Program-made: the position numbers and the translations under genes
Source of the DNA: a virus
Length of the DNA: 64,000 nt
Virus record (IMG/VR): IMGVR_UViG_3300028840_002150
Coordinates: 38,421-102,420 of that record
Direction: 5' to 3' (one strand)
The notes under the pieces: model-generated
Databases searched by the model: none
What the model saw: only the letters and a program-made list of their open reading frames with translations
Told to the model about the DNA's origin: nothing
Part shown: piece by piece, positions 1 through 64,000 of the stretch
Numbering within the stretch: position 1 is the first letter of the stretch
Layout: each line of letters starts with the position of its first letter

Positions 1-30
1 ACGCACGCACCCCAAACCAAGGAGCCGACC

Positions 31-291
31 ATGACACGCCTCGAGTTAGCCCAGCGAATCAACCGCCTCGGAGTATCCGTCCGCGACTTCCAGGTCCATT
101 TGGGCGACGATTACCGCCTGCAGGTGGTCGTCCATTGTTTGGATTCTGCCGGGCGGTTTGACGAGGAAGCCACCCGAGAAACCATGCTGCGAATCCGGGC
201 GGATTTGGGCCGCAGTTGGACCAGGGAACGCCTGGAGCACGGGGCCTACCTGATTTGCGCCCCAGCGCGGAAGTCAGAGGAGGCCGCTTGA
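31..291 (+). CDS. hypothetical early phage protein
   Basis: ORF with AAGGAG RBS and C/A-rich leader. Confidence 0.6.
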   Translation: MTRLELAQRINRLGVSVRDFQVHLGDDYRLQVVVHCLDSAGRFDEEATRETMLRIRADLGRSWTRERLEHGAYLICAPARKSEEAA

Positions 292-308
292 ATTCGGCAG
301 AAAATTCC

Positions 309-349
309 GATATCGGGCCAATATCACCGGCCCGCTGGCGAATAACCTA
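309..349 (+). promoter_or_regulatory. early operator/promoter cassette
   Basis: GATATC-GGGCC-AATATC, N12, GCGAATAACCTA; same spacing repeated at 12 or more sites. Confidence 0.75.
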
Positions 350-353
350 GTAG

Positions 354-578
354 ATGACAACTACCCAACCATCGGAGAAAGCCATGTCCATTCGCCTGAT
401 TATCACCGACACCAATTCCGACCAAATTCACGACGCGGTTTACCCCACGGTCGACGCGGCCATTGAAGCCGCTCGGCGAGCGGTCGGGACCGCCCGCCGC
501 CCCAACTACAACTCACTGCGCCGCAACTTCGTCGCCCGCAGCAAGGGCGTCGAATTCTGGATGGGTTACGAGGGGTAG
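354..578 (+). CDS. hypothetical protein (start may be 384)
   Basis: ORF directly after the promoter motif; GGAG upstream of ATG 384. Confidence 0.6.
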   Translation: MTTTQPSEKAMSIRLIITDTNSDQIHDAVYPTVDAAIEAARRAVGTARRPNYNSLRRNFVARSKGVEFWMGYEG

Positions 579-591
579 CCCGCTCGCCGGT

Positions 592-630
592 GGTATTTTG
601 GCAATATCACCGGCCTGCTGGCGAATAACT
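592..630 (+). promoter_or_regulatory. early operator/promoter cassette
   Basis: GGTATT-TTGGC-AATATC-N12-GCGAATAAC. Confidence 0.75.
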
Positions 631-663
631 GGTAGACGACACACAACCACGGGAGCACGTATC

Positions 664-1302
664 ATGGAACGTAGGATTGACATTTCCGACGGGAAAAGCA
701 TTCGCGCGGCATTGAAAGCCGATTTGGGCTACAACGCTCGCCAAGTCCGCATTCGCATGGAACGCTACTCCATGGGGCGAACGGTCAATGTGACTATCGC
801 CGATCCCGCCGTCGATTACTCGGCGATCCGGGAATGGGTGTCTAGCAACGTGGAGCGGATTCACCGCTGCCGGGTAACCGGCGAAATCCTGAACGGCGGC
901 AATACCTACACGGACATCGGGTTGACCGAGGGCGTTGCCAAGGCGTGGGCCATGCCGCTGGTCAATGCCATCCGCGAAGCGGCGGCCCGCCAGGAAGGCA
1001 ACAGCGCCGAACCGGTGGAAGGGCTGAACCTGCTCGTTTGGCCCGGACAATGGGACGACCAGGAGACATTTCACCTTACCCGCCGCGACGCTCCGAACAA
1101 CTGGCGGTGCCCGTACTTATCCCGAAACGAACGCGGCTTTGAGCGGGCCGCCCTGTGCGCGTTCATGGATCTTGGGAATGAGGTGTACGCGGTTGACGAG
1201 CAGCCGGACGAGGCGACCCCGGAACCGGAAATTATCCGGTTCCCGCCCCCCGCCGAACCGCAAGTTGACATGATTGAAATCGAAACCCTGGCATGGCTGT
1301 AA
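664..1302 (+). CDS. hypothetical protein, possibly LPD29-like N-terminus
   Basis: GGGAG RBS; IRAALK...YSMGRTVNV...TGEILNGGN pattern recalled from phage early proteins. Confidence 0.5.
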   Translation: MERRIDISDGKSIRAALKADLGYNARQVRIRMERYSMGRTVNVTIADPAVDYSAIREWVSSNVERIHRCRVTGEILNGGNTYTDIGLTEGVAKAWAMPLVNAIREAAARQEGNSAEPVEGLNLLVWPGQWDDQETFHLTRRDAPNNWRCPYLSRNERGFERAALCAFMDLGNEVYAVDEQPDEATPEPEIIRFPPPAEPQVDMIEIETLAWL

Positions 1303-1335
1303 TGGCCGCGCTGATCTACGGGAGGGAATAACCAA

Positions 1336-1692
1336 ATGGCAGTGAATCACACACCGGGACCGTGGACAACGCTCCCGCCACGGAATCCGCTCTACTTGGC
1401 GCATGCTACCGATTACGACCGCGTAGGACAGCGATGGCTTTACATTGGCGGGAACCGTGGACCGTCATGTTTTGTAGCGGACTTAGTTATCTCAAGATGC
1501 GACGAAGGAACCGCCAACGCCCGGCTGATCGCCGCGGCGCCGGATCTACTGGAAGCGTGCAAGGCCGCCTTAAAAGAGGTGATCGCCATGAACGCCAAGT
1601 TATGCGACCTTCACGGGGTGGCCCATAGCACCGCGCTGATCGGGTTGATGCTGGAAGACGCCATTGACAAGGCGGAGGGAAATGACCAATGA
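1336..1692 (+). CDS. conserved phage protein (HTPGPW...ANARLIAAAPDLL family)
   Basis: Characteristic N- and C-terminal motifs; GGGAGG RBS. Confidence 0.75.
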   Translation: MAVNHTPGPWTTLPPRNPLYLAHATDYDRVGQRWLYIGGNRGPSCFVADLVISRCDEGTANARLIAAAPDLLEACKAALKEVIAMNAKLCDLHGVAHSTALIGLMLEDAIDKAEGNDQ

Positions 1693-1901
1693 CCATCCGT
1701 TACATCACCTGCGGCCAGCTCACAGCGGACCCGGACCGCATAGCACCGGTCTCGGAAGTACGTTGCCGGGACTGCGGGGCCAACGCCCGCAACCGGGACG
1801 CCAAGGAAGTCTGGGCGGTTCACAATCGGGCCGCCTATTGTTTGGAGTGCATGCACGAAGCCACAAGAGACGGAGGGCGATTGCCCGACGCGGAGGGATG
1901 A
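1689..1901 (+). CDS. small Zn-finger protein
   Basis: CxxC...CxxC; ATGA overlap with upstream gene. Confidence 0.55.
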   Translation: MTIRYITCGQLTADPDRIAPVSEVRCRDCGANARNRDAKEVWAVHNRAAYCLECMHEATRDGGRLPDAEG

Positions 1902-2161
1902 AGATGGAAACGCAACCGAAGTACATGGTGGGCGGCGGAGCGGGCCAAGTTCCTTGCGATCCGATTGCCGCCAGCCTGGAATCCGCCAAAGAGGCGGTGG
2001 GCAAGCTGAACGCGCTGATGGAGATGGGCGAAGAACCCGGCTCGGTCTGGTCTATCGGGGACCTGATGACCGAGGCCGATGCCCGCGCATTGGACGCGGC
2101 GTGCTGGGACCTGCTGGAGCGGATCGAACAGGACAAGTTTGGCGGGAGTCTGCCGATATGA
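1898..2161 (+). CDS. hypothetical protein
   Basis: GGAGG RBS; ATGA overlaps on both sides. Confidence 0.55.
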   Translation: MKMETQPKYMVGGGAGQVPCDPIAASLESAKEAVGKLNALMEMGEEPGSVWSIGDLMTEADARALDAACWDLLERIEQDKFGGSLPI

Positions 2162-2499
2162 GATTACTGCGCGAGCGGATCATCTACCACGGGGAACGAA
2201 TTCCCCGGTTTTATCGGGTCGCATACGAGGACTGGTTTACCTGGTCCGTCTACGCGTACCCGGTCGGCGTTCATTGGCTGGCCAGGTGGGCGCGGCGGCT
2301 ACACGAGCTGTCCTATCGGTATCGGGCGAGCAAAATGGAGGAAGTCATCGCGGAAGCCAAACGGCAAGCCTACAGCCGAGGACGCCAGGCGGGAGAAGCG
2401 GCGGTCCGTCGGGAATGGGAAGCCGAGCGCCGGGAACGCGAACGCCAGGATGCGGAACTGGGACGCATTGCAAGGACGGCGCTCTACGGCGGCAACTGA
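2158..2499 (+). CDS. hypothetical protein
   Basis: Coupled ATG with GGGAG RBS. Confidence 0.55.
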   Translation: MRLLRERIIYHGERIPRFYRVAYEDWFTWSVYAYPVGVHWLARWARRLHELSYRYRASKMEEVIAEAKRQAYSRGRQAGEAAVRREWEAERRERERQDAELGRIARTALYGGN

Positions 2500-2642
2500 C
2501 GGCGGGCTGTCCGTGGCGGGGCCGGTCCCCAGCCGCTCCGAAGAAACTCCCCCTGACCCGATGCAGTCCGGGGGAGCATCGGCTCGGGGGCCGGCTATTT
2601 TGCGATTGGCCGGATCGGTCCGGATTTTGGCCGGATTTTTCT

Positions 2643-2683
2643 GGTACGCTTCCAATATCGGCGCACCGGTGGCGAATAACCTA
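2643..2683 (+). promoter_or_regulatory. early operator/promoter cassette
   Basis: CAATATC-N12-GCGAATAACCTA followed by C/A-rich leader and GGAG. Confidence 0.75.
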
Positions 2684-2721
2684 ATGTAAGACACAACCAA
2701 CCGCCAACCGGAGCACGAAAC

Positions 2722-3006
2722 ATGACGACCCGCAAACTGACCTACATGCGACACGGCGAACCGCGCACGACCACCCTTACCGCCCGCAATGAGATGCGGT
2801 TATCGGACGCGCTGGATCGGCTCGCCGTCCACGGGCTAACCCAGACCCTCATTTACCAAGACATTGGCAACCCGTTTGTCCTGGTCCTGCAGGATTGGTG
2901 GCCGAACGGGCGGGAGACCGCGGTTTGCATCCGCACTCGCGGCAAGTATCGCGGCCAGTCGGTGGGGTTCGCCCTGCGGCCGGAGGAGGGCCGCGAGGCC
3001 GCATGA
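2722..3006 (+). CDS. hypothetical protein
   Basis: First gene after promoter and leader. Confidence 0.6.
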   Translation: MTTRKLTYMRHGEPRTTTLTARNEMRLSDALDRLAVHGLTQTLIYQDIGNPFVLVLQDWWPNGRETAVCIRTRGKYRGQSVGFALRPEEGREAA

Positions 3007-3048
3007 CGGAAGTTCAGGTCCGCGACGCATTACCATTTGGAGCGAGCC

Positions 3049-3249
3049 ATGAAAGTGACTGCAATTCCGCAAGTCGGTGGAATGATGGCGTTTCGCATTG
3101 TCGGCGATGTGCCGTTTGTGCCACCGCTTATTGAATTTTCCGGGAGTAAGTATTGCTTGGATTACGAGACGCGGACCCCCGGAGTATGGCTGGCCGTCAA
3201 CGTAGATGACGAGTACATGCCGCATTTGCCAATCGTGAAGGCCGAGTGA
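3049..3249 (+). CDS. hypothetical protein
   Basis: GGAG RBS; operon packing. Confidence 0.5.
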   Translation: MKVTAIPQVGGMMAFRIVGDVPFVPPLIEFSGSKYCLDYETRTPGVWLAVNVDDEYMPHLPIVKAE

Positions 3250-3455
3250 TGGGGGCAATGCTGCGGATCGTCCGGCGGGCCGGGGCCTGGTGGATTACCG
3301 GGTCCGGCCTGCCGGTAGAACCACGGGACCTGACAGACGACAGCCGGAACATCCCGGTTGACGCAATGGGACCGTATGAACGCAAGGTGGAAGCGGAGGA
3401 AGACCGCAAATCCATTGAGCGGTTCCGAAAAACAAACTGGAGGCTGTACCGATGA
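3246..3455 (+). CDS. hypothetical protein
   Basis: Overlapping start/stop coupling. Confidence 0.5.
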   Translation: MMGAMLRIVRRAGAWWITGSGLPVEPRDLTDDSRNIPVDAMGPYERKVEAEEDRKSIERFRKTNWRLYR

Positions 3456-3661
3456 AAAAAAGCGGATGGGTTGAGGTGGACCGGCTGACGTGGGGCAGTA
3501 AGCTGGCCGCCATGCTTAGCGATGGCGGGGATCAAGTTTCCGGCGGTGATCTGTTCAGCGGGGGCTCGTTTTCCGAGTGGGGAATTGGTGGGGTGGCTCA
3601 ACTACGGTCGGAAAACCGCAACGGGGCCGTTCTGTATTTTGAATTCGTTCCATCGGAGTAA
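3452..3661 (+). CDS. hypothetical protein
   Basis: GGAGG RBS; ATGA overlap. Confidence 0.5.
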   Translation: MKKSGWVEVDRLTWGSKLAAMLSDGGDQVSGGDLFSGGSFSEWGIGGVAQLRSENRNGAVLYFEFVPSE

Positions 3662-3665
3662 GGCC

Positions 3666-3926
3666 ATGAATTACGGGGATGTGATTTGCGATCTTCACGA
3701 CGGGCTTTCGCTTCCGGATGGTGCAACGCTGGTCAAGTCGTTTAAGGTGCGATCATCGGGCGGTCCGGAGTTTATCCGGGCAACGTTGCGCGACCAATGC
3801 GTTACGGACCACTACACCAACAAGACGGTGGTCGTCATCGGGGAAGCCGATAACGGAAACCTGATTTGCGCGGCATCTTACGACGCGTGTTCGTTGCATT
3901 TTTTTGAAATCGCGGGGCTGACGTAA
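3666..3926 (+). CDS. hypothetical protein
   Basis: GGAG RBS; TAATG coupling with next gene. Confidence 0.5.
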   Translation: MNYGDVICDLHDGLSLPDGATLVKSFKVRSSGGPEFIRATLRDQCVTDHYTNKTVVVIGEADNGNLICAASYDACSLHFFEIAGLT

Positions 3927-4759
3927 TGCCGGAGCTTATCGAATACACCTCGGCCACCAAAATGGCCGCGGTCTACAGGCGATCCATCGCGAGAATCCGC
4001 CGCGTGCTGGTAGAATTGGCCGACGAATGCGAAGCGATGAACGCGGCTTTCGACGAAGCCTACGCGTTCAACATCGATTTGCAGGTAGGCGGTGAGCGAA
4101 TGAAGCCGGGGGTGGAAGCCGCCGACCGGATTTCCGACTACATGAAGCGGCGGGCGTGGTCCGCCCTGGTAGAAAAGCTGGGTATCCGCAAAATCATGTC
4201 CAGCACACGGCAGGCCGAATTGGACGAAGCGCTGCACCCGGACCGCCGTCGGCTCGGCTACGGCGAGCAACCGCCGGATCTGCCGGAGATCGACGAGGAC
4301 ACCATCTACGACGTGCTTTCGGGAATGGTCCAGTCTGCGGACGAATTTTTGCAGGAGGCCATCACCGAAGAATACGACTGGTGGAAGCCGAGAAAGTCAT
4401 ACGCGAACTACAAGCGAAACTCGGAATTTCGTCTCAATCGCAGGGTGATTCGGCCGTGGATGGTCGAGCGGGAATGGAACCGCTGGAGGCCGCGCTATCA
4501 CAACGAGTCCCATGTCACCGCGCTGGACCGGATCTTTCACGCGCTGGACGGTTGCGGAATTCCCCCAGGCCATTACGGGCCGCTCGGGGAGGCCATCCGG
4601 TCATGTGGGCCCGAGGGCCGCGGGGAAACCGTTTATTTCGTCTTCCGCTGTTGCAAAAACGGCAACCTACATCTGGAGTTCAAGCGGCAAGACCTGTTAG
4701 ACCGGTTCAACGAAATCGCCGGAAGGAATAGACTGCCCAACCCGGAGGAGGCCGCATGA
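3926..4759 (+). CDS. DUF4942-like domain protein
   Basis: C-terminal LDRIFHALDG...YFVFRCCKNGNLHLEFKRQDLLDRFN signature. Confidence 0.7.
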   Translation: MPELIEYTSATKMAAVYRRSIARIRRVLVELADECEAMNAAFDEAYAFNIDLQVGGERMKPGVEAADRISDYMKRRAWSALVEKLGIRKIMSSTRQAELDEALHPDRRRLGYGEQPPDLPEIDEDTIYDVLSGMVQSADEFLQEAITEEYDWWKPRKSYANYKRNSEFRLNRRVIRPWMVEREWNRWRPRYHNESHVTALDRIFHALDGCGIPPGHYGPLGEAIRSCGPEGRGETVYFVFRCCKNGNLHLEFKRQDLLDRFNEIAGRNRLPNPEEAA

Positions 4760-5064
4760 ACCCGCACGCATACCAACCGTTCACGACCCGCCACGGATGG
4801 GAAGAATGCCGCCAATGTCACATGCCCGAAAACCACCCAGTCCACCACGTCGGGGACGCATCGGTTCTGGATCGCGAATCGGCGTGTACCGGAGTAGTTT
4901 GGTACCGGGTACAATGCGGAATGGTTAAATCGGTCAAGTGGTCAACGACGGCCGTCGAAACGGCAGACTCGCTGCGGTCGCGGTTTTCCGAATGGTTTCC
5001 AACCGCTGAGTACCTGGGGTGCGCAATCAAAACGGCGACGGGGGAGGTGACGCGTGGAATTTGA
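4756..5064 (+). CDS. hypothetical protein
   Basis: GGAGG RBS; H/CxxC/H metal-binding N-terminus. Confidence 0.5.
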   Translation: MNPHAYQPFTTRHGWEECRQCHMPENHPVHHVGDASVLDRESACTGVVWYRVQCGMVKSVKWSTTAVETADSLRSRFSEWFPTAEYLGCAIKTATGEVTRGI

Positions 5065-5281
5065 CGGGATGAAAGAGTTTCGGGCCGAGTGTATTTGCGG
5101 CGCAATCCTGCGTCCACGGGCCGCGCTGAACTGCATGGGGCAAGTCGATCTGGCGGCGCCGACGTGGTGTCCACAATGCGGAGGCGTGCTAAATTGGCGA
5201 GTGTATCGCATGGTCAACGGCAGCTTTTGCGTGGTATTGACCGAAGTATCCCAACCAAGGAACACGAATCATGAATCTTGA
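5054..5281 (+). CDS. Zn-ribbon protein
   Basis: CxCG...CPxCG; GGAGG RBS. Confidence 0.5.
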   Translation: MEFDGMKEFRAECICGAILRPRAALNCMGQVDLAAPTWCPQCGGVLNWRVYRMVNGSFCVVLTEVSQPRNTNHES

Positions 5282-5570
5282 CCGGGCCAAGGAACTGACC
5301 GCCGCTTGTGTAAACGCCTACATGCCGATCATCCTGGGCGGGGAACGGAAGCCCCTGCCGGATGTTCCGCTGGCGGATCTACTCGAGGCGAACCGGGTAG
5401 TATCGGATGCCCCGCGCGAGCAGCGGGAGGACGAAGAAGGCCGGACTGTCACCGTGCTACTGACGACGGTGGATGACCGGCTAGTCGCGGCCATGTACGC
5501 TCTGCAGCACTGCGGCGGGCCGGGCCGATTACTGGACGCGCTGGGTTATTCGGTAGAGGAGCAACGTTGA
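5271..5570 (+). CDS. hypothetical protein
   Basis: Operon packing; AAGGA RBS. Confidence 0.5.
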   Translation: MNLDRAKELTAACVNAYMPIILGGERKPLPDVPLADLLEANRVVSDAPREQREDEEGRTVTVLLTTVDDRLVAAMYALQHCGGPGRLLDALGYSVEEQR

Positions 5571-5887
5571 TGCCCGACTCCGACGGCATACCGTGCCCGG
5601 ATTGCCATGGAACCGGCCAGCAGGACATATACTTCCTGCGCAAGTCGGACGGAACCTGTGACCCCCACCGCCGCATCACCTGCCAACGGTGCCGGGGAAC
5701 CGGGCAGATTACCCAGCGGGATCGGGAGTGGATCGAGGCGGGCCAGGCCATGCGCAAGGAGCGGCTGTCCCGCGGCATGACCCTCCGCCGGGAAGCCGCC
5801 AGGAGGGGGCTCAAGCCGTCCACCCTATCGGCCATGGAGCAAGGGCGGATTTTCCCGGTCCCATCGGGTAGGTGGGGTAACAGGTGA
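5567..5887 (+). CDS. DnaJ-type Zn finger plus XRE-like HTH protein
   Basis: CPDCHGTG and CQRCRGTG; C-terminal RLSRGMTLRREAARRGLKPSTLSAMEQG HTH. Confidence 0.65.
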   Translation: MMPDSDGIPCPDCHGTGQQDIYFLRKSDGTCDPHRRITCQRCRGTGQITQRDREWIEAGQAMRKERLSRGMTLRREAARRGLKPSTLSAMEQGRIFPVPSGRWGNR

Positions 5888-6007
5888 CGGAGCGGCGTTT
5901 TCTTTTCATCGCGGCTTGCACCGCACTTTGGGCCGTGGGTATCCTGGTATATAGCCTCGGCGTGTGGCTCGGGATTTGGTAGCCCGAAAAAAGGAAAAAG
6001 ATTTTCC

Positions 6008-6050
6008 GGTATTGTTTCAATATCTGCCGATGGGCAGCGAATAACCTATT
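6008..6050 (+). promoter_or_regulatory. early operator/promoter cassette
   Basis: GGTATT-GTTTC-AATATC-N12-GCGAATAACCTA. Confidence 0.75.
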
Positions 6051-6065
6051 GAAAGGACACGGGAA

Positions 6066-6278
6066 ATGACAAACGCAACGCAAGCAGGGAACACGAAAAT
6101 GAAAACGCAAAGCCAAATTGACCGGATGATCACCAGCCTGCAACCTGGGCAAGCGGTCGAAATCAGCCGGACAACCGCAGGACATTGCACGGTGGAACTG
6201 AGCGGCGACGGCCAGACTGTCAGGTTCGTACGGCACATCGGGGACAGCAGCACGGTTTACAAGACCTGCCGCAAGTGA
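6066..6278 (+). CDS. hypothetical protein
   Basis: First ORF after promoter. Confidence 0.5.
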   Translation: MTNATQAGNTKMKTQSQIDRMITSLQPGQAVEISRTTAGHCTVELSGDGQTVRFVRHIGDSSTVYKTCRK

Positions 6279-6295
6279 ACCTGAAGGACACGGAC

Positions 6296-6487
6296 ATGAC
6301 CGACGAAGAAATTACCCGCCGCGAAGACCTGGAGGCCGAGATGACCCGGCAATATCGCCGGGAGGTGGCCAGGATAGCCGACGAGCGGCACGAAGTCGCT
6401 GGGGTGTGGTGGGAGGATTGGGCCACGGAGAAGGCGATTACCGCGGCCTGGGGATCGCCGGAAGCGCGGGAACAAGTGTTAACCTAA
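6296..6487 (+). CDS. hypothetical protein
   Basis: AAGGA RBS. Confidence 0.5.
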   Translation: MTDEEITRREDLEAEMTRQYRREVARIADERHEVAGVWWEDWATEKAITAAWGSPEAREQVLT

Positions 6488-6505
6488 TCATGGGGAGTTG
6501 AGGCG

Positions 6506-6742
6506 ATGACGAGCACAACCTACACCGTCACAATCAAAACCGAGAAACGCAACCCGCAGACATTCAGATCCGGCAAGTACCACGTCGCCCGTGATGCGTC
6601 AGGCTCGTGGCGAGCCTTCGGGGAATGCGACGGCAATAAAACCGATCGGCAAATTGCCGAGTACCTATTTCATGTGGACGAAGTTAAGGCTGTCGGTCGC
6701 GACGGTAACGGGGATATGGTAGTTGAAGTTATTGGATCGTAA
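6506..6742 (+). CDS. hypothetical protein
   Basis: GGAG/GAGG RBS. Confidence 0.55.
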   Translation: MTSTTYTVTIKTEKRNPQTFRSGKYHVARDASGSWRAFGECDGNKTDRQIAEYLFHVDEVKAVGRDGNGDMVVEVIGS

Positions 6743-6778
6743 CCGCTCATCCTGTGGTTGGGATGTGTGTTGTGTCGG

Positions 6779-6814
6779 AGCGGGGCCCGGTGGAAATCGG
6801 GCCCCGCTTTTTTT
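6779..6814 (+). terminator. intrinsic terminator
   Basis: AGCGGGGCCCG/CGGGCCCCGCT stem plus T-run. Confidence 0.85.
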
Positions 6815-6825
6815 GCGGATCGGCA

Positions 6826-6865
6826 GATATTCCGCCAATATCGGCGGCCAAGCGGCGAATACCTA
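6826..6865 (+). promoter_or_regulatory. early operator/promoter cassette
   Basis: Perfect GATATT-CCGCC-AATATC, N12, GCGAATACCTA. Confidence 0.8.
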
Positions 6866-6909
6866 ATAGATGACGCAACCAATCACCCACTAACCCAGGA
6901 GACGCGACA

Positions 6910-7206
6910 ATGCCAGCAGTTCCCACGAAATCCGTTGAAATCGACGGCATCACCATCAACATCCCGGTCGGCTCGCTCGACCCGCCTACGGCCGAATCCG
7001 AGGCCATCATGCGGGACCACCACGACCCACGAGGCTGGAAGTACCCCATGCGTCCGTTCGCCACGATGGACGCCGAAGTGGCCGCCGATCTGGCCTACTG
7101 CTACGGTTGGTATCTCGGGGGCCACGAGCATACCATCGAGCACACCCGCCACGGGCAGATTCACATTGTCAATAGCAAAGGCTATTACCACTATGTCGGG
7201 GCGTAG
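6910..7206 (+). CDS. hypothetical protein
   Basis: Single-gene cassette with AGGAG RBS. Confidence 0.65.
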   Translation: MPAVPTKSVEIDGITINIPVGSLDPPTAESEAIMRDHHDPRGWKYPMRPFATMDAEVAADLAYCYGWYLGGHEHTIEHTRHGQIHIVNSKGYYHYVGA

Positions 7207-7222
7207 GCCCGCCGGTGACATC

Positions 7223-7254
7223 GGGCCCGGTCAAGGAGGACCGGGCCTGTTTTT
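7223..7254 (+). terminator. intrinsic terminator
   Basis: GGGCCCGGTC/GACCGGGCCT stem plus T-run. Confidence 0.75.
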
Positions 7255-7273
7255 GGGTATTCCGGAAAATTCC

Positions 7274-7314
7274 GATATTCGGCCAATATCCGACACCCCC
7301 TGCCGAATAACCTA
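7274..7314 (+). promoter_or_regulatory. early operator/promoter cassette
   Basis: Perfect GATATT-CGGCC-AATATC, N12, CCGAATAACCTA. Confidence 0.8.
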
Positions 7315-7353
7315 TTGATGACACACGACAACAACCAACGCGGAGAACGGAAA

Positions 7354-7569
7354 ATGGCAACTCGGGAAGTTTACGAGGCGGTCAAGCGATTCGGGCGCAT
7401 CGGCGAATTGGACCTGCGGGCGGAAATGGAAACCTGCGGATGGGACTGGCCCGAAGTGGACAGAGCGATTGACGCCCTTTGCGACATGGCCGAAGAGGGC
7501 GAAATTGAGTTCCGCGTGGGGCTCGGAAAAGACGCCGTTGGCCGTTGGGAGCCGGAATACGCGGCCTAG
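7354..7569 (+). CDS. hypothetical protein (possible winged helix)
   Basis: GGAG RBS after leader. Confidence 0.55.
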   Translation: MATREVYEAVKRFGRIGELDLRAEMETCGWDWPEVDRAIDALCDMAEEGEIEFRVGLGKDAVGRWEPEYAA

Positions 7570-7589
7570 CAAAAAGCGACGGCGGGGCC

Positions 7590-7630
7590 GATTTCTTTCC
7601 AATATCGGCCCCGCCACGCCGAATAACCTA
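7590..7630 (+). promoter_or_regulatory. early operator/promoter cassette inside an inverted repeat
   Basis: CAATATC-N12-CCGAATAACCTA; GGCGGGGCCGAT/ATCGGCCCCGCC brackets the operator. Confidence 0.7.
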
Positions 7631-7669
7631 TTGATGACCGACACAACACCAACCACCGGAGACCGACGA

Positions 7670-7894
7670 ATGACCGTCAACACCAGCCAGTACGAATTTG
7701 CCCACGGGCACAAGCCGCGGGGGCAGGGGTTTTGGGCGTTCGAAATGACCTTCACCGACGGCCACGGCCGGTTTTCAACCGAGACCGTTTTCGCCAACGG
7801 TACACCGGCCCAAGCCCGCAAGCAGGCATGGCAGCAACTCAAGGCCGAGTGCGGAGCCGTTAAGGAACTGGTCGAAGTTACCGTTCTTCCGTAA
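7670..7894 (+). CDS. hypothetical protein
   Basis: YEFAHGHKPRGQGFWAF small phage protein; GGAG RBS. Confidence 0.65.
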   Translation: MTVNTSQYEFAHGHKPRGQGFWAFEMTFTDGHGRFSTETVFANGTPAQARKQAWQQLKAECGAVKELVEVTVLP

Positions 7895-7922
7895 CCCTTT
7901 CCCAACTGCAAAGGAATGAATC

Positions 7923-8141
7923 GTGAACGTAAGCCAAGATACCCGCGAGATGGTGGCCGAAATTCGCCGCCTGGTTGACACCGTGGACATGCCCGCCGCC
8001 GACTTCTGCGAATTCGTGCGGGGCGTCACGTTCTACCGCAATGGCGGCATGGAAACAGCCCAGGCGGTTGAACTCGCCTTGGAGGAAGTTTTCACGACTG
8101 AAGAGGCGGCCAAGTACCGCATCGCCGAAACCGCCGCCTGA
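7923..8141 (+). CDS. hypothetical protein
   Basis: AAGGA RBS; GTG start. Confidence 0.5.
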   Translation: MNVSQDTREMVAEIRRLVDTVDMPAADFCEFVRGVTFYRNGGMETAQAVELALEEVFTTEEAAKYRIAETAA

Positions 8142-8160
8142 GCCAACGGAGAACGCCAAA

Positions 8161-8460
8161 ATGCCACATCTGCTATCCGAAACCGCCTGTGAGGAAATCC
8201 GCCAACAAACCCCGCTCGTCCACCTGAACGGGTCCGGGCGGGAATCGCTGTGCGACATGCGGGAGGCCGTTTACTCCAAGCTGCAAGAGGCGGAAGACGC
8301 ATTGCGGCAAATGGCCCCGAATGGGCGGGACTACTACATCGCCGAGGACGGCCCGCAACGGCTGGAGCGGGCCACGGCATCGCACTTCCGCCGACTGGAA
8401 ACATTGGCCCGCCTGATGGAAGAAATGGAACTTGAATGCGAGGCCATCCAAGGCCGCTAA
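8161..8460 (+). CDS. hypothetical protein
   Basis: PLVHLNGSG...APNGRDYY motif; GGAG RBS. Confidence 0.65.
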   Translation: MPHLLSETACEEIRQQTPLVHLNGSGRESLCDMREAVYSKLQEAEDALRQMAPNGRDYYIAEDGPQRLERATASHFRRLETLARLMEEMELECEAIQGR

Positions 8461-8494
8461 CCGTCTACTCCGTGGTTGGGGTGGGTTGTGTCGG

Positions 8495-8534
8495 AGGCGG
8501 GGGAAGCCGGGCTTCGGTTTCTCCCGCCTTTTTT
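8495..8534 (+). terminator. intrinsic terminator
   Basis: AGGCGGGGGAAGCCG/CGGTTTCTCCCGCCT stem plus T-run. Confidence 0.85.
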
Positions 8535-8548
8535 CTTTTCGGATTTCC

Positions 8549-8587
8549 GGTATTCGGCCAATATCGGCGCGGACCGGGCGAATAACT
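8549..8587 (+). promoter_or_regulatory. early operator/promoter cassette
   Basis: GGTATT-CGGCC-AATATC-N12-GCGAATAAC. Confidence 0.8.
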
Positions 8588-8628
8588 GATTGATGAACGA
8601 CACAACACCAACCACGAAAGGGGCCGAC

Positions 8629-8880
8629 ATGCACGAGCTGAAACGAAAGTTCGAGGGCAAGGCGTTGGCGGATTACCCGGAGACCACCCGGATCCGCCTC
8701 AACCTGATTGGAGGCGGGGCCGAATACGTGGAAGTCCCTACCGCCGAAGTTTTTCAGCCGGGCGACTGGTTGGCCCGCCGCTTCGCCGGCATCAAGTTTT
8801 CCCTCTGCGAGCGGGCCATGCGTAAGCGGAACGTCCCGCTTTACAACGTCAAGACCTTCGCCGTCGAAAGCCCCGAATGA
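8629..8880 (+). CDS. hypothetical protein
   Basis: Follows leader and RBS. Confidence 0.55.
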   Translation: MHELKRKFEGKALADYPETTRIRLNLIGGGAEYVEVPTAEVFQPGDWLARRFAGIKFSLCERAMRKRNVPLYNVKTFAVESPE

Positions 8881-9095
8881 TGGACGACCTAGCCGCCAAA
8901 ATCAACGCCCACCTGGAAGCCGGCGGAGTCGTCCAGGTGACCACCTATCTCCGTAGTACGGTCTACAACGCCAAGCATACGGGGTGGTTCTACGAGCGGG
9001 GCGGGGAGTTGTTCGTCCGGCGCGGGCGCTCGGCGGATTGCCTGTCCTGCGCCGGGCGTCCCGCTGTCGGGATTCGGTTTGGCCGGTATTCCTGA
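8877..9095 (+). CDS. hypothetical protein
   Basis: ATGA coupling. Confidence 0.55.
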   Translation: MMDDLAAKINAHLEAGGVVQVTTYLRSTVYNAKHTGWFYERGGELFVRRGRSADCLSCAGRPAVGIRFGRYS

Positions 9096-9131
9096 ATTTC
9101 GGCCAATATCGGCCTATCCCCGGCGAATACC
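9094..9131 (+). promoter_or_regulatory. early operator/promoter cassette
   Basis: GAATTT-CGGCC-AATATC-N12-GCGAATACC. Confidence 0.75.
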
Positions 9132-9177
9132 ATAATGGAGGCGACACGATATGACCACCAACCACGGAGAACGCGAA

Positions 9178-9336
9178 ATGGCCCGAAAACCCCGCGAGGA
9201 GCACACCCGCAACATCCTGAACTCCGACCCCCACGAATTGGACGAATACCTGGAGTACCTGGAAACGGAGGGCTACACGGTCCGACGGATCAGGGAAAGC
9301 CGAGACGGACGATACTGGGAAGTCACCTTCAGCTAA
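9178..9336 (+). CDS. hypothetical protein
   Basis: CCAACCACGGAG leader and RBS. Confidence 0.55.
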   Translation: MARKPREEHTRNILNSDPHELDEYLEYLETEGYTVRRIRESRDGRYWEVTFS

Positions 9337-9363
9337 CCCTACAGCAAAATAGAAAGCACACCC

Positions 9364-9627
9364 ATGAAGTACGGGCCCGCAAACTCGAACTGGAAAGGCG
9401 GCACTCGTTCCAATTGGATGGGGGCCGGTGAACGCGCTTTTTGGCAGGCCGCCCAGGCAAAGAACCTGCTGAAGCGGATATTGACCACGCATTGCGACGC
9501 GAGGGGCGAGCTGCCCGGATTCACGCGGGACGAGCAGCAATGGGCGATGCGGGTATGCCGCGAGCGTCCGGATTGGGCCGAGGACACACTGAAAAGCCTC
9601 GGGTTTCCGCCAAAATCTGCGGAGTAA
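9364..9627 (+). CDS. hypothetical protein (GPANSNWKGG, NUMOD-like N-terminus)
   Basis: Motif typical of HNH-associated DNA-binding repeats. Confidence 0.45.
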   Translation: MKYGPANSNWKGGTRSNWMGAGERAFWQAAQAKNLLKRILTTHCDARGELPGFTRDEQQWAMRVCRERPDWAEDTLKSLGFPPKSAE

Positions 9628-9642
9628 ATCGGAGACAAAGCC

Positions 9643-9852
9643 ATGCCAAACCAAACCGAACCCCTCACGAAAGCATCCCACTCCATCGGCTTCGCCATGG
9701 ACGATCTACGGGCCGCGCTAAATCGGTCCGGCCCGGTGGAAGCCCTGGTCATTGCGGAGCTGATCCGCAAAGCGGCCCGGCTACGGAATGACATCTCCGC
9801 CCTACTCGGGGCGATGGAGATGGAGTCGGAGCGGACATCCACGGTGCCCTGA
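9643..9852 (+). CDS. hypothetical protein
   Basis: GGAG RBS. Confidence 0.55.
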   Translation: MPNQTEPLTKASHSIGFAMDDLRAALNRSGPVEALVIAELIRKAARLRNDISALLGAMEMESERTSTVP

Positions 9853-9875
9853 TTTAGAACCGCCTGCCATTTGCC

Positions 9876-9915
9876 GATATTTCGCCAATATTCCGCGCTT
9901 CCCGGCGAATACCTA
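9876..9915 (+). promoter_or_regulatory. early operator/promoter cassette
   Basis: GATATT-TCGCC-AATATT-N12-GCGAATACCTA. Confidence 0.8.
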
Positions 9916-9956
9916 AGTAGACAACACAACACTACTTACCACCGGAGGCGCGAATC

Positions 9957-10370
9957 ATGCAGGCTATCACCCACCACGACCCGCTCAACATCACCACCCA
10001 CAACGGAACGGTGACCGTCCACAACCCGAAGACCGGCAACCACCGCACGTTCCGTATCCGCACCCAGCCGGACAATGCGGAGTTTGCGCCGGGCGAGCGG
10101 GTGGTTTCCTTGCTCACCGGCCCGGACAATGAGGGCGACTACCGCGGCTTCGGCTTCGTGATGGCCGACGGCCGCATCCGGCTCTGGCGCCGCTGCCAAA
10201 CCGCCACCTTCGAAGCCTACGCCCGCATCTTAATGAACCCCGACCACTACGCGATTCACCACGGGCTGGAGTTCATGTCCGAGGGCCGATGCCGCCGCTG
10301 CAACCGGACGCTCACCACCCCGGAGTCGGTGGCATCCGGAATCGGACCCGTATGTGCCGGCCGCGAGTAG
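9957..10370 (+). CDS. DUF6011-like Zn-finger domain protein
   Basis: C-terminal GRCRRCNRTLTTPESVASGIGPVC. Confidence 0.75.
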   Translation: MQAITHHDPLNITTHNGTVTVHNPKTGNHRTFRIRTQPDNAEFAPGERVVSLLTGPDNEGDYRGFGFVMADGRIRLWRRCQTATFEAYARILMNPDHYAIHHGLEFMSEGRCRRCNRTLTTPESVASGIGPVCAGRE

Positions 10371-10407
10371 TGCCCGATAATTTCGGCAAATCCGCCATTT
10401 CGGCTAT

Positions 10408-10495
10408 CCCTACCCGCTTGACAGCCGGTAGGGTTTTTGCTTACCCTGATATTGCGTAAACATTAGGCAGCCGGTCCTAGTATTCGGGCAATATC
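10408..10495 (+). promoter_or_regulatory. terminator overlapping a sigma70-like promoter, plus two operator-like palindromes
   Basis: CCCTACC/GGTAGGG plus TTTTT; TTGACA(10418)-N18-TACCCT; operator-like sites at 10448 and 10479. Confidence 0.5.
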
Positions 10496-10503
10496 GGGAA
10501 TCC

Positions 10504-11859
10504 ATGGCAAGAGCAAAGAACCAAGAGGCCGCCAAGCAGGCGGAATCCGAACCCGTCAAGTCCGCCCCCTCCGGGCCGCGCATCCGCAACAAGGAAATCC
10601 GCACCGTTAGGGTAGCGGATATTCTGGACCACCCGAAAAACTGGAGGCGGCACCCAGCCGAACAACAAGCTGCCCTGGACGGCGTGGTTTCCGAAATCGG
10701 CTGGATTGGCTACCCCGATGCTTTCGAGCACCCGTCTTATCCGGGCAAAATCATGCTCGTTGACGGCCACCTTCGCAAAGCCCACCTGATCGGCAAGTAC
10801 GGGGAAGACGCCGAAATCCAAGTCAACGTCACCGATCTGGATATCGAGGAGGCGGATAAGGCGCTAGTCACACGGGACCCGTTGGCGGCCATGGCGGAAA
10901 CGGACGCGGCCATTCTGCGGGATGTATTGGCCGGGATCGAAGCGGAAAACGCCGATCTTGCGGCCATGCTCGAAGCCTTAGACGAGGACGCACAGGCAAT
11001 CCTGGAAGACGCGGCAGAATCGGAACCGCCCGAAATCACCGAAGATGAAGTCCCGGAACCGCCAGCGGACCCCATTACAAGACCGGGAGACCTGTGGATA
11101 CTCGGGGAGCATCGGTTGCTATGCGGGGACTCGACTAAGGCGGAGGATGTGAAAAAATTGATGGAAGAAATGCGTGCGTATCTTTTGGCGACAGATCCGC
11201 CGTATGGGGTCAATTTTGCGGGAGCCAAATACAACCCCCGCGCAAAGCATTGGGATGGAATCCAAAACGACACGAAGCAAGGCGAAGACCTTAAGTCGTT
11301 CGTTGTCGCAACATTGAATGCCTGGGTGCCGTATATCGATGAAGCAGCCGGGTTCTATTTTTGGACAGCAGCGATGGAAGAAGGCGCCGCCGCCGCCGCC
11401 GCCATTCGAGAAATCGGCTTACACATCCAGTCACAAATTATCTGGAACAAAAATACACTCGTCTTGGGACAGGCCGACTATCAATGGAAGCACGAAAATT
11501 GCTGGTACGCATTCTGGAAGGGGAAACACCATAGATGGTTCGGGGGACGAGATAAAACGACTGTCTGGGATGTTGCGAAGGTGGCAAATTCTGCGTATGA
11601 ACACCCGATGCAAAAACCAGTTGAATTGTACGCTATTCCGATCCGTCACCACACCCAAAACGGCGAGGTGATCGCCGAGCCATTCGCGGGAAGTGGTTCT
11701 CAGTTTATCGCCGCCGAACAGTTGGGCCGCAAATGCTACGGCATGGAAATCGGCCCGCAATACTGCGACGTAATTCTCAACCGCTTCCGCAAGTTACGAC
11801 CGAACAAGCCGATCACCCGTCAAGACGGCAAGACATGGGACGAGTTATCCGCCGCATAG
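10504..11859 (+). CDS. ParB-like N-terminal domain plus N6-adenine/N4-cytosine DNA methyltransferase
   Basis: HPKNWRRHP and DGHLR (ParB); GEHRLLCGDST, TDPPYG, HPMQKPVEL, EPFAGSGS. Confidence 0.9.
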   Translation: MARAKNQEAAKQAESEPVKSAPSGPRIRNKEIRTVRVADILDHPKNWRRHPAEQQAALDGVVSEIGWIGYPDAFEHPSYPGKIMLVDGHLRKAHLIGKYGEDAEIQVNVTDLDIEEADKALVTRDPLAAMAETDAAILRDVLAGIEAENADLAAMLEALDEDAQAILEDAAESEPPEITEDEVPEPPADPITRPGDLWILGEHRLLCGDSTKAEDVKKLMEEMRAYLLATDPPYGVNFAGAKYNPRAKHWDGIQNDTKQGEDLKSFVVATLNAWVPYIDEAAGFYFWTAAMEEGAAAAAAIREIGLHIQSQIIWNKNTLVLGQADYQWKHENCWYAFWKGKHHRWFGGRDKTTVWDVAKVANSAYEHPMQKPVELYAIPIRHHTQNGEVIAEPFAGSGSQFIAAEQLGRKCYGMEIGPQYCDVILNRFRKLRPNKPITRQDGKTWDELSAA

Positions 11860-11870
11860 GCTAAGCCCCG

Positions 11871-12296
11871 ATGCCATCCAACAAAACCCCTAACCACCTA
11901 CCCGCCGAACCTTCACGGGGGCAGGGGGGTGCTATGTTCGAGGACGACGCCTTCTACAAGGCGGACTTGCGACTCCTCGAACGGGCCGCCCGCCACAACT
12001 GGCCGGTAGACGAAAACATGCGGAAAGCATTGGTCAACAAGGTAGCCCGCATCGCCCTAACCACGGAAGACCCCGACTACACGATTAAGGGGGTCCGCAC
12101 AGTTGGCTACCTTGACAGCCTCAACATACAGCGGGAGCGGTTAGCCTTGCCGACGGCGTTACATCAGCACCTACACCTAGAGGGAATGGGCGAGGAACGA
12201 ACGGTGGAGCTGGAGCGGATGTGCGAAATCATGCCCGAGGAAGACCGCCGCGCATTATCCCGCATGACCGGCAAGTGGAAGCCCGCCGTAGAGTAA
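11871..12296 (+). CDS. putative terminase small subunit
   Basis: Position immediately before TerL; helical; C-terminal HQHLHL strand. Confidence 0.5.
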   Translation: MPSNKTPNHLPAEPSRGQGGAMFEDDAFYKADLRLLERAARHNWPVDENMRKALVNKVARIALTTEDPDYTIKGVRTVGYLDSLNIQRERLALPTALHQHLHLEGMGEERTVELERMCEIMPEEDRRALSRMTGKWKPAVE

Positions 12297-12312
12297 GAAC
12301 GGAAGGCCGCAT

Positions 12313-14412
12313 GTGGCGAAGCTGGGAACCGAAGTGGCAATGGCGGCAAGCGGGGCCACGCTGGAAGAGGCCGGGCTGGCGTGTATCGGATGGGACTGCC
12401 CGCGGGACCTGAAGTTCTTTGCCGAAGTGTTTTGGGGCGTAGTGGAGCCGGGGAGGGACCTGATATGGGGGAAACATCTATCGGCCATAGCCGAACACCT
12501 GGAAGCCGTCCGGCGCCGGCAAATCAAGCGGCTACTGATTACCGTCCCGCCGCGTACCACCAAATCCTCCCTGGTATCGGTGCTCTGGCCGGCGCAAGTC
12601 TGGACAACCGATCCGAGCCACCAGTTCCTTTGCGTATCCCACTCGGACGGGCTGGCTACGCGGGACACTCGGAAGATGCGGTCTATCGTGGAGTCGGACC
12701 TGTACCAATCCTATTGGGGCCGGGCTACCCGGCTAAGCCACGACCAAAACCAGAAGACCCGCTTCGAGAACGTGAGCCGCGGCCAGCGGGTGTCCTTCGG
12801 CATCTCGGCATCTTTCACCGGCGAGGGCGGAGACACGATCATCCTGGACGATTTGCTTGACCGGGACCGGGCCATGAGCGAGGCCCACCGCATCGCGGCT
12901 ATCGAGGCGCTGGACGAGAAGATCAGCACCCGGCTCAACGACCCGGCAACCGGGGCTATCGTGATGATCGCTCAACGCTTACACGAATCCGACCCCCCCG
13001 GACATGCCATCAAGCAAGGCGGATGGGAACACCTAAACCTGCCGATGCGGTTTGAGCCGGACCACCCGTTCCTATCCACCACATCGCTTCATTTCGTGGA
13101 CTGGCGGACCCAAGACGGGGAGTTACTGTGGCCGAAGCGGTTTCCCGAAAACGTGGTCAAGCAAATGGAGCGAACCCTTGGGCCCTACGGATCGGCCGGG
13201 CAGTTGCAACAGCGGCCGGCGCCCAGGGGTGGCGGGATGTTCAAGCGGGACTGGTTCCAGCCGGTGGCCCGCCAAAATGCCCCGCCTATCTCGGATTACG
13301 ACGAGCTGTGCCGATTCTGGGATTTGGGCGGCACGGAGGACGGGGGCGACCCGACAGCCGGGGTGCTGATCGGCCGCCGCGGGGCCAAGTATTTCATCCA
13401 CGGCTGCCAGCAGGGGCAATGGTCCGCCAATGACCGGGACACGCGGATCGTACAGACCGCCTCCCACGACAACGCCCTATTCGGGCCGAAGGTAATGACC
13501 GGCGTGGAACAGGAACCCGGCGCCGCCGGCAAGCAGGTGGCGGAAAACCTGGTCCACCGGCTAACTGGATCCGGCTACCGGGCGTTTAAGGAGCCGGCGC
13601 AAGGCGACAAGCCCACCCGCGCGGAGTCATTCCAGGCCGCTTGTGAGCGCGGTGATGTCTACGTGATCGAGGGGGACTGGCTGGAGCCGTTCCTGGCCGA
13701 GCTGGAGCTATTCCCCTACGGGCAGCATGACGACCGCGTGGATGCGGTTTCCGGGGCGTTCCGCTATGTGAGCCGAGACCACGGGCACCCACTGGACCCG
13801 CACGCCGTAGTGGCCGCGGCCGGCATGACCTACGAAGAGGCCCGCAAGTTCGATACGTTCCGGGCATCCGTTGGCGCGGTCTATCGAGATTACCGAACCC
13901 AGGAAATCGGCTTTGCTTTGGTCGGGGTCAATCCGGATGTACGGGAGTACACCTTGCTGGATTCGGCCCAATACGACCGGGCCGACGAAGCCGCGGCCAA
14001 GGACATCAGCGCCAGGGCCAAGGCACGCCGGGTACTCGGGATCGGCTATCCGGAAGCTGACGGGCATTCATTCGCCTCGTTGCTGAAGAAGGCGTGGGCA
14101 GAATCGGAAGCCCGACCGGATCCGAAATTCGCCGGACCGCTGACGGTCTACCCCAAGGAGCTATCCCCAAAGGTCCGAACCATTATTGGCGGTCACGTCG
14201 TCACCGCCTTCCGGGATGGCAAGCTGCAACTGTTCGAGGACGACGAGCTACTTCGCCAAATCATCCGACTACCGATCGCCCGCAAGCCAGCGGGGTTCTC
14301 GTTGGAGGACCCCGAGGAGCACCAGACCAACCTGGCCCGCGCCTACGCGCTCGCCTTGGCCATGTTCTGGGCGCCGTACAACATGGCCCAATACTTGCGG
14401 GAGAAGAATTAG
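12313..14412 (+). CDS. terL: terminase large subunit with C-terminal extension
   Basis: RLLITVPPRTTKS Walker A, IILDD Walker B, QRLHESD, QLQQRP, FWDLG, FPYGQHDDRVDA nuclease motifs. Confidence 0.93.
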   Translation: MAKLGTEVAMAASGATLEEAGLACIGWDCPRDLKFFAEVFWGVVEPGRDLIWGKHLSAIAEHLEAVRRRQIKRLLITVPPRTTKSSLVSVLWPAQVWTTDPSHQFLCVSHSDGLATRDTRKMRSIVESDLYQSYWGRATRLSHDQNQKTRFENVSRGQRVSFGISASFTGEGGDTIILDDLLDRDRAMSEAHRIAAIEALDEKISTRLNDPATGAIVMIAQRLHESDPPGHAIKQGGWEHLNLPMRFEPDHPFLSTTSLHFVDWRTQDGELLWPKRFPENVVKQMERTLGPYGSAGQLQQRPAPRGGGMFKRDWFQPVARQNAPPISDYDELCRFWDLGGTEDGGDPTAGVLIGRRGAKYFIHGCQQGQWSANDRDTRIVQTASHDNALFGPKVMTGVEQEPGAAGKQVAENLVHRLTGSGYRAFKEPAQGDKPTRAESFQAACERGDVYVIEGDWLEPFLAELELFPYGQHDDRVDAVSGAFRYVSRDHGHPLDPHAVVAAAGMTYEEARKFDTFRASVGAVYRDYRTQEIGFALVGVNPDVREYTLLDSAQYDRADEAAAKDISARAKARRVLGIGYPEADGHSFASLLKKAWAESEARPDPKFAGPLTVYPKELSPKVRTIIGGHVVTAFRDGKLQLFEDDELLRQIIRLPIARKPAGFSLEDPEEHQTNLARAYALALAMFWAPYNMAQYLREKN

Positions 14413-14702
14413 TGGACGAGGACCAGGACTGCCGCGGTGATGCGTTCGAGTGGGAATTATTCGGCCAGTACATCAAGGCGCTCAACAACACCAAGTTCGT
14501 GGAGCCGGCCGAGATGCGGCGAATGGAAGCGGGCCGCGGTTGCGAGTGCTGCGGGCTACCATCCAAGGGTAAGCGGCACGGGTACCGCTGCTGCGGGGAC
14601 GGACATTGCAAGCGGCATTTGGACGCGGTTTTCGAATCGCACCAATTGGCCGACAGAATCCGGGGGTCAAGGCGGAATCACGCGAGGCCGGATCCGCTTT
14701 GA
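14412..14702 (+). CDS. Cys-rich hypothetical protein
   Basis: GGAG RBS; GTG overlapping the TerL stop. Confidence 0.45.
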   Translation: MDEDQDCRGDAFEWELFGQYIKALNNTKFVEPAEMRRMEAGRGCECCGLPSKGKRHGYRCCGDGHCKRHLDAVFESHQLADRIRGSRRNHARPDPL

Positions 14703-14727
14703 CTTGTTTCTGATTTTGTGGTACTAT
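14699..14727 (+). promoter_or_regulatory. sigma70-type promoter
   Basis: TTGACT-N17-TACTAT. Confidence 0.7.
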
Positions 14728-14753
14728 CGGAGCGAGCGGAGGGGGTGAATGGG

Positions 14754-15038
14754 ATGGAAAAGGTAAAGCAAATAACGTGCATGGTTTGTTTTCGAGAATT
14801 TCGCGTCAAGCAGCATGAAGGGCGGAGCAAGTACGTCGGGACATGCCCGTATTGCGTGACTTACGACAATGGGACCGCGTTTGGACGGCTGTCGACCAAC
14901 GCGGAGTTAGCGCTTTGCGAGGAATTCGGGCATGAGTGGGTTCTCACTCGCGATGGCGTTTACAAGTGCCAGCGTTGCGGGTACTGGGAGAAGCGAAAGA
15001 AAGGTGACCTCTGGTTGTCGATCACTGACTACCGGTAG
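14754..15038 (+). CDS. double Zn-ribbon protein
   Basis: CxxC, CPxC, C..GHEW..CxRCG. Confidence 0.55.
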   Translation: MEKVKQITCMVCFREFRVKQHEGRSKYVGTCPYCVTYDNGTAFGRLSTNAELALCEEFGHEWVLTRDGVYKCQRCGYWEKRKKGDLWLSITDYR

Positions 15039-15066
15039 CTCGGCTCCGAGGCAAGGAGCAATTGAC

Positions 15067-15294
15067 ATGAAACTACCCTGGTACGACTACATCCCGATTG
15101 TTGGAATGGTGACCGAACTTGTGAAAGCAAAGGTGAATGACTGCAGCGATGTTTACATACCGAATCCGAACAGATACCGCTTTGTTCGGCCGCGGCACAA
15201 AGATGGGATGCTAAAGCGTGACGCTGAGGGAAACTTGCTTCCGTTTATCGACCAGCACAAAACGGGGCACTACGACTATCGCTTAGATGAATGA
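15067..15294 (+). CDS. hypothetical protein
   Basis: AAGGAG RBS; flanked by 22-bp imperfect repeats. Confidence 0.55.
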   Translation: MKLPWYDYIPIVGMVTELVKAKVNDCSDVYIPNPNRYRFVRPRHKDGMLKRDAEGNLLPFIDQHKTGHYDYRLDE

Positions 15295-15365
15295 CTGTCG
15301 GTAGCTCGGCTTCACCGCATGACCTGATTTCGGGCAATATCAGACAACCAAACGAAAGGGACGGC

Positions 15366-15554
15366 ATGGATAGGATTCTCATGGGGTTGGCTTGCGGGTG
15401 TATTGGGGGCTGCGTAGCGTTTTGCCTTTGCTCCGTTGGAATGGCGGTGGTGTGCGTTACGACCGGCGAGCCAATAGCTACCGCGTTGGCCACGGGGGCG
15501 GGATGTGGGTTGGGCGTCGGAACGGTCAACGGGATACTCGGCGCGGCGAGCTAG
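15366..15554 (+). CDS. small Gly/Cys-rich membrane peptide
   Basis: Two hydrophobic glycine-zipper helices. Confidence 0.5.
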   Translation: MDRILMGLACGCIGGCVAFCLCSVGMAVVCVTTGEPIATALATGAGCGLGVGTVNGILGAAS

Positions 15555-15626
15555 TGCGGTGTTATTGCGGTGGTGATGCCTACGGAGCCCACCACCCAAA
15601 CATTCGAGAACAAAGGGCACACAGGC

Positions 15627-15932
15627 ATGAAGTGTTGCGGAGAAGACAGGACAACCCCGTTTTGCCCGATGTGCGGAAAGCAATTGAGGCAACCCCACCC
15701 GCTTGACTCGCTAGTGAAACACTGTCAGGTGACGAGCAAGGGGCAGCGCAGCCAAGCGGAAAACTACCGCAGACAAGCGGAAAACTACCGCAGACAGGCG
15801 AAGACACCTGACGAAGAAAAGGCGGCTTGGTTTGACTCGCTTGCCGATGCCGCGGACAAGAAAGCCTCAAAGTGGGAACGATGGGCGACCGCGATTGAGA
15901 AACTGATTCTGAAAACACCGGACTACCAGTAG
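15627..15932 (+). CDS. Zn-ribbon plus coiled-coil protein
   Basis: CC...FCPMCG; tandem QAENYRR repeat. Confidence 0.55.
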   Translation: MKCCGEDRTTPFCPMCGKQLRQPHPLDSLVKHCQVTSKGQRSQAENYRRQAENYRRQAKTPDEEKAAWFDSLADAADKKASKWERWATAIEKLILKTPDYQ

Positions 15933-15992
15933 CGTTCGGAATCACGCAAGGCCGGATCCGCTGTAACCATTTTCCGATATGGGGGCAATATC

Positions 15993-16502
15993 ATGGAGCG
16001 AAAGCGTGGGTACGGGCAAGCGGAACCGACGGTCGGCAAGCCGGTGGAGCTGCCGCAGCCAGCCGGGCAACGATGCGAGCCGCAGTTGGATCCGGGCGAG
16101 TGGGGCATTCTATTACAGCGGCGCAGAACGGACTCGGAGCAATGGCGGGAATGCCGGTGGTTTAGCCTGGAGGAAATCGCGGATGCCCTGTGGGAACAAG
16201 CGGCGCGGGCGTTTCAGGTGTTGGAAAGCGACTACGTACAGCCGATTAAGCCGATCCCCTGGACCGACTGCCTGTGCTCCGAAGTCGTCTGCCTGGATCC
16301 GGACGCAGAGTATCCGCCGGTAGCTGACACGCTGGAACGCGCGGAGGGCGAAAGCCAGTTCGATTACGAGGACCGGCTAGTGCGGCATTTTCACGGTGAG
16401 GATGCCTGTCTTAACCGAACAGATAACGGGGCACCGTGGGCCATGCCATGCACGAAGAAGCGGGGCCATGAGGGACCGTGTAAGTTCGAGGGTTACGCAT
16501 GA
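15993..16502 (+). CDS. hypothetical protein
   Basis: ATG directly after an operator palindrome (15976-15992); C-terminal C..C..H..C. Confidence 0.5.
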   Translation: MERKRGYGQAEPTVGKPVELPQPAGQRCEPQLDPGEWGILLQRRRTDSEQWRECRWFSLEEIADALWEQAARAFQVLESDYVQPIKPIPWTDCLCSEVVCLDPDAEYPPVADTLERAEGESQFDYEDRLVRHFHGEDACLNRTDNGAPWAMPCTKKRGHEGPCKFEGYA

Positions 16503-18361
16503 ACGACTGGACCAGCAAAGACGAAGAAGTCCGAATCCTGTTCGGCGACTGCCGGGAACGGATGAGGGAACTGCCGGACAATTCGGTGGATTCGGTGGTC
16601 TGCGACCCGCCCTACCTCCTTAGCTTCATGGGGCGCGAATGGGATAGCGTGGGCGGAAAGAAGGGGATGCGGGATGAAACACGGGCACGACAGAGGTCGG
16701 AGTACGCAGACAGCGCCCCTGGAGCACCGCGATATGCGGCTTCGGCGGTTCCTGCTGCGTTGAAGCCGGGTGAAGCCACCGCCATGCAGGCTTGGCACCA
16801 CTCCTGGGCCGTGGAAGCCTACCGCGTCCTGAAACCCGGTGGCCACCTCCTCGCGTTCGGCGGCACCAGAACTGTTCATCGCCTCGCCTGCGCCCTGGAA
16901 GATGCCGGGTTCGAGATCCGGGACAGTATCCTGGAAATGCTCGCATCGGATCAAGCGTTTCGGGATCTGTGGGACACGTTAGCGCCGGAACAGCAAGAGG
17001 CGATGGGCAAGGCATTGGAATCGGTGGGGCTGACGGGGTTGCTGTCTTGGAACCACTCACAAGGATTTCCGAAAGGCTTGAACGTGTCCAAGAAGATCGA
17101 CCGGATTCTTGGGGCGGAACGGGAAGTGGTCGCCACACGCGAAGAGCACAACATCTGCCGACCGGAAGGTGGCGGTGACGAGCGGTTCAATACGTCGTCC
17201 GGCGCCCGTGAAACAAGGACCGTCGAGACGACCGCCCCCGCCACTCCCGAGGCCAAGAAATGGGACGGCTTTAACGTGGCCATGAAGCCGAGCTTTGAGC
17301 CAGTGGTATGCTGCCGTAAACCCTTATCCGAGTCCAACGTCGCCAGCAATGTGCTGAAGTGGGGGACGGGAGCACTGAATATCGGGGCATGTAGAGTGGG
17401 AACGGAGATCGTTCCGCAACAAATCGGCGGCATGGAGCGATTCAACCAGAAGGCGCATGAACACGGCTATCGCCCCAACGCATACCAAAAAGACAATGGG
17501 CGAAACGGCGAAGCATCCGCAGAAAGCCGATACGACGAAAAAGGCAGCACCAACTTTGCCGCCATGCCGGGACCGCGGAACGGCTCGCCGCAAGGTCGCT
17601 GGCCCGCCAACACCGTCTTACTTCACCATCCCGAGTGTGTGTGCAGGGGGGTGAAGAAGGTCAAGGGCGGAACTGGAGGAAAGGCGTCGGGTGACAATGC
17701 GTTCGGCCACGATTCTGGGTGGAATAAACACAACAATCGGTCAACGAAAATCGTTCGGCAAAATGACGAAAACGGACAAGAGCAGGTCGAAGACTGGGAC
17801 TGCCACCCGGAATGCCCTGCCTTTTTACTAAACAAGCAATCTGGAAAAAGCAAAAGTAGCGGAGGACAAGCGTCGCTAGGAGCATTTCGAGGCGGCAAAA
17901 TCTACGGCGAAGGCAAGGACGTTCGAGAACAGAGGGATCCAGGTTACGGGGACTCTGGTGGCGCTTCCCGCTTCCTATACCAAGCCAAAGCGTCGCGCCG
18001 CGACCGCTGGTTTTACTGCCGCGACTGCCAAGCCGCCTTCTGCGAGACCGAACGCCAGGACCACCAGCACGGCCACGACAAGGGTAAGCCGGACTGGAAG
18101 CATATCGTTGCGCACCCAACGGTCAAACCGCTGTCCCTGATGCGGTATTTGGCAAGGCTGGTAACGCCGCCGGGAGGTGTCGTCCTGGACCCGTTCCTTG
18201 GCACGGGCACCACGGCGGTCGCCTGCATCGAGGAAGGTTTTCGGTGCATCGGCTGCGAGCAAGATCCCGAGTATGCCGTGATTGCGCGGACCAGGGTGGA
18301 AGCGAAGGCCGCGGAAGAACAAGACCGGTTTCCTTTGTTCAGGGAGCAACCCCATGCCTGA
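16499..18361 (+). CDS. site-specific DNA methyltransferase (N6/N4) with insertions
   Basis: GDC...DSVVCDPPY, RVLKPGGHL, GRWPAN, HPTVKPLSLMRYL, LDPFLGTGTT. Confidence 0.9.
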   Translation: MNDWTSKDEEVRILFGDCRERMRELPDNSVDSVVCDPPYLLSFMGREWDSVGGKKGMRDETRARQRSEYADSAPGAPRYAASAVPAALKPGEATAMQAWHHSWAVEAYRVLKPGGHLLAFGGTRTVHRLACALEDAGFEIRDSILEMLASDQAFRDLWDTLAPEQQEAMGKALESVGLTGLLSWNHSQGFPKGLNVSKKIDRILGAEREVVATREEHNICRPEGGGDERFNTSSGARETRTVETTAPATPEAKKWDGFNVAMKPSFEPVVCCRKPLSESNVASNVLKWGTGALNIGACRVGTEIVPQQIGGMERFNQKAHEHGYRPNAYQKDNGRNGEASAESRYDEKGSTNFAAMPGPRNGSPQGRWPANTVLLHHPECVCRGVKKVKGGTGGKASGDNAFGHDSGWNKHNNRSTKIVRQNDENGQEQVEDWDCHPECPAFLLNKQSGKSKSSGGQASLGAFRGGKIYGEGKDVREQRDPGYGDSGGASRFLYQAKASRRDRWFYCRDCQAAFCETERQDHQHGHDKGKPDWKHIVAHPTVKPLSLMRYLARLVTPPGGVVLDPFLGTGTTAVACIEEGFRCIGCEQDPEYAVIARTRVEAKAAEEQDRFPLFREQPHA

Positions 18362-18590
18362 CGCCACTTGCAAGCGGTTCGGATCACGGCAGACCATTCA
18401 GCATATCGGCAAGGTGCGTTGCCTCGCTGGCTGGGCCTTCGTCTTGGTTGTGGCCTTTCCGTACCTGTTCTCTGCGGTCGTGAACGAATTGACTTTCCGG
18501 TTCATGTGTGCCTGCGAGGCGACGGCGCAATGGATCTGGGATCGGGAACCGTGGCGAGAGGCGTACAGGCGGGAGATGGAGAACGGGTGA
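18354..18590 (+). CDS. small membrane protein
   Basis: One hydrophobic helix; GGGAG RBS. Confidence 0.45.
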   Translation: MPDATCKRFGSRQTIQHIGKVRCLAGWAFVLVVAFPYLFSAVVNELTFRFMCACEATAQWIWDREPWREAYRREMENG

Positions 18591-18756
18591 TCCGTACAAG
18601 CGAAAGGGGGCGACATGAGCCGCAGGGGGTGCGACCATTTTATCGACGAGGTAACCCAAACCATTAACCGCATGCGGCAAGAGTACGAAATGACCTACGC
18701 CGAAATCATCGGGTGCCTGTGTTTGCTGCGGGCCGATATGGAGATGGAGGCCGCTG

Positions 18757-19071
18757 ATGACGGCGAATGAACCCGCGGCAGAATCGCCGCTCTGGAGCTT
18801 CCGCAAATACGACCGACCGGACGATGTAGGGTGGGCCGGTTGGATCGAAGTATGCGGAGAGATAATCGCGTTTATCGGGCTGGATAGGCGGATAACATGG
18901 GCAAATCCGCCGCAGCCTTTGAGGAACAGTTTCGAGTGCCCGCACTGTGGCCGAACACACGACCCGGCGGCGGAAGACGCCGAGCACCATTGTATTCCGC
19001 AACTAACCCCAGGCCGTCCACCGCATATTGTGTGTCCAGGATGCGGCAAGTGCATGGGGTGTGATGAATAA
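18757..19071 (+). CDS. Zn-finger protein
   Basis: CPHCG and CPGCGKC. Confidence 0.5.
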   Translation: MTANEPAAESPLWSFRKYDRPDDVGWAGWIEVCGEIIAFIGLDRRITWANPPQPLRNSFECPHCGRTHDPAAEDAEHHCIPQLTPGRPPHIVCPGCGKCMGCDE

Positions 19072-19088
19072 GAGCCAAGGGGAACGGC

Positions 19089-19613
19089 ATGGCAATTGAC
19101 CTACAGGCGTTTTGCGACGAAGAATGTCAACCCAGATATGCAAGGAAGGATTCCTTGAACCTAACACGACCGTTCGAGATTGAGCTGCAATTCCCGTGGG
19201 CGAGCGGCACTTACGCGGCGGCCACGGACGCGGCAATCATCGTCGTGTCGAAACAGCCGTTGCCGTGGTTTCCGCCAGGGCCGTTTCCGAAGGTGCATGT
19301 AGCGCTCGCCGATTTTCCGCAAGATCGGCCGCGCAAATGGCGCAAGCTACCGGAACCCCGCCGGTGTGCCGAATGCAACGGGCTGGGGGTGCTGAAGCAT
19401 ACTTGCGAAAGCTGGTATTGCAGGCGTACCCACTACGGCCGAACGTGCGACAAGTGCCAACTTTCCATCGGCAAAAAACGCCTGTCCCAGTGGTACGCAA
19501 ATAAGATCCGCAGCTTGCCGGATGCTGCAATTTGGTCCGACGATGCGGACCCGTGCTCGCCAATTTGGTTTCGGTTTATCGGCGGGTTCGGGGCCGTGAT
19601 GCCTACGGCGTGA
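19089..19613 (+). CDS. hypothetical protein with Zn finger (weak beta-clamp-like ATD motif)
   Basis: IDLQAFC...YAAATDAAIIV...CAECNGLG...PIWFRF..GFGAVMP. Confidence 0.55.
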   Translation: MAIDLQAFCDEECQPRYARKDSLNLTRPFEIELQFPWASGTYAAATDAAIIVVSKQPLPWFPPGPFPKVHVALADFPQDRPRKWRKLPEPRRCAECNGLGVLKHTCESWYCRRTHYGRTCDKCQLSIGKKRLSQWYANKIRSLPDAAIWSDDADPCSPIWFRFIGGFGAVMPTA

Positions 19614-19633
19614 TGACCGGGGTGGCGTCTACC

Positions 19634-19667
19634 TTGCCCCGTGTCCCCCTATCCAGTAGAGATCCCC
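19634..19667 (+). promoter_or_regulatory. putative late promoter
   Basis: TTGCCC-N17-TAGAGATCCCC; same motif before other structural operons. Confidence 0.5.
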
Positions 19668-19684
19668 ACTGAGTATCGGTCGAA

Positions 19685-20125
19685 ATGCCGCACGCGCACT
19701 TTCGGAACGGTTCGGACAGGTGGGCCACCCCGGTGTGGCTGTTTGAGGCACTGGACCGGGAATTCGGCTTCACCCTGGACGTGTGCGCGGAACCGGAGAC
19801 GGCCAAATGCAAGCGGTTCTTCGGCCCGGAGGAAAACGGGCTACTGAAGAACTGGGGGTCCGAAATATGCTGGATGAATCCGCCCTACTCCGCTACCGCC
19901 AAGTGGATGGCCAAGGCCCACAATGCGGCCAACGAGGGGGCCACCGTTGTTTGCCTGGTGCCGAGCAAGACCGATGCCATCTGGTTCCACCGGTATGCCT
20001 TGAAGCACGAGTGCCGGTTTGTCAAGGGTCGGCTGCGGTTCGGCGGGCCGGATGCCGACAAGGCCCCATTCGCCTCGCTGGTGGTGGTCATGCGGCCGGA
20101 TTCTTTCCGGTTGTGCTCTTTGTAG
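19685..20125 (+). CDS. phage N6-adenine DNA methyltransferase (Dam-like)
   Basis: DRWATP..LF..LD.EFGFTLDVCA, WMNPPY, VVCLVP, RFVKGRLRF. Confidence 0.9.
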   Translation: MPHAHFRNGSDRWATPVWLFEALDREFGFTLDVCAEPETAKCKRFFGPEENGLLKNWGSEICWMNPPYSATAKWMAKAHNAANEGATVVCLVPSKTDAIWFHRYALKHECRFVKGRLRFGGPDADKAPFASLVVVMRPDSFRLCSL

Positions 20126-20138
20126 CCGGGAGGACCGT

Positions 20139-20315
20139 ATGAGCACCGGCACCCGCGCCGATCCGATCAAACGCCAGCGGGCCGCCCGCCTATTACGCGA
20201 GGGCCGCCCCCACCGCGAAATCGCGCGAGTCACCGGCCTGGCCCGAGAAACCGTCCGCAAACTCGCCTGTGAACAGGCCGCCCCTTCCCGCCAGAATCAG
20301 GCCCGCAAATCATGA
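20139..20315 (+). CDS. small HTH protein
   Basis: LLREGRPHREIARVTGLARETVRK. Confidence 0.7.
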   Translation: MSTGTRADPIKRQRAARLLREGRPHREIARVTGLARETVRKLACEQAAPSRQNQARKS

Positions 20316-23300
20316 CCCTCACCCAGGAACAGACCGAACGGCTGGACTCCTTGTCGCAACTCCGCCAGACGTTCGAGGCCGAGAAGGAAGCCCGCGCGGC
20401 GCGGGCCATGGAATCCTATCTCCGCACCCAGGAACACCTAGCCAAGGCCAAGCAGTACACCGCGGAATCGTTGGTGTTTACCGGGGCGCAGACCTACGTG
20501 AACCCGAACGACTACCTTCCCAACATGTTCCGGCGAGACCGGCAGTTGATTTACGGCGGGCACATCGCGGGAATCGGGGACCGCTACCGGGGCCGAGACC
20601 TGCCGTTCATCTACACGTTGCAGGACGCATCCCAGGCCCGCGGAATGGCCCGGCTTGTCACCAAGACCACCTGCCCCGGCGTGGGCGTAGAGCAAAACCT
20701 GAAGGGCTACATCTGCAAGGACGGGTTCACCTTCCAGGCCGGCGACAAAAAGAACTCCGAAGCTCCCGCCGCTTTGGTCGCCGCGGTCCAGGACGTGATT
20801 GACGACATGCTGGACGCCAACGACTTCACGGGCGATTTGGACAAGGAAATTCTCTGGCGGACCATCCGGGACGGCGAGTGCTACAACGTGCTCTACCCGC
20901 AGAAAGACGGCATCACGATCATTCGCCAACTGGAGCCGGAGCAAAATCCCGAGCCGCCGAATAACCCGTTTACCCCCGAGGAGCTGTTCACCAGATTCGG
21001 CATCGAGACGGCTGAGGACTGCGACTGGTCCCTCGGAGTACACACGCCGGCATGGGACGTGCAGCGGCCCTACGGCTACTATGTTCAGTGGGACCCGACC
21101 GATGCGGGCGACTACATCCCCGCCGAGCATTGCGTGCATATCAAGTGGGGCGTGGAGCGGAATGTCAAGCGCGGATTGACCGCATTTTACCCGAGTTGGC
21201 AATGGCTTCTCCAGCAGCAAGATTTGCTGGTAAACACCGGCGAAGGTGCCAAGCGGTTGGCCGCCATCGCCTACATTGTCCAGTACGCCAACGCTACGGC
21301 ATCCGAATATCAGGCGATGCGGGACGCCAGCCTCGGAACGTACGATGTGACCGTGGACCTGCCGGGCGGCGGATCGAAGACCTACACCCGGACCTTGGAC
21401 AATCCGGGAGACGTGCTGAACGTCCCGGAGGGGCAGGAGTTCGTTTCCGGCCCGACCGGGCACGAGCGGGGCAATGCGTTCCTGCAAATCGCACAGGGCA
21501 TCCTCCGGCAAGTGGCGGTCCAGTTTTGCATGTCGGAGGGGATGATTTCCGGCGACGACAGCAACAATAACTTCGCCTCGTCCGTGGTGGCTGGCAGCCG
21601 GTTCCACACGTTCTGCACTATGATGCAGGGGTGGCTCGGAGGCAAGTTCACGAAGATGGCATGGCGGGCGGTCCAGTTCGCCTATGATGCCGGGCGGTTC
21701 CGCCAATGGGGATTCGAGCCGGGCCGCCGCACGTTCCGCCAATTGCGGCGGATAATCGAAATCAACGTCACCGGGCCGGACGTGGCCATCGAGACGGCTG
21801 CCGACAAGCAGGCCATCGCCACCTACCGCCAAATCCTCAACCAGTCCGGGGTGCTGTCCAAAAAGACCTGGATGCAGCACGAAGACCTGGACGCGGAGCG
21901 GGAGCAGAAGCAAATCGAGGAAGAGGGCGGACCGGCGGGAGAACAGCAAGGCGGAGCACCCGGCGCCCCCGGTGCTCCCCCGGCGCCGGGCGGCGGAGAT
22001 GGCGGCGAGCCCGAGCCGCCCAGCCCGCCCGCAGGCCCCCCGCCGGCCAAAGCCGCCCAATTGGACGCCGAGCGACCCGCTACGGAATCCTCCGCCGACA
22101 GGCCCGAGGATTGCGGCTGCGCTGCGGAAGACACCGCCGCCGTGCCCACGCAAACGCCCCGCCGCCCCACGGTAGCCGTGGACCTGGACGGCACGCTCAC
22201 CCTGCCGGATGGCACGCCGAAGCCGGATGCGCTGGCCGCAATGCAATCCTTGGCCAACTGCGGCTTCTGCCTGATTATCAACACCGTTCGCGGAAACCGG
22301 CAGGAAGTGGCCACCTGGCTAAGCCGCTACGGCATCCCCTACGACTACATCAACGAGAACCCATTCCAACCGCCCGATACGTCCGGCAAGATCATGGCCG
22401 ACGTGTACCTGGATGACCGAGCCGTGAGCGGGGAGGGGCCGCTTTCGCTGGTTGTGCCCCAGGTAATCGCGCAGGCCACACAATCGGCATCGGAGCCGCA
22501 TCAAGGCGGACCGCCGCCGCTAAACACGCAGCCCGCTTTCGGACAACCCATTGCGGAATCTTCGCGCATTTCCCCCGATATTGTGGATCTATCAGCGAAT
22601 ACCCTAATGGCGGAATCCGGTATGGTCCAAGTTTTGGAAGCAGACGGTTCGGCCGTTTGGGAAGGGCAGGCCGCCGATCTGGGGGAAACCCTGGATGTGG
22701 CCCTGGAACTGTACGGGCCGGCAGCGGTCGAGGGGTTGCAGGTTTCCCGGTGTTTCGACGGGAAGGGAGGCGTGGCAGAAGCCGCCGTCCCTTTTGCGAT
22801 GGAGAAGGAGGGGGATAAGTGGATTACCCTCCGCTCTGGCGCGCGGGTGCAAATCGACGGCGAGGGAACGATTACCGCGGGATTTGGCAAGGGTGAAAAC
22901 ATCCGGGCCATGGGCAGGCGGGAAGCCAAGGACAATAAGCCGAAACGGGAACGCGTTGCAACCCCGGAGGAAAAAGTTGCCGGCCTGTTTTCGGAAAGCG
23001 AGAAGAAGCTCCCGAAACAAGCGCAGCAACCGCTAAAAACCCGCGATGAAGTCTACGGAAATGCCACCAAGGTCAAGGACCGTTATGACAAGGTTTTGAA
23101 CCAGGGGCAGGGCGTCGATTCCGCTATCGGGGCCAAAGTGGTGCAAGCACAAGACGCAATGTCGGCCATGGACGAGCCGGGTCCGGTTGTTATCCTGGCA
23201 CCGCTGAAAGGCGAGGCAAGAGCCGCCGAAAAGGTGGAGACGAAGTACGGCGGAGATTGGTCGCAACTGCAGGACGTGGTGAGGGGAACCGTTGCGGTCG

Positions 23301-23671
23301 ATACCGTGGACGATTTGCCAAAAGTGACGGAGGCGCTGCGGGAGAAAATGGAATCGCAGGGGTTCAAGCTGGCCGCCGCACCGGACGACAAAATGAGCAA
23401 CCCAACCCCGGCGGGCTACCGGGATGTAGCGCTCATGATGGTTTCCCCGGAAGGCATGGTCTGCGAGCTGCAGGTAAACGTGAAGTCGATGATAAAGGCG
23501 AAGCAGGGTCCGGGTCACAAGATGTACGAAGAGGCCCGAGGGATCGAGGCAAAGGCCAAGCTGGAAGGCCGCAACATGACCCCCGCCGAGCAAAAGCAAA
23601 TGCAGGACCTAAACGGAAAAATGACCAAGTTGTACGCGGACGCCTGGAAGCAGGCGGTGGGGGGTAAGTGA
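20312..23671 (+). CDS. portal protein fused to a HAD-family domain and a C-terminal RelA/SpoT-like nucleotidyltransferase
   Basis: Portal: RDGEC, IPAEHCVHIK..RGL, SGDDSNNNFAS; HAD: AVDLDGTL...KIMADVYLDDRA; RelA/SpoT: LK..RA.EK, QDVVRG, GYRDV, ELQV. Confidence 0.8.
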   Translation: MTLTQEQTERLDSLSQLRQTFEAEKEARAARAMESYLRTQEHLAKAKQYTAESLVFTGAQTYVNPNDYLPNMFRRDRQLIYGGHIAGIGDRYRGRDLPFIYTLQDASQARGMARLVTKTTCPGVGVEQNLKGYICKDGFTFQAGDKKNSEAPAALVAAVQDVIDDMLDANDFTGDLDKEILWRTIRDGECYNVLYPQKDGITIIRQLEPEQNPEPPNNPFTPEELFTRFGIETAEDCDWSLGVHTPAWDVQRPYGYYVQWDPTDAGDYIPAEHCVHIKWGVERNVKRGLTAFYPSWQWLLQQQDLLVNTGEGAKRLAAIAYIVQYANATASEYQAMRDASLGTYDVTVDLPGGGSKTYTRTLDNPGDVLNVPEGQEFVSGPTGHERGNAFLQIAQGILRQVAVQFCMSEGMISGDDSNNNFASSVVAGSRFHTFCTMMQGWLGGKFTKMAWRAVQFAYDAGRFRQWGFEPGRRTFRQLRRIIEINVTGPDVAIETAADKQAIATYRQILNQSGVLSKKTWMQHEDLDAEREQKQIEEEGGPAGEQQGGAPGAPGAPPAPGGGDGGEPEPPSPPAGPPPAKAAQLDAERPATESSADRPEDCGCAAEDTAAVPTQTPRRPTVAVDLDGTLTLPDGTPKPDALAAMQSLANCGFCLIINTVRGNRQEVATWLSRYGIPYDYINENPFQPPDTSGKIMADVYLDDRAVSGEGPLSLVVPQVIAQATQSASEPHQGGPPPLNTQPAFGQPIAESSRISPDIVDLSANTLMAESGMVQVLEADGSAVWEGQAADLGETLDVALELYGPAAVEGLQVSRCFDGKGGVAEAAVPFAMEKEGDKWITLRSGARVQIDGEGTITAGFGKGENIRAMGRREAKDNKPKRERVATPEEKVAGLFSESEKKLPKQAQQPLKTRDEVYGNATKVKDRYDKVLNQGQGVDSAIGAKVVQAQDAMSAMDEPGPVVILAPLKGEARAAEKVETKYGGDWSQLQDVVRGTVAVDTVDDLPKVTEALREKMESQGFKLAAAPDDKMSNPTPAGYRDVALMMVSPEGMVCELQVNVKSMIKAKQGPGHKMYEEARGIEAKAKLEGRNMTPAEQKQMQDLNGKMTKLYADAWKQAVGGK

Positions 23672-23865
23672 TGGCAGACACAAAGTATGTTGACTCCGAA
23701 GGGGCGCTGTTGCGCTGGTTAGACCACGCAATGCCGTTTCGTGAAGTGTACCGCAAGGGCGGCAAGTGGGTGCCCTACGGCGGCGAGTATAGCGATTGGC
23801 TTTACGGTAAGCCGCTGTCGGATTCGGAAGCCCGCGAACGAATGAAGCAGATCGACGAGGACTGA
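23671..23865 (+). CDS. small protein, putative immunity or antitoxin
   Basis: TGATG coupling directly after the RelA/SpoT domain; function inferred from position only. Confidence 0.45.
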   Translation: MADTKYVDSEGALLRWLDHAMPFREVYRKGGKWVPYGGEYSDWLYGKPLSDSEARERMKQIDED

Positions 23866-23867
23866 CC

Positions 23868-26306
23868 ATGCCGGTTGACATTCCGCTCTTGAAAGCCCTC
23901 CAGCGTCGCGCATCTCTGAGGCTGTTGGAAACGTGGTCCGGGAACCGCGGCGGGGATACCGTAGTCGCCGAAGAGGAACGCTGGATTACCACCGACAACG
24001 GGAAGCGGATGAAGATTGACGACTCCGGCAAGATTACCGCCGGTCCTGGGGCGGGGATGAACATCTCCGATTTTGGCAAGCACGGCCCGAGCGGCAAAAA
24101 GTCTCAAGCGGCAAGTGGTGGCGACAAGCCGCTGGACGTGGATAAGTCCGGCGATGAACTGGCCGCGGACCGCAAAGCCAAGCTGATGCAAGCGTTTCGC
24201 AAAAACGCCGGCGACGATGGGGGCGAGGCCGCGCCTGCCGAGCGGGCAAGCCAGGCGGCTACGCGGGGCAATGACGAAGGGTTGAAATCCGGAGAGCAAC
24301 TAGCCGCAGACCGCAAGGCGAAACTTCAGCAGGCGTTCAAAGCGCAGCAGGACATCGCCCGAGCATCGGCCAACAAGCAAAGCAAGATTGACGGCGCCCG
24401 CCGTTCGTCGCCCGGCGATACGGAGCCGGTGGTTCGCGATACGTACAAGGCCGCGGAAACCCTGGAAAAGTTGGCTCCCGGCACTACCACCAAACAGGCC
24501 GCGCAAATGTCCGGGGCCCCGGATGAAGCGGTGGTGGATCTAAGCCAAGCCAAAGGCGGCGCGGTCCGGTACCATGCGATGGATGACCGGTTCGAGGCAA
24601 CCGGCACCATCCGCCGCGCGGAAGATGGCAAACTCGAGGTCCGCTACGATCGGCTAAGTATCCTGCCCGATGCCCGCGGGACCGGGTTCGGCGCCGAGCT
24701 GTTGAACAATCAGGTACACGCTGCGGAAAAAAGCGGGGTGTCTCGGATCCGCGTCGAGGCCGTGGGCAACTATATGGAAAACGATCTACGGAACGGCTAC
24801 TACGCGTTTCCCCGCATGGGGTTCGACGGCGACTTGCCGGGCGATTGGAAAGGCCAGATGGAAGCCAACGGCGCGATGGGGGACGCTTTGCCGGCGGACC
24901 TGCAAAACGCCACCAAGGTTTCGGACCTGATGAAAACGCCGCAAGGGCGGGAGGCGTGGAAAAAGTACGGCTTCCCGATGGAGCTAACCTTGGACACCAC
25001 TCCAGGTTCCCAGGGCCGCAAGGTGTTTGACGCCTACTACCAAAGCGGCGACCGCAAGGGGACGGATCTGAAGGTGGAATCCGCGCCGCCACGAGAAATG
25101 CCGCTCATGGAAGAGGGGCAGGAAGTACCGGAACCGGGGGACGATGAGCGGGAGGTGGACATCGATCTCGGCATTGACGACGACGAAGACATCTTCGCCG
25201 AAATCTGGGATACGCTCGAAGACGACGCGGAGCCTGACGCAGAACCCGGCGAGGGGACCGTCACCGAGGCCGCCGACAAGTACGCCGATGTGGACCTGAC
25301 GCCGACTAAGGGGATGCAGGCAGCGGCCAGAAATGGCGTGGAGCGGCATGAAAACGGCGAGACGGGCGACGGGCTGAAACCGGAGACCGTATCCCGAGCT
25401 AACCGGATTGCACGCGGCGAGCGGCTTACCCCCGAGCACGTCCGCGAAATGTCCGGCTGGTTCGCGCGGCACGGCAAGGACAAGCAGGAACCCGGCACCC
25501 CTTGGTATGCCGCGTGGCAGCTTTGGGGCGGCAACGCGGGGGAATCCTGGAGCAAGGACAAGTCCGCGGAATTGGACCGCAAAGACGAAGAATCCAAGGC
25601 CGCCGAATCCGCCATGACACCGGCGGATATTCCGGCCGCTACGGACCCGGACTGGCGGCACGTTCAGGAAAACGCATTCGACAACTTGACCCCCGAGGCC
25701 CGCGAAGGCGACCCCGCCCAACCGACGGACCGCGCCCAACTTGAGCGGGAACTCCGCAACGCCCGAGTCAAGACCAACCCCAACCCCTCGCCACGGGCGA
25801 AGCGGACCGGCAAGTACCGCAAGGGCAAGGTGGAAATCCACGGGCTGACGGTCGCCATCGAGAATCCGAAACATTCGACCCGCTCCGGCAAGGCCAAGGA
25901 CGGCACCGAATGGGAGCGGTACTATCATTTCGACTACGGAGAAATCCGGGACGCGGTGGGCGAAGATGGGGATTTCCTGGACGCCTACATCGGGCCGGAC
26001 CCAGCCTCGGAGCTGGTGGTTATCATCGACCAGATCGACCAGGACACCGGCGAATTCGACGAGCACAAAGTCATGCTCGGGTGGCACGACCAGGCAGAGG
26101 CGGTAAAAGCCTACCTGCAGCACTACCCGGCAGACTGGCGGCCCGGCCACGTCACCGCGCTGACGGTAGACCAATTCAAAGCGTGGATTTCCGGCACACA
26201 ATGGGGCACCCAGGCCGCTAAGGTTCGGGACTCCATCTTTGCCGCGCTGGAATCCGCCGAGACCGTCGCGGACGTGCTACGGGAATTCAGCAGCACCTAC
26301 CCCTGA
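23868..26306 (+). CDS. polyvalent head-associated protein: GNAT, conserved DLTP/WQLWGG domain, inorganic pyrophosphatase-like domain
   Basis: ARGTGFG...GYYAFPRMGF (GNAT); MSGWFARH..WQLWGG; IENPK..RSG..DYGEI..GEDGD.LD.YIG..DQ..FDEHKVMLG (InPase). Confidence 0.78.
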   Translation: MPVDIPLLKALQRRASLRLLETWSGNRGGDTVVAEEERWITTDNGKRMKIDDSGKITAGPGAGMNISDFGKHGPSGKKSQAASGGDKPLDVDKSGDELAADRKAKLMQAFRKNAGDDGGEAAPAERASQAATRGNDEGLKSGEQLAADRKAKLQQAFKAQQDIARASANKQSKIDGARRSSPGDTEPVVRDTYKAAETLEKLAPGTTTKQAAQMSGAPDEAVVDLSQAKGGAVRYHAMDDRFEATGTIRRAEDGKLEVRYDRLSILPDARGTGFGAELLNNQVHAAEKSGVSRIRVEAVGNYMENDLRNGYYAFPRMGFDGDLPGDWKGQMEANGAMGDALPADLQNATKVSDLMKTPQGREAWKKYGFPMELTLDTTPGSQGRKVFDAYYQSGDRKGTDLKVESAPPREMPLMEEGQEVPEPGDDEREVDIDLGIDDDEDIFAEIWDTLEDDAEPDAEPGEGTVTEAADKYADVDLTPTKGMQAAARNGVERHENGETGDGLKPETVSRANRIARGERLTPEHVREMSGWFARHGKDKQEPGTPWYAAWQLWGGNAGESWSKDKSAELDRKDEESKAAESAMTPADIPAATDPDWRHVQENAFDNLTPEAREGDPAQPTDRAQLERELRNARVKTNPNPSPRAKRTGKYRKGKVEIHGLTVAIENPKHSTRSGKAKDGTEWERYYHFDYGEIRDAVGEDGDFLDAYIGPDPASELVVIIDQIDQDTGEFDEHKVMLGWHDQAEAVKAYLQHYPADWRPGHVTALTVDQFKAWISGTQWGTQAAKVRDSIFAALESAETVADVLREFSSTYP

Positions 26307-26371
26307 TTTTCCGCCAATATCAAAAGAGGGCTTGCGAATACGTCCTCAAGGGGTGATATTGGGGAACTATC
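26305..26371 (+). promoter_or_regulatory. early-type promoter between two operator palindromes
   Basis: GATTTT-CCGCC-AATATC-N12-GCGAATA; second site GATATT-GGGGA-ACTATC at 26355. Confidence 0.65.
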
Positions 26372-26395
26372 GGATATGAGCCGGAGGGCTGGATT

Positions 26396-26896
26396 ATGTG
26401 CGACTGCTTTCTGAGCCGGGATGCGTGGGCCGCGCTGCTAGGCACGATCCGCCGAGAAAGCCAAGCGGCGTTTGACCGGGCGGTCGGAACGGCCCGGTAT
26501 TTCCTCGCGGAAACACTGGACGTGCTCACGGACGGCCCGGAATGCTGCGCGGATTCGGTCCACGTCGGCGCGGTGGACGCGGACACTCTGCGCCGGGTGG
26601 CCGTCACCGTGGCCCACTATTTCGGTATGAAAAAAGCCGCACAAATCGAAGAGGCCGCGGAACGGCACGGCCAACCGCTGGCCTACTGTTGCTGCTGGCC
26701 GCTGACTATTGCGGACCGGGCGCTGGAGCCGGAACCGTGGCCGGATCCGCACCCGGTCCGCTACCACATGTTGCACATCTCCTGCCGTGGATACGTGCTC
26801 CCGCTCGAGGAAGCCAGGATCCGCGCCAAGGAGGATTTGGAGTTCGAGGGCTGGGCCGCGGAAGTGGCCGCACGCATGAAAGGTGCCCCCGCATGA
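26396..26896 (+). CDS. hypothetical protein
   Basis: GGAGGG RBS. Confidence 0.55.
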   Translation: MCDCFLSRDAWAALLGTIRRESQAAFDRAVGTARYFLAETLDVLTDGPECCADSVHVGAVDADTLRRVAVTVAHYFGMKKAAQIEEAAERHGQPLAYCCCWPLTIADRALEPEPWPDPHPVRYHMLHISCRGYVLPLEEARIRAKEDLEFEGWAAEVAARMKGAPA

Positions 26897-27357
26897 ATCA
26901 GTTCCGGAGCGTTTATGAATGGTTGCTCGGCCATGGTATGCCGGCCGGAATGTCGCACAAGGCCCAGGCCGCTTGGCTGGACCGCTACGTCGAGGACATC
27001 GGCGCCGGGACGGTGACGATGGCCGCCCAAGTGGATACGTCACTGGAGGACGAAATCCAACGGCTACTGGCCCGCGAAGCGGATCTCGAGCGCAGGTTGC
27101 AAGAGGCCGAATCGGAAGTAGAGCGGTTGCGGGAACAGCCCCAACCGGAACCGGAGCAAGCCGTCCAACTGGAACCGTCCGCCATTGAAACACCGTCCTG
27201 GTTCATGCCGCAAGTAGAACCGGAGCCGACGGTAGAACCGGAAACCGAACCGGAACCGGTCGCTATCAAGTCACGGCGCAAACGGCGCCGCAAGCGGTCC
27301 GCCTCGGTATCGGAAAGCACGACCGAAAGCCAACCCGAATCCGAAAGCGAATCCTGA
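26893..27357 (+). CDS. coiled-coil hypothetical protein
   Basis: ATGA coupling; coiled coil, EP repeats and basic patch. Confidence 0.55.
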   Translation: MNQFRSVYEWLLGHGMPAGMSHKAQAAWLDRYVEDIGAGTVTMAAQVDTSLEDEIQRLLAREADLERRLQEAESEVERLREQPQPEPEQAVQLEPSAIETPSWFMPQVEPEPTVEPETEPEPVAIKSRRKRRRKRSASVSESTTESQPESESES

Positions 27358-27612
27358 ATGGACCGAGTTTCGCTTGATATACCGACAACGCTCGAGGACT
27401 CCGGCACCGGAGACGACGTGCCTTATGTCATCGCGTACATGGATGATGGGCCGCTCGGGATTTCGCCGACGAATTGGCCCACCCGCGTGGCAATCGCATT
27501 TCCGAGCGAAAACGCGGCGCGTAAATGGTGGGAGGAAACGGGGCGGCACCGCATGGGCCGAAACCCGAAGGTGCATCTATTGCCGCTCATTGCGGTGGGA
27601 GACAAGCCATGA
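27358..27612 (+). CDS. hypothetical protein
   Basis: Operon packing. Confidence 0.5.
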   Translation: MDRVSLDIPTTLEDSGTGDDVPYVIAYMDDGPLGISPTNWPTRVAIAFPSENAARKWWEETGRHRMGRNPKVHLLPLIAVGDKP

Positions 27613-27860
27613 CCGGCGAAGAAGACTACCTTCCAAACCAAGCACCGCCGATCAAAATGCTTGACCGGTCGGACCTGAGAGATCGAATTAGCCAACTTCG
27701 GGACCAGCGGGACGAATTGGTGGCCGCCATCGAGGAACTTGGCATCGGCCTGTTCGGTACGCCGGAGACAAACCGGCACGGCAAGAGCTGGCGAGATGCC
27801 AAAGCCGACTGGTGGCAACGCTGTAGGCGGGCGGTGGAAGCGGTAGAGCGAAATCCATAA
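27609..27860 (+). CDS. hypothetical protein
   Basis: GGGAG RBS; ATGA overlap. Confidence 0.5.
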   Translation: MTGEEDYLPNQAPPIKMLDRSDLRDRISQLRDQRDELVAAIEELGIGLFGTPETNRHGKSWRDAKADWWQRCRRAVEAVERNP

Positions 27861-27879
27861 TCACGAGGCAGATTAGTCT

Positions 27880-28071
27880 ATGGACCGGTCGCAACAACAG
27901 CCACATCAAAGCCACATCTCCCTTAATGAAGCGGTGGCCGTTGTCTTGCGTTTGGCGGAGGCGAAATGGTACCGCAGGGCGTGGCGGCTTCATCGGCTTA
28001 CTGATTACGAAATTCGGTGCATTCAGATAGTAAGCCAGCAGCTAGAGCACGGCAAGTGGGAGGGCGACTAG
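27880..28071 (+). CDS. hypothetical protein
   Basis: GAGG RBS. Confidence 0.4.
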   Translation: MDRSQQQPHQSHISLNEAVAVVLRLAEAKWYRRAWRLHRLTDYEIRCIQIVSQQLEHGKWEGD

Positions 28072-28074
28072 CCC

Positions 28075-28848
28075 ATGGCACAATCCGCCCCCAACCGCGG
28101 CCAATTCGAGCGGGCCATCCAAAACCGCCTGTTCAAAGTCAACCGCCGATACCGGGAACAAATCCGGGAATCGCTCGGCAACCCGCCGAACTATGCCAAC
28201 GTCCCCTCGGACCTATGGGACCGTCTGAAGGCCGAGGTAGAGCGGGAACTGGCCATTGTGCTCGTTCTTCTGTGGCGGGACCAACTCTACCAGAACACAA
28301 GCGGGATGCCTCAGCAGGGCGTACAGTACGGGGAGCAATGGGCACAACAGCGGGCCGCCAAAACCGCCGCCCGATACGTGGCCAACCTGCAGCGGCAACT
28401 GCTGGCCAAGGCCGCAAGGTGGCGGGCCGATGGGGGCGCGGCACTGACCGGCGCGGAAATGGACGCGGCTTTGCGCGGCCTACTCGGACCCTACCGCTCC
28501 CGCACCATCGCCGCCACGGAAACCACCAAGGGGCTAACCCTGGTCTATTGGTGGCTGGCTACCCAGTATCCGAAATTGGATAAGCAGGCGACCACCGGCG
28601 AGGCCAACGAATTGGTCTGGTTGCTGGGGCCGTGTCAGCACTGCTCCTTCTGTCCGCTAATGCACAACCAACCGAGCCGGGTATGGCGGTTGTATTCCGA
28701 CGGCCCGCCCGCCCATCCGAATTGTTGCTGCTCGTTGCAGATTGTCCCGGCCGGTACCAAATTCAACCCGCCGCCGCCCGATGCGGCTGTACGGGCGGCA
28801 TTGCGCAAGTCCGGGGTTTCCAGACCGAGCGGGGATATGTGGCTCTAA
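28075..28848 (+). CDS. MuF/SPP1 gp7-like head morphogenesis protein
   Basis: RSRTIAATETT, CSFC, GPPAHPNCCC. Confidence 0.8.
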   Translation: MAQSAPNRGQFERAIQNRLFKVNRRYREQIRESLGNPPNYANVPSDLWDRLKAEVERELAIVLVLLWRDQLYQNTSGMPQQGVQYGEQWAQQRAAKTAARYVANLQRQLLAKAARWRADGGAALTGAEMDAALRGLLGPYRSRTIAATETTKGLTLVYWWLATQYPKLDKQATTGEANELVWLLGPCQHCSFCPLMHNQPSRVWRLYSDGPPAHPNCCCSLQIVPAGTKFNPPPPDAAVRAALRKSGVSRPSGDMWL

Positions 28849-28864
28849 CGGAGGATAGGCGGGC

Positions 28865-29611
28865 ATGGGCGGTGTTTTGCCGAGCGAGGTAATTGCGGAG
28901 TTGGAATCCCTCGGGCCGGTTTGGCAATCTTCCGACTGCCGGATCGTGCTTTGTAACTGCGATTGTCTGGAGGGGCTAAAGGTGTTGCCGGAGGGGTGTG
29001 TGGATGCGGTGGTGACGGATCCCGAATACGGCATAGGATGGAATCCACGTGTGAACCACAAAGACGCAAAGTGGAGAGACACCAATAGATTCGACCCATT
29101 GCCATGGCTTGGGATCGGTACTTATCACTTGTTTTGGGGCGGAAACTATTTTGCCGATAGGTTGCCGGTATCTAACGGGTGGCTTGCGTGGGTAAAGCGG
29201 CCGATCCATTGCGACTTTTCGAATGACCATAGATCATACAGTACGGTCGAACTGGCGTGGTCCGATTTTGGTAAGGCCCGTTTTATAAAGCATGTTTGGG
29301 ATGGCGGCATGCGAGAGGGCGATTCGTCAAACCGTGAGTTTTTGCATCCTGCACAGAAACCCGTCGAGGTTATGATTGCAAGCATGCCTCCGATTGATGC
29401 CGCGGTCGTATGCGACCCTGAAGTTGGCTCCGGCACAACTGCCATCGCCTGCATCCGCACAGACCGTTCCTGCATCGGCATGGAAATAGACCGGGGCTAC
29501 TGGGAGACCGCCGTATCCCGATGTAAGCGGGAGTACGAGCGGACCGCTCTTTTGGATTCCTCTGAGTCCATCCAGGTGCTCCGCCAACAGGCCCTCCCCC
29601 TTTCTTCCTGA
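28865..29611 (+). CDS. DNA methyltransferase-like protein with variant motifs
   Basis: DAVVTDPEYG (for DPPY), WGGNYF, HPAQKPV, DPEVGSGTT. Confidence 0.8.
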   Translation: MGGVLPSEVIAELESLGPVWQSSDCRIVLCNCDCLEGLKVLPEGCVDAVVTDPEYGIGWNPRVNHKDAKWRDTNRFDPLPWLGIGTYHLFWGGNYFADRLPVSNGWLAWVKRPIHCDFSNDHRSYSTVELAWSDFGKARFIKHVWDGGMREGDSSNREFLHPAQKPVEVMIASMPPIDAAVVCDPEVGSGTTAIACIRTDRSCIGMEIDRGYWETAVSRCKREYERTALLDSSESIQVLRQQALPLSS

Positions 29612-29628
29612 CTGCGGCCCAATCCTCC

Positions 29629-29689
29629 GATATTGGAAAAATATCTCCCCACCTATTGCAAGCTAGGCCGCTTACCCCGTAGAGATCCC
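29629..29689 (+). promoter_or_regulatory. perfect operator plus putative late promoter
   Basis: GATATT-GGAAA-AATATC; TTGCAA-N18-TAGAGATCCC. Confidence 0.55.
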
Positions 29690-29717
29690 ACCGTAGCCGC
29701 ATGGTGGAGTCTCGTTA

Positions 29718-31151
29718 GTGGCCGTAGCAACCGCATCCCAAAGCCCCCGCACCCGGACCCTTCCCGGTCGCCTTACGCTCGAACTCAACGAGCCGTGTTG
29801 GGCGATGGAGCAGGCGCCCGGTGAATTGCGGACCCGGATCGACCGTGAGCAAAACGTCCTCAAGGGCGTGCGGCTCGTCGGCAGCCGGTCCAACAATGAA
29901 GCGCGGGTCATCGGGCTGACGGAGAACGAAGTCGGCGACGCGGCCGGCCGCCCCTACCGCTACTGCATGGAAGGGCTGGGCCGGTCCAAGCATCTCTACG
30001 AAGGCGCCAAGGTTTTCAACGACCATCTGCCCTTCGATTACGACCGCGACGGCCGCCGCGTGGTCAAGTCCGCCGTCCGCGACAACGACAAGCTGCTGGG
30101 CTGGATTCGCAATGTCCGCGTGGCCAAGACCGGCAACCCGGACGTGGACGGGCTCTATGGGGACTTCCACTATCTGGCCAGCCACCCGTTTACGCCGCGG
30201 CTGCTGGAAATCGCAGAGCGCAATCCCACGGCCCTGGCCATGAGCCACGAGGCCATCTTCGACCAGCCCCGCATCGAAGGCGGCCAAGTCGTGCTGCCGG
30301 TCATTACCGAAGTCCACGCCATCGCGCTGGTTAGCAACCGTCCCGGAACGACCACCGGGCTATTCGAGTCGTCCGCAAAGGAGAGACAAATGCCCCTCAC
30401 GATTCGCAAGGTTTTGGAAAGCGCGCCGCGCAATGTGCCGGGCTACAGCCTGCTCAAGCGCTGCGTGTTCGAAATGGATGAAGCCCCGGAAGAGACGCCG
30501 GACGATCCGCTGGCCGATACCGTGATTTCGGAAGAGGCGCCGGGCGAGATGGACCCGCAGCAACAGGTCCGCATGGGGCTCTTGGCGGCCGTCAACAAAA
30601 AGCTGGATGAGGCCGACACCTCGCAACTGAAAGCCGTGCTGAAAGCCCTTGGCTTGTCCGACAGCGTATCGGAAAACGTCGCCGGCCCGCCTCCCGAGGA
30701 GCTTACCGCCGAGGAAGAGGGCGGAGACGGTGAAGAGCTGGCCGCCGAGCAGGAAGGCGAAGAGGAAATGGCCGCCGAAGAGGAAGGCGAAGACAAGCCC
30801 GCCGCCGCGGAAATGGGCTACGAAGACAATCCCGTCGCCGAGGAAGAAGGCGAGGACAAGGCGGAAGCCGCCATGGAGTGCGCGGACCTGCTGGCCGCCG
30901 CCGGCATCCCGACCAAGCGGGTGCTGATCGAAAGCATGGTGGCCCTGCCCAAGGCCAAACGGAAGCAGTTCGTTTCCGAGCTGGCATCGAGCCGCCCCAA
31001 CCCGATGGGCACGCCCCGCAGCGCCGCCGTCAAGCCGCAACCGAAAGCCCGCCCCGCCTGGGAAGTGGCCGAGGAGAAGTACGGAAAGAAGGGCGCCTTT
31101 GTGGCCGAGCAAGTGGGCCGCAATTCGTACCCGATCATCCCCGGCATGTAA
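29718..31151 (+). CDS. prohead protease plus scaffold
   Basis: SNN..Y...YEGAKVFNDH...MSH...IALV..PGTT.GLFE, then acidic scaffold; precedes decoration and capsid genes. Confidence 0.75.
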   Translation: MAVATASQSPRTRTLPGRLTLELNEPCWAMEQAPGELRTRIDREQNVLKGVRLVGSRSNNEARVIGLTENEVGDAAGRPYRYCMEGLGRSKHLYEGAKVFNDHLPFDYDRDGRRVVKSAVRDNDKLLGWIRNVRVAKTGNPDVDGLYGDFHYLASHPFTPRLLEIAERNPTALAMSHEAIFDQPRIEGGQVVLPVITEVHAIALVSNRPGTTTGLFESSAKERQMPLTIRKVLESAPRNVPGYSLLKRCVFEMDEAPEETPDDPLADTVISEEAPGEMDPQQQVRMGLLAAVNKKLDEADTSQLKAVLKALGLSDSVSENVAGPPPEELTAEEEGGDGEELAAEQEGEEEMAAEEEGEDKPAAAEMGYEDNPVAEEEGEDKAEAAMECADLLAAAGIPTKRVLIESMVALPKAKRKQFVSELASSRPNPMGTPRSAAVKPQPKARPAWEVAEEKYGKKGAFVAEQVGRNSYPIIPGM

Positions 31152-31239
31152 TCCGCCGGGCGACGCCGCCAAACGTCGCAGAGCACCGACCCCGCTGGCA
31201 CCGAGATAAGCGAAGCCACTCAAACCAGCGAGGAAAATC

Positions 31240-32010
31240 ATGACAGTACGAATCCTGGAAAACGGGATCATGAACGGAACGAAGGTTCCGTTCGATGGGT
31301 CCATCGCCGTCACCAAGGGCGACGCGATGTACCTGGACACCGACGACGTGAAGCCGGCCAGCAGCCAGGCGGACGGCGGAAGCGAAATCATCAACCAGAT
31401 CACGTTCGCCCGCAAATTCGCCGGGTTCGCGGGAGACACGCGCAAAAGCACCGATACCACGGCTGTCGCGGAGTTCCCGGTTTACACGGACGTGGTGGCG
31501 GAAGTCACGGTCGCTTCGAGCACTTTCGTGGTTGGCGACATGCTGGCCATCGATGAGGCTTCCAGCGGCACGGCCCTGCTGAACACCACGTTCAGCAAGA
31601 CAACCGCACCCGCCGCCGCGGTCGGAACCGTGATCGAGAACTACGCCACCGCCACGACCACGGTAAAGGCGCGGTTCGTCTCCCGCGTGCTCGAACACAC
31701 CTACGCCAAGCCCAACATGCTCGGCGTGCAGACCAACACGGAAACGCTGACCGACGCCAAGACGCTGGTAGCGTCCGATGCGCGGATTCAAAACCTGGAT
31801 CCGGGCGGCTCGGCCCGCAACGTCACCCTGCCGGCACCCGCTGGCTGGGCAGGCGATACGTTCCTGATCGTCAACGCTGCCGACGCAGCCGAGATCATCA
31901 CCGTCAAAAACTCCGCCGGCACCACGCTTTGCACGCCGACTCAGAGCGAGTACGCGCTTTGCTGGTCCGACGGAACCAACACGTTTGCCGCCGTTTTGGC
32001 CGCCAGCTAA
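31240..32010 (+). CDS. head decoration/cement protein with C-terminal beta domain
   Basis: Position between protease and capsid; KGD...FAG.A...GD.L pattern. Confidence 0.65.
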   Translation: MTVRILENGIMNGTKVPFDGSIAVTKGDAMYLDTDDVKPASSQADGGSEIINQITFARKFAGFAGDTRKSTDTTAVAEFPVYTDVVAEVTVASSTFVVGDMLAIDEASSGTALLNTTFSKTTAPAAAVGTVIENYATATTTVKARFVSRVLEHTYAKPNMLGVQTNTETLTDAKTLVASDARIQNLDPGGSARNVTLPAPAGWAGDTFLIVNAADAAEIITVKNSAGTTLCTPTQSEYALCWSDGTNTFAAVLAAS

Positions 32011-32066
32011 CCGGCGCGGGGCTAGTTGCTTCATTCACCCAGACCCCGCGAAGGAGACGTTGAGCA

Positions 32067-32384
32067 ATGTTCCGACTGCAGGCAATCGACGGTAAGGCAT
32101 CGGTCAACACCGAAACCCTTACCGATAACAAAACGCTGACCACCGCGGACCACCCGATTCAGATTTTGGATCCGGGAGGCTCCGCGCGAACCATTACCTT
32201 GCCCACCGCAACCGACGCGGTGGACGGGAAGTGCTACTGGATTAAGAACTCGGCCGACGCGGCAGAAATCATCACCGTCGCCGACGCGGATTCGAACACC
32301 ATCGGCACGCCGACCCAAAACGAAACCGGCCTGTTCCTTTGCGTGGACGGGACCTGGTACGGGTTGGTCGGTTCGCACGTCTGA
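32067..32384 (+). CDS. stand-alone paralog of the decoration C-terminal domain
   Basis: NTETLTD.KTL...IQ.LDPGGSAR.TLP...NSADAAEIITV...TPTQ shared with previous gene. Confidence 0.75.
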   Translation: MFRLQAIDGKASVNTETLTDNKTLTTADHPIQILDPGGSARTITLPTATDAVDGKCYWIKNSADAAEIITVADADSNTIGTPTQNETGLFLCVDGTWYGLVGSHV

Positions 32385-32487
32385 TAAACCAAATCGCCAA
32401 ATCGCCAGCACCGACTCGCTCCGCACCAACAACGTGCCCACCGGGCATCGTGCCGTAGATGAAGCACGCACACTATAGGAGCGAGAA

Positions 32488-33792
32488 ATGGACCATCGTT
32501 GGGTAAGAACAGTTTTCGAAGACTACGTGCCGCGTGACGCATCGCCCGGCGACCGGGTTCAAGGCACGTACAAGTTCGTGGAGCGGTTCCGCGAGAAGTT
32601 GGGCCTCGGGTTCAACAAGTTCAACCGGCCGGCGTTCGTCGGCGAAGCGGAAGTGGACTACCGCCAGTTCAACCTCCGCGCATTGGCCGACACGCTGTGC
32701 CCCGGACTGCCCGAGCGGCTGTACGAGGACTACTCCCGCACCATGCGCGTCATGGAAGCGGGCGGCAATCCGGCGGCCGTCGTCCCCGGTGATATTCCGG
32801 ACGTATCGGCCTACCTGGGTTCGGTCATCGGCCTGCTGGATGCGGCCATGCTCACCGGCTACGACACGCCGGAGTTCATGATTGACGACCTGGTGCCGAC
32901 GGTTCCGGCGAAGACCCGCCAGAGTTCCTTCATCGGCTTCGGTCGGATCGGCGACAAGTCGGCCCGCCGCAACCCCGGTGAGGGTCACGAGTGGGCCCGC
33001 TTCGATGACCGCGTGGTCAAGACGCCGGAAACCCTCAATGACGCGCTGGCCGGCGCGGTGACGAAGGAAGCGGTGTTCTTCGACCAAACGAACTCTGTCC
33101 TGCAGCAGATGGAAGAGATCGGCCGCGAGCTGGCCCTCCGCAAGGAGTTGGACGGCTTCCGCGTACTCGCCGGCGTTACCGGGGCCACCGGTTACAACGG
33201 CATCTACGAGTACAACGGTACGCTCTACAACACGTACCTGACCAGCGGAAACTGGATCAACGACTTCGAAAACGAACTGAACGACTGGACCGACGTGGAT
33301 TACGTCGAGCAGCAGTTCGCCAAGATGACGGACCAGGAAACCGGCAACCGGATTTCGGTGGACTTCGACACCATCCTGGTGAGCCGCGCGAAAAAGAACA
33401 CGGCCCTGCAGATCAAAGCCGCGACGGAAATCGAAACGATTACCGCCGGCGGGCAGGAGTTGCGACGCGGAGCGAGCAAGGTCGGCTCCGCCTACAACAT
33501 CGTGTCCTCGGTCTACTGGGACCAGGTGCTTACGGACACGGCCAACGAGTACAGCAAGGGTCTCGGCCTGTCCACCGCGAACGCGGCCCAATACTGGCTG
33601 GCCGTGAAAACCACACCCAACCGCTCGGCGTTCGTCCGCACGGAAAACTTCCCCATGAAGGTCGAGCGGGCCACCGGCAACAGCATGGAGATGCTCGACA
33701 AGGGCATCGTGCTGGCCGTGTTCGCGGACCAGATGCACCGCTTCGGCGTGATGGAGCCCCGCTACGTGATTCGCTGCAAGAACGAATCCTAA
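32488..33792 (+). CDS. major capsid protein (Mu gpT-like, HK97 fold)
   Basis: 434 aa; VTKEAVFFDQT..VL...IG..L; C-terminal GVMEPRYV; AGGAG RBS. Confidence 0.85.
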   Translation: MDHRWVRTVFEDYVPRDASPGDRVQGTYKFVERFREKLGLGFNKFNRPAFVGEAEVDYRQFNLRALADTLCPGLPERLYEDYSRTMRVMEAGGNPAAVVPGDIPDVSAYLGSVIGLLDAAMLTGYDTPEFMIDDLVPTVPAKTRQSSFIGFGRIGDKSARRNPGEGHEWARFDDRVVKTPETLNDALAGAVTKEAVFFDQTNSVLQQMEEIGRELALRKELDGFRVLAGVTGATGYNGIYEYNGTLYNTYLTSGNWINDFENELNDWTDVDYVEQQFAKMTDQETGNRISVDFDTILVSRAKKNTALQIKAATEIETITAGGQELRRGASKVGSAYNIVSSVYWDQVLTDTANEYSKGLGLSTANAAQYWLAVKTTPNRSAFVRTENFPMKVERATGNSMEMLDKGIVLAVFADQMHRFGVMEPRYVIRCKNES

Positions 33793-33812
33793 GCCACCCC
33801 CGTTGTGTTGAC

Positions 33813-33855
33813 GCAGGGGGCCGGTGCCACCGCCCCTGGGCACCGGCCCCCTTGC
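33813..33855 (+). terminator. strong hairpin after capsid gene
   Basis: GCAGGGGGCCGGTGCC/GGCACCGGCCCCCTTGC; no clear T-run. Confidence 0.5.
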
Positions 33856-33898
33856 CCCCGAACATCCCGACGATTGTGACATTCCGTGGAGAAAGAGA

Positions 33899-34402
33899 AT
33901 GCCCCCAAGCAAAAGCGGTAGCAACAACAAGACACAGGCGGAATTGCCCGAGGCGATGGGTAGCGAGAAACCCGCCGACAAATCCGTCAGCGCCGAGGAC
34001 GCGAAAGACGCGGCCAGCCTCGAACAGCGGTTTGCGGACCTGCAGACCAAGTTCGACGAGCTGTCCCGCGGCTTCATGACCCTGATGGCACTGGGCGGGC
34101 GCGGCAACGAATCCCTGGACGAAACGATCCGCGCCAAGCAACAGCGAGACAAGGCCCGCCTCGAGCGAAAGCTGAGGGCCGAAGAAGACCGGCAGGCGGA
34201 AGAACAGATGGCCCTGGAGGACGGCCCGCTGAAGTTCCTCTGTTGGCTCGGCGACGGTGAACGCGGCAAGCGGACCGCCAAAGTTGTAGGCGCGATTGAC
34301 GACACCCACGCCAAGGCCAAGTACCGCAAGGCGATGGGGATTGTCACCACCGCGCAGCGCGAAAATGCCGTGCCGGTCGATGACGAAACGGTGGCGGCCT
34401 AA
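33899..34402 (+). CDS. hypothetical head-associated protein
   Basis: Follows capsid; coiled coil. Confidence 0.55.
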   Translation: MPPSKSGSNNKTQAELPEAMGSEKPADKSVSAEDAKDAASLEQRFADLQTKFDELSRGFMTLMALGGRGNESLDETIRAKQQRDKARLERKLRAEEDRQAEEQMALEDGPLKFLCWLGDGERGKRTAKVVGAIDDTHAKAKYRKAMGIVTTAQRENAVPVDDETVAA

Positions 34403-34432
34403 CCGGGCTGCGACGCTGGAGACTTTCCGCCC

Positions 34433-34672
34433 ATGGCCTACACCCAAGCCGAACGGTTGGCGCTGCTGAATACGCGGATCGACACGATCCACGACGAACT
34501 GGCGGAGTTGACCAAAAGCACCATCGGCGGAAAGCCCAACACAACCGGCGGCGCAGAAGGCATCGATCACGTCGGGCACCGCAAGGCGTTGCTGGACGAA
34601 TTGGACCGACTGCTTGCCACCAAACGCAAGCTGGAATTGGAATTGGCGGGGCCGTGGATTCGTCCGTCCTGA
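34433..34672 (+). CDS. head-tail adaptor (gpW-like)
   Basis: Helix-hairpin-helix; GGKPNTT..IDHVG..L..ELD; position. Confidence 0.55.
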   Translation: MAYTQAERLALLNTRIDTIHDELAELTKSTIGGKPNTTGGAEGIDHVGHRKALLDELDRLLATKRKLELELAGPWIRPS

Positions 34673-34708
34673 CGGCGCGGCGTCCCGCTTATCCGGAGAC
34701 CGTGCGAT

Positions 34709-34900
34709 ATGGACGACAGGAAATTACTGGGGCTGGCGGCGGTAATCGTCTCCGTCGCCGCGCTGCTGATGGCCGCGACTCCGCTGGTCCAGGAAGTACG
34801 CGAGATCCGGGAGAAGGAACGCTTGGACCAAAAGTCCGAGCGCGTCATGGATCTGGCGGAACAGTTTCTCAATCGGCTACTGAGCGGAGACAAGCAATGA
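34709..34900 (+). CDS. small membrane protein (holin-like)
   Basis: N-terminal TM helix and charged tail. Confidence 0.45.
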   Translation: MDDRKLLGLAAVIVSVAALLMAATPLVQEVREIREKERLDQKSERVMDLAEQFLNRLLSGDKQ

Positions 34901-35520
34901 ACCGGACCCGCACCGTTGTGTTTATCGGGCTGTTGGCGATTGCCGGCGCGTTCCTCTGTTGGATTGAACAGCCGTCGCCGAACGGCCCGCCTATCGACAG
35001 CGATGTCGTTGCCAAGCTGGGCCTGCAAAACGGCGGACCCTACGCCTGCAACATCGCGTTGGATTTGCCGCCGGAATTCCGGCAGCGCAACTGGGGCGGC
35101 GGTTCCTGCGTTCATGCTTCGACGGTCAACCTGCTGCGATGGATGGGGTTGTTTGATTTGGCGGATTGGTGGCGCAACCAGTACAGCGGCGGTGAGTACA
35201 GTGACCGCCTTGTAAAGCGGATGGAAGCCGCCGGCCTGCAATACGCCTACACCACCGAAAGCGATTTCGGCTTTTTGGAGTGGGCCTGCCGCACGGGCCG
35301 CGGCGCGGGCATTTTCTACAAGCCCCGCCACGCCATCAACTGCGTTGGCATGGATTCGCAGTACGTTTATTTACTCGACAACAACGCCACGAATTACCCG
35401 GAACAGCGCGGCACCTACGAGCGAGTTCCGATCGATACGTTCAAGTCACGTTGGCGCGGATACGGGGGCTTCGCCTGGTCGCTTGTCTACATGCCCCCGG
35501 CTCCGGTTCCTCATCAATGA
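34897..35520 (+). CDS. membrane-anchored papain-like (C39-like) cysteine peptidase
   Basis: N-terminal TM; GGSCVHAS (Cys), HAINCVG (His), LLDNN. Confidence 0.65.
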   Translation: MNRTRTVVFIGLLAIAGAFLCWIEQPSPNGPPIDSDVVAKLGLQNGGPYACNIALDLPPEFRQRNWGGGSCVHASTVNLLRWMGLFDLADWWRNQYSGGEYSDRLVKRMEAAGLQYAYTTESDFGFLEWACRTGRGAGIFYKPRHAINCVGMDSQYVYLLDNNATNYPEQRGTYERVPIDTFKSRWRGYGGFAWSLVYMPPAPVPHQ

Positions 35521-35531
35521 AAGGGCGGAAT

Positions 35532-36254
35532 ATGAAAGACAAGTTGTTGATTGTGGCGATTTTTCTCGGCTTCGCCGTGACGGGCGGGCTGTACCTGTAC
35601 GAGCAGGAAACCGCGAAGGACTGCCCGGACGGCGACTGCGAAACGCTGGTCGAGCCGCGCGGCTCCGGCGGTGCGATTTACCGCGAACCCGCCATCGAAG
35701 ACCGCGTGGTTGACCTGCCGGAAGACGGCCAGCAATGGCGGTCCATTTTCGTCTGGAGTTCAATGGACGCAGAGGATGAAGCCAGCCGCAATTTGTGGAG
35801 CATATTCTCCACGGATCCGGCGCTCAAGTCACTACTCTCGCAGACGAAGCCTTACCACCTGACCCCGGACCATGCGCTATGGAAATCCCGGTACGAGCCG
35901 AAGATGGGCACGCAGTATCCGCAGTATTGGCTGTGCCAACCGGATCCCAGCGGACCTACCGGCGCCAAGGCTGTTTTCGTCACGTATGGCGATGACTGCG
36001 CAAAATGGGAACCCGGTCAACTGGCGAAGAAAATTCAGGATTGCATCGACGGCCGTTGTCCGCGACCGCGCCCCCGCCCGGAGCCTACCCCGGAACCGGA
36101 TCAACCGGACGGCGTGATCCCCAAGGTGCCGATCGACGAGCCAATCCCGGACCAACCGGACGGCCCGAACGAAGTTCCCGCCTGGGTGTACCTGTTGGCA
36201 TTGGGCCTGTCAGTCGGCGCCGGTGCGCTCCTGATGGCCAAACGCAGCCCCTAG
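35532..36254 (+). CDS. membrane protein with N- and C-terminal TM segments and Pro-rich linker
   Basis: Hydrophobic termini; PRPRPEPTPEP linker. Confidence 0.65.
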   Translation: MKDKLLIVAIFLGFAVTGGLYLYEQETAKDCPDGDCETLVEPRGSGGAIYREPAIEDRVVDLPEDGQQWRSIFVWSSMDAEDEASRNLWSIFSTDPALKSLLSQTKPYHLTPDHALWKSRYEPKMGTQYPQYWLCQPDPSGPTGAKAVFVTYGDDCAKWEPGQLAKKIQDCIDGRCPRPRPRPEPTPEPDQPDGVIPKVPIDEPIPDQPDGPNEVPAWVYLLALGLSVGAGALLMAKRSP

Positions 36255-36287
36255 TCTCACACTTCTTTTTCGTCGGAGAAACAAATC

Positions 36288-36734
36288 ATGTTACTCGCAG
36301 AGTTCAGCTTCACGAGCCCGTATTTCGTCATCTTCCTGTTGTGCGCCTTGGGACTGGCTCTGGGGGCGCTGTACTTCCGCGCCGGTGAGCGGGTGGAGGA
36401 CATCAAGCGGGAGCTGATCGACTTCATGCAGTGGTTGCAAAGCGAGGGCTTCGAACACTGTCCGGAGCTGGTCAAGGACATCATCGTCAGCGATGCCTCG
36501 GGAGCCTTCAAGCGGTTGATGCAATGGATGAAGTCGATCAAAGACCCCGTGGTACGCAAGACGATCCTCTTGGAGTTCCTCAAAAAGCAACTCGTCAAGC
36601 GACTAGCCGAGGAAGAAAGCCGGGCGGCGATCTACAAAGTCATCAAGGAACACGAGGTTCAGGAGAACGCCCGCCGCCAGGCCGTGCTGGACGAGGAAGC
36701 CGCGAAGAAAGCTCCGAAGCCGATTGGATCCTGA
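36288..36734 (+). CDS. membrane protein
   Basis: N-terminal TM; GGAG RBS. Confidence 0.65.
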   Translation: MLLAEFSFTSPYFVIFLLCALGLALGALYFRAGERVEDIKRELIDFMQWLQSEGFEHCPELVKDIIVSDASGAFKRLMQWMKSIKDPVVRKTILLEFLKKQLVKRLAEEESRAAIYKVIKEHEVQENARRQAVLDEEAAKKAPKPIGS

Positions 36735-36735
36735 C

Positions 36736-37083
36736 ATGTTCCGCGCGTGGGTCTGGATGAAGACGTTGGCGCTGGCCGCCGCGGGCTGTTGGCTCGCGGC
36801 GTTTGCCGTTGCGGTCGCGGTGTATTTGGAGCCCGGCCGCGAACCTGCTGCGCCGGAGTTAACGCAACCGCTCCCTGATTGCCAATCGGGACTGCCAACG
36901 GTCGCCGAAGCCCGGACGTACCATGACGGAGTTCGTGTGCCGCCCGGTGCCCACCTGTCGCCGCCGCGGCCTTGCGTTCGTCCCGTCTATGTTCGCCCGC
37001 ATTGTCAAGGCTGGTGGACTCGCGGTCCGGTTCGCCGCGTGTTGTCCTGGCCGTTTCGAATACTGTGTTGGAGGTACGGATAA
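36736..37083 (+). CDS. membrane or secreted protein
   Basis: N-terminal TM; C-terminal RGPVRRVL. Confidence 0.55.
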   Translation: MFRAWVWMKTLALAAAGCWLAAFAVAVAVYLEPGREPAAPELTQPLPDCQSGLPTVAEARTYHDGVRVPPGAHLSPPRPCVRPVYVRPHCQGWWTRGPVRRVLSWPFRILCWRYG

Positions 37084-37442
37084 TGATTGAGCGTAGAAAC
37101 CTGCTCGGCGTGGCGACGGTGTGCTCCTGGGTGATGGCGGTGATGATGCTCGCCAGCCTGAACGCCCCGGCGCAACAGTCTGCCGATGCGGACCATGCCC
37201 CGGACCTGTCGCGGATTGTGCTGCCCGTGGACGGACCCGACGTGCATGTCACCCCGCCGCCCACGTATCGGTACGAAACGCGGGTTCGTTACGAGCGTCG
37301 CATTTGCTACCGCTGGGGACCCCTGCGACTTGTCAAGTGGCGATGCGTTCGCACGGTTCCGGTGCGGTACAAAGTGAAGGTGTACGAAATCAACGGCGAG
37401 GTGGCCGCCGTGTGTCCAGTGGACTATAGGGGGTTAGCTTAA
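37083..37442 (+). CDS. secreted basic protein
   Basis: Signal-like N-terminus; GGAGG RBS. Confidence 0.55.
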   Translation: MIERRNLLGVATVCSWVMAVMMLASLNAPAQQSADADHAPDLSRIVLPVDGPDVHVTPPPTYRYETRVRYERRICYRWGPLRLVKWRCVRTVPVRYKVKVYEINGEVAAVCPVDYRGLA

Positions 37443-37660
37443 TGAGCGGGAAGCAAGAGTCTTCGGATAGCGGGTTCGCCGGTTTGATGCTTGGCCTATT
37501 CCTTGGCGCAATGCTCGTATTCGTGGTGACCCTGCACGGCGAGATCGGTGACGCCAAGACGGAAGCGTATCTGCTCGAGCAACGGGTGGAACGGATCGAA
37601 GACGCGGTGGAACACAACGCGGCCTTAATTGAAAGGCGCCTAGGAGGTTTGGGAAGATGA
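37442..37660 (+). CDS. TM plus coiled-coil protein
   Basis: TAATG coupling. Confidence 0.55.
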   Translation: MSGKQESSDSGFAGLMLGLFLGAMLVFVVTLHGEIGDAKTEAYLLEQRVERIEDAVEHNAALIERRLGGLGR

Positions 37661-37803
37661 ACGACGAGCAATACTACGAACTCCGTGAGCGGTTGGTCAA
37701 AGTCGAGTCAACCGTTGCCTGGATGAAGTGGGCTTGGATGAGCCTTGGCGGCGCCACGGCCGTTGCGATTGTCACAGCGGTTGCAGGAGCGATTGCCGGA
37801 TGA
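37657..37803 (+). CDS. small coiled-coil plus TM protein (XhlA/holin-like)
   Basis: Read directly: MNDEQYYELRERLVKVES...; AGGAGG RBS. Confidence 0.5.
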   Translation: MNDEQYYELRERLVKVESTVAWMKWAWMSLGGATAVAIVTAVAGAIAG

Positions 37804-38048
37804 GCAAGACCGCCGCGAGTAACTCGACATGGCAAGCAACACAGAGGATTCTTTGCCTTGCGTGCTGGCTCGCGTTGCTTACGTTTTTATTGTTCGGCGC
37901 AACGATCATGTGGGCGCTAGGTGCTCCGTACAATCAGGCGATAGGCTACCTGTGGATCGTAAACGAGTTTTTCCGCGTTTTCTGTGGATTGCTCGTGTTT
38001 GTCTGGTGCGTTGGTCTTCTGGGCGCGTGGACTGCCAGCCTTAGATGA
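37800..38048 (+). CDS. two-TM membrane protein (holin-like)
   Basis: Two hydrophobic helices; AGGAG RBS. Confidence 0.5.
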   Translation: MSKTAASNSTWQATQRILCLACWLALLTFLLFGATIMWALGAPYNQAIGYLWIVNEFFRVFCGLLVFVWCVGLLGAWTASLR

Positions 38049-38064
38049 TTTGGAAGTAAAGCGA

Positions 38065-38502
38065 ATGCTCTGGCTTTTGCTTGCATTGTCGATCGTTCCG
38101 CAGCAACCCGTAATCCGGGACCGCGTGGATGTGATCGAGGTGAATCACTTCTACGACGAGGCAGGTAGGCATGTCTTCGATCAAGCCATTTTTTGGGATT
38201 GGTCCCCTCGTCGACGCCGCTACGAGGCAAGAGCGTTTCGGTTGTTGAAGCATCCATCCCAGGAGCCTGTGCGAGTAGCGTTTGGGCAGTACGTCTCAAT
38301 ATGGGAGGACGGGGGTGGATTAAGGCGTGTTTGCGCGCCGTCCAGGCGTGAAACCTGGACGCAATACGATCCAGAGCTGCGAAACCGTGCATATTTACCC
38401 AAAGACATGCGACGCGGCTTGACTCGAATTGTTCCGCGAATCGGCAAGCAGGGGCATGAAGTGTTTTGGCATCCGATTGCAGACGTGGAGGTGGTCCGCT
38501 GA
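38065..38502 (+). CDS. secreted hypothetical protein
   Basis: Signal peptide; VDVIEVNHFYDE.G..VFDQ.IF.DW motif recalled from planctomycete hypotheticals. Confidence 0.55.
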   Translation: MLWLLLALSIVPQQPVIRDRVDVIEVNHFYDEAGRHVFDQAIFWDWSPRRRRYEARAFRLLKHPSQEPVRVAFGQYVSIWEDGGGLRRVCAPSRRETWTQYDPELRNRAYLPKDMRRGLTRIVPRIGKQGHEVFWHPIADVEVVR

Positions 38503-39122
38503 TGCCGAAACTCGACCCCGACAACCCGAGACTCCGCACCTTCGAGCAGATCGAACCCGAACTGCGCGAGGGTGACGTGATGCTTTACCGAACCAAGCGG
38601 ATGTTCGGGATCGGCGGGTTGATACGGCGGGCCACGGGCGGGATTCATTCGCATGCGGAAATGCTTTGCCTAATCCGCGGTCGCTGGCATACATGCGGCA
38701 TGGTAGAGGGGACTGGGTTTTCCTCCGAACCGCTCGACGAATACGCGCGAAAGTATCCCGGCAAGATCGACCTGTTCCATCCGGCCCCGCATCTCCGCGT
38801 GAACGGGGACGAGTTCTGGTATGACGGCTGCGATGCGGCGGAATACATGCGGGGGCTGCGTGGTTGGAAGTACGGGTGGCGAGGTATCTGGAAGCTGGTC
38901 CTGATGAAGGCACCGGGGCTGTGGTTTTTCGTGGGCTGGGATACGGCGGACGACCCGAAAGAAGACGGCGCGGCGGCATTTTGCAGTCATGCGGTTTCGG
39001 CGGCGATGATGGCGGGCGGCGTGGACCCCGTTCCTAATTGTCCAAATAACCGCGTCACCCCGCACATGCTGTTTACCTCGTTGGCCATTGGCCATGGCTA
39101 CTACGGAACCCTCACCGCCTAA
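38502..39122 (+). CDS. permuted papain-like NlpC/P60 (YiiX/YaeF-like) amidase
   Basis: L..GDV.L.R...IR..T...SHA (His) ... Y ... FCS..V (Cys), in permuted order. Confidence 0.75.
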   Translation: MPKLDPDNPRLRTFEQIEPELREGDVMLYRTKRMFGIGGLIRRATGGIHSHAEMLCLIRGRWHTCGMVEGTGFSSEPLDEYARKYPGKIDLFHPAPHLRVNGDEFWYDGCDAAEYMRGLRGWKYGWRGIWKLVLMKAPGLWFFVGWDTADDPKEDGAAAFCSHAVSAAMMAGGVDPVPNCPNNRVTPHMLFTSLAIGHGYYGTLTA

Positions 39123-39144
39123 CAGCTAGAAAGCCCCGCCCACG

Positions 39145-39435
39145 ATGAGCCCCCAACCACGCACGGCGCAAGGAAACGGCAACGGGAATGGAGTCTGGAA
39201 AACGGCTACCGTGACACTGGCTTCGGTGATTGTCACGATGCTACTGGCTGCCGGATGGGTTCGCCCGTCCGACTCACACATCCAAGGAGTAGCCGACCGC
39301 GCGATTGAACCGATGCGAGTCAAGGTCGACTCCCAGGAAAAACGGATCGACCTACTGAACGCCAAGATTGACCGACTGATTGACCAGAACGCTCAAATCC
39401 TCGCAAGTGTCGAGGGTCTGAAGTCCCGCCCATAA
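39145..39435 (+). CDS. TM plus coiled-coil protein (holin- or spanin-like)
   Basis: Single TM followed by heptads. Confidence 0.5.
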   Translation: MSPQPRTAQGNGNGNGVWKTATVTLASVIVTMLLAAGWVRPSDSHIQGVADRAIEPMRVKVDSQEKRIDLLNAKIDRLIDQNAQILASVEGLKSRP

Positions 39436-39463
39436 CCACACTCTCAGTGAAGAAAGGCAACAG

Positions 39464-39670
39464 ATGGACCCCACAACCCAAGTCAATGTCACGGCGCTAC
39501 AGCCGTGTGAATTGGACGAGTCGGCCGAATGGATGGTGCAACCGGAATTTGATGACGCGAGTGCGCCGCTACCCAGCGGGCCGTTTGATTTGCGAACGGC
39601 CCGTGCCGCCGCTGTCGCGTTGCTTGGACGAACCAATTGCTTGCGGGCCACTTTGGTCCCGGTTGAATAG
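39464..39670 (+). CDS. hypothetical protein
   Basis: AAAGG RBS. Confidence 0.4.
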   Translation: MDPTTQVNVTALQPCELDESAEWMVQPEFDDASAPLPSGPFDLRTARAAAVALLGRTNCLRATLVPVE

Positions 39671-39678
39671 GAGACCGC

Positions 39679-39990
39679 TTGATGACGATTACCGATGTTC
39701 AACTCGCGGGGCTTCTGCAGGGAACGGAACTCGACGCCCAAATCGTCGGCGCTGCCGCGATGGTAGCGGAAGCCGTCCGGCAAGAAGACCCGGAAACAAC
39801 CGACAACTACTCGCTCCGCCAGAAATGGGCAGCGAGCGTTTTGAAAAACCCGAACGCGTTGGCCTCGCAATTGCGTGGCGTGGTCTACACCCGCTACGCG
39901 GACATCTGCGAGCCCGCCGGCCTTACCGTCACGGACCAGCAGGTTCGCACGGCGATTGCCGATGCGGTCACTACCCTTGCCACGGGATAA
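39679..39990 (+). CDS. hypothetical structural-region protein
   Basis: AGGAG RBS. Confidence 0.55.
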   Translation: MMTITDVQLAGLLQGTELDAQIVGAAAMVAEAVRQEDPETTDNYSLRQKWAASVLKNPNALASQLRGVVYTRYADICEPAGLTVTDQQVRTAIADAVTTLATG

Positions 39991-39994
39991 CGCA

Positions 39995-40474
39995 ATGACC
40001 CCCTGGACCCCGGAAAACTACGACGCCCTGTATGCCTGGATGTTGGCGCAGGGCGGGTTGGCCGATCTATCAGACCATGCCGTGGCCGACGCCTACAACG
40101 CGGCGGACCAACCGACAAAACGCCCCGTCGATCCGGCAGCGGTCAAGCAACTGGCACTCCGCCAAGGCAAATGGCTGTCGCTGGTCAAGGCGGCCAAACT
40201 CGACACGGAAACCGGCGCTGCCGCCGCGCTGGCGATGGAGTTCATTAACGATGCCCGCTACACCGAGTTGGACTTGGAAAACGGCGACGTGAAAACCATG
40301 TTTCGAGCGCTGGTTAGCGGCGAGGTGATTGACGAAACCTTTGCTGCCGAAATCGAGGGCATGGCCGATGCTTGGATCAGCCAGCGACAGGTTGACGGAG
40401 CACCCCGTCCCGCAAACCACGGGGATGTGCATTGGGTGCGAACCCGCATGATGACGGAGGAAGCCGATGGCTGA
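39995..40474 (+). CDS. hypothetical structural-region protein
   Basis: Operon packing. Confidence 0.55.
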   Translation: MTPWTPENYDALYAWMLAQGGLADLSDHAVADAYNAADQPTKRPVDPAAVKQLALRQGKWLSLVKAAKLDTETGAAAALAMEFINDARYTELDLENGDVKTMFRALVSGEVIDETFAAEIEGMADAWISQRQVDGAPRPANHGDVHWVRTRMMTEEADG

Positions 40475-41072
40475 CTATACGCAAAGCGAGGAAACATTCC
40501 TCAGCCAACAGGCAATCACGCACCCGGCCAATGTAGTCGGCTCGGCGCAAAACGTGGCGGGTTACCTGGACGGGATTGTCAACGTCTGGCTGGCCAAGAC
40601 CGAAACCACGGCCAACGCGACCGGATTAGCGGTCAAGGTCCAGGGGTGCGCCGAAGCGAGCGGTGATAATTGGCAGGACATCTACGAGTTCACCGGAACC
40701 ACCGACGCGGCCGAAACCGAGGAACTGTCCGACGCAGCGGGGGAGGCGGCCGGAACGTCCGTGCTTGCCGTAGCGTCAACGTCCAACCTTGCCGTAGGTG
40801 ATCTCATCTACGTCCAGGATGACGACAATTTGGCGCAGTCTGAGTTCCACGAAATCGCCTCGGTTGTCACGAATACCAGTGTTACCGTCGTTGACGATTT
40901 GACCTACGACAAGGTGCAAAACGATACCATCTTCGACCATGTGGAAAGATTCAGCGTGTACGTCAACTGCTCCGGCTGGAAGCGGCTCCGCGTGGTCGTG
41001 ATTCACCAATCCGCCACCGGAAGCAATATGGTCGTCAAGTCGTCCGGCACGTTTGCATCCGCCCTTGAGTAG
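40467..41072 (+). CDS. beta-rich virion protein
   Basis: GGAGG RBS; Thr/Ser-rich; TSNLAVGDLIYV motif. Confidence 0.6.
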   Translation: MADYTQSEETFLSQQAITHPANVVGSAQNVAGYLDGIVNVWLAKTETTANATGLAVKVQGCAEASGDNWQDIYEFTGTTDAAETEELSDAAGEAAGTSVLAVASTSNLAVGDLIYVQDDDNLAQSEFHEIASVVTNTSVTVVDDLTYDKVQNDTIFDHVERFSVYVNCSGWKRLRVVVIHQSATGSNMVVKSSGTFASALE

Positions 41073-41075
41073 CCC

Positions 41076-41942
41076 ATGCGCCACTACACCCATTTAGACG
41101 CTCAGCGATTTCGGCAGACACGGGGCGCGTATTGCCGCCATTCGTGGATGCTGCGCGATTTGGTGGGACTCTGGGGATTCGTCGAAGGCAGCGGTGGATA
41201 TGTCCGCGACTGGTCCGGCAAGGGCAACCACGGAACATGGGCGGGTAGCGGGTCGCATTGGGACACGGGGCAAAGAGGATCGGCGGGAGCGTTCGTTACC
41301 GCCAATTCCGATTACGTGCGTACAGACGCGTTGGGATTATTTTCTGGTTCGTTTTACGATGACCCGGCGTTTAGTGTCGGTGCCTGGATTCGCCCGAAGG
41401 ACACGATCAGAAACCCAATCGTTGCATCCTACTCGGACATTGAGTCTTCGTGGTGGTTTCGGGAATACCAGGGATACATCGACCTTGGATTATATACCAA
41501 TACTACCAATAGGATAGTACGCAGATACGATGCGTCCGTCCCACAAAACCAGTGGTCCTACGCTGTGGTCACGTACGACGGAAGCCGACAAGTTGATGGG
41601 ATCGAGATTTACGTGAACGGCGTACGGGGAAGTGTGTATGATGACTCATCCTCGCTTGGGACGTACATTGGAGTGTCTACTGACCACGACATAGCAATCG
41701 GCTCACTGTGGCCGTTGTTGTCTGCGTATAAACGATTTGCGACAATGGATATTGACGATGTTACGATAAGTCGGCGTGTTTGGTCCGCCAGTGACATTGC
41801 AAGATGGTACCAACTCGGACCCAAGGCATGGGCCGAACCTGCAAAGACGGTGGTGGGATTCGCGGGGGTGACGGCAGCGGGCGGGCCTTGGCCGTGGCAC
41901 ATGGACGCATTATCAGGCGGCTTACAAACACTCGGAGTTTGA
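41076..41942 (+). CDS. LamG/concanavalin A-like lectin domain protein
   Basis: LVGLWGFVEGSG...D.SG.GNHGT, FSVGAWI, W..VVTYDG...IYVNG, IDDV.I..R. Confidence 0.85.
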   Translation: MRHYTHLDAQRFRQTRGAYCRHSWMLRDLVGLWGFVEGSGGYVRDWSGKGNHGTWAGSGSHWDTGQRGSAGAFVTANSDYVRTDALGLFSGSFYDDPAFSVGAWIRPKDTIRNPIVASYSDIESSWWFREYQGYIDLGLYTNTTNRIVRRYDASVPQNQWSYAVVTYDGSRQVDGIEIYVNGVRGSVYDDSSSLGTYIGVSTDHDIAIGSLWPLLSAYKRFATMDIDDVTISRRVWSASDIARWYQLGPKAWAEPAKTVVGFAGVTAAGGPWPWHMDALSGGLQTLGV

Positions 41943-41945
41943 CGC

Positions 41946-44900
41946 ATGTTGATTAGCTATAAGCGCGGACAAGGAAGCGTCATTCTACGGGTGAAGATCC
42001 GAAATTCCAGCGTATCGACCGGAGCGGGGTTGACGGGGTTGGCCTACGATTCATCGGGGCTGATTATCTCCACGATTGCGGACAACGAAGACACGGCCAC
42101 GGCTTACACAGTTGCAGCGGGAAACGTCGAAACGATTGCAACGCTAGGAACGTATGCTGCGCCAACGGCGGGAAAATGCCGGTTCAAAGAAGTCGATTCC
42201 ACGAATCATCCCGGCGTGTACGAGGTTCAGCTTGCCGATGCACGCCTTGCGGTGTCTTCCGCGAAGTCGCTGCTTGTCACGATCAGCGGCGCGACCAATG
42301 CGGCGGAATGTGATGTGTTGGTGCCGCTTACCGATGTGGATATGTACGACGGAACACGCGGCGGAATGACGGCACTTCCGAACGCAGCAGCCGATGCGGC
42401 CGGTGGGCTGGCGGTCAGTGATGCGGGTGGTTTGGACCTGGATAACCGGATGCCGTCGTCGTCGGCCGTCACAAATCTCAATACGGTTTTCGATACCGAC
42501 TTCGCCACCAACTACAACACGACACGCGATGCGTGGGTGACGAACGCGCAGGACTTCGTGGGTACTACGGCAGCCGACCCGTTCAACGGTCAAGTTGTGG
42601 CCGCAAGCGTGACCGGAGCAATTGGAAGCGTTACGAATCTTACGGTACAGGCGGGAACAACGCTCGCAAGCGGGACGCATAATCCGCAAGGCGGCGATGC
42701 CCACTCCTATCTAACGACCAACCTGGGAGCACTCGGAGCCAATGCAACCGAGGCAGGCGGGGATGGGGACCATCTGACGGAAGCTGGTGGGACCGGAGAT
42801 CAGTTTACGGCGATTCCAGAAGTTGACGCTGACGTGGTTAAGATTAGCGGAGACGCAACGGCAGCCGATAATCTTGAGTCACAATACGACGGCACCGGAT
42901 TGACCGGCGACACGTACCCGAGCACACAAGCACAGGTCGGGGCAATCGGCGTTGCATCCGGGGCGGGGCTGTTGTTCGAGGCGGAAGCCGATAACACTGG
43001 TGGGGCCATCAAGAGCGTTTCGTTTACCGGCGTCCAAACATCCGGCACCTATGCGAGCACAGAAGCAGATGACGGAACCTATCACCAGATCGACGACACT
43101 GGCGATGCAATCGACATCGTTTATCAGTTTGACGTGGGCGGGATTCGCAAGGCGATTCAAGCGGTTTGGAAAGGGTACCTTGTCGGATCGAATGACATCA
43201 TCACCGTCCAAGCCTACGATTACGTTGGGTCCGATTGGGAGGACCGGCTGACGATTGCGGGCGTCGTCGGCGGCACGAACCAGACCGAAAACATCACGCT
43301 GTTGTCGAAACACACCGGGACAGGAGCGGACGCGGGGAAGGTGCTCTTGCGTTTCGTTTGCGCCGGGCAGAGCAACCCGACGCTTTACACTGATTCTCTG
43401 CTCACTGAGGCAACAATCGCAAACCAGAGCGTTGGATACGCGGACGGTGCAATCTGGGTTGACACGAACGAAAGCAACACCAATACGGAAATGTTCGTGG
43501 ACGGCACGGCGGATAACCCGGTGTCAACATGGGCGGCGGCACTCACGCTGTCGGCAAGCCTCGGGATCGAGCGGTTTCACATTGCTGGCGGATCGTCGAT
43601 CACGCTGACTGCCGATAGCAGCAATTACGACATTTACGGGCACGCTTACGACTTGGACCTGAACGGCCAGACAATCACGAACGCGAACATCGCAGGAGCA
43701 AGAGTAAGCGGAACCGGCGTGAACACGGGAACGGCTCCCGTGTTCGAATACTGCGGGATTGGTGCGGTGACGCTTGGCCCGTCGAGGCTCTACCAATGCG
43801 GGATCGGGCGGGCAAGCGGAGCGTTTGCTGCCGGATCTGCGGGGCAGTTCGTCATTATCGACTGCTTCTCATTTGTGCCCGGCTCTGGCACGCCGTCCCT
43901 CGATTTCAGCGGGACAGGATCGACGACCGGCATCAACATTCGCGGGTGGAAGGGCGGTACGAATATCACGCTCGACTCGGATTGCACGCTAAGTCTTGAA
44001 GTGCTCGCAGGCGGTGGGCAGACTGTGACGACAGGCGGGGCCAATGTCGAGATCCGCGGGCTGTGCCGGGCGGTGACGGTCACGGTAAGCGATTCCGAGA
44101 CGGTGCAGGTGATTGCGACAACCGGCCCGATAACGATTAACGACGACGGGGCGAGCACGGCGACGGTTAATCTATACGGCGTTGCTTCGGCGGTGACGGA
44201 CAACACGACCGGCAGCACCGTGAACGATTACACGGTGAAGCAAAGCGTGCAAACAGGCGACGCGTTCGCCATCGTCAACAGCGGCACATACGGCAATTCG
44301 GCCCTCAAGACGCTGATTGACGACGTGCCGACAACGGCGGAATTCGAGGCGAGGACGCTGGTTGCGGCTTCGTACTTCGATCCAGCGGCGGACAAGGTGT
44401 ATCTCGGCAACGGCGCTCATGGTGGGGCTGCTGCTGCTATTACGCTGTCCGACTACTCCGATTTTCGAGCGACGAGTGTAACGGTTTCCGATAAGACCGG
44501 ATTCAAGCTGGCGTCCGACGGATTGGACCTTGTGACCGCTTGGACGGCGGACATTACCGGAACCGTGAGCGGAAACAGCACGCATGATGCGGCGGCGGTT
44601 GTGACAGCGTTAGGAACTGGTTCCACCCTTACCGATTGTCTGACGGCTACCGGGTTTTCCACCCACAGTGCCGCCGATGTTGTGACCGCTTTGGGTACAG
44701 GATCGACACTGACGGATTGCCTGACGGCGACCGGGTTCAGTACGCATTCGGCGGCAGACGTTGTGACGGCGCTGGGTACTGGATCGACCCTTACCGACTG
44801 CCTTACCGCGACCGGATTCAGCACGCACTCGGCAGCAGATGTGGCGGCGCTGATTCTGGTCACCCCGGCCAACCTGCTCGACACCGACGCGAACGGGCAG

Positions 44901-45446
44901 GTCAAGTTGCAAAGCAACGCCATTACGGCGGGTGTGATTGCGACCGATGCCATTGGGGCTTCGGAAATCAGCGCGGCGGCGGTGACCAAAATTCAAGCCG
45001 GTTTAAGCACTCATGCCGCCGCGGATGTTGTGACCGCGCTGGGCACCGGCTCCACGCTCACAGACTGCCTGACAGCCAGCGGATTTTCCACGCATTCGGC
45101 CGCCGACGTGGTAACCGCCCTCGGAACCGGATCGACGCTCACCGCCTGTGCGACCGCTACCGGCTTTAGTACCCATAGCGCGGCGGATGTCGTGACGGCG
45201 CTGGGCACGGGGAGTAGCTTGACGGATTTGGTCGCTCCAACCGTTGCCGAAATCCGCACGGAAATGGACGACAACAGCACCATTTCCAAGCTGCTTCAGG
45301 CGGACGTGGATGCAACCAGCCTGACGCAAGTGATCTACTACGAGAAGGGCACGTCCACCGTCCTGCTAACGCAAAACCTGTTCGACGAAAACGGGGACGC
45401 CATCGCCGCCACGACCACCGTGGTTGCCAAGAAAACGGGGGTTTAG
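41946..45446 (+). CDS. large fibre or appendage-like virion protein with 27-aa tandem repeats
   Basis: TGL...PGVYE N-terminus; ADVVKISGDATAADNLE; beta-helix-like middle; C-terminal repeats. Confidence 0.7.
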   Translation: MLISYKRGQGSVILRVKIRNSSVSTGAGLTGLAYDSSGLIISTIADNEDTATAYTVAAGNVETIATLGTYAAPTAGKCRFKEVDSTNHPGVYEVQLADARLAVSSAKSLLVTISGATNAAECDVLVPLTDVDMYDGTRGGMTALPNAAADAAGGLAVSDAGGLDLDNRMPSSSAVTNLNTVFDTDFATNYNTTRDAWVTNAQDFVGTTAADPFNGQVVAASVTGAIGSVTNLTVQAGTTLASGTHNPQGGDAHSYLTTNLGALGANATEAGGDGDHLTEAGGTGDQFTAIPEVDADVVKISGDATAADNLESQYDGTGLTGDTYPSTQAQVGAIGVASGAGLLFEAEADNTGGAIKSVSFTGVQTSGTYASTEADDGTYHQIDDTGDAIDIVYQFDVGGIRKAIQAVWKGYLVGSNDIITVQAYDYVGSDWEDRLTIAGVVGGTNQTENITLLSKHTGTGADAGKVLLRFVCAGQSNPTLYTDSLLTEATIANQSVGYADGAIWVDTNESNTNTEMFVDGTADNPVSTWAAALTLSASLGIERFHIAGGSSITLTADSSNYDIYGHAYDLDLNGQTITNANIAGARVSGTGVNTGTAPVFEYCGIGAVTLGPSRLYQCGIGRASGAFAAGSAGQFVIIDCFSFVPGSGTPSLDFSGTGSTTGINIRGWKGGTNITLDSDCTLSLEVLAGGGQTVTTGGANVEIRGLCRAVTVTVSDSETVQVIATTGPITINDDGASTATVNLYGVASAVTDNTTGSTVNDYTVKQSVQTGDAFAIVNSGTYGNSALKTLIDDVPTTAEFEARTLVAASYFDPAADKVYLGNGAHGGAAAAITLSDYSDFRATSVTVSDKTGFKLASDGLDLVTAWTADITGTVSGNSTHDAAAVVTALGTGSTLTDCLTATGFSTHSAADVVTALGTGSTLTDCLTATGFSTHSAADVVTALGTGSTLTDCLTATGFSTHSAADVAALILVTPANLLDTDANGQVKLQSNAITAGVIATDAIGASEISAAAVTKIQAGLSTHAAADVVTALGTGSTLTDCLTASGFSTHSAADVVTALGTGSTLTACATATGFSTHSAADVVTALGTGSSLTDLVAPTVAEIRTEMDDNSTISKLLQADVDATSLTQVIYYEKGTSTVLLTQNLFDENGDAIAATTTVVAKKTGV
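44580..45230 (+). repeat. 81-bp (27-aa) repeats THSAADVVTALGTGSTLTDCLTATGFS
   Basis: Units start at 44580, 44661, 44742, 44823 (partial), 45009, 45090, 45171 (truncated). Confidence 0.9.
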
Positions 45447-45449
45447 CCG

Positions 45450-46109
45450 ATGTTGTTTCCCCCGGTCCTCCGCACGTTCGGCCCGGTGTCCGTCGAAGAA
45501 CAGGACATCGACACGCCCACGCTCACGGCGTCGGACAATGGGGACGGAACGGGGATTACGTTTACCGTCAGCGGGGCATCTACTGGAACCACGAACACGA
45601 TCTACGTCAGCAGCCGCTCCGCCGGCGATTGGACCACGGCCGGAGCAATCGCCGCCAACGGTTCGCTGGATGTGGACCTGGACGTGGGCAGCTACGTAGC
45701 CGCGGTTGTCAGCTCAAAGGGCGGCTATTCCGTTGTTGGCGTGCTGATTGCGATTACCGCCACAAGCTCCTACGAGCGGGACGATTACTACACCCTGTAC
45801 GCCGATGATTGGCAGTCCATCGACGGAGTGGAACCGGCCACGCTGCAGGATGTTTCGGGCACGGAACTGGCCGCCGACATGCGGGTCAAAATCATCCGCA
45901 AAAACATGGCGGAATCCAAGGGCGGATACGACACGGGACTGGAAGAGGAAACCGCCACGGCCAAGCTGTTCCGGGCCACCATGAACGCACAGACGCCGGA
46001 CAAAGGCTACAAGATCGTCACCGCCATTGAAACCTGGGTCATTATTTCTCCGTGCCGACTGGAGCGATGGCGCACCTGCTGGCACTGCGAGGTCAAACTA
46101 GAGCGATGA
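45450..46109 (+). CDS. Ig-like domain plus head-closure/joining protein
   Basis: N-terminal beta-sandwich; C-terminal P.KG.KI...TWVI; position. Confidence 0.5.
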   Translation: MLFPPVLRTFGPVSVEEQDIDTPTLTASDNGDGTGITFTVSGASTGTTNTIYVSSRSAGDWTTAGAIAANGSLDVDLDVGSYVAAVVSSKGGYSVVGVLIAITATSSYERDDYYTLYADDWQSIDGVEPATLQDVSGTELAADMRVKIIRKNMAESKGGYDTGLEEETATAKLFRATMNAQTPDKGYKIVTAIETWVIISPCRLERWRTCWHCEVKLER

Positions 46110-46324
46110 ACCTGAACAACACCCTCAAAGCCGCCTTGGCCCGAGGGGACAAGATCGAACTGATCGGGCAGCGCAATGGAGACGGTTTGCTGTTCTCCTG
46201 GATGTTGCGATACACGGTCGATGAGGTAACCACGGTCCGCTCCGGCAAAACACCGGTCGAGGCGGTGGAGAAAACCCTGATGGAAGCCAGCGGTGACCCC
46301 GGAAGAAGTGGCTGGACAGATTGA
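46106..46324 (+). CDS. hypothetical protein
   Basis: ATGA coupling. Confidence 0.4.
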   Translation: MNLNNTLKAALARGDKIELIGQRNGDGLLFSWMLRYTVDEVTTVRSGKTPVEAVEKTLMEASGDPGRSGWTD

Positions 46325-46757
46325 GCAGGCCATCGAGGCACCGGAACGCGGACCCATGGGGGAAGCCCTACTGGAAGCCGCGCCGGCGTTTTGCGATGCG
46401 ATTGAGCGGAACTTTGCCGCGGCCGTCGATGAAGGCGGGATGCCCTGGCCCGCCCACGCTCCGCTTACCGTCGCCTTGTACGGTCCTCACCCGCTGCTGA
46501 TTCTATCGGGAAAGATGCTGGCCGCCGCCACCGAAAAAGCCGCGCCCGGACATGTCGAACGGTTAGCCGATGACGGCCGAACCCTGGAAATGGGAATCGA
46601 CGGCGGCGTGATTGACTACGCCTGGCAGCACCAGCGGGGAACGGAGCGGATACCCCGCCGACAGTTCATTTACGTCGATGACCGCGGCCAAGAGGAAATC
46701 GCGGAAGACCTGATTTCGCCGCTGACGATGCAACTATTCGGGGAGCCCGGAAAATGA
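46293..46757 (+). CDS. virion morphogenesis (Mu gpG-like tail completion) protein
   Basis: NF...G.PW......T....L..SG.M; YA..HQ.GT.RIPRRQF. Confidence 0.75.
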   Translation: MTPEEVAGQIEQAIEAPERGPMGEALLEAAPAFCDAIERNFAAAVDEGGMPWPAHAPLTVALYGPHPLLILSGKMLAAATEKAAPGHVERLADDGRTLEMGIDGGVIDYAWQHQRGTERIPRRQFIYVDDRGQEEIAEDLISPLTMQLFGEPGK

Positions 46758-47491
46758 CCATCAAGCTGCCCCGCCTGTGCGTGGCCGATCAATTCGACGG
46801 GTCTACCGCTACGGCTACCATCCTGGGAAGCACAGGCGCGACGAACCTCGTCTACACCACCACCTTCGGCGTTGCTGTGGCGGATTACGACTGGACCCTA
46901 TCGGCCACGATCAGCGGCAATTCCAGCGGCACGATTACCCTGTCGGCCGGCAGCTACCTTGCCTACGTCAAAGCAACCTTGGGCGCCGAGGTGGCATGTT
47001 CCCCGCCCGTGGCGTTTGAGATTACGGACGGCTCGGACGTGTCGGACATCCCGCACTACGAAGCCTGCCAGGGAATTCAGCAGGCGGTCCAGGGTTTGGG
47101 CTTGCCAAACTTGGCCAGCGACCGGGTGGTCATTCAGAAGCTACCCTATCGCGCGGTCAAGGCCATCGGGGATTCCGGGGTCATCATCACGCCGGTGACC
47201 GGCAGCCGCCAGCCCCGCGATCAGGCCCGCGATCTGGTCACCTACCGAGTACAAATCACGTATTTCCGCGCGTCCAACCAGCACTTGGACCGCAACATCC
47301 GCGAGGACCTGAAGTGGAAGGAAGCGGTGGAAAACTACTTGTCTGAAGCCCCTCCCGCTGGACTAAGTAGCTTTCATCGCGTAGAGATCCTTCCCGGTCC
47401 CGTTGTCATTCCTGCGGCTTTCGAAAGCCACTACGACGTGGGCGCCACTGTGGCGGCCTGCCACGCATACCGCACCCGAGCTAACGATTGA
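46754..47491 (+). CDS. Ig-like domain plus putative tail terminator
   Basis: Immediately before tail tube; N-terminal domain resembles the 45450 N-terminus. Confidence 0.5.
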   Translation: MTIKLPRLCVADQFDGSTATATILGSTGATNLVYTTTFGVAVADYDWTLSATISGNSSGTITLSAGSYLAYVKATLGAEVACSPPVAFEITDGSDVSDIPHYEACQGIQQAVQGLGLPNLASDRVVIQKLPYRAVKAIGDSGVIITPVTGSRQPRDQARDLVTYRVQITYFRASNQHLDRNIREDLKWKEAVENYLSEAPPAGLSSFHRVEILPGPVVIPAAFESHYDVGATVAACHAYRTRAND

Positions 47492-47518
47492 AATTCAGAC
47501 CGCCAAGGAGAATAGAGA

Positions 47519-48421
47519 ATGGCCGCTGACACTGCCAGTATGGGTTACGACGTACAATTTGGCGTTTCCGCAATCGCGTCCGATACGGTGACCAAGCGGC
47601 TGCTGCCGGAAAGTCTGGACATCAAAAAGCGGCCTACGCATTTCCACGCGGAAGGATTTAAGGGCCAGCTCGCGCACCGCTCCGAGGACACCGCGGAAAG
47701 CACCTACACGGTCAGCGGTTCCATGACCATCGTTCCGCGCGTAGACGATTTGGAAATCCTGCTGCTGGCGATTTTCGGCGGCACGTTCGCTGGCAACGTA
47801 CTCGAGCCGGATGTCATCACCGACTACTTCAAGGCCGCGCTGGACCGCGAGGTCAAGGTGTTCAACTACACCGGCATGCGGGTTTCGCAGGCAACGTTTA
47901 CCAGCTCCGCCGGCCAGCCCCTGCGGATGCAATTGCAACTTGAGGGGAAAGACTTGACCCTCGGTGATGCGGATTCATTCCCCGACCTGTCCTACTCCGT
48001 GCTGACGCCGATCATGCACCACCAGGCCACGATGTACTTCGATGGCACTGCACGAAACTTCAACAACCTGAACATCACGGTCAACAATCAACTGGTGATG
48101 GACCGATTCTTCAACACGCAATCGCGCACGGAAATCCCGCAAGGGGACCGCACGATTCAGGTGTCCTTCGATACGCCGTTCACCACGTCGGAACTGGACA
48201 TTTACCAGTTAGCCCTGGCGGGCGTTTCGTCCAACATCCTTTACACGGTCGGCTCCTACAGCCTGCTGTTCGAGTTCCCGCTTTTGCAGGGACCGATGGA
48301 AGATCCGGACACCCCGAGCCCGGTCCAGGAAATCCCCCTGCGGACCACGCTCAACGCCCGTACTGTGGACGGCTACGCCGGCACGGACCAAGAGGTCAAG
48401 ATCACCCTCGTGGATAGCTGA
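47519..48421 (+). CDS. major tail tube protein
   Basis: TVSGSMTI.P, YTGMRVSQATF, NITVNNQL, G.RTIQVSF; AAGGAG RBS. Confidence 0.8.
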   Translation: MAADTASMGYDVQFGVSAIASDTVTKRLLPESLDIKKRPTHFHAEGFKGQLAHRSEDTAESTYTVSGSMTIVPRVDDLEILLLAIFGGTFAGNVLEPDVITDYFKAALDREVKVFNYTGMRVSQATFTSSAGQPLRMQLQLEGKDLTLGDADSFPDLSYSVLTPIMHHQATMYFDGTARNFNNLNITVNNQLVMDRFFNTQSRTEIPQGDRTIQVSFDTPFTTSELDIYQLALAGVSSNILYTVGSYSLLFEFPLLQGPMEDPDTPSPVQEIPLRTTLNARTVDGYAGTDQEVKITLVDS

Positions 48422-48470
48422 TACTAAGCCAAATAGCGAATCGTGACATCCCGACGAATCGCCGGAAAGA

Positions 48471-48980
48471 ATGTCTATGCCCAAAAACACCGCCTACCAC
48501 GCCGGCAGGCTGGGCTACGTGCCCGAGTCGCAGGGTGTCATCTTCAACGGATATTTCGAATCCGTCGAAGGATGCTATCCTGCTGTCCGCTTTACCTATC
48601 GGCCCTGCACGCAGGTCGAGCGAGTCCGTCTGCTTGCCTCGCTGGAAACCTTGCGCCAGCACAAGCAGGAGGAAAAAATCGCCGAAATCCTGGCTACCCA
48701 AATCAAGTCGTGGGATCTGGAAAAGGCGCCGGACAAGCCCGAGGACAAGTTCGCGCCGCTGCCCGTCACCGCCGTAAGCGCGGCGCGGCTCGTGCAGCCG
48801 CTTTACCGCCGCTTCGCCGGCCTGATCGTGTACGGCTCCGATGTCAGCGACCCCGATCCAGATTGGAAAAAGGAAGACGCGGATGAAGCCGACGAGGCCG
48901 ACGTTAAGGCGATCTTGACCGGAACCGCGCCGGTGGATGCAGCGGTCGAGGTGCGGGAGGGAAACTCCGCCGCGGGCTGA
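48471..48980 (+). CDS. tail assembly chaperone (gpG-like)
   Basis: Between tube and tape measure; ends at slippery site. Confidence 0.75.
   Translation: MSMPKNTAYHAGRLGYVPESQGVIFNGYFESVEGCYPAVRFTYRPCTQVERVRLLASLETLRQHKQEEKIAEILATQIKSWDLEKAPDKPEDKFAPLPVTAVSAARLVQPLYRRFAGLIVYGSDVSDPDPDWKKEDADEADEADVKAILTGTAPVDAAVEVREGNSAAG
48959..48965 (+). other. programmed -1 frameshift site G GGA AAC
   Basis: X XXY YYZ heptamer in the correct phase; -1 frame is open into 48980..49381. Confidence 0.8.
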
Positions 48981-49381
48981 TGCTCCAGGTGTACCACCCG
49001 GAGGTCGCCCGCGTTTCGTGCGAGCAGTGCAAGCGGTGGGTCTACGATAAAGACTGGAAGCCCACCATGCTGGTCATGGGGCCCGGCAAGCGGGAGCCCA
49101 TGGCACGACCGGGACCGCCGCCATGCGACCTTGGAACCGAGTGCCCGAAACAGCATCACAGCAAGGAGCACCGGTTCCGCCTTCATTCGGCCAATGCGGC
49201 TCTGGTCGATTTCTTTTTTCGCCAACGCGCAACGGGGTGGGCGCTCTGCCCGCCCCTGGATGCCCTGACGCAACGCTTGATTTCGACAATCCACGAAATC
49301 GTAGTGCAGGCGGACCGCCAATCCACTGCCGATTCCGTGGCTGTTCGGTTGTCGCAAATTCTGCCCCGGAGAACCCTCTGA
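48980..49381 (+). CDS. gpT-like frameshift extension of the tail chaperone (Cys-rich)
   Basis: -1 frame continuation; CxxC and C...C. Confidence 0.7.
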   Translation: MLQVYHPEVARVSCEQCKRWVYDKDWKPTMLVMGPGKREPMARPGPPPCDLGTECPKQHHSKEHRFRLHSANAALVDFFFRQRATGWALCPPLDALTQRLISTIHEIVVQADRQSTADSVAVRLSQILPRRTL

Positions 49382-49382
49382 G

Positions 49383-52300
49383 ATGGCTACCGAATACGAC
49401 CTGATTTACCGCATCGGCGTGGAGCACTCCGAGCAGGGCAAGCAGGCGCTCAAGGAGTTCGCCGCCGAAGTCGTCGGCGCGCAAGAGCGGATCACCACAG
49501 CGGCGGACGCTATCGCCAAGCAGTTGCGGAAAGCATCCCAAGCGATGCGGAAGCCAGCGAGCGGCATGCCCCCGTCCGCTGCGCAGCAACCGTTGCCCGC
49601 GGGGTTAACTTCACCAGGTGCGCAGCGTCGAGCTACCGATGCAGGATCTACGGCGGAAACCGAGCGCACCGCAGACCGTCAGCGCGGAATGCGCGCCAGG
49701 ATTGCGCTGGCCGAACGCGAAGCCGCAGCGGAGTTGGACGCGGTGCGGAAAACCGTGAGGGGGTATACGCAGGGCGAGCAGGAAAAAACGCGGGCTCGGG
49801 AGAAAGGCGGGCAATCGAGGCAGCCAACCGCTCCCGTACAACCGGCATCGCAACCAAAACCAGCCGGCCCGATTTTCGCGGGCGGCGCGGTTAGCGACCC
49901 GAGAACGGCAGCGGAATTTCGGCAAGCCGTCAAAACGTTTGAGCAAGGCTACGCCGCGCAACAGGGCGCGGCACCGCCCCAGGAACGTCCGGTGCCATCG
50001 CCGCCCCCACCTGCGAGGCCCACCGCTCCACAGAGCCGACCGGCTGCTGCAGGCGGTGAACAGCCATCGCGTCGAGCGCAGACCGCAGCCGCAGAGGCGG
50101 AGCGGGACAAAACCGCTCGGCGGGACGCCGGCATGCAGCAGCGCGTCAAGCTGGCAGCGCAGGAGGCGGCGCGCGAAATTGCGGAAATCGGAAAAGTTGT
50201 TGAGGCGTACAAGCGGGGCGAACAGCAAAAAGCACAAGCCAAGCAACAGACCAGGCAATCGCAACAACCCGCGGGGCGAACTCCGCAGGCACCGCCTCCG
50301 CCACAACCCGCACCGCGTCCACAATCGCAGCAGCGATCGTCTACCCAGGCCGCCGCTTCGCAATACGCCCGGCAGCAGGCGCAAATGACTCAAGCCCGCC
50401 AGCAAGGCGCCCAACAGCGGGCACAAATCGCCGAACGAGAAGCGGACGGGGAAGTCGAGTCTCGGCAAGAGGTGGTCGACGCGCACCGACAAGCTTCGCG
50501 GCAAACATCGCAAGACGCGGCCAACAACGCACGCCAGCAACAGCAGCATTTGCAATCATTGCAATCCGAGTACACGGGCATGAAGGCCCAACTGAAAGGG
50601 TACAAGGACCAAAGCCGGGAAGCGTTCCTTGGCGGATTGACCGCGGCCATGCAGCTTAGCCGCGGTTTTGTCGCGCTCGGGCTGTCCTCAGAGGAAAGCA
50701 CCGAGAAGATGATGCGCGGCTTGGTCAAGATGCAGGGCATTGTCGATTCGGTCACCGGATCGGTGCAGGGTATCTATCAGGTTACCAAAGCCATCGATTC
50801 GGTAACGGAAATGATGCGGCTTCGCCGCCAAGCATCTGCGCTGGCCGCTCGGGTGGCACAACAAGCCTCGGTAGCGGAAACGGCAGCCTTGCAAGCGGAA
50901 GCTGCAGCGGCCGGGCAAGCGACTACAGCTCACGCGGCGCTAAACGCTCAAAGATCGATGGGGTCGACCGCAGCATCGGCGGGAATAACGAGCAACGCAA
51001 TCGCAGGAGGCGCAGCCAGTCGAGCAGCGGCAGCACCCGTCACCCGGTCGGCGACGGAAAGCGCAAGCCGTGCCGTCGGGTCTGGCGCAGCAGGTGCTGG
51101 CGGCGGTGTAGCAGCTACAGGCGGCGCGGGACTTGGGGCAACCGTGTTACTCGGAGCTGGTGCAGCGGCCAGTATCGGCGCAGCCATTGCGAGCGGCTTG
51201 TCGACGTTCGGTCAGGCCCAGCGGTATGGCACTGGAGGCGGCGCGGAACAAGGGTCGGTTGCGGATCGCATCGCTACCGCGGAGGCCAATACCCTAGCCA
51301 AAGGTTTGCGATTAGTGGGCGATGAAAACTCCAAGTTGCGCCAAGCGATACGGGAGATGCCTTCTATTTTGCGCTACATGACGTTCGGCGCAGCAGGCCG
51401 CTTTGTGCGGGAATCCGAAAGCCTTGCATCTAGCCAGGAGTTGAACGAGCGATTATCCGAACAGGACGCAAGCCTGAAAGCCAACCAGGAACGCAACCGC
51501 CGACAACAGGAAGCGGAAAACCAATTCAACGCGGAAATCCGCGCAATGGAGGACCGCCGCCGGCAACAGCGGGAGCAGTTGCAGGACCAGACGTTCGCTG
51601 CGACTGATCCGCGGATGCAAAACCTGCGCGACCAGCAAACGCTCGGAGCCGAGTGGATGTTTCGGCAACAGACCGACATGATCGGGCTGCAACAGGGGCA
51701 AGACGACGAAGCGTTGCGCCGCGGCCAATTGCAGGTCAACCGGTTAGAGCAGAACCAGCGCCAAGTACAGACGGAGATGCAACTCCGACCGATGCAATCG
51801 CGGTTGGACCGAATACAGAGAAACCTGGAAGCCGCTAAGGCGGAAACGGACCGCCTGGAACAAGAGCGGCAAAAACTTTCGACCAGCATCGACCCCAAGG
51901 ACTGGGAGCGGTTGAAAGATGTCAACCAACAACTTCAGCAGCAGGACCAGCGGCGGGTAGACCTGTCACAACAGCGGCTCGGGCTGGAGCAGCAAATCGC
52001 CGAAGTCAACAAGCAGGCCAACCAGCAAAACCTACAGGCCCTCCAGCAACAACTCCAAACGTCCAAGCAGATCGAGGCCAGCGCGAAAGCGGCCATCGAA
52101 TCCGCCGCCGAGCGGTTTGGCCGGATGGACAAAGGCCAACAGCGGGACATCCTGCGGGCCAAGGGAAGGTTGGATGAACTTGGGGACGCAGCGCTGGCAC
52201 CAGCCGAGCGGGAAAGGTGGGAGCGGTTCCAGACCACGCTGAAGTCCGGCGGGGAGCTGTCCGAGTCCGAAATGAAAGCCCGCGAGCAGCTACGCCGCAA

Positions 52301-52709
52301 ACGGCAAGAGGCCATGGCCCAACAAGCGGACCGGTCGGATATTCTACGGGCCGAACAAACCGGGCTCCGCGGAGACCAGGAAACAGCCCGGCAGTTCTTC
52401 CGCGAGCAAGCACGGACCGCCGGGTTTGACGAGTTCATCGGCGGAACCGCAGAAGAACAGGCGGACATTTCCCTGGAGCGGTCCGTTCAGCGTGAATTGA
52501 ACGCCAAGATCAAGCAGGAGATGGAAGTCAAGGTCACCGTAGAATCGGAGGAAGAAGCGGTGGTCACCGAAGTGATGAATCAGGTCAACGCGGAAATGGA
52601 TCGGCAAACGGCAAGGATTCGCCAAATCATCAACGATCGGTGGACGCAATCAAAAGAGGCCATCGCGAAGCTTAAAGACGACGATTTAGCCGGTCGCCTT
52701 TCAAGCTAG
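49383..52709 (+). CDS. tape measure protein
   Basis: 1108 aa; Ala/Gln-rich helical; hydrophobic Gly/Ala segment; follows chaperones. Confidence 0.8.
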   Translation: MATEYDLIYRIGVEHSEQGKQALKEFAAEVVGAQERITTAADAIAKQLRKASQAMRKPASGMPPSAAQQPLPAGLTSPGAQRRATDAGSTAETERTADRQRGMRARIALAEREAAAELDAVRKTVRGYTQGEQEKTRAREKGGQSRQPTAPVQPASQPKPAGPIFAGGAVSDPRTAAEFRQAVKTFEQGYAAQQGAAPPQERPVPSPPPPARPTAPQSRPAAAGGEQPSRRAQTAAAEAERDKTARRDAGMQQRVKLAAQEAAREIAEIGKVVEAYKRGEQQKAQAKQQTRQSQQPAGRTPQAPPPPQPAPRPQSQQRSSTQAAASQYARQQAQMTQARQQGAQQRAQIAEREADGEVESRQEVVDAHRQASRQTSQDAANNARQQQQHLQSLQSEYTGMKAQLKGYKDQSREAFLGGLTAAMQLSRGFVALGLSSEESTEKMMRGLVKMQGIVDSVTGSVQGIYQVTKAIDSVTEMMRLRRQASALAARVAQQASVAETAALQAEAAAAGQATTAHAALNAQRSMGSTAASAGITSNAIAGGAASRAAAAPVTRSATESASRAVGSGAAGAGGGVAATGGAGLGATVLLGAGAAASIGAAIASGLSTFGQAQRYGTGGGAEQGSVADRIATAEANTLAKGLRLVGDENSKLRQAIREMPSILRYMTFGAAGRFVRESESLASSQELNERLSEQDASLKANQERNRRQQEAENQFNAEIRAMEDRRRQQREQLQDQTFAATDPRMQNLRDQQTLGAEWMFRQQTDMIGLQQGQDDEALRRGQLQVNRLEQNQRQVQTEMQLRPMQSRLDRIQRNLEAAKAETDRLEQERQKLSTSIDPKDWERLKDVNQQLQQQDQRRVDLSQQRLGLEQQIAEVNKQANQQNLQALQQQLQTSKQIEASAKAAIESAAERFGRMDKGQQRDILRAKGRLDELGDAALAPAERERWERFQTTLKSGGELSESEMKAREQLRRKRQEAMAQQADRSDILRAEQTGLRGDQETARQFFREQARTAGFDEFIGGTAEEQADISLERSVQRELNAKIKQEMEVKVTVESEEEAVVTEVMNQVNAEMDRQTARIRQIINDRWTQSKEAIAKLKDDDLAGRLSS

Positions 52710-53365
52710 GTACCTTCGGAGTATCTTCGTATATCATCCTCGCATCCGGAAACGAATCTTTCGCGAAAATTGGAATCGGGCCAAGTTTGTATTGCTTCCT
52801 TCAGTAGCGAAATTGATTCGTTGCGATTTGCTGGCGTGTAAATGCGGCGAGCTTTGCGAGCGAGCGATTCGGCGAGAATTCGTCTGGCGTATACGTGGTC
52901 CGGAGAATCGGAAACCGCTGCCCTCGCTTTGGCGATTGCCGTATCGTATTGGTCCCGTGACATGTAGACGTGGGCCAATACGGCTTTAGCGAACGCCGAG
53001 GGTTCGAGGGACTCGGCGCGGCTTGCGTCTGATTCCGCGTCGTCGAGACGCTTGGAAATGATGTACGTCATGGCGCGGTGGCACAACCAGTCTCCGTTGT
53101 TCGGTTCCAACCGAATCGCTTCACTCCCGTCCCGTATCGCGGACTGATGGTCTCCCGAAAGGGCCTTGCATGACCCCCGCAACGCCCACGCTTTCGCGCA
53201 CGCCGGATCCACCCGGATTACGCGGTCGAAACATGCGATGGCTAGGTCGTCATCTCCAGCCTTGCGCGCCGCTTCCCCCCGCTCCATATCCGCCGATGTG
53301 TCCGGCTTTCCCGAGCATCCGGCCAGCATCAAACCCACCATTCCGATAGCCCAAACTCCACGCAT
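52706..53365 (-). CDS. TPR-repeat lipoprotein (moron)
   Basis: Lipobox LAGC after hydrophobic stretch; several TPR units; GGGAG RBS. Confidence 0.8.
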   Translation of the reverse strand: MRGVWAIGMVGLMLAGCSGKPDTSADMERGEAARKAGDDDLAIACFDRVIRVDPACAKAWALRGSCKALSGDHQSAIRDGSEAIRLEPNNGDWLCHRAMTYIISKRLDDAESDASRAESLEPSAFAKAVLAHVYMSRDQYDTAIAKARAAVSDSPDHVYARRILAESLARKARRIYTPANRNESISLLKEAIQTWPDSNFRERFVSGCEDDIRRYSEGT

Positions 53366-53460
53366 TGCCCACACTCCCCTTAGATCGGAGTTTCGCTTGC
53401 CCGCCATCATTATGGGCTGGAGCTAAGTGAACTCGCAAGCTGAACAAATGTACCCCCCCC

Positions 53461-53679
53461 CTAATCGCCATCCCGCTTTTTTTGTTGACGTTTGGCGGCA
53501 CGAAGAAGGACGGACCGGGCCCAGGCGGCCAGGTTGCTCCCGGCTACGGATTTTACAAGGCAATACTCACTCGGAGTCAGCCGCACAAACACCCTTTTGG
53601 TTTGCCGCTCTTCTGGCGGAAGCTGAGGCCTTCCAGTACGCGGTTTGTTCTGCGAATCGTCGCCCATTTTGAAACTCAT
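53461..53679 (-). CDS. small ribbon-helix-helix-like DNA-binding protein
   Basis: GRP.LP.EER.TKRVFVRLTPSEY...LAAWARSVLL; divergent from the replication operon. Confidence 0.6.
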   Translation of the reverse strand: MSFKMGDDSQNKPRTGRPQLPPEERQTKRVFVRLTPSEYCLVKSVAGSNLAAWARSVLLRAAKRQQKKRDGD

Positions 53680-53783
53680 GGTTTTTGTTGTTGGTAGCTA
53701 AAAAGCGTCCAATAAACTTCTACACGCGGCGAATTACTGGTAGCTCGCAAGATTTCCCGAACCCCATTTTAACGGAGGCTACC

Positions 53784-54263
53784 ATGAAAGTCGATCAATC
53801 CATCCAAGAGTACGCCTCGATCCGGGTCGCCCTGGACGAGGCGGAGGCCCGGCTCCAGCAACGGGAGCAGGCCGTCCAGCGGGCCGAAGAACGGGCCACA
53901 AAAGCCAGGGAGCGGCTACGCGATGCCGAGGCCCGCTACCGCGCCCTGCAAACCAAGCTGCTGGACGCCATGTGCCGGCTGGACCCGGAAACGGTTCAGA
54001 TCGCCGGGGCCCGCAAGTTGCTGAAGCTGAAGCGGGACATTCCCGGTTTGGACAACGCCCGGCATTGCATGTGCCGCGGCTCGGAGTTTCTGACGCTCGG
54101 CATGGTCGGTGACCGCTATCTGACCGTCAGCATGGCCGGCAAGGCGGTGGTCATCGGACCGGAGGAAGCGGACGTGTACCGGCCCGCCTACGCGGCGGCC
54201 ATCCATTCGCTAATGTCCAAGGGCTTTGATCCGCCGAAATCATGGGAGGGCGAGGACGAATGA
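53784..54263 (+). CDS. coiled-coil hypothetical protein
   Basis: GGAGG RBS. Confidence 0.6.
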   Translation: MKVDQSIQEYASIRVALDEAEARLQQREQAVQRAEERATKARERLRDAEARYRALQTKLLDAMCRLDPETVQIAGARKLLKLKRDIPGLDNARHCMCRGSEFLTLGMVGDRYLTVSMAGKAVVIGPEEADVYRPAYAAAIHSLMSKGFDPPKSWEGEDE

Positions 54264-54502
54264 ACGCGGGCCGTCTACGATTCACGGATCTGGTCGCGGC
54301 CCTCCGTGCAACCCGAGCGGGCGAAAGCCGGGCGTATTACGTCCTGGCCGCCCGCTACTACCTGGGGGCGGATCGGCTGGAGGAATTGCGGGCCCATGCC
54401 GATCCGGTGGGTCGGATCATCACCAACCGCTACGGCGAAGAAAGGCGAATGCCGCCGGTGTTATCGAACGGTCAAGTGGAGCAAATTATCCGGGACCGCT
54501 GA
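54260..54502 (+). CDS. hypothetical protein
   Basis: GAGGA RBS; ATGA overlap. Confidence 0.5.
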   Translation: MNAGRLRFTDLVAALRATRAGESRAYYVLAARYYLGADRLEELRAHADPVGRIITNRYGEERRMPPVLSNGQVEQIIRDR

Positions 54503-54532
54503 TCCGGGGTTGCTTTTTCGGGGTGTTGGGGT

Positions 54533-54549
54533 GATATTGTCGCAATATC
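54533..54549. promoter_or_regulatory. perfect operator palindrome
   Basis: GATATT-GTCGC-AATATC just upstream of the RimI-like RBS. Confidence 0.7.
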
Positions 54550-54566
54550 GGCGAAAGGAGACGACC

Positions 54567-55055
54567 GTGAAAACAATCGAGCGACTCGACTCTGCGGTTC
54601 ACGTTAGCTGGATGATTCGGGCGGATTATCCCGCGGTGCTTGCAATCGAGCGGGCATGTTTTGATGAGCCGTGGACGGAAGATGAATTGGTTCGCTGTTT
54701 GCGAGCCAGGAATCAAATCGGCATGGTAGCCCGACACGGCGAGCGCATTTTGGGCTACATGGTTTACGCCGCGATGCAAAAAGAGCTGCGGGTGCTTAAC
54801 TTTGCGGTTCATGCGGAGTTCCGGCGCCGCGGGGTCGGCCGGGCTATGGCTGACAAATTGCGGGCGAAGCTATCACCGTCACGCCGCCCGAGGCTGAAGC
54901 TGAAGGTCCGGGAAACCAATCTGGACGCGCAGTTGTTCTGGAGGGCCATGGGATACCGCGCGGTCAAGATTATCCGCAACCCGTGGCCGGACCTGGACGA
55001 ACACCAGTATTTGTTCCGGTACGCTTTACCCAAAATGCAGACGGCGGGCCAATAA
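54567..55055 (+). CDS. rimI: RimI-like GNAT acetyltransferase
   Basis: V.WMIR.D...VL.IE...F..PW, LNFAVH..RRRGVG, L.VRETNL.AQLF..MGY. Confidence 0.75.
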   Translation: MKTIERLDSAVHVSWMIRADYPAVLAIERACFDEPWTEDELVRCLRARNQIGMVARHGERILGYMVYAAMQKELRVLNFAVHAEFRRRGVGRAMADKLRAKLSPSRRPRLKLKVRETNLDAQLFWRAMGYRAVKIIRNPWPDLDEHQYLFRYALPKMQTAGQ

Positions 55056-55153
55056 AAAACCGCCCAACGGGGTACAACGCCCGCGGGGCGGCTCGCCAAA
55101 CCGGGCGCACCGACCGCGCCTAGCCAAGGGGATATGTACCACATTTCCCGATT

Positions 55154-55213
55154 TACCGCAATAGGTACCGCGATAGGCACAGCTATTGACACCCGGATAT
55201 TTTCGGGTCTAAT
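55154..55213 (+). promoter_or_regulatory. three 12-bp direct repeats overlapping TTGACA upstream of dnaB
   Basis: TACCGCAATAGG / TACCGCGATAGG / CACAGCTATTGA; TTGACA at 55186. Confidence 0.45.
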
Positions 55214-55243
55214 TGTGCGCTCGCCGAACCCTCGAGGACCGAC

Positions 55244-56728
55244 ATGGCGCCACAAACGCAAGACCGGCGGCCGACCGGGCGGCAACAGCCCGCCGAGTTA
55301 AACCGTCAGATGCCCTACGATTTGGACGCCGAGCAAGCGGTGCTCGGCTCCATCGTGCTGATGCCGGACGTGCTCGATGATTTGGGCACGATGCTGGAGC
55401 CGGCAGACTTTTTCGACACGGCCCACCAAACGCTGTACGCGGAATTGCGGGCCATCTACGACGGCGGCGGGCGGATTGACCCGACGCTGCTTGTCAATCG
55501 GTTGAAGACCGCCGGGCAATTCGAGGCCGTTGGCGGCGCGGCATATCTCTACAAAATTTTTGAATCGGTGCCCAACGCGGCCCATGCGGTCTATTACGGC
55601 CGCATCGTGCGGGAAGCGGCCAACCTGCGGAACCTGATCCAGGCCGGCACCGAAATCGTCCGGGACGCCTACGAGCAAACAACCCCTTCCGGTGAGCAGA
55701 TTGTCGAGGCCGAGAAGCGGGTGATGGGGGTTGCGGATCGGCAATCCGCGCTGGACCACTCCGTGCGCGGCGTGCGGGAAGTGTTGATCGAGGCGATGGA
55801 CCGCATCGAGCAGCGAATGCAGGGGCTCGGGGATTTGGGGATGCAGACCGGCATCCGGGCGGTAGATGACGTAGTGGGCGGGCTACGGCCCGGAGAATTG
55901 ACCATCCTCGCCGCGCGGCCCAGCCAGGGAAAGTCCGCGCTGGCCGTCGGCATCGCCGCGGAAAACGCGGTCCGCCAGCAGAAGACGGTTCTTTTTGTCA
56001 CTCAGGAGATGCTATCTATCGAGTTGGCGGACCGGGTGCTTTCGGCAGAAGCGCAGGTCAACCTGTTCAATATCCGAAATGGGCGGCTGCGGCAAGACGA
56101 GCTATCGCGAATTGTGGCTGCCTCAGGCCGCATCTCCGAGGCCAAGCTTCTCCTGGACGATCAACTGGTCAATGCCGAGCAAGTAGCGTCAGTGGCTCGC
56201 AGGGTGCGCCGTAAGGCGGGCGGCTTGGACCTGCTGATCGTGGACTACCTGCAACTGATGCCGCCCATTGACGGGCGGGACAACCGGGAACAGCAGGTAG
56301 CCAAAAACAGCCGCACGCTGAAACGGTTGGCCCAGGAGTTGAAAATCCCGGTGCTCTGCCTTGCGCAACTGAACCGGGAAGCCGACAACCAGGGCGTCCG
56401 GCCGAGGTTGTCTCACTTGCGGGAATCCGGCTCTATCGAGCAGGACGCCGACGTGGTGTGGTTTGTTTGGCGGCCCTACGAGCAATCGGCCATGAACCTG
56501 GAAAGCGGGGAGACGCCCGGCGTAGAAATCCTGGAAGACGGAACCCACGCTGAAGAAGCCAAGATTATCGTGGCCAAGCACCGCAACGGGCCCTGCGGGG
56601 AAGCCGATGTGCATTGGCTGAAACAGACCGCAAGATTCGTGGATCGGCGCGTCAATTCGGACGTATCGGATGAATGGTATCCGAGCGGGCCTGATGCGGC
56701 GGCGGGAGAAAGGGGAGACGAATTTTGA
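55244..56728 (+). CDS. dnaB: replicative DNA helicase
   Basis: AEQAVLGS, ILAARPSQGKS, IVDYLQL, LAQLNR, LRESGSIEQDAD, IVAKHRNGP. Confidence 0.95.
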   Translation: MAPQTQDRRPTGRQQPAELNRQMPYDLDAEQAVLGSIVLMPDVLDDLGTMLEPADFFDTAHQTLYAELRAIYDGGGRIDPTLLVNRLKTAGQFEAVGGAAYLYKIFESVPNAAHAVYYGRIVREAANLRNLIQAGTEIVRDAYEQTTPSGEQIVEAEKRVMGVADRQSALDHSVRGVREVLIEAMDRIEQRMQGLGDLGMQTGIRAVDDVVGGLRPGELTILAARPSQGKSALAVGIAAENAVRQQKTVLFVTQEMLSIELADRVLSAEAQVNLFNIRNGRLRQDELSRIVAASGRISEAKLLLDDQLVNAEQVASVARRVRRKAGGLDLLIVDYLQLMPPIDGRDNREQQVAKNSRTLKRLAQELKIPVLCLAQLNREADNQGVRPRLSHLRESGSIEQDADVVWFVWRPYEQSAMNLESGETPGVEILEDGTHAEEAKIIVAKHRNGPCGEADVHWLKQTARFVDRRVNSDVSDEWYPSGPDAAAGERGDEF

Positions 56729-57756
56729 ACCGACAGCAAAGCCTTCCTTTTGCCGAAGCAGAAGGGACGCACGCGGATCGAAAAGCGATGTTGCTTTCCG
56801 CTTTGAACCGGTTTTGTAGCCGGGACTTGCACGCCAAGACGTTCGTACTTCGGGTGTTCTGTGTGACAAGCGGCGGCATTTCTGGGGAGCTGCGCAAGAC
56901 ACATCGGGAAATCGCGGACTGCAGCGAATTCGGCTTGTGTTGCGGCATTACGAAGGCCAAGCAAACGATCCGCAAGGTCTATGAGTTGGGGTTCGTGACA
57001 ATCGATGAGCACAGGTACAAGACAGGTGGACAAGATGCCAACGAGTACCGCATAGACTGGGATGGCGTGAAGCGGCTACTTGCAAACAACGCGCCGCCCC
57101 CCGGTAAAGCGGGCGCGTCGCGCCTACCCCCAGTCGCGTCGCGCCTACCCCCAGTCGCCACGCGACAGCCCTATAAGGAATACCTAACCTCTTCTGTACC
57201 TTCTATACCGGAACCGGTACCGGAAGACCGGACCGGAACCGACGTTTATCCAGGAAGGGGGGAAGACCCGGTATGGACCGATCCGTGGCTTGACCTGCCG
57301 GTACTCGTCCAAGCACGAGAGCAGGTTATCACACCGATGGGTCCGACAATCAGCGGCTCCGTACTGCGTGCGATCCAAAGCGCGGATCTGAAGCCAGCCT
57401 CGTTGGTCCGGTGGTTCAGGCGGCAACTCGACCACCCGGCTCCGGTGCTTGCCGGTACGGAGGCTCACTTGCTTTTGGCTTTGGCGGCGGCCGTTTTCGT
57501 GGTCGAATCGAAAGACGTGCGAACGTCGCCGGTTCGATGGTTCAATTCCATCGTGTCTCGGCGGGACTGGCGGAAGGTTCTGCATCGCATCGACACGGCG
57601 GAGAATGTGATGCAAGTGCCGGAAATTCGGCAACTTGCCGGATTGACACCCAAAGCATTTTCTTGCCATAATGCCGATATTCCGCCAATATCAGCCACCG
57701 ACGAGCGAACAACGGGTAGACAACCAACACCCGTAACCCAAGGAGGAGTATCATGA
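56725..57756 (+). CDS. putative replication initiator
   Basis: N-terminal winged HTH ending NEYRIDW; internal direct repeats; next to dnaB. Confidence 0.6.
   Translation: MNRQQSLPFAEAEGTHADRKAMLLSALNRFCSRDLHAKTFVLRVFCVTSGGISGELRKTHREIADCSEFGLCCGITKAKQTIRKVYELGFVTIDEHRYKTGGQDANEYRIDWDGVKRLLANNAPPPGKAGASRLPPVASRLPPVATRQPYKEYLTSSVPSIPEPVPEDRTGTDVYPGRGEDPVWTDPWLDLPVLVQAREQVITPMGPTISGSVLRAIQSADLKPASLVRWFRRQLDHPAPVLAGTEAHLLLALAAAVFVVESKDVRTSPVRWFNSIVSRRDWRKVLHRIDTAENVMQVPEIRQLAGLTPKAFSCHNADIPPISATDERTTGRQPTPVTQGGVS
57115..57177 (+). repeat. 21-bp iteron-like repeats (putative origin)
   Basis: GCGTCGCGCCTACCCCCAGTC twice plus a degenerate third copy, inside the initiator gene. Confidence 0.6.
57676..57713 (+). 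promoter_or_regulatory. early-type operator/promoter
   Basis: Perfect GATATT-CCGCC-AATATC, N12, GCGAACA; C/A-rich leader; AGGAGG. Confidence 0.7.
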
Positions 57757-58061
57757 GCTTTGGCTGGTACGCTCAAAAACGGTGCAGCAAGTGTCGGGCA
57801 AGGAAGTTGCTTGCCGAATTTACACGGTGCGATCGATACGCCGACGGCCACGAATCTTGGTGCAAGGCGTGCAAGAGACAGCACCGCAAAAATCGGTACC
57901 GGTATAACCCGACGCACCGGGACGCGGAAAACTACGCAGACAAAGTGCTCCGACAACGCCGCTACATTGAAAGTCGGTTGTCGGCATTCGACGCAACGGA
58001 GCACGAGGACGAAGTGTACTTTGCCGCAGCGGAGGCTGCGTGCTGGGTGGAGGTGGATTGA
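57753..58061 (+). CDS. Zn-finger protein (endonuclease VII-like N-terminal finger)
   Basis: KRCSKC...F.......DG..SWCKAC. Confidence 0.65.
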   Translation: MSFGWYAQKRCSKCRARKLLAEFTRCDRYADGHESWCKACKRQHRKNRYRYNPTHRDAENYADKVLRQRRYIESRLSAFDATEHEDEVYFAAAEAACWVEVD

Positions 58062-58069
58062 ATGACACG

Positions 58070-58152
58070 CGGGGCGAGCGGCTCGAAGAATCGGTTGGAC
58101 CGATCCTGTCAAACCGGGCTGGCTTACCGGGGTTCGTGGCCCCGGCGCCCCA
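58070..58152 (+). ncRNA. tRNA-like element 1
   Basis: GGGGCG/CGCCCC acceptor; CCGGGG-TTCGTGG-CCCCGG T-arm; ~10-bp anticodon-position arm. Confidence 0.45.
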
Positions 58153-58253
58153 CTTACCGGGAAACGTCCCTGGTAACAGGTAGTTTAGGCATATGAAACC
58201 TGGCGCGATGACAAGCGCGAATTATCCCAAGCCCGTGGCGGTGTGAGGCCGCC

Positions 58254-58521
58254 ATTGCAACAGGATGGAACGCGATGTACCCCGTGCAAGACCTTTCGGC
58301 CGCTTATCCCATAACGCGGCGCTCAGTGACCACGACTTTCGGTGGGCGACCGGCCAGTTGGAGGCTGGTTAGCAGTCAAACGAGAAAGGTGCGTGCCGTG
58401 GACCGACATCCCAGACAACACCCAAGCATCGGCGGGTGGGGAGACGCGAGAGACGGCGGGCCGGCGGGACGCTGCCGGATAGCCAAGTACATCGAGCGGG
58501 TTCGAGGCCCGCGGTTGCAAT
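58254..58521 (+). ncRNA. tRNA-like domain enclosing a ~206-nt structured insert
   Basis: ATTGCAAC/GTTGCAAT; CGATGTAC/GTACATCG; GCGGG-TTCGAGG-CCCGC T-arm. Confidence 0.55.
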
Positions 58522-58588
58522 TCGGCGGCTTACGCAGATGGGCCGTCGGCTACTACTTTTTGCTCGCCGTTCGTTGCGGCGGGCGTTT

Positions 58589-58672
58589 GTGTGAGTGGTG
58601 AAACGGTATCACTCCGGGTTAGACGCATAAAAGTCTAGCTCGGCGTTTCGGGTTCGAATCCCGGCTCACGCT
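58589..58672 (+). tRNA. atypical tRNA or tRNA mimic with 11-bp anticodon arm; identity unassignable
   Basis: GTGTGAG/CTCACGC acceptor; GTGA-AACGGTA-TCAC D-arm; TCGGG-TTCGAAT-CCCGG T-arm; no encoded CCA. Confidence 0.65.
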
Positions 58673-58733
58673 TTTACTTTTTGGGTAGCCCAGGCCAAAG
58701 CGGCGTTAGCCGTGTAGGTAGGCCACGGGCGGC

Positions 58734-59186
58734 ATGCTCTACCGGGCATGCCGCCCGCCTGTACGCAACCGAAAGCCGCTGGTCATGGCTCGATTATCAA
58801 CCGCAACTCGCCGCATGTACGCCGACTTCATGGCGGAGTTCCCGTACTGTATGCGGTGCGGATACATGCCGGACCGGGAATGGCGCGGCTGGATGTGGAA
58901 CCGATTGGACAACGCCCATATTCTCGGCGGGTGTTGCCGCACGCATGACCGCAGAAATCTATTGCGGCTATGCGACGGGTGCCACCGGTCGGAACGGGCC
59001 CAGGTAGTGATAGAGCCGGGCCTATACGTGCCGAAGTTGACATTGGCCGGCAAGCTGTGGCTAAAGGCCGAATATGACCCGGACCATTGGGACCCGGATT
59101 ACTTGCGTCGTATCGGGGTCAAGCAATGGTTGCCGCATCCAATTCGTCCAAAGCCGTTGCCAGAATTGGCATGGGGAAGGTTATGA
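58734..59186 (+). CDS. HNH-like nuclease
   Basis: CMRCG...AHI....R.HD..NLLRLCDGCH. Confidence 0.65.
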   Translation: MLYRACRPPVRNRKPLVMARLSTATRRMYADFMAEFPYCMRCGYMPDREWRGWMWNRLDNAHILGGCCRTHDRRNLLRLCDGCHRSERAQVVIEPGLYVPKLTLAGKLWLKAEYDPDHWDPDYLRRIGVKQWLPHPIRPKPLPELAWGRL

Positions 59187-59395
59187 CACCGGACCAAATC
59201 TGGCGGCAACTTGTGGCGAAGCAACCCAGGCTATCCGATGAGTCGTCTACCGTCACAATCGACGGGCGGAATTTGCGCTCGATAATTCGGCAGGCGTGGG
59301 AGCACGGCGAACGTGAAGGAAGGCGGCGGGAAAGATCGAATCAGAGGACGGAGTTCGATTTTTTAGGCGATTTACTGAGGGGTGGTAATGGCTGA
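59183..59395 (+). CDS. hypothetical protein
   Basis: ATGA coupling. Confidence 0.55.
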   Translation: MTPDQIWRQLVAKQPRLSDESSTVTIDGRNLRSIIRQAWEHGEREGRRRERSNQRTEFDFLGDLLRGGNG

Positions 59396-60434
59396 AACAA
59401 CGAATATCGCTTGGACGGATGTGACGTTTAATCCATGGATTGGATGCTCTCACGCGAAGATACCTGGGGCCGACAAGCCACATCCTGGGTGCCTACATTG
59501 CTATGCGTGTGCGCAGTCTGCCCGGTTTGGCGTGAAGTGGGGGCCGAATGGTACGCGTCGCAAAACATCGGATGCGTACTGGCGGAAGCCGCTCAAGTGG
59601 AATCGGGACGAACTCAAGAGGCAGGGCAGGCGAATCCAGGCCCCGAAGCTGCGCCGCCCCCGCGTGTTCCCGTCCCTCATGGATCCGTTCGAGGACCGGG
59701 ATGGTCCGATACTGGATCATCACGGCGATAGGTTGTGCTTGATTCATGGAGAAGGTCACGCGGCCGGCTACGACGGCTACCGATACGTGGTTGCGCGTGG
59801 ACGATCGTCCTACGCGTGCATGGCTGAAATGGACCACCTTCGCCGCGACTTCTTCGCGCTGATCGACCAGACGCCGAACCTGGATTGGATTCTACTGACG
59901 AAGAGGCCGCAGAACATTCGGCGGATGTGGCCGAGTCGTTCTGAAGAGATCGAATTTGGCGCGTACGCGAAAGCGTTTCCACTACACGAAGCGCATCGCG
60001 CTGATTGCAGCGACTTCTATCGCCCGAACGTCTGGATCTTGTATTCCGCCTCCGACCAGGAATCCCTGGAATCCGGGTTGCCGCACCTGCTGGCTTGCCG
60101 GGATCTAGCTCCCGTTATCGGGCTCAGCTTGGAGCCGCTTATCGCGCCGATTGCGTTTGACGACGAATACCTGCAGGACGTGCTAAGGCGTTTAATTGAT
60201 TGGGTAATCATTGGCGGTGAGAGCGGACCAAAAGCCCGCCCGTGCCCTTGGCATACCTACATTCGCCCTATCGTTCAACAGTGCCAAGCGGCTAACGTGC
60301 CAGTGTTCGTCAAGCAGTTGGGAAGCCACACGGCGAAGGGGCTCGACTGGCAACATCCCAAAGGCGCGGATCCGTCAGAATGGCCCGAAGACCTGCGAGT
60401 TCAGCAATACCCCTTTCAAGGAGCGACGATATGA
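59388..60434 (+). CDS. DUF5131 (phage Gp37/Gp68) family protein
   Basis: T.IAWTD.TFNPWIGC...GC.HCYA; LLTKRP; S.EPL; IDWVIIGGESG; VPVFVKQLG. Confidence 0.9.
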   Translation: MAETTNIAWTDVTFNPWIGCSHAKIPGADKPHPGCLHCYACAQSARFGVKWGPNGTRRKTSDAYWRKPLKWNRDELKRQGRRIQAPKLRRPRVFPSLMDPFEDRDGPILDHHGDRLCLIHGEGHAAGYDGYRYVVARGRSSYACMAEMDHLRRDFFALIDQTPNLDWILLTKRPQNIRRMWPSRSEEIEFGAYAKAFPLHEAHRADCSDFYRPNVWILYSASDQESLESGLPHLLACRDLAPVIGLSLEPLIAPIAFDDEYLQDVLRRLIDWVIIGGESGPKARPCPWHTYIRPIVQQCQAANVPVFVKQLGSHTAKGLDWQHPKGADPSEWPEDLRVQQYPFQGATI

Positions 60435-60988
60435 CAGAGTTTCATGTTGGTTACGTTGGCAAGCGGCGGGACGGGAAGCGGGCGCATTGCATCGAAACAA
60501 GCACCTGCGCGGCACAATGGGCGACGCCGCACATAACGAAAACATTCTGGACCACGCTGAACGGCAAGTACGCCAAACACGGGCCGGACAGTATTTGCGA
60601 CATCATCGGCCCGTGGAAAGAACCGGAACCGGATCCGCCGCCGGTGGACTGGTCGAAGCCGCTTCAGACGACCGAAGGCGTACCGGCCACGCTGGTGTAC
60701 ACCGACGAGCACAATTACGTGATTTATCGTCGTCTTCTCGTCATTCACTCGACAATAGAAGGCGATAAAAGCGGTTGGTTCGAGGAAGACGGAAAGCACA
60801 GCCTGTCGCGTTACAACATCGTCAACGTCCCCGAGCCCGAACCGCAGCGATTGGTGCGGTATTTCAATATGTACCCTGGTTGCGTCGGTTTCGTTTACGA
60901 CTGTCGCAAGGACGCGGACAACGAGGCCGTTGAGGGTCGCATCGCCTGTAAACGCGTAGAGTTTACCGCGGGCGAGTGGGACGACTGA
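60431..60988 (+). CDS. hypothetical protein with duplicated phage domain
   Basis: RDGKRA...WTT.NG and DWSKPLQTT.G..A...WF..DG; AAGGAG RBS. Confidence 0.6.
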   Translation: MTEFHVGYVGKRRDGKRAHCIETSTCAAQWATPHITKTFWTTLNGKYAKHGPDSICDIIGPWKEPEPDPPPVDWSKPLQTTEGVPATLVYTDEHNYVIYRRLLVIHSTIEGDKSGWFEEDGKHSLSRYNIVNVPEPEPQRLVRYFNMYPGCVGFVYDCRKDADNEAVEGRIACKRVEFTAGEWDD

Positions 60989-61003
60989 TAAGGGACAATA
61001 ACC

Positions 61004-61207
61004 ATGACGGATTACGAAGACATCGTGCCCCAATACGAAAGCGAAATCAGGAGAGATCCGCGCACCGGGGCACAGGTGGTAACGGTGTGGCGGGACGGGG
61101 TGGGGGTGTCGAGGCGGCTGGACGGGCGCCCAATTGAGCCTGACCGGTCAGACGACGAAGACGAAAGGAGACGCAGGCATGAGCGGATTAAGCAAAGAGC
61201 AGATTGA
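61004..61207 (+). CDS. hypothetical protein
   Basis: AAGGGA RBS. Confidence 0.45.
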   Translation: MTDYEDIVPQYESEIRRDPRTGAQVVTVWRDGVGVSRRLDGRPIEPDRSDDEDERRRRHERIKQRAD

Positions 61208-61478
61208 AAGGATGTTGCGGGACGCGGACGTAATGAAATCGCTTGCAAAAAGAGGTTACGTTGTGCGAGCCGCAAAAAATGCAGAAGACGTTGTTCGCCA
61301 CGTCAAGGCATTAGCGGCCGAAGTGGAGCGGTTGCGGCAAGCATGTTCGATGGCCGTAAGAAAATTAAGCTGCGTGTCAATTGAGCGAATGGTAAACTGC
61401 GTTCCCGAAATTTTACGCGAGTGCGACCGGCAGGCGATAGAAATACTGCTGGAGGCATTGCACGGCAAGGAAGAATAA
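61179..61478 (+). CDS. hypothetical protein (Ead/Ea22-like coiled coil)
   Basis: AAGGAG RBS; V.AL.AEVERLR. Confidence 0.5.
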   Translation: MSGLSKEQIERMLRDADVMKSLAKRGYVVRAAKNAEDVVRHVKALAAEVERLRQACSMAVRKLSCVSIERMVNCVPEILRECDRQAIEILLEALHGKEE

Positions 61479-61520
61479 ATTATCAGCGAGACCACAAGCT
61501 AAGTTGGCAGTAGGGGCGAC

Positions 61521-61787
61521 ATGTTTAAGATCGGCAGTACGGTCTACAACCTGGACACCTTGGAGTCCGGCGAATTACGCAACGTCACGCGCAAAAACGC
61601 GGTGGTGCGGCTTCCGACAGGACGCCGCGCGTATTGGGCACCGGACCGCGTGGCCACCGGCCTACACAAGTGCTCCGGGTGCGGTAAGCCGATTCGACCG
61701 GGCGGCTGCCGGCAGGCGGGAACTGGGCGGTTTGCCGTGCCGGTGTGCGCGGAGTGTGACCTGCAGGACCGCTTGCAACCGGACTAA
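61521..61787 (+). CDS. Zn-finger hypothetical protein
   Basis: CSGCG...CAEC. Confidence 0.5.
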   Translation: MFKIGSTVYNLDTLESGELRNVTRKNAVVRLPTGRRAYWAPDRVATGLHKCSGCGKPIRPGGCRQAGTGRFAVPVCAECDLQDRLQPD

Positions 61788-61804
61788 GGAAAGGCCCCGG
61801 ACCC

Positions 61805-62017
61805 ATGCGGGCGGACCCCAAGCAACAGCAGCTTTTCGACGCCAGGCCGGAAAAACCGGCTATCCAGCAACCGCTCGCTGTTTATTGCCGGGTTTGCGGC
61901 CGGCGGCTTAGTCATCCCAAATCTAAGGCCGCCGGGGTAGGTCCCGTCTGTAAGCGGCCCGCTCGCACGAAAAAACCGGCACCCGCCCAGCCCCCGCTGA
62001 TACTTGCGGAAAACTAG
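61805..62017 (+). CDS. DUF6011-like Zn-finger protein
   Basis: CRVCGRRLSHPKSKAAGVGPVC. Confidence 0.65.
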   Translation: MRADPKQQQLFDARPEKPAIQQPLAVYCRVCGRRLSHPKSKAAGVGPVCKRPARTKKPAPAQPPLILAEN

Positions 62018-62037
62018 CCGCTACGGTAGAGATCCCC
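62004..62037 (+). promoter_or_regulatory. putative late promoter
   Basis: TTGCGG-N17-TAGAGATCCCC. Confidence 0.5.
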
Positions 62038-62067
62038 GAGAATATCTACACTCAGGGAGCGCCGTGG

Positions 62068-62817
62068 ATGGCCTGCGTTTTCAAGTACGGGAGCTATACC
62101 CACGATGCGGGCACGGTTGGATTGTCCGCATCGCGGGAAGCACTGCGGGACGAGCTGGACCAAATGTGGGCGCACAAGATCCGTTGGGCGCTGGATATTA
62201 CCCTCATTAGCCAGCTATCCGAGGCCGCGGCACGCTCGGCGATAAAAACCAAGCAGGACGCGCTGATCGCCGCCTACGCCGTAGAAAACGTGGACGCGGT
62301 GCTGTACCAACCGGGCGGAAGCACGGCCACGCACCATTCCTTGCTTACGGCCAATACATGGGGCGGCGTGCGAGTTATTCAGCCGCCGAGCTTCACGCAG
62401 TATCGCGGCGCGGAGGGCGTGACCTACGCCACGGCGCAAGCGGTTATCGAGGCGGTTGTGCCGATTAGCGGCTACAACCAAATTTCCAGCTTCACTGAAT
62501 CGGTCAGCTTTGATTGCGACCCGGTAATCGCTCACATTCCCACGAAGATCGGGTTGCCGGTCCGGCAGCGCCTTCGCCAACATCCGGTTTTTCGCGTTCG
62601 CCAAACAGGATCCGCCAAGGGCCGGGACTACACCCCCAGCATCCCGCCGCCGATCTGGCCGGGAGATACTGTCAAGCCAATCGCCCAAAAAACCATCGGG
62701 CATCCGAAACGGATGGGCGACAAACTCTACGACTTCCCCGTCTCGTGGACCTACGAGTTCGAAATGCAATACCAGCCGAGCGGCCTACCGAACCGCTACG
62801 GCGTGACCTACCCGTAA
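62068..62817 (+). CDS. putative distal tail/tail-tip protein
   Basis: Beta-rich; F.YGSY.H N-terminus; resumes the structural operon. Confidence 0.55.
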   Translation: MACVFKYGSYTHDAGTVGLSASREALRDELDQMWAHKIRWALDITLISQLSEAAARSAIKTKQDALIAAYAVENVDAVLYQPGGSTATHHSLLTANTWGGVRVIQPPSFTQYRGAEGVTYATAQAVIEAVVPISGYNQISSFTESVSFDCDPVIAHIPTKIGLPVRQRLRQHPVFRVRQTGSAKGRDYTPSIPPPIWPGDTVKPIAQKTIGHPKRMGDKLYDFPVSWTYEFEMQYQPSGLPNRYGVTYP

Positions 62818-62826
62818 GGATCCGAC

Positions 62827-64000
62827 ATGGCTACCCGCTACTGGATCGGCGACGCCCAGAAAGTCCCCCAGGTTGACACGCTCACGCCGGGCAGTCTAAG
62901 TATCGGGGAAACGCTCACCGTCACGATCAACGGCAAGACCAGCACTCACACGATTACCAGCACCACAATGGCGACCGAGGTGGACGCGTTTGTCGCTACG
63001 TTGGCCGCAATTACGACGATCGAGGAATTCGACGAAATTACTTGGGCGGCCAATTCCGATAGCTCGGCCATTACCGCCACGGGGCCAAGCGACGGAGCGC
63101 CGATCACGATTACCACGTCGGCCAGCGGCGGCGGGGTCACCTTCAGCAAGTCCACCACGACCAGCCCCAGCGGGCCGCACCATTTCGACGAAGCGGACAA
63201 CTGGAGCGGCGGCGCGGTCCCCGTCGATGACGACACCATCGTCTTCGAATCCAACGACGTGGATTGCAAGTACGGTCTGAGCAACGCCAGCACCACGCCG
63301 GCAGAAATCCGGATCGACGCCAGTTATACCGGCAAGATCGGATTGCCGCAGGAAAACGCCAACGGCTACGCGGAATATCGGGAGCGGTATCTGACGCTCG
63401 GCACCGACGGCGACGGCAGCGCAAGTTCGGTAACGGTGCACATCGGCCGCGGCGACGGCAACGGTTCCCGCCGCATCATGCTCAACACGGGCGACAAGCA
63501 GACCAACCTCACCATTCACAACACGGACCGCTCTGAGGACGGCACGACTCCGGCTGTAGTCTGGAAAGGCACCAACGCCAGCAACGCGGTCCAGATTGTC
63601 AAAGGCTCGCTTGGAATCGCCTACTATGCCGGCGAATCGGCCACGGTGCTGACGCTGAAACAAGGGTTCGTGTCCAGTCGAAATTCGGACGCGGAAGTCC
63701 ACGTCGGCGCCGGCGTGACGCTGGGCACCATCGACAAAACTGGCGGCGAGGCCCGTGTCTACTGCGCTACCACTACCGCGGCCTACAACCGCGGCGGCAA
63801 GTTGTGGCTGGAGGGAACGGGAACGCACCCACTGCTGCACGTTACGGGCGGCACCTGCTACGCGAACACCACCGGCACGCTGGGCGATTACGGTTCCATC
63901 ACCGGCTTGACGCAGGCCGATCCCGGCGTGGTTACGTCCGCCGCACACGGGCTATCGTCCGGGGACAAAGTGGTGCTGTCCGCCGTGGTCGGAATGACCG
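62827..64000 (+). CDS. virion tail protein, truncated by window end
   Basis: Read directly: MATRYWIGDAQKVPQVDTLT...NWSGGAVPVDDD; ends in ITGLTQADPGVVTSAAHGLSSGDKV (FCCH-like). Confidence 0.7.
   Translation, partial: MATRYWIGDAQKVPQVDTLTPGSLSIGETLTVTINGKTSTHTITSTTMATEVDAFVATLAAITTIEEFDEITWAANSDSSAITATGPSDGAPITITTSASGGGVTFSKSTTTSPSGPHHFDEADNWSGGAVPVDDDTIVFESNDVDCKYGLSNASTTPAEIRIDASYTGKIGLPQENANGYAEYRERYLTLGTDGDGSASSVTVHIGRGDGNGSRRIMLNTGDKQTNLTIHNTDRSEDGTTPAVVWKGTNASNAVQIVKGSLGIAYYAGESATVLTLKQGFVSSRNSDAEVHVGAGVTLGTIDKTGGEARVYCATTTAAYNRGGKLWLEGTGTHPLLHVTGGTCYANTTGTLGDYGSITGLTQADPGVVTSAAHGLSSGDKVVLSAVVGMT

Follow-up and report, generated by a model that had tools for sequence, protein, structure and literature searches.

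Architecture of the two operon ends

The window analysed here is a 64,000-nucleotide stretch from the 102-kb genome of an uncultured phage. At two sites within it, the TAA stop codon of an operon's last gene (6740; 8458) is followed by a G/U-rich tract and then by a strong hairpin with a U-run. The two tracts, hereafter T1 and T2, and the genes and promoters around them are arranged as follows.

6506–6742, plus strand: last gene of the operon ending in T1 (78 aa; open reading frame with a GGAG site)
6751–6778, plus strand: T1, G/U-rich anti-leader tract with the blocks CCUG (anti-SD-like), GUGGUUGGG and GUUGUGUCGG
6779–6815, plus strand: intrinsic terminator 1, adjoining T1 (14–15-bp GC stem and U7)
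6836–6863, plus strand: promoter copy CAATATC-N13-CGAATACC downstream of T1 (promoter scan)
7600–7627, plus strand: promoter of the three-gene operon ending in T2 (promoter scan)
8161–8460, plus strand: last gene of the operon ending in T2 (99 aa; open reading frame)
8468–8494, plus strand: T2, G/U-rich anti-leader tract with the blocks CUCC (anti-SD), GUGGUUGGG and GUUGUGUCGG
8493–8541, plus strand: intrinsic terminator 2, adjoining T2 (16–18-bp stem and U-run)
8559–8586, plus strand: promoter copy downstream of T2 (promoter scan)

A check against the DNA confirmed every sequence and coordinate that a preliminary description had given. Across the 102-kb genome, a G/T-rich tract followed by a terminator is found at T1 and T2 only. 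Fold prediction assigns weak self-structure to both tracts and -44 kcal/mol (z = -5.0) to terminator 1. The GG runs of T2, but not those of T1, are sufficient for a two-tetrad G-quadruplex, and an Rfam scan of the window returned no family at gathering score. The preliminary description had also counted the stop context TAACCG as part of the shared architecture. It is present at both sites, but 5 of the phage's 36 TAA stops have this ordinary context; it need not belong to the element, and we rejected it as a component. A translated extension of the upstream genes across the tract was likewise rejected: the frames continue through the terminator, and the similarity is at the nucleotide level only. 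The open reading frames beside the tracts fall into no Pfam or PHROG family; a homologue search with the 78-aa product was also empty, and the 99-aa product has distant homologues (33–40%) in Rhizobium phages and Myxococcus phage Mx1. The promoter scan found no phage-type promoter inside the genes upstream of the tracts.

Comparison of T1 with T2 reveals a sharp division within the tracts. The blocks that mirror the leaders described below are identical (9/9 in GTGGTTGGG and 12/12 in GTTGTGTCGGAG, 21/21 in total), whereas identity outside them, terminators included, is near-random, a pattern suggesting that the pairing blocks are under constraint. In addition, the derived features CTCCGACAC and CCCAACCAC are common to both tracts, and T1 and T2 are therefore paralogues rather than the products of two independent events.

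Complementarity to a shared leader

The promoter CAATATC-N13-CGAATAMC occurs in 23 copies in the phage genome, 23/23 on the plus strand. About 14 of the 23 stand before leaders of a common C/A-rich class; another class comprises three leaders. Among the phage's products is a sigma-70-family protein by which these promoters may be driven; because the phage carries its own sigma factor, the label "early" for the leader-bearing genes is unproven. Both tracts repeat the C/A-rich leader in inverted orientation, and the following leaders are the partners discussed here.

637–663, plus strand: leader CGACACACAACCACGGGAG, a moderate partner
2690–2721, plus strand: leader GACACAACCAACCGCCAACCGGAG, predicted to pair well with T2
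6872–6909, plus strand: leader and SD of gene 6910–7206, partner of T1 in the predicted read-through fold (net -20.0 kcal/mol)
7638–7669, plus strand: leader CCGACACAACACCAACCACCGGAG, with which the operon ending in T2 begins (net -22 kcal/mol with either tract)
8598–8628, plus strand: leader of gene 8629–8880, partner of T2 in the predicted read-through fold (net -21.5 kcal/mol)
9140–9177, plus strand: leader containing CCAACCACGGAG, ranked first in the predictions for T1 and T2 alike (net -25 and -30 kcal/mol)

The leader segment 9158–9169 possibly lies within an open reading frame, if translation starts at the ATG at 9151 instead of 9178.

In the whole genome, T1 has its longest perfect Watson-Crick complement at leader 7638 (12 nt), followed by leader 8598 (11 nt); for T2 the longest are 12 nt at 9158, GGAG included, and 10 nt at leader 7638. 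The bipartite motif GACACAAC-N0-14-CAACCAC, for which 1.45 matches are expected by chance, has six matches on the plus strand, five of which are leaders, and two on the minus strand, which are exactly T1 and T2. When each tract is reverse-complemented and aligned locally with 14 leaders, its mean score is higher than that of 1000/1000 composition-preserving shuffles. Aligned with the leaders, the reverse complement of T1 covers approximately the transcription start through the SD. The corresponding blocks of tract and leader are GUUGUGUC/GACACAAC, GUGGUUGG/CCAACCAC and CUCC/GGAG, the CUCC being that of T2. A profile HMM of the leaders matches the tracts weakly (E = 27 and 87). The preliminary description had claimed that the reverse complements of the tracts match the leaders and that the match at 9158–9169 is 12/12 including the Shine-Dalgarno sequence, and both claims hold. 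The complementarity, its statistical specificity and the placement of the tracts are direct observations, and the agreement of tract with leader lies far beyond what chance and composition would produce. Furthermore, T1 and T2 resemble the leader consensus more than their nearest neighbour leader, as expected of a seed with multiple targets.

Predicted pairing and competing explanations

Raw RNAduplex energies do not discriminate the leaders: random 60-nt windows of the genome give a mean of -28.5 kcal/mol, as compared with -30 and -33 kcal/mol for the leaders. Because random windows bind almost as strongly, a G-rich tract is inherently promiscuous, and the raw energies were replaced by start-region-restricted and net-energy comparisons. 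For the whole 3' fragments, the mean net binding to 21 promoter-driven start regions is -13.4 (T1) and -16.3 (T2) kcal/mol, as compared with -5.7 and -7.6 kcal/mol for 146 other start regions (P ~1e-7). Promoter-driven leaders account for 10 of the 11 best partners of T1 and 8 of the 10 best of T2 by net energy. The predicted duplexes run from the 5' end of the leader through the Shine-Dalgarno sequence, and in cofolds an anti-SD core of each tract, UCCU in T1 and CUCC in T2, is paired with the SD. These predicted thermodynamics are, like the placement, results obtained directly.

Our preferred interpretation, held tentatively at a probability of roughly 0.4, is that the two tracts serve, once transcribed as part of the 3' UTR, as anti-leader elements that would pair with the shared leaders and block their SD. 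Tracts in transcribed 3' UTRs that adjoin strong terminators have the architecture of terminator-anchored base-pairing RNAs. The carrier would be either the terminated mRNA 3' end of each operon or a processed 3' fragment of ~75–80 nt, in which the weakly structured G/U-rich tract lies directly against the terminator hairpin. The tract would base-pair with the C/A-rich 5' leader common to ~10–14 of the operons under the CAATATC-N13-CGAATAMC promoter, beginning at the leader 5' end beside the hairpin base and proceeding through the Shine-Dalgarno sequence. Such a duplex over the SD would block 30S binding and might also be a substrate for a double-stranded RNase. T2 may in addition act in cis, on leader 7638 of its own transcript (predicted net -22.5 kcal/mol). 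We infer that the RNA accumulates and pairs in vivo, with repression as the outcome. Public sequencing runs included no RNA run containing the phage sequence, and no phage-encoded Hfq, ProQ or RNase III was found. The two DNA runs that contain the sequence have identical contigs with zero variants; in all probability a single data set was deposited under two entries.

The preliminary description had proposed that the ribosome-binding sites are occluded in trans or by 5'–3' pairing. This is a reasonable reading in so far as the complementarity is specific to promoter-driven leaders among all the phage's start regions, covers the SD and includes the pair of T2 with leader 7638; raw duplex energies against random windows, as noted, do not discriminate. 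Its extension to the whole early regulon was overstated: roughly 10–14 leaders are good partners, three leaders are of the other class, and last of 23 in the duplex ranking comes the proximal leader (after 6045) of the operon that T1 itself ends. A 5'–3' match of T1 within its own message requires a transcript that starts at the promoter ending at 2680. Two tract sources also face more than 10 targets, which raises a question of stoichiometry. A bolder version is rather improbable: a long linear anti-leader RNA, set free from the two operon 3' ends or formed by them, would seize the 5' end and RBS of all shared-leader messages of the sigma-factor regulon (about ten operons or more), a regulon-wide feedback that shuts this gene class off as transcripts accumulate.

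One alternative is masking in cis. In phage T4, the RBS of e, soc, 49 and I-TevI is sequestered in read-through transcripts and free in promoter-proximal ones (PMC3014915), and by analogy each tract, when read through, would hide the next leader and its SD, leaving translation to transcripts from that gene's own promoter inside the loop. The layout resembles that of gene e, with a 5' arm upstream of the promoter, a 3' arm formed by leader and SD, and the promoter between the arms. In the MFE and centroid folds of 6737–6920 (z = -4.3) and 8455–8640 (z = -3.9), T1 is paired with leader 6872 and T2 with leader 8598, and the terminator and promoter lie within the loop so formed. The CCUG of T1 matches CAGG in its neighbour leader 6872, and in the presence of upstream RNA the predicted SD accessibility falls at both junctions (T1, 0.61 to 0.20; T2, 0.71 to 0.49). 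However, accessibility drops of the same size are seen at tract-free junctions (differences of 0.64 and 0.66, promoters ending at -2187 and 6045), and only 2 of ~20 junctions have a tract. In contrast to gene e, the phage loop is ~100 nt long and contains a strong terminator, so that read-through should be rare; the tracts, lying upstream of the terminator, are present in every terminated transcript, which a masking role would not need. The 5' arm, moreover, fits many leaders and is not specific to the adjacent translation initiation region, the neighbour leaders ranking 4/23 for T1 and 11/23 for T2 as partners. We regard cis masking as unlikely and favour anti-leader pairing at the RNA level over it, as over a DNA site or a relic.

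A DNA element, in which the leader blocks are sites for a DNA-binding protein of phage or host and T1 and T2 inverted sites ~100 bp upstream, forming an operator pair that brackets the promoter for looping or as a roadblock, is the least probable of these. Dyad symmetry is common around the phage promoters, with the -10 box in inverted form (GGTATTCGG) 5' of many -35 boxes and CCGATATTGG, the inverse of the -35 box, in three leaders. T1 ends 94 bp and T2 104 bp before the start of the following leader, and the two gaps thus differ by roughly a turn of the helix. Against a DNA site, the mirrored region includes the SD complement and coincides exactly with the 5' UTR as transcribed, reaching from near the start site to the SD, and this is a unit of RNA. 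The symmetry centre of tract and leader is off that of the promoter dyad, no candidate binding protein was found, and the neighbouring open reading frames fall into no family. It is also doubtful that the tracts are a functionless relic, namely an inverted leader duplication produced by template switching or recombination among promoter-leader modules, copied once more and now drifting. The region is rich in repeated modules that invite rearrangement, the tracts are paralogous, and there are two copies only, with no conservation seen in relatives. Nevertheless, both copies occupy the identical niche between stop codon and terminator, the division between identical blocks and near-random remainder is not that of uniform neutral decay, and the minus strand has neither promoter nor start codon. 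The last point also disposes of the suggestion that the tracts are leaders of decayed minus-strand genes: all 23 promoters are on the plus strand, the terminator hairpin fills the promoter position, and the expected position of the ATG is taken by TTA, complementary to the stop codon. A mobile cassette or MITE, whose inverted ends the tracts were alternatively supposed to be, was rejected as well. No direct repeats flank 6751–6900, 8468–8616 or 6751–7661, there is no target-site duplication, the whole unit is not repeated, and other junctions lack the tract arm.

The databases searched contained no relative with the promoter or leader of this phage. A blastn search against GenBank phages gave no comparative evidence, and the promoter patterns found no relatives in IMG/VR. 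The best terminase match is 43% in IMG/VR, 32% in JGI metagenomes and 55% in a set of 5.8 billion proteins, the last on a contig in a Pirellulaceae MAG whose promoter module differs; the best match to the sigma factor is 33%.

Relation to known systems and significance

CpxQ, SroC and DapZ are base-pairing sRNAs derived from 3' UTRs. NarS is likewise a 3'-UTR-derived base-pairing sRNA (PMC7038943). As in RNAs of the NarS and CpxQ type, the putative phage seed lies just 5' of the intrinsic terminator of the parental mRNA, and its predicted targets are the RBS regions of other mRNAs. By comparison, it is unusually long, and its predicted targets are the phage's own co-regulated messages with one common leader.

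In Staphylococcus aureus icaR mRNA, the 3'-UTR anti-SD motif UCCCCUG pairs with the SD region of the 5' UTR (PMC3868564). The phage tracts similarly place an anti-SD in the 3' UTR against an SD region, which would block translation, and T2 fits the leader of its own operon. The phage complementarity, however, is not confined to a short motif but takes in the entire 5' UTR over ~27 nt, the message is polycistronic, and the tracts match a leader common to many operons, with T1 mismatching its own proximal leader. The two ends of one mRNA also pair in Bacillus subtilis hbs, where the 5'/3'-UTR interaction is linked to translation-coupled mRNA stability (PMC5737220). A 5'-end duplex could affect RNase access in both cases, but in the phage the SD itself would be masked. 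Among phage RNAs, the c4 antisense RNA of P1 and P7 (77 nt) targets ant mRNA through complementary sequences that are probably in loops (PMC12197685). It resembles the phage tracts in arising from the targets' own transcription system and in its complementarity around the RBS; by comparison, the tracts are linear, lie in a 3' UTR and match many leaders.

If the tracts act as RNA, they would provide compact viral timing of a whole gene class. A shared leader would make many operons addressable by one antisense element, short and modular, in the tails of mRNAs, with no dedicated sRNA gene. Regulation from the 3' UTR of the icaR, CpxQ and NarS types would thereby reach the developmental control of a phage, one whose lineage possibly infects planctomycetes.

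Promoters and leaders of the phage

The virus record is complete at 102,420 bp with direct terminal repeats (IMG/VR), and the window spans its bases 38421-102420. Among the products of the phage are a large terminase, a portal-like protein, DnaB and methylases. The terminase ORF (window 12313-14412) is 699 aa long, as compared with homologues of ~460-570 aa covering ~65% of it, and has an extra ~200-aa stretch. A strict bipartite promoter motif, CAATATC-N13-CGAATA(A/C)C, is present in 23 copies in the whole genome, on the plus strand only and nearly all upstream of a gene.

Five of the 23 promoter copies, window positions (18 more genome-wide)
6836-6863, plus strand, promoter motif match
7284-7311, plus strand, promoter motif match
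7600-7627, plus strand, promoter motif match
8559-8586, plus strand, promoter motif match
9104-9131, plus strand, promoter motif match

The 23 promoters may be read by a sigma-70-family protein of the phage's own, located at about genome 29.8-30.5 kb (L212:1384-2118), whose region 2 scores above and region 4 below the Pfam cut-off. Because the phage has its own sigma factor, "middle" timing of these promoters would be at least as likely as "early". The leader following ~14 of the 23 is C/A-rich, with the consensus (T)AGA(T/C)GAC-ACAAC...CAACCAC-(C)GGAG-N6-8-ATG; three others carry CCGATATTGG, two share a duplicated third type, and the remainder are idiosyncratic. The CCGATATTGG-type leaders lie at genome 17286-17330 and 25908-25940 and at window 26343-26400. 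Since CCGATATTGG exactly inverts the -35 box CCAATATCGG, the -35 box and leader form an inverted repeat flanking the core promoter; this repeat may serve as a protein site or as one more read-through-dependent hairpin. For the third type (TTGAAAGGACACGG...), promoter, leader and gene start are duplicated between window 6018-6100 and genome 20201-20275 (L002), with 91% identity and ~24 kb apart. At many promoters, the -10 box also occurs inverted (GGTATTCGG or CCGATATTCGG) immediately 5' of the -35 box, generating dyad symmetry typical of operator sites. A hairpin without a U-run (GGCGGGGCCGAT...ATCGGCCCCGCC, window 7583-7614) follows the gene at 7354-7569; the -35 box of promoter 7600-7627, the next one, lies in its loop and 3' arm.

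Two terminator-proximal tracts complementary to the leaders

Two G/U-rich tracts (G/T-rich in DNA), T1 and T2, lie in 3'-UTRs between a stop codon and a terminator.

T1: 6751-6778, plus strand, 3' of the TAA stop of ORF 6506-6742
T2: 8468-8494, plus strand, 3' of the TAA stop of ORF 8161-8460

All sequences and coordinates quoted in the preliminary description were right on re-checking. Each tract has weak self-structure and directly abuts a strong intrinsic terminator, and T1 and T2 are the only ones upstream of terminators among the 11 tracts of at least 90% G+T in a genome-wide scan. ORF 8161-8460 is the final gene of the three-gene operon from promoter 7600-7627; its 99-aa product has 35-40% homologues, all annotated as hypothetical, in ~193-kb Rhizobium phages (RHph_N46 and others) and Myxococcus phage Mx1. 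No family could be assigned to the small ORFs neighbouring the tracts. Imperfect palindromes of ~90 nt (…CCGAGAATCA…GGCAGTGAGCGAGCCACTGCC…GGTTATCCG), repeated at gene ends 5' of the window (genome 33010-33090, 33660-33760 and 33990-34060), are unrelated to T1 and T2.

The tracts had been described as complementary to the leaders, and this is borne out by four lines of evidence that exclude chance: perfect complements, shuffles, a bipartite pattern and alignment. In the whole genome, the longest perfect complements of T1 are 12 nt at leader 7638 (leaders are named by position) and 11 nt at leader 8598, and those of T2 are 12 nt at leader 9158, GGAG included, and 10 nt at leader 7638. Aligned with 14 leaders, each reverse-complemented tract has a mean score above those of 1000 of 1000 fixed-composition shuffles. 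The pattern GACACAAC-N0-14-CAACCAC, with one mismatch permitted per block and a chance expectation of ~1.45 for both strands summed, has six plus-strand matches in the genome, five of which are leaders, and two minus-strand matches, which are precisely T1 and T2. In the multiple alignment, the reverse-complemented tracts resemble consensus leaders over the stretch between roughly the transcription start and the Shine-Dalgarno sequence (SD), past which a 7-nt spacer is followed by TTA, the stop-codon complement, at the position of the leaders' ATG.

Since both tracts carry CTCCGACAC and CCCAACCAC, which are absent from every leader, T1 and T2, as judged by sequence, are paralogues of each other and not two separate inversions of neighbouring leaders. 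They do not differ in GTGGTTGGG (9/9) or GTTGTGTCGGAG (12/12), the blocks mirroring conserved leader blocks, while elsewhere in the tract, and in the terminators past the first few bases, identity is about random. From n=2 sequences, this is weak evidence for pairing constraint or conversion from leaders and not for uniform decay. T1 CCUGUGGUUGGGAU (window 6750-6765) is also similar to the 3' strand of helix 45 in 16S rRNA (CCUGCGGUUGGAU, E. coli), probably by coincidence, because T2 is less similar and the position relative to the anti-SD does not match the order in 16S.

Predicted pairing and rival readings

Plain duplex energy by itself says little, because in a genome of 60% GC nearly any sequence is a good partner for a 40-nt G-rich RNA: the mean against random 60-nt windows is -28.5 kcal/mol (sd ~4.7), compared with -30 and -33 against leaders. 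Among start regions only, promoter-driven leaders are distinguished from the others for both T1 (-26.7 versus -21.7 kcal/mol, P ~1e-6) and T2 (-29.5 versus -23.9 kcal/mol, P ~1e-5). Net binding, in which the entire 3' fragment including the terminator is cofolded with each 5' region and the unfolding cost of both partners is charged, is -13.4 kcal/mol for 21 promoter-driven starts versus -5.7 for 146 others with T1, and -16.3 versus -7.6 with T2 (P ~1e-7), a wider separation; promoter-driven leaders make up 10 of the 11 best net partners of T1 and 8 of the 10 of T2. As predicted by cofolding, the complexes would leave the terminator hairpin unbroken, with the leader 5' end paired at its base and the duplex extending through the SD. 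Good predicted partners are the leaders of genes starting at 9151/9178, -255, 7670, 6910, 2722, 31, 7354, -6337 and 9957. Leaders of class B, a different leader class, and idiosyncratic leaders are not predicted partners, so that the predicted targets make up part of the regulon and not the "whole early regulon" originally proposed. The accompanying proposal of RBS occlusion is partly supported, within that narrower scope.

We favour, at a probability of roughly 0.4, a family of mechanisms in which the terminated 3' end acts in trans or pairs with its own 5' end. Being upstream of terminators, the tracts are on every terminated transcript, where they would base-pair with leaders of other operons or that of their own. 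T1 and T2 fit the leader consensus better than the nearest leader. T2 and its own operon's leader 7638 have a predicted net energy of -22.5 kcal/mol. The proximal leader of T1 (after 6045) ranks last of 23 leaders in the duplex ranking and is not a predicted partner of T1, so that strict icaR-like self-interaction could not be the general rule. No Hfq, ProQ or RNase III genes were found in the phage. Among the public sequencing runs searched, no RNA run contains phage sequence; two DNA runs do, with identical contigs.

Masking of the RBS in cis within transcripts that read through from upstream, known from the T4 genes e, soc, 49 and I-TevI (PMC3014915), appears unlikely. In predicted folds of 6737-6920 and 8455-8640, each tract does pair with the leader and SD that come next, placing the terminator and promoter in the loop, but strong terminators lie between the arms, the neighbouring leaders are merely the fourth (T1) and eleventh (T2) best partners, and comparable drops in SD accessibility are predicted at tract-free junctions. 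That tract and leader act as a pair of DNA operator sites is very unlikely: what is mirrored corresponds exactly to the transcribed 5' UTR, SD complement included, even though dyad symmetry is plentiful around these promoters and the tract-to-leader spacings of T1 and T2 differ by about one helical turn. It is also improbable that the tracts are relics, as identical pairing blocks within a nearly random remainder are unlike uniform decay. Two further alternatives, raised in the preliminary description, are rejected: a decayed minus-strand gene leader, for lack of a minus-strand promoter or start codon, and a mobilised cassette with inverted ends, for lack of a target-site duplication or a repeated whole unit.

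Relatives and comparison with known systems

No related DNA was found among GenBank phages, and no IMG/VR contig besides this phage has the promoter motif. The nearest terminases share 43% (IMG/VR), 32% (JGI metagenomes) and 55% (a large protein set) identity; the last is encoded on a contig of 80.9 kb that was binned with a Pirellulaceae MAG, a weak hint that the phage has a planctomycete host. This contig has a different promoter module and no T1/T2-like tract. It contains a repeated promoter-like module followed by a leader hairpin (L280:1888-1966, 2331-2409, 2767-2845 and 8191-8225), the stems of which differ between copies by compensatory substitutions (CAAAGCATC/GATGCTTTG, CAAAGGGCC/GACCCTTTG, CAACCGGTC/GACCGGTTG and CAAGTGGAC/GTCCACTTG).

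The candidate T1/T2 element most resembles icaR, with its anti-SD interaction of the 3' UTR (PMC3868564), and sRNAs derived from 3' UTRs, for example NarS (PMC7038943); the phage precedents are c4, an antisense RNA of P1/P7 (PMC12197685), and masking of the T4 gene-e type (PMC3014915). As compared with these, the tract is long and linear and spans the whole shared 5' UTR, occurs twice, abuts a terminator and has many co-regulated phage operons as predicted targets. The complementarity itself is confirmed, and candidate anti-leader pairing at the RNA level, which is partly supported, is its best reading.

Follow-up and report, generated by a model that had tools for sequence, protein, structure and literature searches.

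A phage portal protein that carries a HAD phosphatase and a Tas1-like synthetase domain, with an overlapping Tis1-like partner gene

A fused portal gene in the head module

The window, meaning the whole 64,000-nt stretch of DNA analysed, belongs to the complete 102-kb genome, with terminal repeats, of an uncultured phage (IMG/VR record IMGVR_UViG_3300028840_002150). An uninterrupted ORF at 20312-23671 (+), starting with ATG and ending with TGA, encodes a protein of 1119 aa in which a lambda-type portal is followed by a Pro/Gly linker, a capless HAD phosphatase, a glycine-rich 'WIT' module and a RelA/SpoT-fold synthetase. A first-pass annotation, made from the sequence alone, had read portal, linker, HAD and RelA/SpoT in this order within one ORF of this length, and the ORF, the motifs and the profiles show that order to be correct. 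The features of the region are as follows.

12313..14412, + strand: large terminase (PHROG 38, E 1.1e-83), which opens the head/packaging module
20312..21916, + strand: portal domain of the lambda-family type, aa 1-535 (PHROG 21 match)
21917..22144, + strand: low-complexity linker rich in Pro, Gly and Ala, aa 536-611 (read from the translation)
22145..22447, + strand: capless HAD-type phosphatase, aa 612-712 (motifs and phrog_1238)
22576..22620, + strand: putative weak copy, inside the ORF, of the promoter-like cassette repeated in this phage (PWM), preceding the in-frame ATGs at 22607 and 22622
22820..22921, + strand: glycine-rich WIT module, aa 837-870, ahead of the synthetase
22964..23668, + strand: Tas1/Apk-like pyrophosphokinase of the RelA-SpoT fold, aa 885-1119 (sequence and model)
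23671..23865, + strand: 64-aa Tis1/IapK-like partner gene, translationally coupled (fold match and predicted complex)
23868..26306, + strand: 812-aa polyvalent protein with WIT, a weak GNAT and InPase (profile matches)

Residues 175-594 match PHROG 21 'portal protein' with E 2e-21. Pfam PF05136 (Phage_portal_2) scored 23-25 bits, under its 32.9 cut-off, and TIGR01539 gave E 0.001. No second portal was found in the 102-kb genome with PF04860, PF05133 and PF05136 or in phmmer searches with four portal sequences, and the fused protein, encoded in the head module downstream of the terminase, is the sole portal candidate. The first-pass annotation had also remarked that the MuF protein of this phage carries no toxin. 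This is unsupported, because MuF (PF04233) had no match anywhere in the genome at E<=1.

Two other proteins have portal parts that share 44-46% identity with this portal. In one of these (P0005) InPase comes after the same portal and HAD; this protein carries a similar linker and is colinear with the 1119-aa protein at 46% identity across portal, linker and HAD. The other (P0006) has the same portal followed by an ADP-ribosyltransferase. Relatives of the synthetase included seven further portal fusions, on Phage_portal_3 and Portal_Mu, and an unfused locus (L005) in which portal, kinase, Tis1-like ORF and a giant ORF are each a gene of their own. Effector fusions to the portal therefore recur, as the idea that the cargo rides on the portal, put forward in the first-pass annotation, would have it.

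The HAD domain contains all four motifs, namely D621-L-D623-G-T (DxD), T657, K693 and D700-D701, and these are conserved in P0005. DLDGT (aa 621-625, nt 22172) and YLDD (aa 698-701, nt 22403), both named earlier, were located in the ORF. The domain matches phrog_1238, a PHROG without a curated cut-off, with E 4.7e-21. No profile match exceeded a curated cut-off, the values being 32 bits (E 1.1e-7) against 165 for NCBIfam NF046079 (BT0820-family HAD phosphatase) and 17 bits against 20.9 for Pfam Hydrolase_3. The match to PDB 2obb had E 0.022.

The WIT module and aa 35-72 of the next protein share 47% identity (E 2e-10), and the module is also present in P0006 and in a stand-alone synthetase protein (P0018). 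This next protein, of 812 aa, matches PF18823 InPase (E 1.1e-43) and GNAT families (E 0.003-0.03). With HAD and kinase both on the portal, the 1119-aa protein is itself polyvalent, in that at least two effector-type domains lie on one polypeptide in a head-module context. Domains found in the relatives include InPase, ART-PolyVal, Zeta toxin and topoisomerase IB.

The synthetase domain resembles Tas1

The synthetase alone found Tas1 (PDB 6ox6_A) with E 4.9e-6 using phmmer. A profile of the 42-member family scored 66 bits (E 3.7e-17) against the same chain, with the next solved protein at 23 bits and no sequence match to CapRel. The AlphaFold (AF2) model had a pLDDT of 96.1, and its top Foldseek match was again Tas1 6ox6_A (4.4e-9), the outcome of a check that the first-pass annotation had proposed. 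Foldseek returned 62 PDB matches at E<=0.001, and all 28 that were listed share the nucleotidyltransferase fold of the RelA/SpoT homologues (RSH), namely Tas1, the small alarmone synthetases (SAS) SAS1/2, RelP and an exported SAS, and Rel, RelA and CapRel.

The motifs noted earlier were found where they had been placed, QDVVRG at aa 987-992, GYRD at 1035-1038 and ELQV at 1052-1055, and supply the invariant D988, R991, Y1036, D1038 and E1052. Together with K966, K974 and H1069, all of these family-invariant residues are kept. Across the 42 relatives there is little or no variation at K966, K974, D988, R991, Y1036, E1052, Q1054, H1069 and Y1072, which align with Tas1 and make up the synthetase motifs (basic residues, D-x-x-R, G-Y, E-x-Q and H-x-x-Y). 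The query has no match to Pfam RelA_SpoT (PF04607), while 28 of the 42 family members match it at E<=0.01 (P0014 with 35 bits against a 27-bit cut-off), so the link to this Pfam family is transitive. By sequence, Tas1/Apk is the nearest characterised relative, and the enzyme most likely makes (p)ppApp.

The product could instead be (p)ppGpp, or the enzyme could pyrophosphorylate tRNA 3' ends as FaRel2, CapRel and PhRel do. SAS, Rel and CapRel are also among the fold matches, the motifs do not reveal the substrate (motif-swap conversions of Apk2 failed; PMC12226406) and some exported relatives make both alarmones (PMC12691689). Nevertheless, we consider a product other than (p)ppApp unlikely. 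Tas1 is far ahead by sequence (66 versus 23 bits) and CapRel has no sequence match. In addition, the partner is Tis1-like and not a pseudo-zinc-finger antitoxin of the kind that goes with tRNA-targeting enzymes; Tis1-type inhibitors accompany makers of (pp)pApp, not tRNA pyrophosphokinases (PMC11782079). The effector described in the first-pass annotation as 'alarmone or tRNA-modifying' can thus be narrowed to a most likely maker of (p)ppApp, given the proximity to Tas1 and the Tis1-type partner.

The 64-aa partner and its predicted complex with the kinase

The ATG of the partner gene at 23671 shares one base (A) with the TGA of the portal ORF (23669-23671), which is the overlap of a 64-aa gene with the stop codon reported earlier. 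An alternative start is GTG at 23668. The stop codon is at 23863-23865 and the next gene begins at 23868. A model of the protein (pLDDT 80) had Tis1 (6ox6_B) as its best Foldseek match, at rank 1 of 350,542 chains (prob 0.87, E 0.41), and structural comparison (VIA) with Tis1 gave Z 5.1, 1.6 Z units over the next row, with an rmsd of 3.5 A over 60 of the 64 residues. On an absolute scale, both the Foldseek E value and the Z score make this a weak likeness, and a profile of the module did not find Tis1 by sequence.

The predicted complex of kinase and partner had an ipSAE of 0.87, while the best of three controls reached 0.02. Among solved complexes 58 of 80 attained this mark, and among mismatched pairs 2 of 110. 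At least 81% of contacts agreed between runs and the partner pLDDT was at least 86. As Tas1-Tis1 is a solved complex, this pass may reflect likeness and not be independent evidence. The partner is predicted to cover the acceptor-nucleotide site of the kinase, with D988, Y1036 (in the GYRD loop), Y1072 and R1076 in the interface. Tis1 and IapK act through occlusion of the acceptor site (PMC10083569, PMC11782079, PMC12226406), and the modelled interface fits this mode of action. The best structural match and the predicted site both favour the earlier suggestion that the small gene confers immunity.

In ~59 of 157 relatives (18 with a type 1 and ~41 with a type 2 module) the same Tis1-like module, of about 55 aa, follows the synthetase in cis on one chain, and in two other phages it is a separate overlapping gene. 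The cis fusion in relatives is newly described here. A cis-fused 'immunity' module poorly fits a simple producer-cell antidote, and its occurrence in ~59 of the 157 relatives means that the module may be a gate or regulator instead of plain immunity for the producing cell. We tentatively raise the possibility, which we hold to be rather improbable, that the module is a built-in gate, with the (p)ppApp synthetase caged in the head and opened only on delivery. The cap would be tethered in cis in those relatives and split off in the phage described here, and the cage would be opened by unfolding in the tail channel, by cleavage or by a host cue. If true, the principle of CapRel, a fused toxin released by a trigger, would have an equivalent inside virions, with the dose set at twelve by the portal ring.

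A slightly less probable reading, and in our view a doubtful one, makes the small protein no inhibitor at all, but an integral lid or specificity subunit that has been split off here and leaves the enzyme active while bound. The module does lie directly behind the kinase in the 18 and ~41 relatives, often within long polyvalent proteins whose every domain should function, and its predicted contact with the acceptor loop could shape the substrate pocket. However, the best structural match is an immunity protein. Inhibition from that site is the mode of action of Tis1, of IapK and of the Tis1-like domain in AT2faRel (PMC11782079, PMC12226406), and self-inhibited fused toxSAS proteins are known (CapRel SJ46, PMC9712102).

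Proposed mechanism and delivery

The C-terminal end of the portal points into the capsid in known portal structures, and the portal ring has twelve subunits. We consider it probable overall that the locus encodes a portal with enzyme cargo, a Tas1-like (p)ppApp kinase and a Tis1-like inhibitor, packaged in the head and acting on the next host. The end of the portal that faces the inside of the capsid is lengthened, through a flexible Pro/Gly linker, by the HAD phosphatase, WIT and the Tas1/Apk-type pyrophosphokinase, which would turn ATP into (p)ppApp. In the producing cell, the 64-aa protein would sit on the acceptor-nucleotide site and keep the kinase off while portals and heads are made. 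With one phosphatase and one kinase on every portal subunit, a head could be loaded with up to twelve of each, and a MuF carrier would not be needed. On the next infection the target of the cargo would be the nucleotide pool of the host, once the cargo had been freed from both the portal ring and the cap. The analysis shows which domains are present, that the catalytic residues are kept, that the partner has a Tis1-like fold and that such fusions recur; we infer the binding, inhibition, packaging, release, product and host effect. Counting against this explanation, a Tas1-like enzyme would, if unrestrained, drain ATP that the phage itself needs; searches of the genome for an Aph1-type or other alarmone hydrolase found none.

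It is also conceivable, though we judge it improbable, that the packaged cargo never leaves the portal and that the fusion serves the producing cell or lysogen and not early host take-over. In one form of this idea, toxin and immunity gene would be carried as a pair by a prophage and bring a benefit through competition or addiction, a role that has been debated for MuF toxins. The prohead protease families S78, S49, S77 and ClpP were not found in the genome, leaving no evident route for release from the portal ring. A tyrosine integrase is encoded, so the phage may be temperate, and for Apk2 delivery has been left open and a link to temperate phages noted (PMC10083569, PMC12226406). On the other hand, extensions by InPase, ADP-ribosyltransferase and kinase recur on three portal families, for which head cargo is the better fit, and the fusion genes are located in the late head operon.

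Less likely again, an internal promoter and start codon (ATG 22607 or 22622) could give rise to most of the kinase half, which would then be made unattached to the portal and along with the products of the small gene and of the gene after it, leaving the read-through portal fusion as a minor or secondary form. By a position weight matrix (PWM) built from 10 early copies of a promoter-like element repeated in this phage, a possible copy at 22576-22620, on the coding strand, ranks twelfth in the window with 20.3 bits, which beats all 20 shuffles (maximum 15.1), and P0018 is a stand-alone WIT-plus-kinase protein. This score is, however, far under those of the true copies (54-64 bits) and of a held-out copy at 57686 (42.6 bits), and neither ATG has a clear ribosome-binding site ahead of it.

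It is very improbable, even for a genome assembled from a metagenome, that the 1119-aa reading frame arose through a misassembly or frame error that joined a normal portal to separate downstream genes (an assembly artefact being an outcome that the first-pass annotation had said would refute it), since this genome is complete with terminal repeats, the identical 1119-aa protein was found on 3 contigs, P0005 is colinear over portal, linker and HAD, and the synthetase relatives occupy three different portal families, two of them other than that of this phage.

Significance

Whether head-borne toxins such as MuF-Apk2 are packaged and injected is still open in published work (PMC10083569). The portal fusion bears on this question. 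As every virion must contain the portal, in a fixed number of copies, assembly itself would bring the cargo into the particle, at a dose of up to twelve. About a million ATP make up roughly the whole pool of a bacterial cell. With a toxSAS turnover of ~100,000 per minute (PMC12691689), a dozen molecules could turn over about a million ATP each minute. Cargo of this potency would have to be tightly controlled, and the Tis1-like caps fused in cis in many relatives give direct access to how this is done. That such fusions are found on three portal families points to the portal as a general substitute for MuF in carrying effectors.

Comparison with known systems

The closest counterpart in phages is Apk2-IapK(BcTis1)-Aph1, found among MuF polymorphic toxins of temperate phages of Bacteroides caccae, S. 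pneumoniae and M. haemolytica (PMC10083569, PMC12226406). In both systems a phage head protein ends in a Tas1-like adenosine 3'-pyrophosphokinase domain and is directly followed by a small Tis1-like blocker of the acceptor site (the blocking being predicted for the portal fusion). They differ in the carrier, MuF there and a portal here in a genome with no detectable MuF, in the HAD phosphatase and WIT between carrier and toxin, and in the absence of an Aph1 hydrolase from the portal-fusion phage. The delivery domain of Apk1 and Apk2 (PAAR and MuF, respectively; PMC10083569) is absent from the 1119-aa protein, which has a portal at its N-terminus.

Tas1 (Apk1)-Tis1, an effector of the Pseudomonas aeruginosa T6SS with its immunity protein (PDB 6OX6), provides the best match of both the kinase (chain A) and the partner (chain B). 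The catalytic motifs are the same, but Tas1 is delivered by a PAAR domain via the T6SS, identity is 13-23% and the domain of the phage family is ~50 residues longer at the N-terminus.

The polyvalent proteins of Iyer et al. 2017 likewise combine several effector enzymes per polypeptide in the phage head module, and the passages of that survey on such fusions list portals fused to InPase (BcepF1.124), 2H and PBECR, and RelA/SpoT fused to MuF or within polyvalent proteins (PMC5512222). In those passages a portal-RelA/SpoT fusion, a HAD so placed and a Tis1-like companion, fused or split, are not mentioned.

In CapRel SJ46 and its kind the neutralising domain is on the same chain or in a separate gene, as with the caps described here, but there the cap is a pseudo-zinc-finger at the ATP donor site of a tRNA-targeting enzyme that acts in host defence (PMC9712102, PMC11782079), whereas the phage cap is Tis1-like, predicted to lie on the acceptor side, and phage-encoded. 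FaRel/AT2faRel is a (pp)pApp-making toxSAS that is neutralised at the acceptor site by a Tis1-like N-terminal domain, but as a chromosomal tricistronic toxin-antitoxin module without a virion carrier (PMC11782079). In the portal fusion, a toxin-antidote module of a type already known from phages is placed on a carrier that is new for it.

Organization of the locus

The virus is uncultured and its genome is complete (102,420 bp, with direct terminal repeats); the window covers the right-hand 64 kb. An uninterrupted ORF on the plus strand (20312-23671) encodes a protein of 1119 residues. Translation placed the motifs quoted in the first-pass annotation for a HAD domain (DLDGT, residues 621-625; YLDD, 698-701) and for a RelA/SpoT-type synthetase (QDVVRG, 987-992; GYRD, 1035-1038; ELQV, 1052-1055) where that annotation had put them. 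The small gene said to overlap the stop codon of this ORF does so, its ATG at 23671 sharing one base with the TGA, and an alternative GTG start is found at 23668. The small gene extends to 23865, and two bases separate it from a third gene, which begins at 23868.

Features of the locus, with window coordinates unless residues are given
319-9886 (ten copies) and 57686, with weaker copies at 22576 and 26315, plus strand: promoter-like cassette made up of CAATATC, a 12-nt spacer and GCGAATAAC-CTAxT
10504-11859, 16499-18361, 19685-20125 and 28865-29611: four DNA methyltransferase genes, interspersed among the packaging and head genes
12313-14412: large terminase gene, upstream of the portal ORF
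Residues 1-535 of the long protein: portal domain (PHROG 21 'portal protein', E 2e-21)
Residues 536-611: Pro/Gly/Ala-rich linker
Residues 612-712: HAD domain with all four HAD motifs (phrog_1238, a phage HAD family, E 4.7e-21)
Residues 837-870 (22820-22921): glycine-rich WIT module
Residues 885-1119: synthetase domain
23868-26306: next gene; second polyvalent product, with WIT at its start and matches to GNAT (weak) and InPase (strong)

One of the four methyltransferases has a ParB-like N-terminus. A tRNA-Arg(CCG) was predicted by ARAGORN at 58578-58673; at 96 nt, it is much longer than tRNAs usually are. Outside the window, the genome encodes a tyrosine integrase (G000:C1:18950-19483, minus strand, locus L016; PF00589, E 1e-12, in a 442-aa frame), and the phage may therefore be temperate. 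The first-pass annotation had described a MuF protein without a toxin, but MuF (PF04233) was not detected anywhere in the phage's own 102-kb genome. The same genome gave no match to prohead proteases of four families (PF04586, PF01343, PF03420, PF00574), to the alarmone hydrolase PF13328 or to the serine recombinase PF00239, and contained no further copy of the synthetase or of a Tis1-like module. A blastn comparison of the locus with GenBank phages found no match.

The portal fusion is natural and recurrent

The identical long protein was found on three contigs. Among its relatives, P0005 is colinear with it through the portal, linker and HAD (46% identity to residue 731) and continues into an InPase domain, while P0006 has portal and WIT region in common with it and carries an ADP-ribosyltransferase as cargo. 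Fusion of the synthetase to portals recurs: of 44 further family members in which the synthetase is preceded by more than 300 residues, seven are portal fusions (three to Phage_portal_3 and four to Portal_Mu) and only one is a MuF fusion. An unfused counterpart was also found at L005 (L005:3585-11857), where separate ORFs encode a portal (3585-5375) and a Tas1-like synthetase (5842-6681). The latter is overlapped by a Tis1-like ORF (6666-6878), followed by an ORF encoding 1660 aa (6875-11857). Taken together, the three contigs, the colinear P0005, the related P0006, the seven portal fusions and the unfused L005 make it very unlikely that the fusion is an assembly artefact, and this explanation was rejected.

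When the neighbours of the synthetase in ten related viral loci were compared with PHROG, only L005 (portal) and L007 (methyltransferase) were informative. A scan of IMG/VR with the portal alignment found no match, and genome and metagenome scans each returned one short portal fragment (L014 and L015). L014 (CAZFLF010001491.1) is 45% identical to this portal; the 1.6-kb contig that carries it was assigned to the bin of an uncultured Pirellulaceae, a weak hint of a planctomycete host.

Portal, linker, HAD and WIT regions

The Pfam lambda-family portal model also matched residues 1-535, under its cut-off. As the portal families PF04860 and PF05133 had no match in the genome and the large terminase lies upstream, the long ORF is the only portal candidate of this phage. 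The HAD domain weakly matched the capless BT0820-type HAD phosphatases (NF046079, E 1e-7; PDB 2obb, E 0.02). Substrates of capless HADs are usually macromolecular.

The protein that follows opens with a second copy of the WIT module (47% identity, E 2e-10), ahead of its GNAT and InPase regions; the module also heads the stand-alone synthetase P0018 and is present in P0006. A database-wide search with the WIT region (residues 772-875) returned only the query. The duplication in the neighbouring polyvalent protein and the position at the head of P0018 suggest that WIT serves generally to tag head cargo.

Within the long ORF there is a weak copy of the promoter-like cassette (22576-22620), ahead of two in-frame ATGs (22607 and 22622). 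With a position weight matrix this copy scored 20.3 bits against 15.1 for the best of 20 shuffles; the copies used to train the matrix scored 54-64 bits, and the one held out, at 57686, scored 42.6. The cargo half may be expressed independently.

The synthetase domain

Although Pfam did not recognize the synthetase domain of the query directly, its RelA_SpoT model matched 28 of the 42 members of an alignment of the family. Against PDB sequences, phmmer matched the domain to Tas1, the (p)ppApp-making type VI toxin (6ox6_A, E 4.9e-6), and the 42-member profile ranked Tas1 (E 3.7e-17) ahead of the exported alarmone synthetase 8vx3 (E 5e-4) and RelA (E 7e-3). The catalytic residues are intact. Invariant across the alignment are K966, K974, D988, R991, G1017, Y1036, D1038, G1048, E1052 and H1069. 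An exhaustive HMMER search (E<=0.001) recovered 2617 cluster representatives from proteins of 150 to 4400 residues; a scan of IMG/VR with the single domain gave no match.

The AlphaFold model of the domain (pLDDT 96) also matched Tas1 best in Foldseek (4.4e-9), followed by small alarmone synthetases, Rel, RelA and CapRel. In a library of viral structures, the best matches were large proteins of uncultured phages labelled RelA/SpoT, ART-PolyVal-like or Tas1. By sequence and predicted fold, the domain is an intact pyrophosphokinase of the Tas1/Apk type.

A Tis1-like partner, separate or fused in cis

The 64-aa product of the small gene had no match in Pfam, PHROG or NCBIfam. Its AlphaFold model (pLDDT 80) has a C-terminal helix preceded by five or six short strands, and the best match among 350,542 PDB chains was 6ox6_B, the immunity protein Tis1 crystallized with Tas1 (Foldseek probability 0.87, E 0.41). 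VIA-align superposed the two over 60 residues at an rmsd of 3.5 A (Z 5.1); the match ranked next had Z 3.5. These figures are modest for a fold this small, and the match derives its weight from the fact that toxin and partner each best match one of two chains of a single entry. Sequence did not lead to Tis1, as a profile of the module returned only noise from the PDB sequences.

Local searches found a homologous module of about 55 residues (Y-x-[DE]-x-[DE]-G-A ... W-x-P-Y-x-G) 15-40 residues C-terminal of the synthetase in the same chain in 18 relatives. A second form (YFEY-G-PA ... FPV ... YDL-KF) lies behind the synthetase in approximately 41 further relatives and in eight of 12 viral loci. 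The iterated search with the second form also recovers P0121, a member of the first, profile-profile alignment relates the two (probability 89%, E 2e-6), and their joint alignment is coherent. A Tis1-like cap is fused in cis in approximately 38% of the synthetase family; in 78 relatives the synthetase is the last domain of its protein. Among loci of this latter kind with DNA sequence to hand, a separate, overlapping small gene comes next in the window and in L005 (first form) and in L009 (second form); no small cap gene was found behind the synthetase in L007.

Five of the cis-capped relatives (P0136, P0078, P0162, P0137 and P0139) have in common a conserved N-terminal region of repeated short beta-rich segments (G-D-x-V-x-F ... 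G-R-D-G-x-T) before the synthetase, perhaps a further module for carriage or targeting.

Predicted complex and likely product

The predicted complex of the synthetase with the 64-aa protein scored 0.87 (ipSAE), and the best of three controls 0.02. It passed a mark attained by 58 of 80 solved complexes and two of 110 mismatched pairs. Three runs concurred in at least 81% of contacts, with a partner pLDDT of at least 86. The prediction supports binding; since the similar Tas1-Tis1 complex is a solved one, the pass may reflect likeness to that pair and need not be independent evidence.

The predicted interface involves D988, the TPAGY stretch including Y1036, Y1072 and R1076, which form the acceptor side of the active site. 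In makers of (pp)pApp, the acceptor site is occluded by Tis1, IapK or the Tis1-like domain of AT2faRel, while in tRNA-targeting relatives the donor site is blocked by pseudo-zinc-finger domains (PMC11782079, PMC10083569, PMC12226406). The predicted interface agrees with the published mode of inhibition by Tis1 and IapK. The first-pass annotation had allowed for either an alarmone-making or a tRNA-modifying effector; the type of partner favours the former, with (p)ppApp as the probable product, and a tRNA target is disfavoured.

Proposed mechanism and comparison with known systems

Portal rings have twelve subunits, and their C-terminal crown points into the capsid, so that up to twelve copies of a C-terminal extension should be enclosed in the head. 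In late infection the partner would cap the synthetase. The cargo would be freed from the portal, perhaps by release within the low-complexity linkers, and act in the host infected next. There, production of (p)ppApp would deplete ATP and halt purine synthesis, the effect described for Tas1.

The nearest known system is Apk2-IapK-Aph1, which is found on MuF proteins of temperate phages, and the nearest solved pair is Tas1-Tis1. Fusion of portals to InPase, 2H or PBECR domains, and of RelA/SpoT domains to MuF, had been described by Iyer et al. 2017 (PMC5512222). Whereas Apk2 is borne on MuF, the carrier of the Apk-type toxin here is the portal, with a HAD domain interposed; MuF and Aph1 were not detected. 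In the literature considered, no counterpart was found for an Apk-type toxin borne on a portal, for the interposed HAD domain, for the absence of MuF and Aph1 or for the Tis1-like cap in cis.

What the first reader, a model, noticed from the sequence alone, without database searches (positions are those of the whole stretch)
58062..58682. ~610-nt structured RNA region built from tRNA-like domains with altered anticodon arms
Seen: three acceptor-stem plus T-arm units in a gap without a credible ORF. (1) 58070-58152 has a ~10-bp arm TCGGTTGGAC/GTCAAACCGG. (2) 58254-58521 has an unpaired D-region and an 8-bp helix CGATGTAC/GTACATCG enclosing ~206 nt of nested helices (ACCTTTC/GAAAGGT, GCCGC/GCGGC, ACCGGCC/GGCTGGT, GCCGT/ACGGC, CACCC/GGGTG, CCGGC/GCCGG), a tmRNA-like topology without alanine identity. 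(3) 58589-58672 is a near-perfect cloverleaf with an extended anticodon arm. More hairpins fill 58153-58253, including a fourth T-arm-like TGGCGG-TGTGAGG-CCGCCA. The region lies downstream of the operator/promoter at 57676. Inference: a large ornate phage ncRNA (GOLLD- or ROOL-like class, or new) or an RNase P/Z-processed array of tRNA mimics acting as decoys or scaffolds.
Basis: partly seen in the sequence, partly recalled or inferred. Interest (0 to 1): 0.8.

Follow-up and report, generated by a model that had tools for sequence, protein, structure and literature searches.

The report
Tandem tRNA-derived RNA genes in phage
A gene-free 720-base stretch of an uncultured 102-kb phage holds one complete tRNA whose anticodon arm is lengthened by 13 bases, and beside it a 295-base folded RNA built on the same tRNA end-helix and T-arm. 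No relatives or RNA data exist, so what either RNA does is unproven.

Summary
Partly confirmed. The stretch 58062-58784 has no coding signal in any frame, and ORF 58275-58601 has no homologue.

- **Unit 3 (58589-58672)** is a real tRNA body (Rfam tRNA 41.2 bits). A 13-nt insert makes an 11-bp anticodon stem with an 8-nt loop and buries a UCU triplet.
- **Unit 2** is real but larger than drawn: 58241-58535 (295 nt), closed by a helix of about 20 bp. The + strand folds at z -2.45 and the - strand at +0.46; 36 random windows of this genome reach no lower than -1.9. Its outer 7 bp, T-arm, CGGCTYACGC block and TACTTTTTG trailer repeat those of unit 3, so the two look like tandem tRNA-derived paralogues.
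- **Unit 1** is weak.

Four of the genome's seven T-arm-like hairpins lie here on one strand. Rfam gives no GOLLD, ROOL, tmRNA, YrlA or group I intron match. The phage encodes no Ro60, RtcB, RNA ligase, SmpB or CCA-adding enzyme.

No homologue of any unit was found, so covariation, transcription and function remain untested. My best reading (0.4) is that these are stable, tRNA-framed, non-decoding RNAs cut out by host tRNA-end enzymes. Earlier notes of this scan describe hairpin-interrupted tRNA-Arg(UCU) genes and tRNA-framed RNAs in other phages.

The parts
57643..57672 (+). Sigma-70-like promoter TTGACA-18-CATAAT with a TG extension; the likely start of the transcript that runs through the 102-aa gene into the RNA stretch.
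   Evidence: 11 of 12 hexamer positions. A consensus match only; transcription is not shown.
57753..58061 (+). 102-aa Cys-rich gene: a Zn-ribbon of the kind found at the N-terminus of phage endonuclease VII and HNH endonucleases.
   Evidence: Coding score +0.15. PHROG 1035 'endonuclease VII' at 7e-11 and related families. No Pfam hit.
58071..58151 (.). Unit 1: a GC-rich Y-shaped inverted-repeat element (end stem GGGGCG/CGCCCC, hairpin CCGGGG-TTCGTGG-CCCCGG, long hairpin). The tRNA-like reading is weak and the strand is uncertain.
Evidence: + strand -40.9 kcal/mol, z -1.1; - strand -49.4, z -4.4. No Rfam tRNA match at E<=10. The loop has T where a T-loop has A58.
58154..58218 (+). Three small hairpins between units 1 and 2.
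   Evidence: the 58153-58253 fold has z -1.25, which is not distinguishable from chance.
58236..58254 (+). It is mutually exclusive with the outer part of unit 2's end helix.
   Evidence: the same CCGCC and GTGTGAG bases pair with 58524-58535 in the longer fold.
58241..58535 (+). Unit 2 as redrawn: a 295-nt structured RNA. Its end helix of about 20 bp is GTGTGAG/CTTACGC + CCGCC/GGCGG + ATTGCAAC/GTTGCAAT. Then come an 11-nt unpaired D-like segment (58262-58272), helix CGATGTAC/GTACATCG (58273-80 with 58487-94) and a branched domain of about 206 nt. That domain includes a D-arm-like hairpin with loop AGTTGGA (58348-58370). The T-arm GCGGG-TTCGAGG-CCCGC lies at 58496-58512.
   Evidence: Helix list. 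+ strand -132.1 kcal/mol, z -2.45 (2 of 200 shuffles); - strand z +0.46. 36 random 299-nt windows of the genome have mean z 0.03, minimum -1.9. Pair probabilities 0.95-1.0.
58522..58562 (+). Hairpin of 11 bp with 4 G-U pairs (58522-58549), followed by GCTACTACTTTTTG. It competes with unit 2's end helix and is a possible weak terminator or 3' trailer.
   Evidence: 58521-58590 has z -3.5. Repeat D5. Exact TACTTTTTG occurs only twice in the 64-kb window, both times here.
58562..58584 (+). Hairpin GCTCGCCGT-TCGTT-GCGGCGGGC followed by TTTGTGTG. It is terminator-like and also matches the T-arm pattern.
58589..58672 (+). Unit 3: a complete tRNA body with 7-bp acceptor, D-arm GTGA-AACGGTA-TCAC and T-arm TCGGG-TTCGAAT-CCCGG, plus U8, A14, G18 G19, G53-C61 and A58. 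A 13-nt insert (58621-58633) extends the anticodon stem to 11 bp with loop GCATAAAA. The UCU triplet (58634-58636) pairs with AGA of the insert.
   Evidence: RF00005 41.2 bits, E 7e-7. ARAGORN -i gives tRNA-Arg(tct) with a 13-nt intron. MFE z -4.8. Arm probability about 1.0.
58670..58683 (+). Trailer GCTTTTACTTTTTG directly after unit 3; the second copy of the trailer motif.
58726..58757 (+). Perfect 12-bp GC hairpin CGGGCGGCATGC/GCATGCCGCCCG inside a longer fold, just upstream of the likely true start of the next gene.
   Evidence: Repeat I5. The 58676-58790 fold has z -3.8.
58785..59186 (+). Downstream gene of unknown function. Its likely real start is the ATG at 58785, not 58734.
   Evidence: The only homologue, P0001, aligns from its residue 2 to query residue 20. 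No Pfam, PHROG or NCBIfam hit.

Best explanation
The ORF-free stretch 58062-58784 is a small RNA-gene island in the early/replication region of an uncultured phage with direct terminal repeats.

Its core is a tandem pair of tRNA-derived genes on the + strand. Both share the same 7-bp end helix, a T-arm and a U-rich trailer.
- Unit 3 is a full tRNA body. Its anticodon arm is lengthened by 13 nt, so the only plausible anticodon (UCU) is locked in an 11-bp stem.
- Unit 2 (58241-58535) keeps a T-arm beside an end helix of about 20 bp. It carries a branched domain of about 220 nt where the D and anticodon arms would be.

Shown here: the structures, their strand specificity, their shared blocks, and the lack of coding potential.

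Inferred, not shown:
- Both are made on the transcript from the promoter at 57643.
- Host tRNA-end enzymes cut them out (RNase P and RNase Z or exonucleases), and RNase III may cut the 20-bp helix.
- They persist as stable tRNA-shaped RNAs that do not decode, using the tRNA frame for processing, stability or docking to a host tRNA-binding protein.

Unit 1 is a real inverted-repeat structure but probably not part of this design.
For: - No coding signal, and no homologue of the only sizeable ORF.
- Unit 3 passes the Rfam tRNA threshold despite the insert. All its stems are intact with four G-U pairs, and the 6 extra pairs continue the stem without a mismatch.
- An 11-bp anticodon stem cannot present an anticodon in the normal tRNA geometry (established tRNA structure).
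- Unit 2's fold is specific to the + strand and beyond all 36 control windows.
- Four of the genome's seven T-arm-like hairpins lie in 540 nt on one strand.
- Collinear shared blocks: GTGTGAG (8 copies in 205 kb of both strands, 2 here); CGGCTYACGC (only 2 copies in the genome, both here, each placed to pair with GTGTGAG); the T-arm core (13 of 15); and TACTTTTTG (only 2 in the window).
- The phage has no RtcB, RNA ligase or CCA-adding enzyme of its own, so nothing phage-encoded points to splicing.
- Precedents for stable phage RNAs of unknown function in tRNA regions: T4 RNAC and RNAD (PMC9697503).
Against: - No homologue of any unit was found, so there is no covariation test at all.
- There is no expression or end-mapping datum.
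- The thermodynamic signal for unit 2 is moderate (z about -2.4).
- The 8+8-bp nested geometry alone arises in about 1% of shuffles.
- A perfectly intact tRNA body in unit 3 fits a tRNA that still decodes after removal of the insert just as well.
- No partner protein is identified.
- The shared end helix could reflect a recent duplication rather than selection.
Confidence: 0.4

Rival explanations
1. Unit 3 is a working tRNA-Arg(UCU) gene with a 13-nt mini-intron. Host enzymes cut out the insert and rejoin the halves, giving the phage a reader for the rare AGA codon. Unit 2 would then be an unrelated or derived companion RNA.
For: - Removing 58621-58633 leaves a canonical 7-nt loop, UU-UCU-AG, with U33 and A37.
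- The tRNA body is flawless.
- The insert pairs with the anticodon, as introns do in spliced pre-tRNAs (established knowledge).
- Phage tRNAs with unexplained introns are published for Lak megaphages (PMC6784885).
- Earlier notes of this scan report hairpin-interrupted tRNA-Arg(UCU) genes in several phages (unchecked by me).
Against: - No bulge-helix-bulge motif: the arm is a continuous helix.
- An 11-bp stem is short for RNase III, and the required cut sites would leave a 3-nt 5' overhang, not the 2-nt 3' overhang of RNase III (my geometry columns).
- The insert lies before position 34, not after 37.
- The phage has no RtcB or RNA ligase.
- Position 20 is U and the discriminator is U, not the A20 and A/G73 of E. 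coli-type arginine identity (read from the sequence; identity rules from memory).
- AGA is only 4% of the phage's Arg codons, 73 uses.
- About six in ten random 20-nt loops would offer some U33/R37 register (my estimate).
Confidence: 0.2
2. The stretch is a decaying phage tRNA cluster. Unit 3 was inactivated by a quasi-palindromic insertion. Units 1 and 2 and the extra T-arm hairpins are pseudogene debris without function.
For: - Only one of four T-arm-bearing units scores as a tRNA.
- Two T-loops lack A58.
- Unit 1 has no strand-consistent tRNA fold.
- The flanks look like endonuclease-related genes, which often disrupt phage tRNA regions (general knowledge).
- There are no relatives to show conservation.
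Against: - Debris should carry stem mismatches. Unit 3 has none in 27 pairs. Unit 2 has a clean 20-bp end helix, a perfect 8-bp inner helix and a + strand-only fold beyond the genome background.
- A random 13-nt insert continues a stem for 6 pairs with probability of about 0.003 (my estimate).
Confidence: 0.2
3. Unit 2 is a cis-acting leader. Its end helix, the upstream hairpin (58236-58254) and the downstream hairpin plus U-tract (58522-58562) are alternative structures that set read-through into unit 3 and the next gene.
For: - Three mutually exclusive helices share the GGCGG/CCGCC and GTGTGAG/CTTACGC segments.
- The downstream hairpin has 4 G-U pairs, so it is + strand-specific, and it precedes one of only two T5 tracts.
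Against: - The U-tract starts 8 nt after the stem, which is poor terminator geometry.
- A second terminator-like hairpin follows regardless.
- No ligand or sensor motif matches Rfam.
- Alternative pairings are expected by chance once short GC repeats exist.
Confidence: 0.08
4. The whole stretch of about 610 nt is one large ornate RNA of the GOLLD or ROOL kind, or a new one.
For: - The whole + strand fold has z -3.0, against -0.5 for the - strand.
- Such RNAs occur in phages next to tRNAs (general knowledge).
Against: - No GOLLD or ROOL match at E<=10.
- The stretch resolves into units, each closed by its own end helix and followed by its own trailer or terminator-like hairpin.
- Long-range pairs change when 100 nt are added.
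- Unit 1 prefers the other strand.
Confidence: 0.05
5. Unit 2, or units 1 and 2 together, is a divergent or two-piece tmRNA that tags stalled proteins.
For: - The topology is that of a tmRNA tRNA-like domain: end helix, unpaired D-like segment, long helix, T-arm.
- Unit 1 begins GGGGCGA...GGCTCGAAG, which resembles tmRNA 5' ends (from memory).
- At an 80% threshold ARAGORN proposes a permuted tmRNA with tag ANYPKPVAV*, whose stop lies in a hairpin loop.
Against: - ARAGORN finds no tmRNA at default thresholds.
- No Rfam tmRNA family matches at E<=10.
- There is no G3-U70 pair in any candidate end helix (sequence).
- There is no SmpB gene.
- The low-threshold call uses a 5-bp acceptor and places the tag upstream of the 5' acceptor strand, which is not the order I recall for two-piece tmRNA genes.
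Confidence: 0.03

Closest known systems
Canonical bacterial and phage tRNA (Rfam RF00005)
   Same: Unit 3 has every arm and the universal tertiary nucleotides, and it scores 41.2 bits against a threshold of 29. Unit 2 keeps a T-arm next to its end helix.
   Different: Unit 3 has 20 nt where a 7-nt anticodon loop belongs, folded into 6 extra pairs and an 8-nt loop. Units 1 and 2 do not match the model at all.
'Enigmatic' introns in Lak megaphage tRNA genes (Devoto et al. 2019, PMC6784885)
   Same: Both are phage tRNA genes that are longer than normal because of an insert in the anticodon region, with no known removal route.
   Different: The Lak insert I read (tRNA-Tyr, Table S6) is 93 nt and lies after position 37. 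Here the insert is 13 nt before position 34, in a 60% GC phage with no similarity to Lak.
tmRNA tRNA-like domain
   Same: Same order of parts as unit 2's inner domain: acceptor-like helix, unpaired D-like segment, long helix leading to a large domain, T-arm, 3' acceptor strand.
   Different: No G3-U70, no credible tag frame, no pseudoknot ring, no Rfam or ARAGORN match, no SmpB gene. The end helix runs on to about 20 bp.
Phage T4 RNAC and RNAD (species 1 and 2 RNAs)
   Same: Stable small RNAs of unknown function that lie with the phage's tRNA genes (PMC9697503; their location and processing with the tRNAs are from my memory).
   Different: No sequences were compared here. The T4 RNAs are about 120-140 nt, and unit 2 is 295 nt.
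YrlA / bacterial Y RNA with Ro60 (Rfam RF02553)
   Same: A tRNA-like module joined to a long end helix.
   Different: YrlA is circularly permuted: the acceptor is capped and the end helix stands where the anticodon stem would be (from memory). In unit 2 the T-arm abuts the end helix as in a normal tRNA. There is no Rfam match and no TROVE gene.
GOLLD and ROOL large phage RNAs
   Same: Large ORF-free structured stretch in a phage, next to a tRNA.
   Different: No match to either Rfam model even at E<=10. The stretch is modular, not one fold.

Membership tests
tRNA (RF00005) | Covariance-model score at or above the 29-bit gathering threshold | tested here: met
   Unit 3 scores 41.2 bits. It was missed with default filters. 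Units 1 and 2 give no match at E<=10.
tRNA (RF00005) | 5-bp anticodon stem closed by a 7-nt loop that presents the anticodon | tested here: not met
   Unit 3 has 20 nt between the stem strands, folded as 6 more pairs plus an 8-nt loop.
tRNA (RF00005) | Conserved tertiary nucleotides: U8, A14, G18 G19, G53-C61, T54 Psi55 C56, A58 | tested here: met
   Read from the unit 3 sequence against the Rfam alignment. Unit 1's loop TTCGTGG and the 58565 hairpin's TTCGTTG lack A58.
tmRNA | Match to an Rfam tmRNA model, or an ARAGORN call at default thresholds | tested here: not met
   The only call is a permuted one at the 80% threshold.
tmRNA | G3-U70 alanine identity pair in the acceptor helix | tested here: not met
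   Unit 1 has G3-C70. Unit 2's inner helix has G3-C70 (or C3-G70 in the other register), and its outer helix has G3-C70 (sequence).
tmRNA | SmpB partner encoded by the phage (optional for a phage) | tested here: not met
   PF01668 is absent from the 102-kb genome. A host SmpB could serve.
GOLLD / ROOL | Match to the Rfam covariance model | tested here: not met
   No match at gathering or at E<=10.
YrlA / Y RNA | Rfam match, and a Ro60 (TROVE) gene nearby | tested here: not met
   No Rfam match. PF05731 is absent.
Archaeal/eukaryal-type spliced tRNA intron | Bulge-helix-bulge motif at the splice sites | tested here: not met
   The extended arm is an uninterrupted 11-bp helix.
Group I intron in a tRNA gene | Rfam group I intron match, and tRNA exons with a D-arm and anticodon stem | tested here: not met
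   No match at E<=10. Unit 2 has no D-arm. ARAGORN -i at its default threshold does not call it.
Hairpin-interrupted phage tRNA-Arg(UCU) (earlier notes of this scan, unpublished) | A UCU anticodon buried by an inserted hairpin in an otherwise canonical tRNA body | tested here: met
   AGA of the insert pairs with UCU. The differences are a 13-nt insert rather than 26-28 nt, and a position before rather than after the anticodon.
Phage T4 RNAC / RNAD | Sequence or structure similarity to the T4 RNAs | not tested
   No T4 sequence was fetched. blastn against the phage collection gave no match for unit 2.

The most novel reading that the evidence does not exclude
Unit 2 would be the first seen member of a class of large (about 300-nt) phage RNAs that mount a branched domain on a tRNA end-helix and T-arm frame. 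Unit 3 would be a masked tRNA-Arg(UCU) whose anticodon is released by an undescribed protein-driven cut-and-rejoin step in bacteria. The pair, born by duplication, would show how phages turn tRNA genes into new structured RNAs.
Probability: 0.15. Interest if true: 0.8.

Novelty: new variant of a known kind. Interest (0 to 1): 0.45.

Why it matters
Phage tRNA regions are usually annotated only for standard tRNAs. This case shows, in one locus, a tRNA body with a sealed anticodon and a 295-nt RNA that reuses the same end helix, T-arm and trailer.

If both are made and stable, they would be evidence that phages remodel tRNA genes into non-decoding RNAs, or into tRNAs that need an unknown maturation step. 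That bears on how phages deal with host tRNA-targeting defences and RNA-processing enzymes.

As it stands the case rests on one sequence. Its value is as a well-defined target for RNA mapping and for covariance-model mining of larger collections.

Tried and rejected
**Homologue searches, all empty or uninformative**
- blastn of 57700-59200 and of unit 2 against 50,697 phage records found nothing. Unit 3 hit only generic tRNA pieces.
- Four DNA patterns were tried.
  - Two in IMG/VR found nothing.
  - The third IMG/VR pattern gave one chance hit beside an integrase, L119.
  - The fourth, in 185,579 genomes, gave one hit, an intron-bearing tRNA-Gly of a Pacearchaeota MAG, L076.
- Phage relatives found through proteins were too distant. 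DnaB reaches at most 39% identity in IMG/VR and 42% in JGI metagenomes; TerL reaches at most 43%. The neighbouring genes gave nothing useful.
- Covariance models R1 (unit 3) and R2 (unit 2) found no like element in 570 kb of loci, nor in 47 whole viral records.

**Expression and population data**
- No RNA holder was listed for the stretch.
- Laying the two DNA holders showed identical contigs and no variants. They may be one data set.

**Readings rejected**
- ARAGORN's default call, tRNA-Arg(ccg) at 58578-58673, has a poor structure.
- ARAGORN's low-threshold calls were treated as noise: tRNA-Gly(gcc) at 58194-58520 with a 246-nt intron, tRNA-Pro, and a permuted tmRNA.
- The Twister-P5 match on the - strand of unit 1 scores 13.9 bits against a threshold of 37.6, at E 9.3.
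- Replication origin: there are no iterons or AT-rich tract.
- Mobile insertion (MITE): there is no second copy in the genome.
- The units are not alignable as wholes. Local alignments of the shared blocks are individually not significant, so the paralogy argument rests on rare-word counts.
- The T-arm-like hairpin at 57536 lies in a coding frame and is taken as chance.
Full report
**Setting.** The window is the last 64 kb of a 102,420-bp IMG/VR virus record with direct terminal repeats and about 60% G+C. The record comes from sediment and seawater metagenomes. Upstream of the finding lie a GNAT gene, a DnaB helicase (55244-56728) and a 343-aa gene. Then come a strong sigma-70-like promoter (57643-57672, 11 of 12 positions with TG) and a 102-aa Zn-ribbon gene. 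That gene is related to the N-terminal part of phage endonuclease VII and HNH proteins. Downstream lies a 150-aa ORF whose only homologue aligns from residue 20, so the gene probably starts at 58785. After it comes a DUF5131/gp37 gene. The ORF-free stretch is therefore 58062-58784, about 723 nt.

**Is it non-coding?** A codon-usage log-odds score trained on the phage's long genes is negative in all six frames from 58062 to about 58730, and positive in the flanking genes. ORF 58275-58601 scores -0.15 bits per codon. It has no Pfam hit and no homologue in the 5.8-billion-protein collection.

**Known RNA families.** Rfam at gathering thresholds reports nothing in the window. With permissive filters the only real match in 57300-59000 is tRNA at 58589-58672: 41.2 bits against a threshold of 29, with 18 nt where the model has 5. 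No tmRNA, GOLLD, ROOL, YrlA, group I intron or ribozyme match appears at E<=10. The Twister-P5 match on the - strand of unit 1 is noise (13.9 against 37.6 bits).

**Unit 3.**
Its default call (Arg-ccg, 96 nt) has a poor structure.
- The body is canonical: a 7-bp acceptor, a 4-bp D-stem with loop AACGGTA, and T-arm TCGGG-TTCGAAT-CCCGG. U8, A14, G18 G19, G53-C61 and A58 are all present.
- The anticodon stem CCGGG/CTCGG continues through TTAGAC/GTCTAG without a mismatch into the 8-nt loop GCATAAAA. The fold has z -4.8 and the arm has pair probability about 1.0.
- Only one way of deleting 13 contiguous bases leaves a canonical loop (UU-UCU-AG). In the gene that UCU is paired with AGA of the insert.
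- The helix has no bulges, so there is no bulge-helix-bulge motif. It is short for RNase III.
- The phage encodes no RtcB, RNA ligase of either Pfam family, or CCA-adding enzyme.
- AGA is the rarest Arg codon in the phage at 4%.
- So unit 3 is a real tRNA-shaped gene that cannot decode as transcribed. Whether the insert is removed is open.

**Unit 2, redrawn.**
- Folding a slightly larger window shows that the end helix runs on. CCGCC (58249-53) pairs with GGCGG (58524-28), and GTGTGAG (58241-47) pairs with CTTACGC (58529-35). Together with ATTGCAAC/GTTGCAAT this gives about 20 bp with two small bulges.
- For 58239-58537 the + strand MFE is -132.1 kcal/mol with z -2.45 (2 of 200 shuffles). The - strand gives -110.4 with z +0.46.
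- Thirty-six random 299-nt windows of the same genome have mean z 0.03, sd 1.07 and minimum -1.9.
- Nine G-U pairs, three of them in the end helix, explain the strand asymmetry.
- Inside helix 58273/58494 the fold has three arms. One is a hairpin whose 7-nt loop AGTTGGA reads like a tRNA D-loop (58348-58370).
- Taken alone, the nested 8+8-bp geometry beside a T-arm occurs in 1.1% of shuffles. The case therefore rests on the sum of features, not on any one.

**Units 2 and 3 share parts.** In the same order both carry four blocks:
- GTGTGAG;
- the T-arm core CGGGTTCGAnnCCCG (13 of 15);
- CGGCTYACGC;
- the trailer GCTnnTACTTTTTG.

GTGTGAG occurs 8 times in the 205 kb of both strands. CGGCTYACGC occurs only twice in the genome, both here, each placed to pair with a GTGTGAG. 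Exact TACTTTTTG occurs only twice in the window, both here. Whole-unit and local alignments are not significant by themselves. I read the rare-word pattern as tandem duplication of a tRNA-type gene followed by remodelling of the interior, or as selection for one shared end helix.

**T-arm clustering.** A strict pattern was used: a 5-bp stem closed by G-C, with loop TTCRNNN. It matches 7 times in the whole genome on both strands, against a mean of 3.4 in shuffles. Four of the matches lie at 58128, 58496, 58565 and 58648 on the + strand, where shuffles of the region give 0.01. A fifth nearby match, at 57536, sits in a coding frame. Two of the four (58128 and 58565) have T instead of A58 and may be plain GC hairpins.

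**Unit 1.**
- The end stem and the TTCGTGG hairpin exist.
- The segment has z -1.1 on the + strand and -4.4 on the - strand.
- Three G-U pairs of the 17-bp hairpin on the - strand become C-A mismatches on the + strand.
- I keep unit 1 as a real inverted-repeat element of uncertain strand, not as a tRNA mimic.

**Other hairpins.**
- 58522-58549 has 11 bp with four G-U pairs and is followed by the first TACTTTTTG. 58562-58584 is followed by TTTGTGTG. Both are + strand-specific and terminator-like.
- The first of these, and the hairpin at 58236-58254, compete with unit 2's end helix. This allows, but does not show, a switch.
- 58726-58757 is a perfect 12-bp GC hairpin just before the probable start of the next gene.

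**Search for relatives.**
- Nothing close exists in the collections I could reach: phage records, IMG/VR patterns and one genome-collection pattern.
- Protein-guided searches reach only 39-43% identity for DnaB and TerL.
- Models R1 and R2 find no like element in the fetched loci or in 47 whole viral records.
- The two DNA runs that hold the phage carry identical contigs.
- Covariation, the test that would matter most, could therefore not be run. No RNA holder is listed.

**Context from the literature and earlier notes.**
- Lak megaphages have tRNA genes with unexplained inserts; the one I read is 93 nt, after position 37 (PMC6784885).
- T4 RNAC and RNAD are still of unknown function (PMC9697503).
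- Earlier notes of this scan are unchecked AI notes. They describe several things in other phages:
  - tRNA-Arg(UCU) genes whose anticodon is buried by 26-28-nt hairpins;
  - tRNA-like RNAs with 17-19-bp end helices and inserted modules;
  - an early leader carrying tRNA-Arg(UCU) plus look-alikes.
- The present locus has the same flavour, but I could not test homology to any of them.

**Verdict.** Units 2 and 3 are real and tRNA-derived on the + strand, unit 1 is doubtful, and the stretch is modular rather than one GOLLD- or ROOL-like RNA.
- Best reading (0.4): stable, tRNA-framed, non-decoding RNAs cut out by host tRNA-end enzymes.
- Rivals: a spliced tRNA-Arg(UCU) (0.2), pseudogene debris (0.2), a cis-acting leader (0.08), one large RNA (0.05) and a tmRNA (0.03).
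- Novelty: a new variant of a known kind.
- Interest: 0.45, limited by the lack of any comparative or expression evidence.

Noticed in passing
L012:8163-9437 (IMGVR_UViG_3300044580_000104): A distant phage has a 1.27-kb ORF-free stretch after its DnaB and sigma-factor genes. It holds a tRNA-Met (54 bits), three T-arm-like hairpins and four copies of TTGCCCCCCTCAA-like motifs, possibly phage promoters. This is an analogous layout, not a homologue.
   Followed up: partly
L076:6986-7117 (CP061211.1, Pacearchaeota MAG): An archaeal tRNA-Gly(GCC) with a 60-nt intron shares an exact 22-nt T-arm/acceptor string with unit 3, and GCGTGAG against GTGTGAG at the 5' end. It is the only exact match in 596 Gb of genomes and is probably coincidence.
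   Followed up: partly
L119:8973-9042 (IMGVR_UViG_3300013413_000021): A 70-nt element with a tRNA-like acceptor and T-arm but no anticodon arm lies directly after a tyrosine-recombinase-like ORF and before a terminator. It is likely an attachment-site tRNA remnant or a tRNA-like RNA. ARAGORN does not call it.
   Followed up: no
G000:C1:18823-18913 (outside the window): A hairpin CCGGG-TTCGATT-CCCGG with a perfect T-loop-like sequence lies in the 91-nt gap between two convergent genes. It is probably a bidirectional terminator.
   Followed up: partly
window 58734-58785: The listed start of the downstream ORF (58734) lies inside a perfect 12-bp hairpin. The only homologue supports a start at 58785, and it lacks the CxxCH motif that made the protein look HNH-like.
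   Followed up: yes
window 57753-58061: The 102-aa protein is only the Zn-ribbon part of endonuclease VII/HNH-type PHROGs (profile positions 62-163 of 271). It may be a truncated homing-endonuclease remnant or a stand-alone DNA binder.
   Followed up: partly
window 50000-64000: The two public runs that hold the phage (sediment 2018, seawater 2021) give contigs of identical length (52,833) and identical coordinates. They may be one data set filed twice, so they are not independent occurrences.
   Followed up: no
window 10504-11859 and 16499-18361: Two N6/N4 DNA methylase genes flank the large terminase gene (12313-14412). A DUF4942 gene lies at 3926-4759.
   Followed up: no
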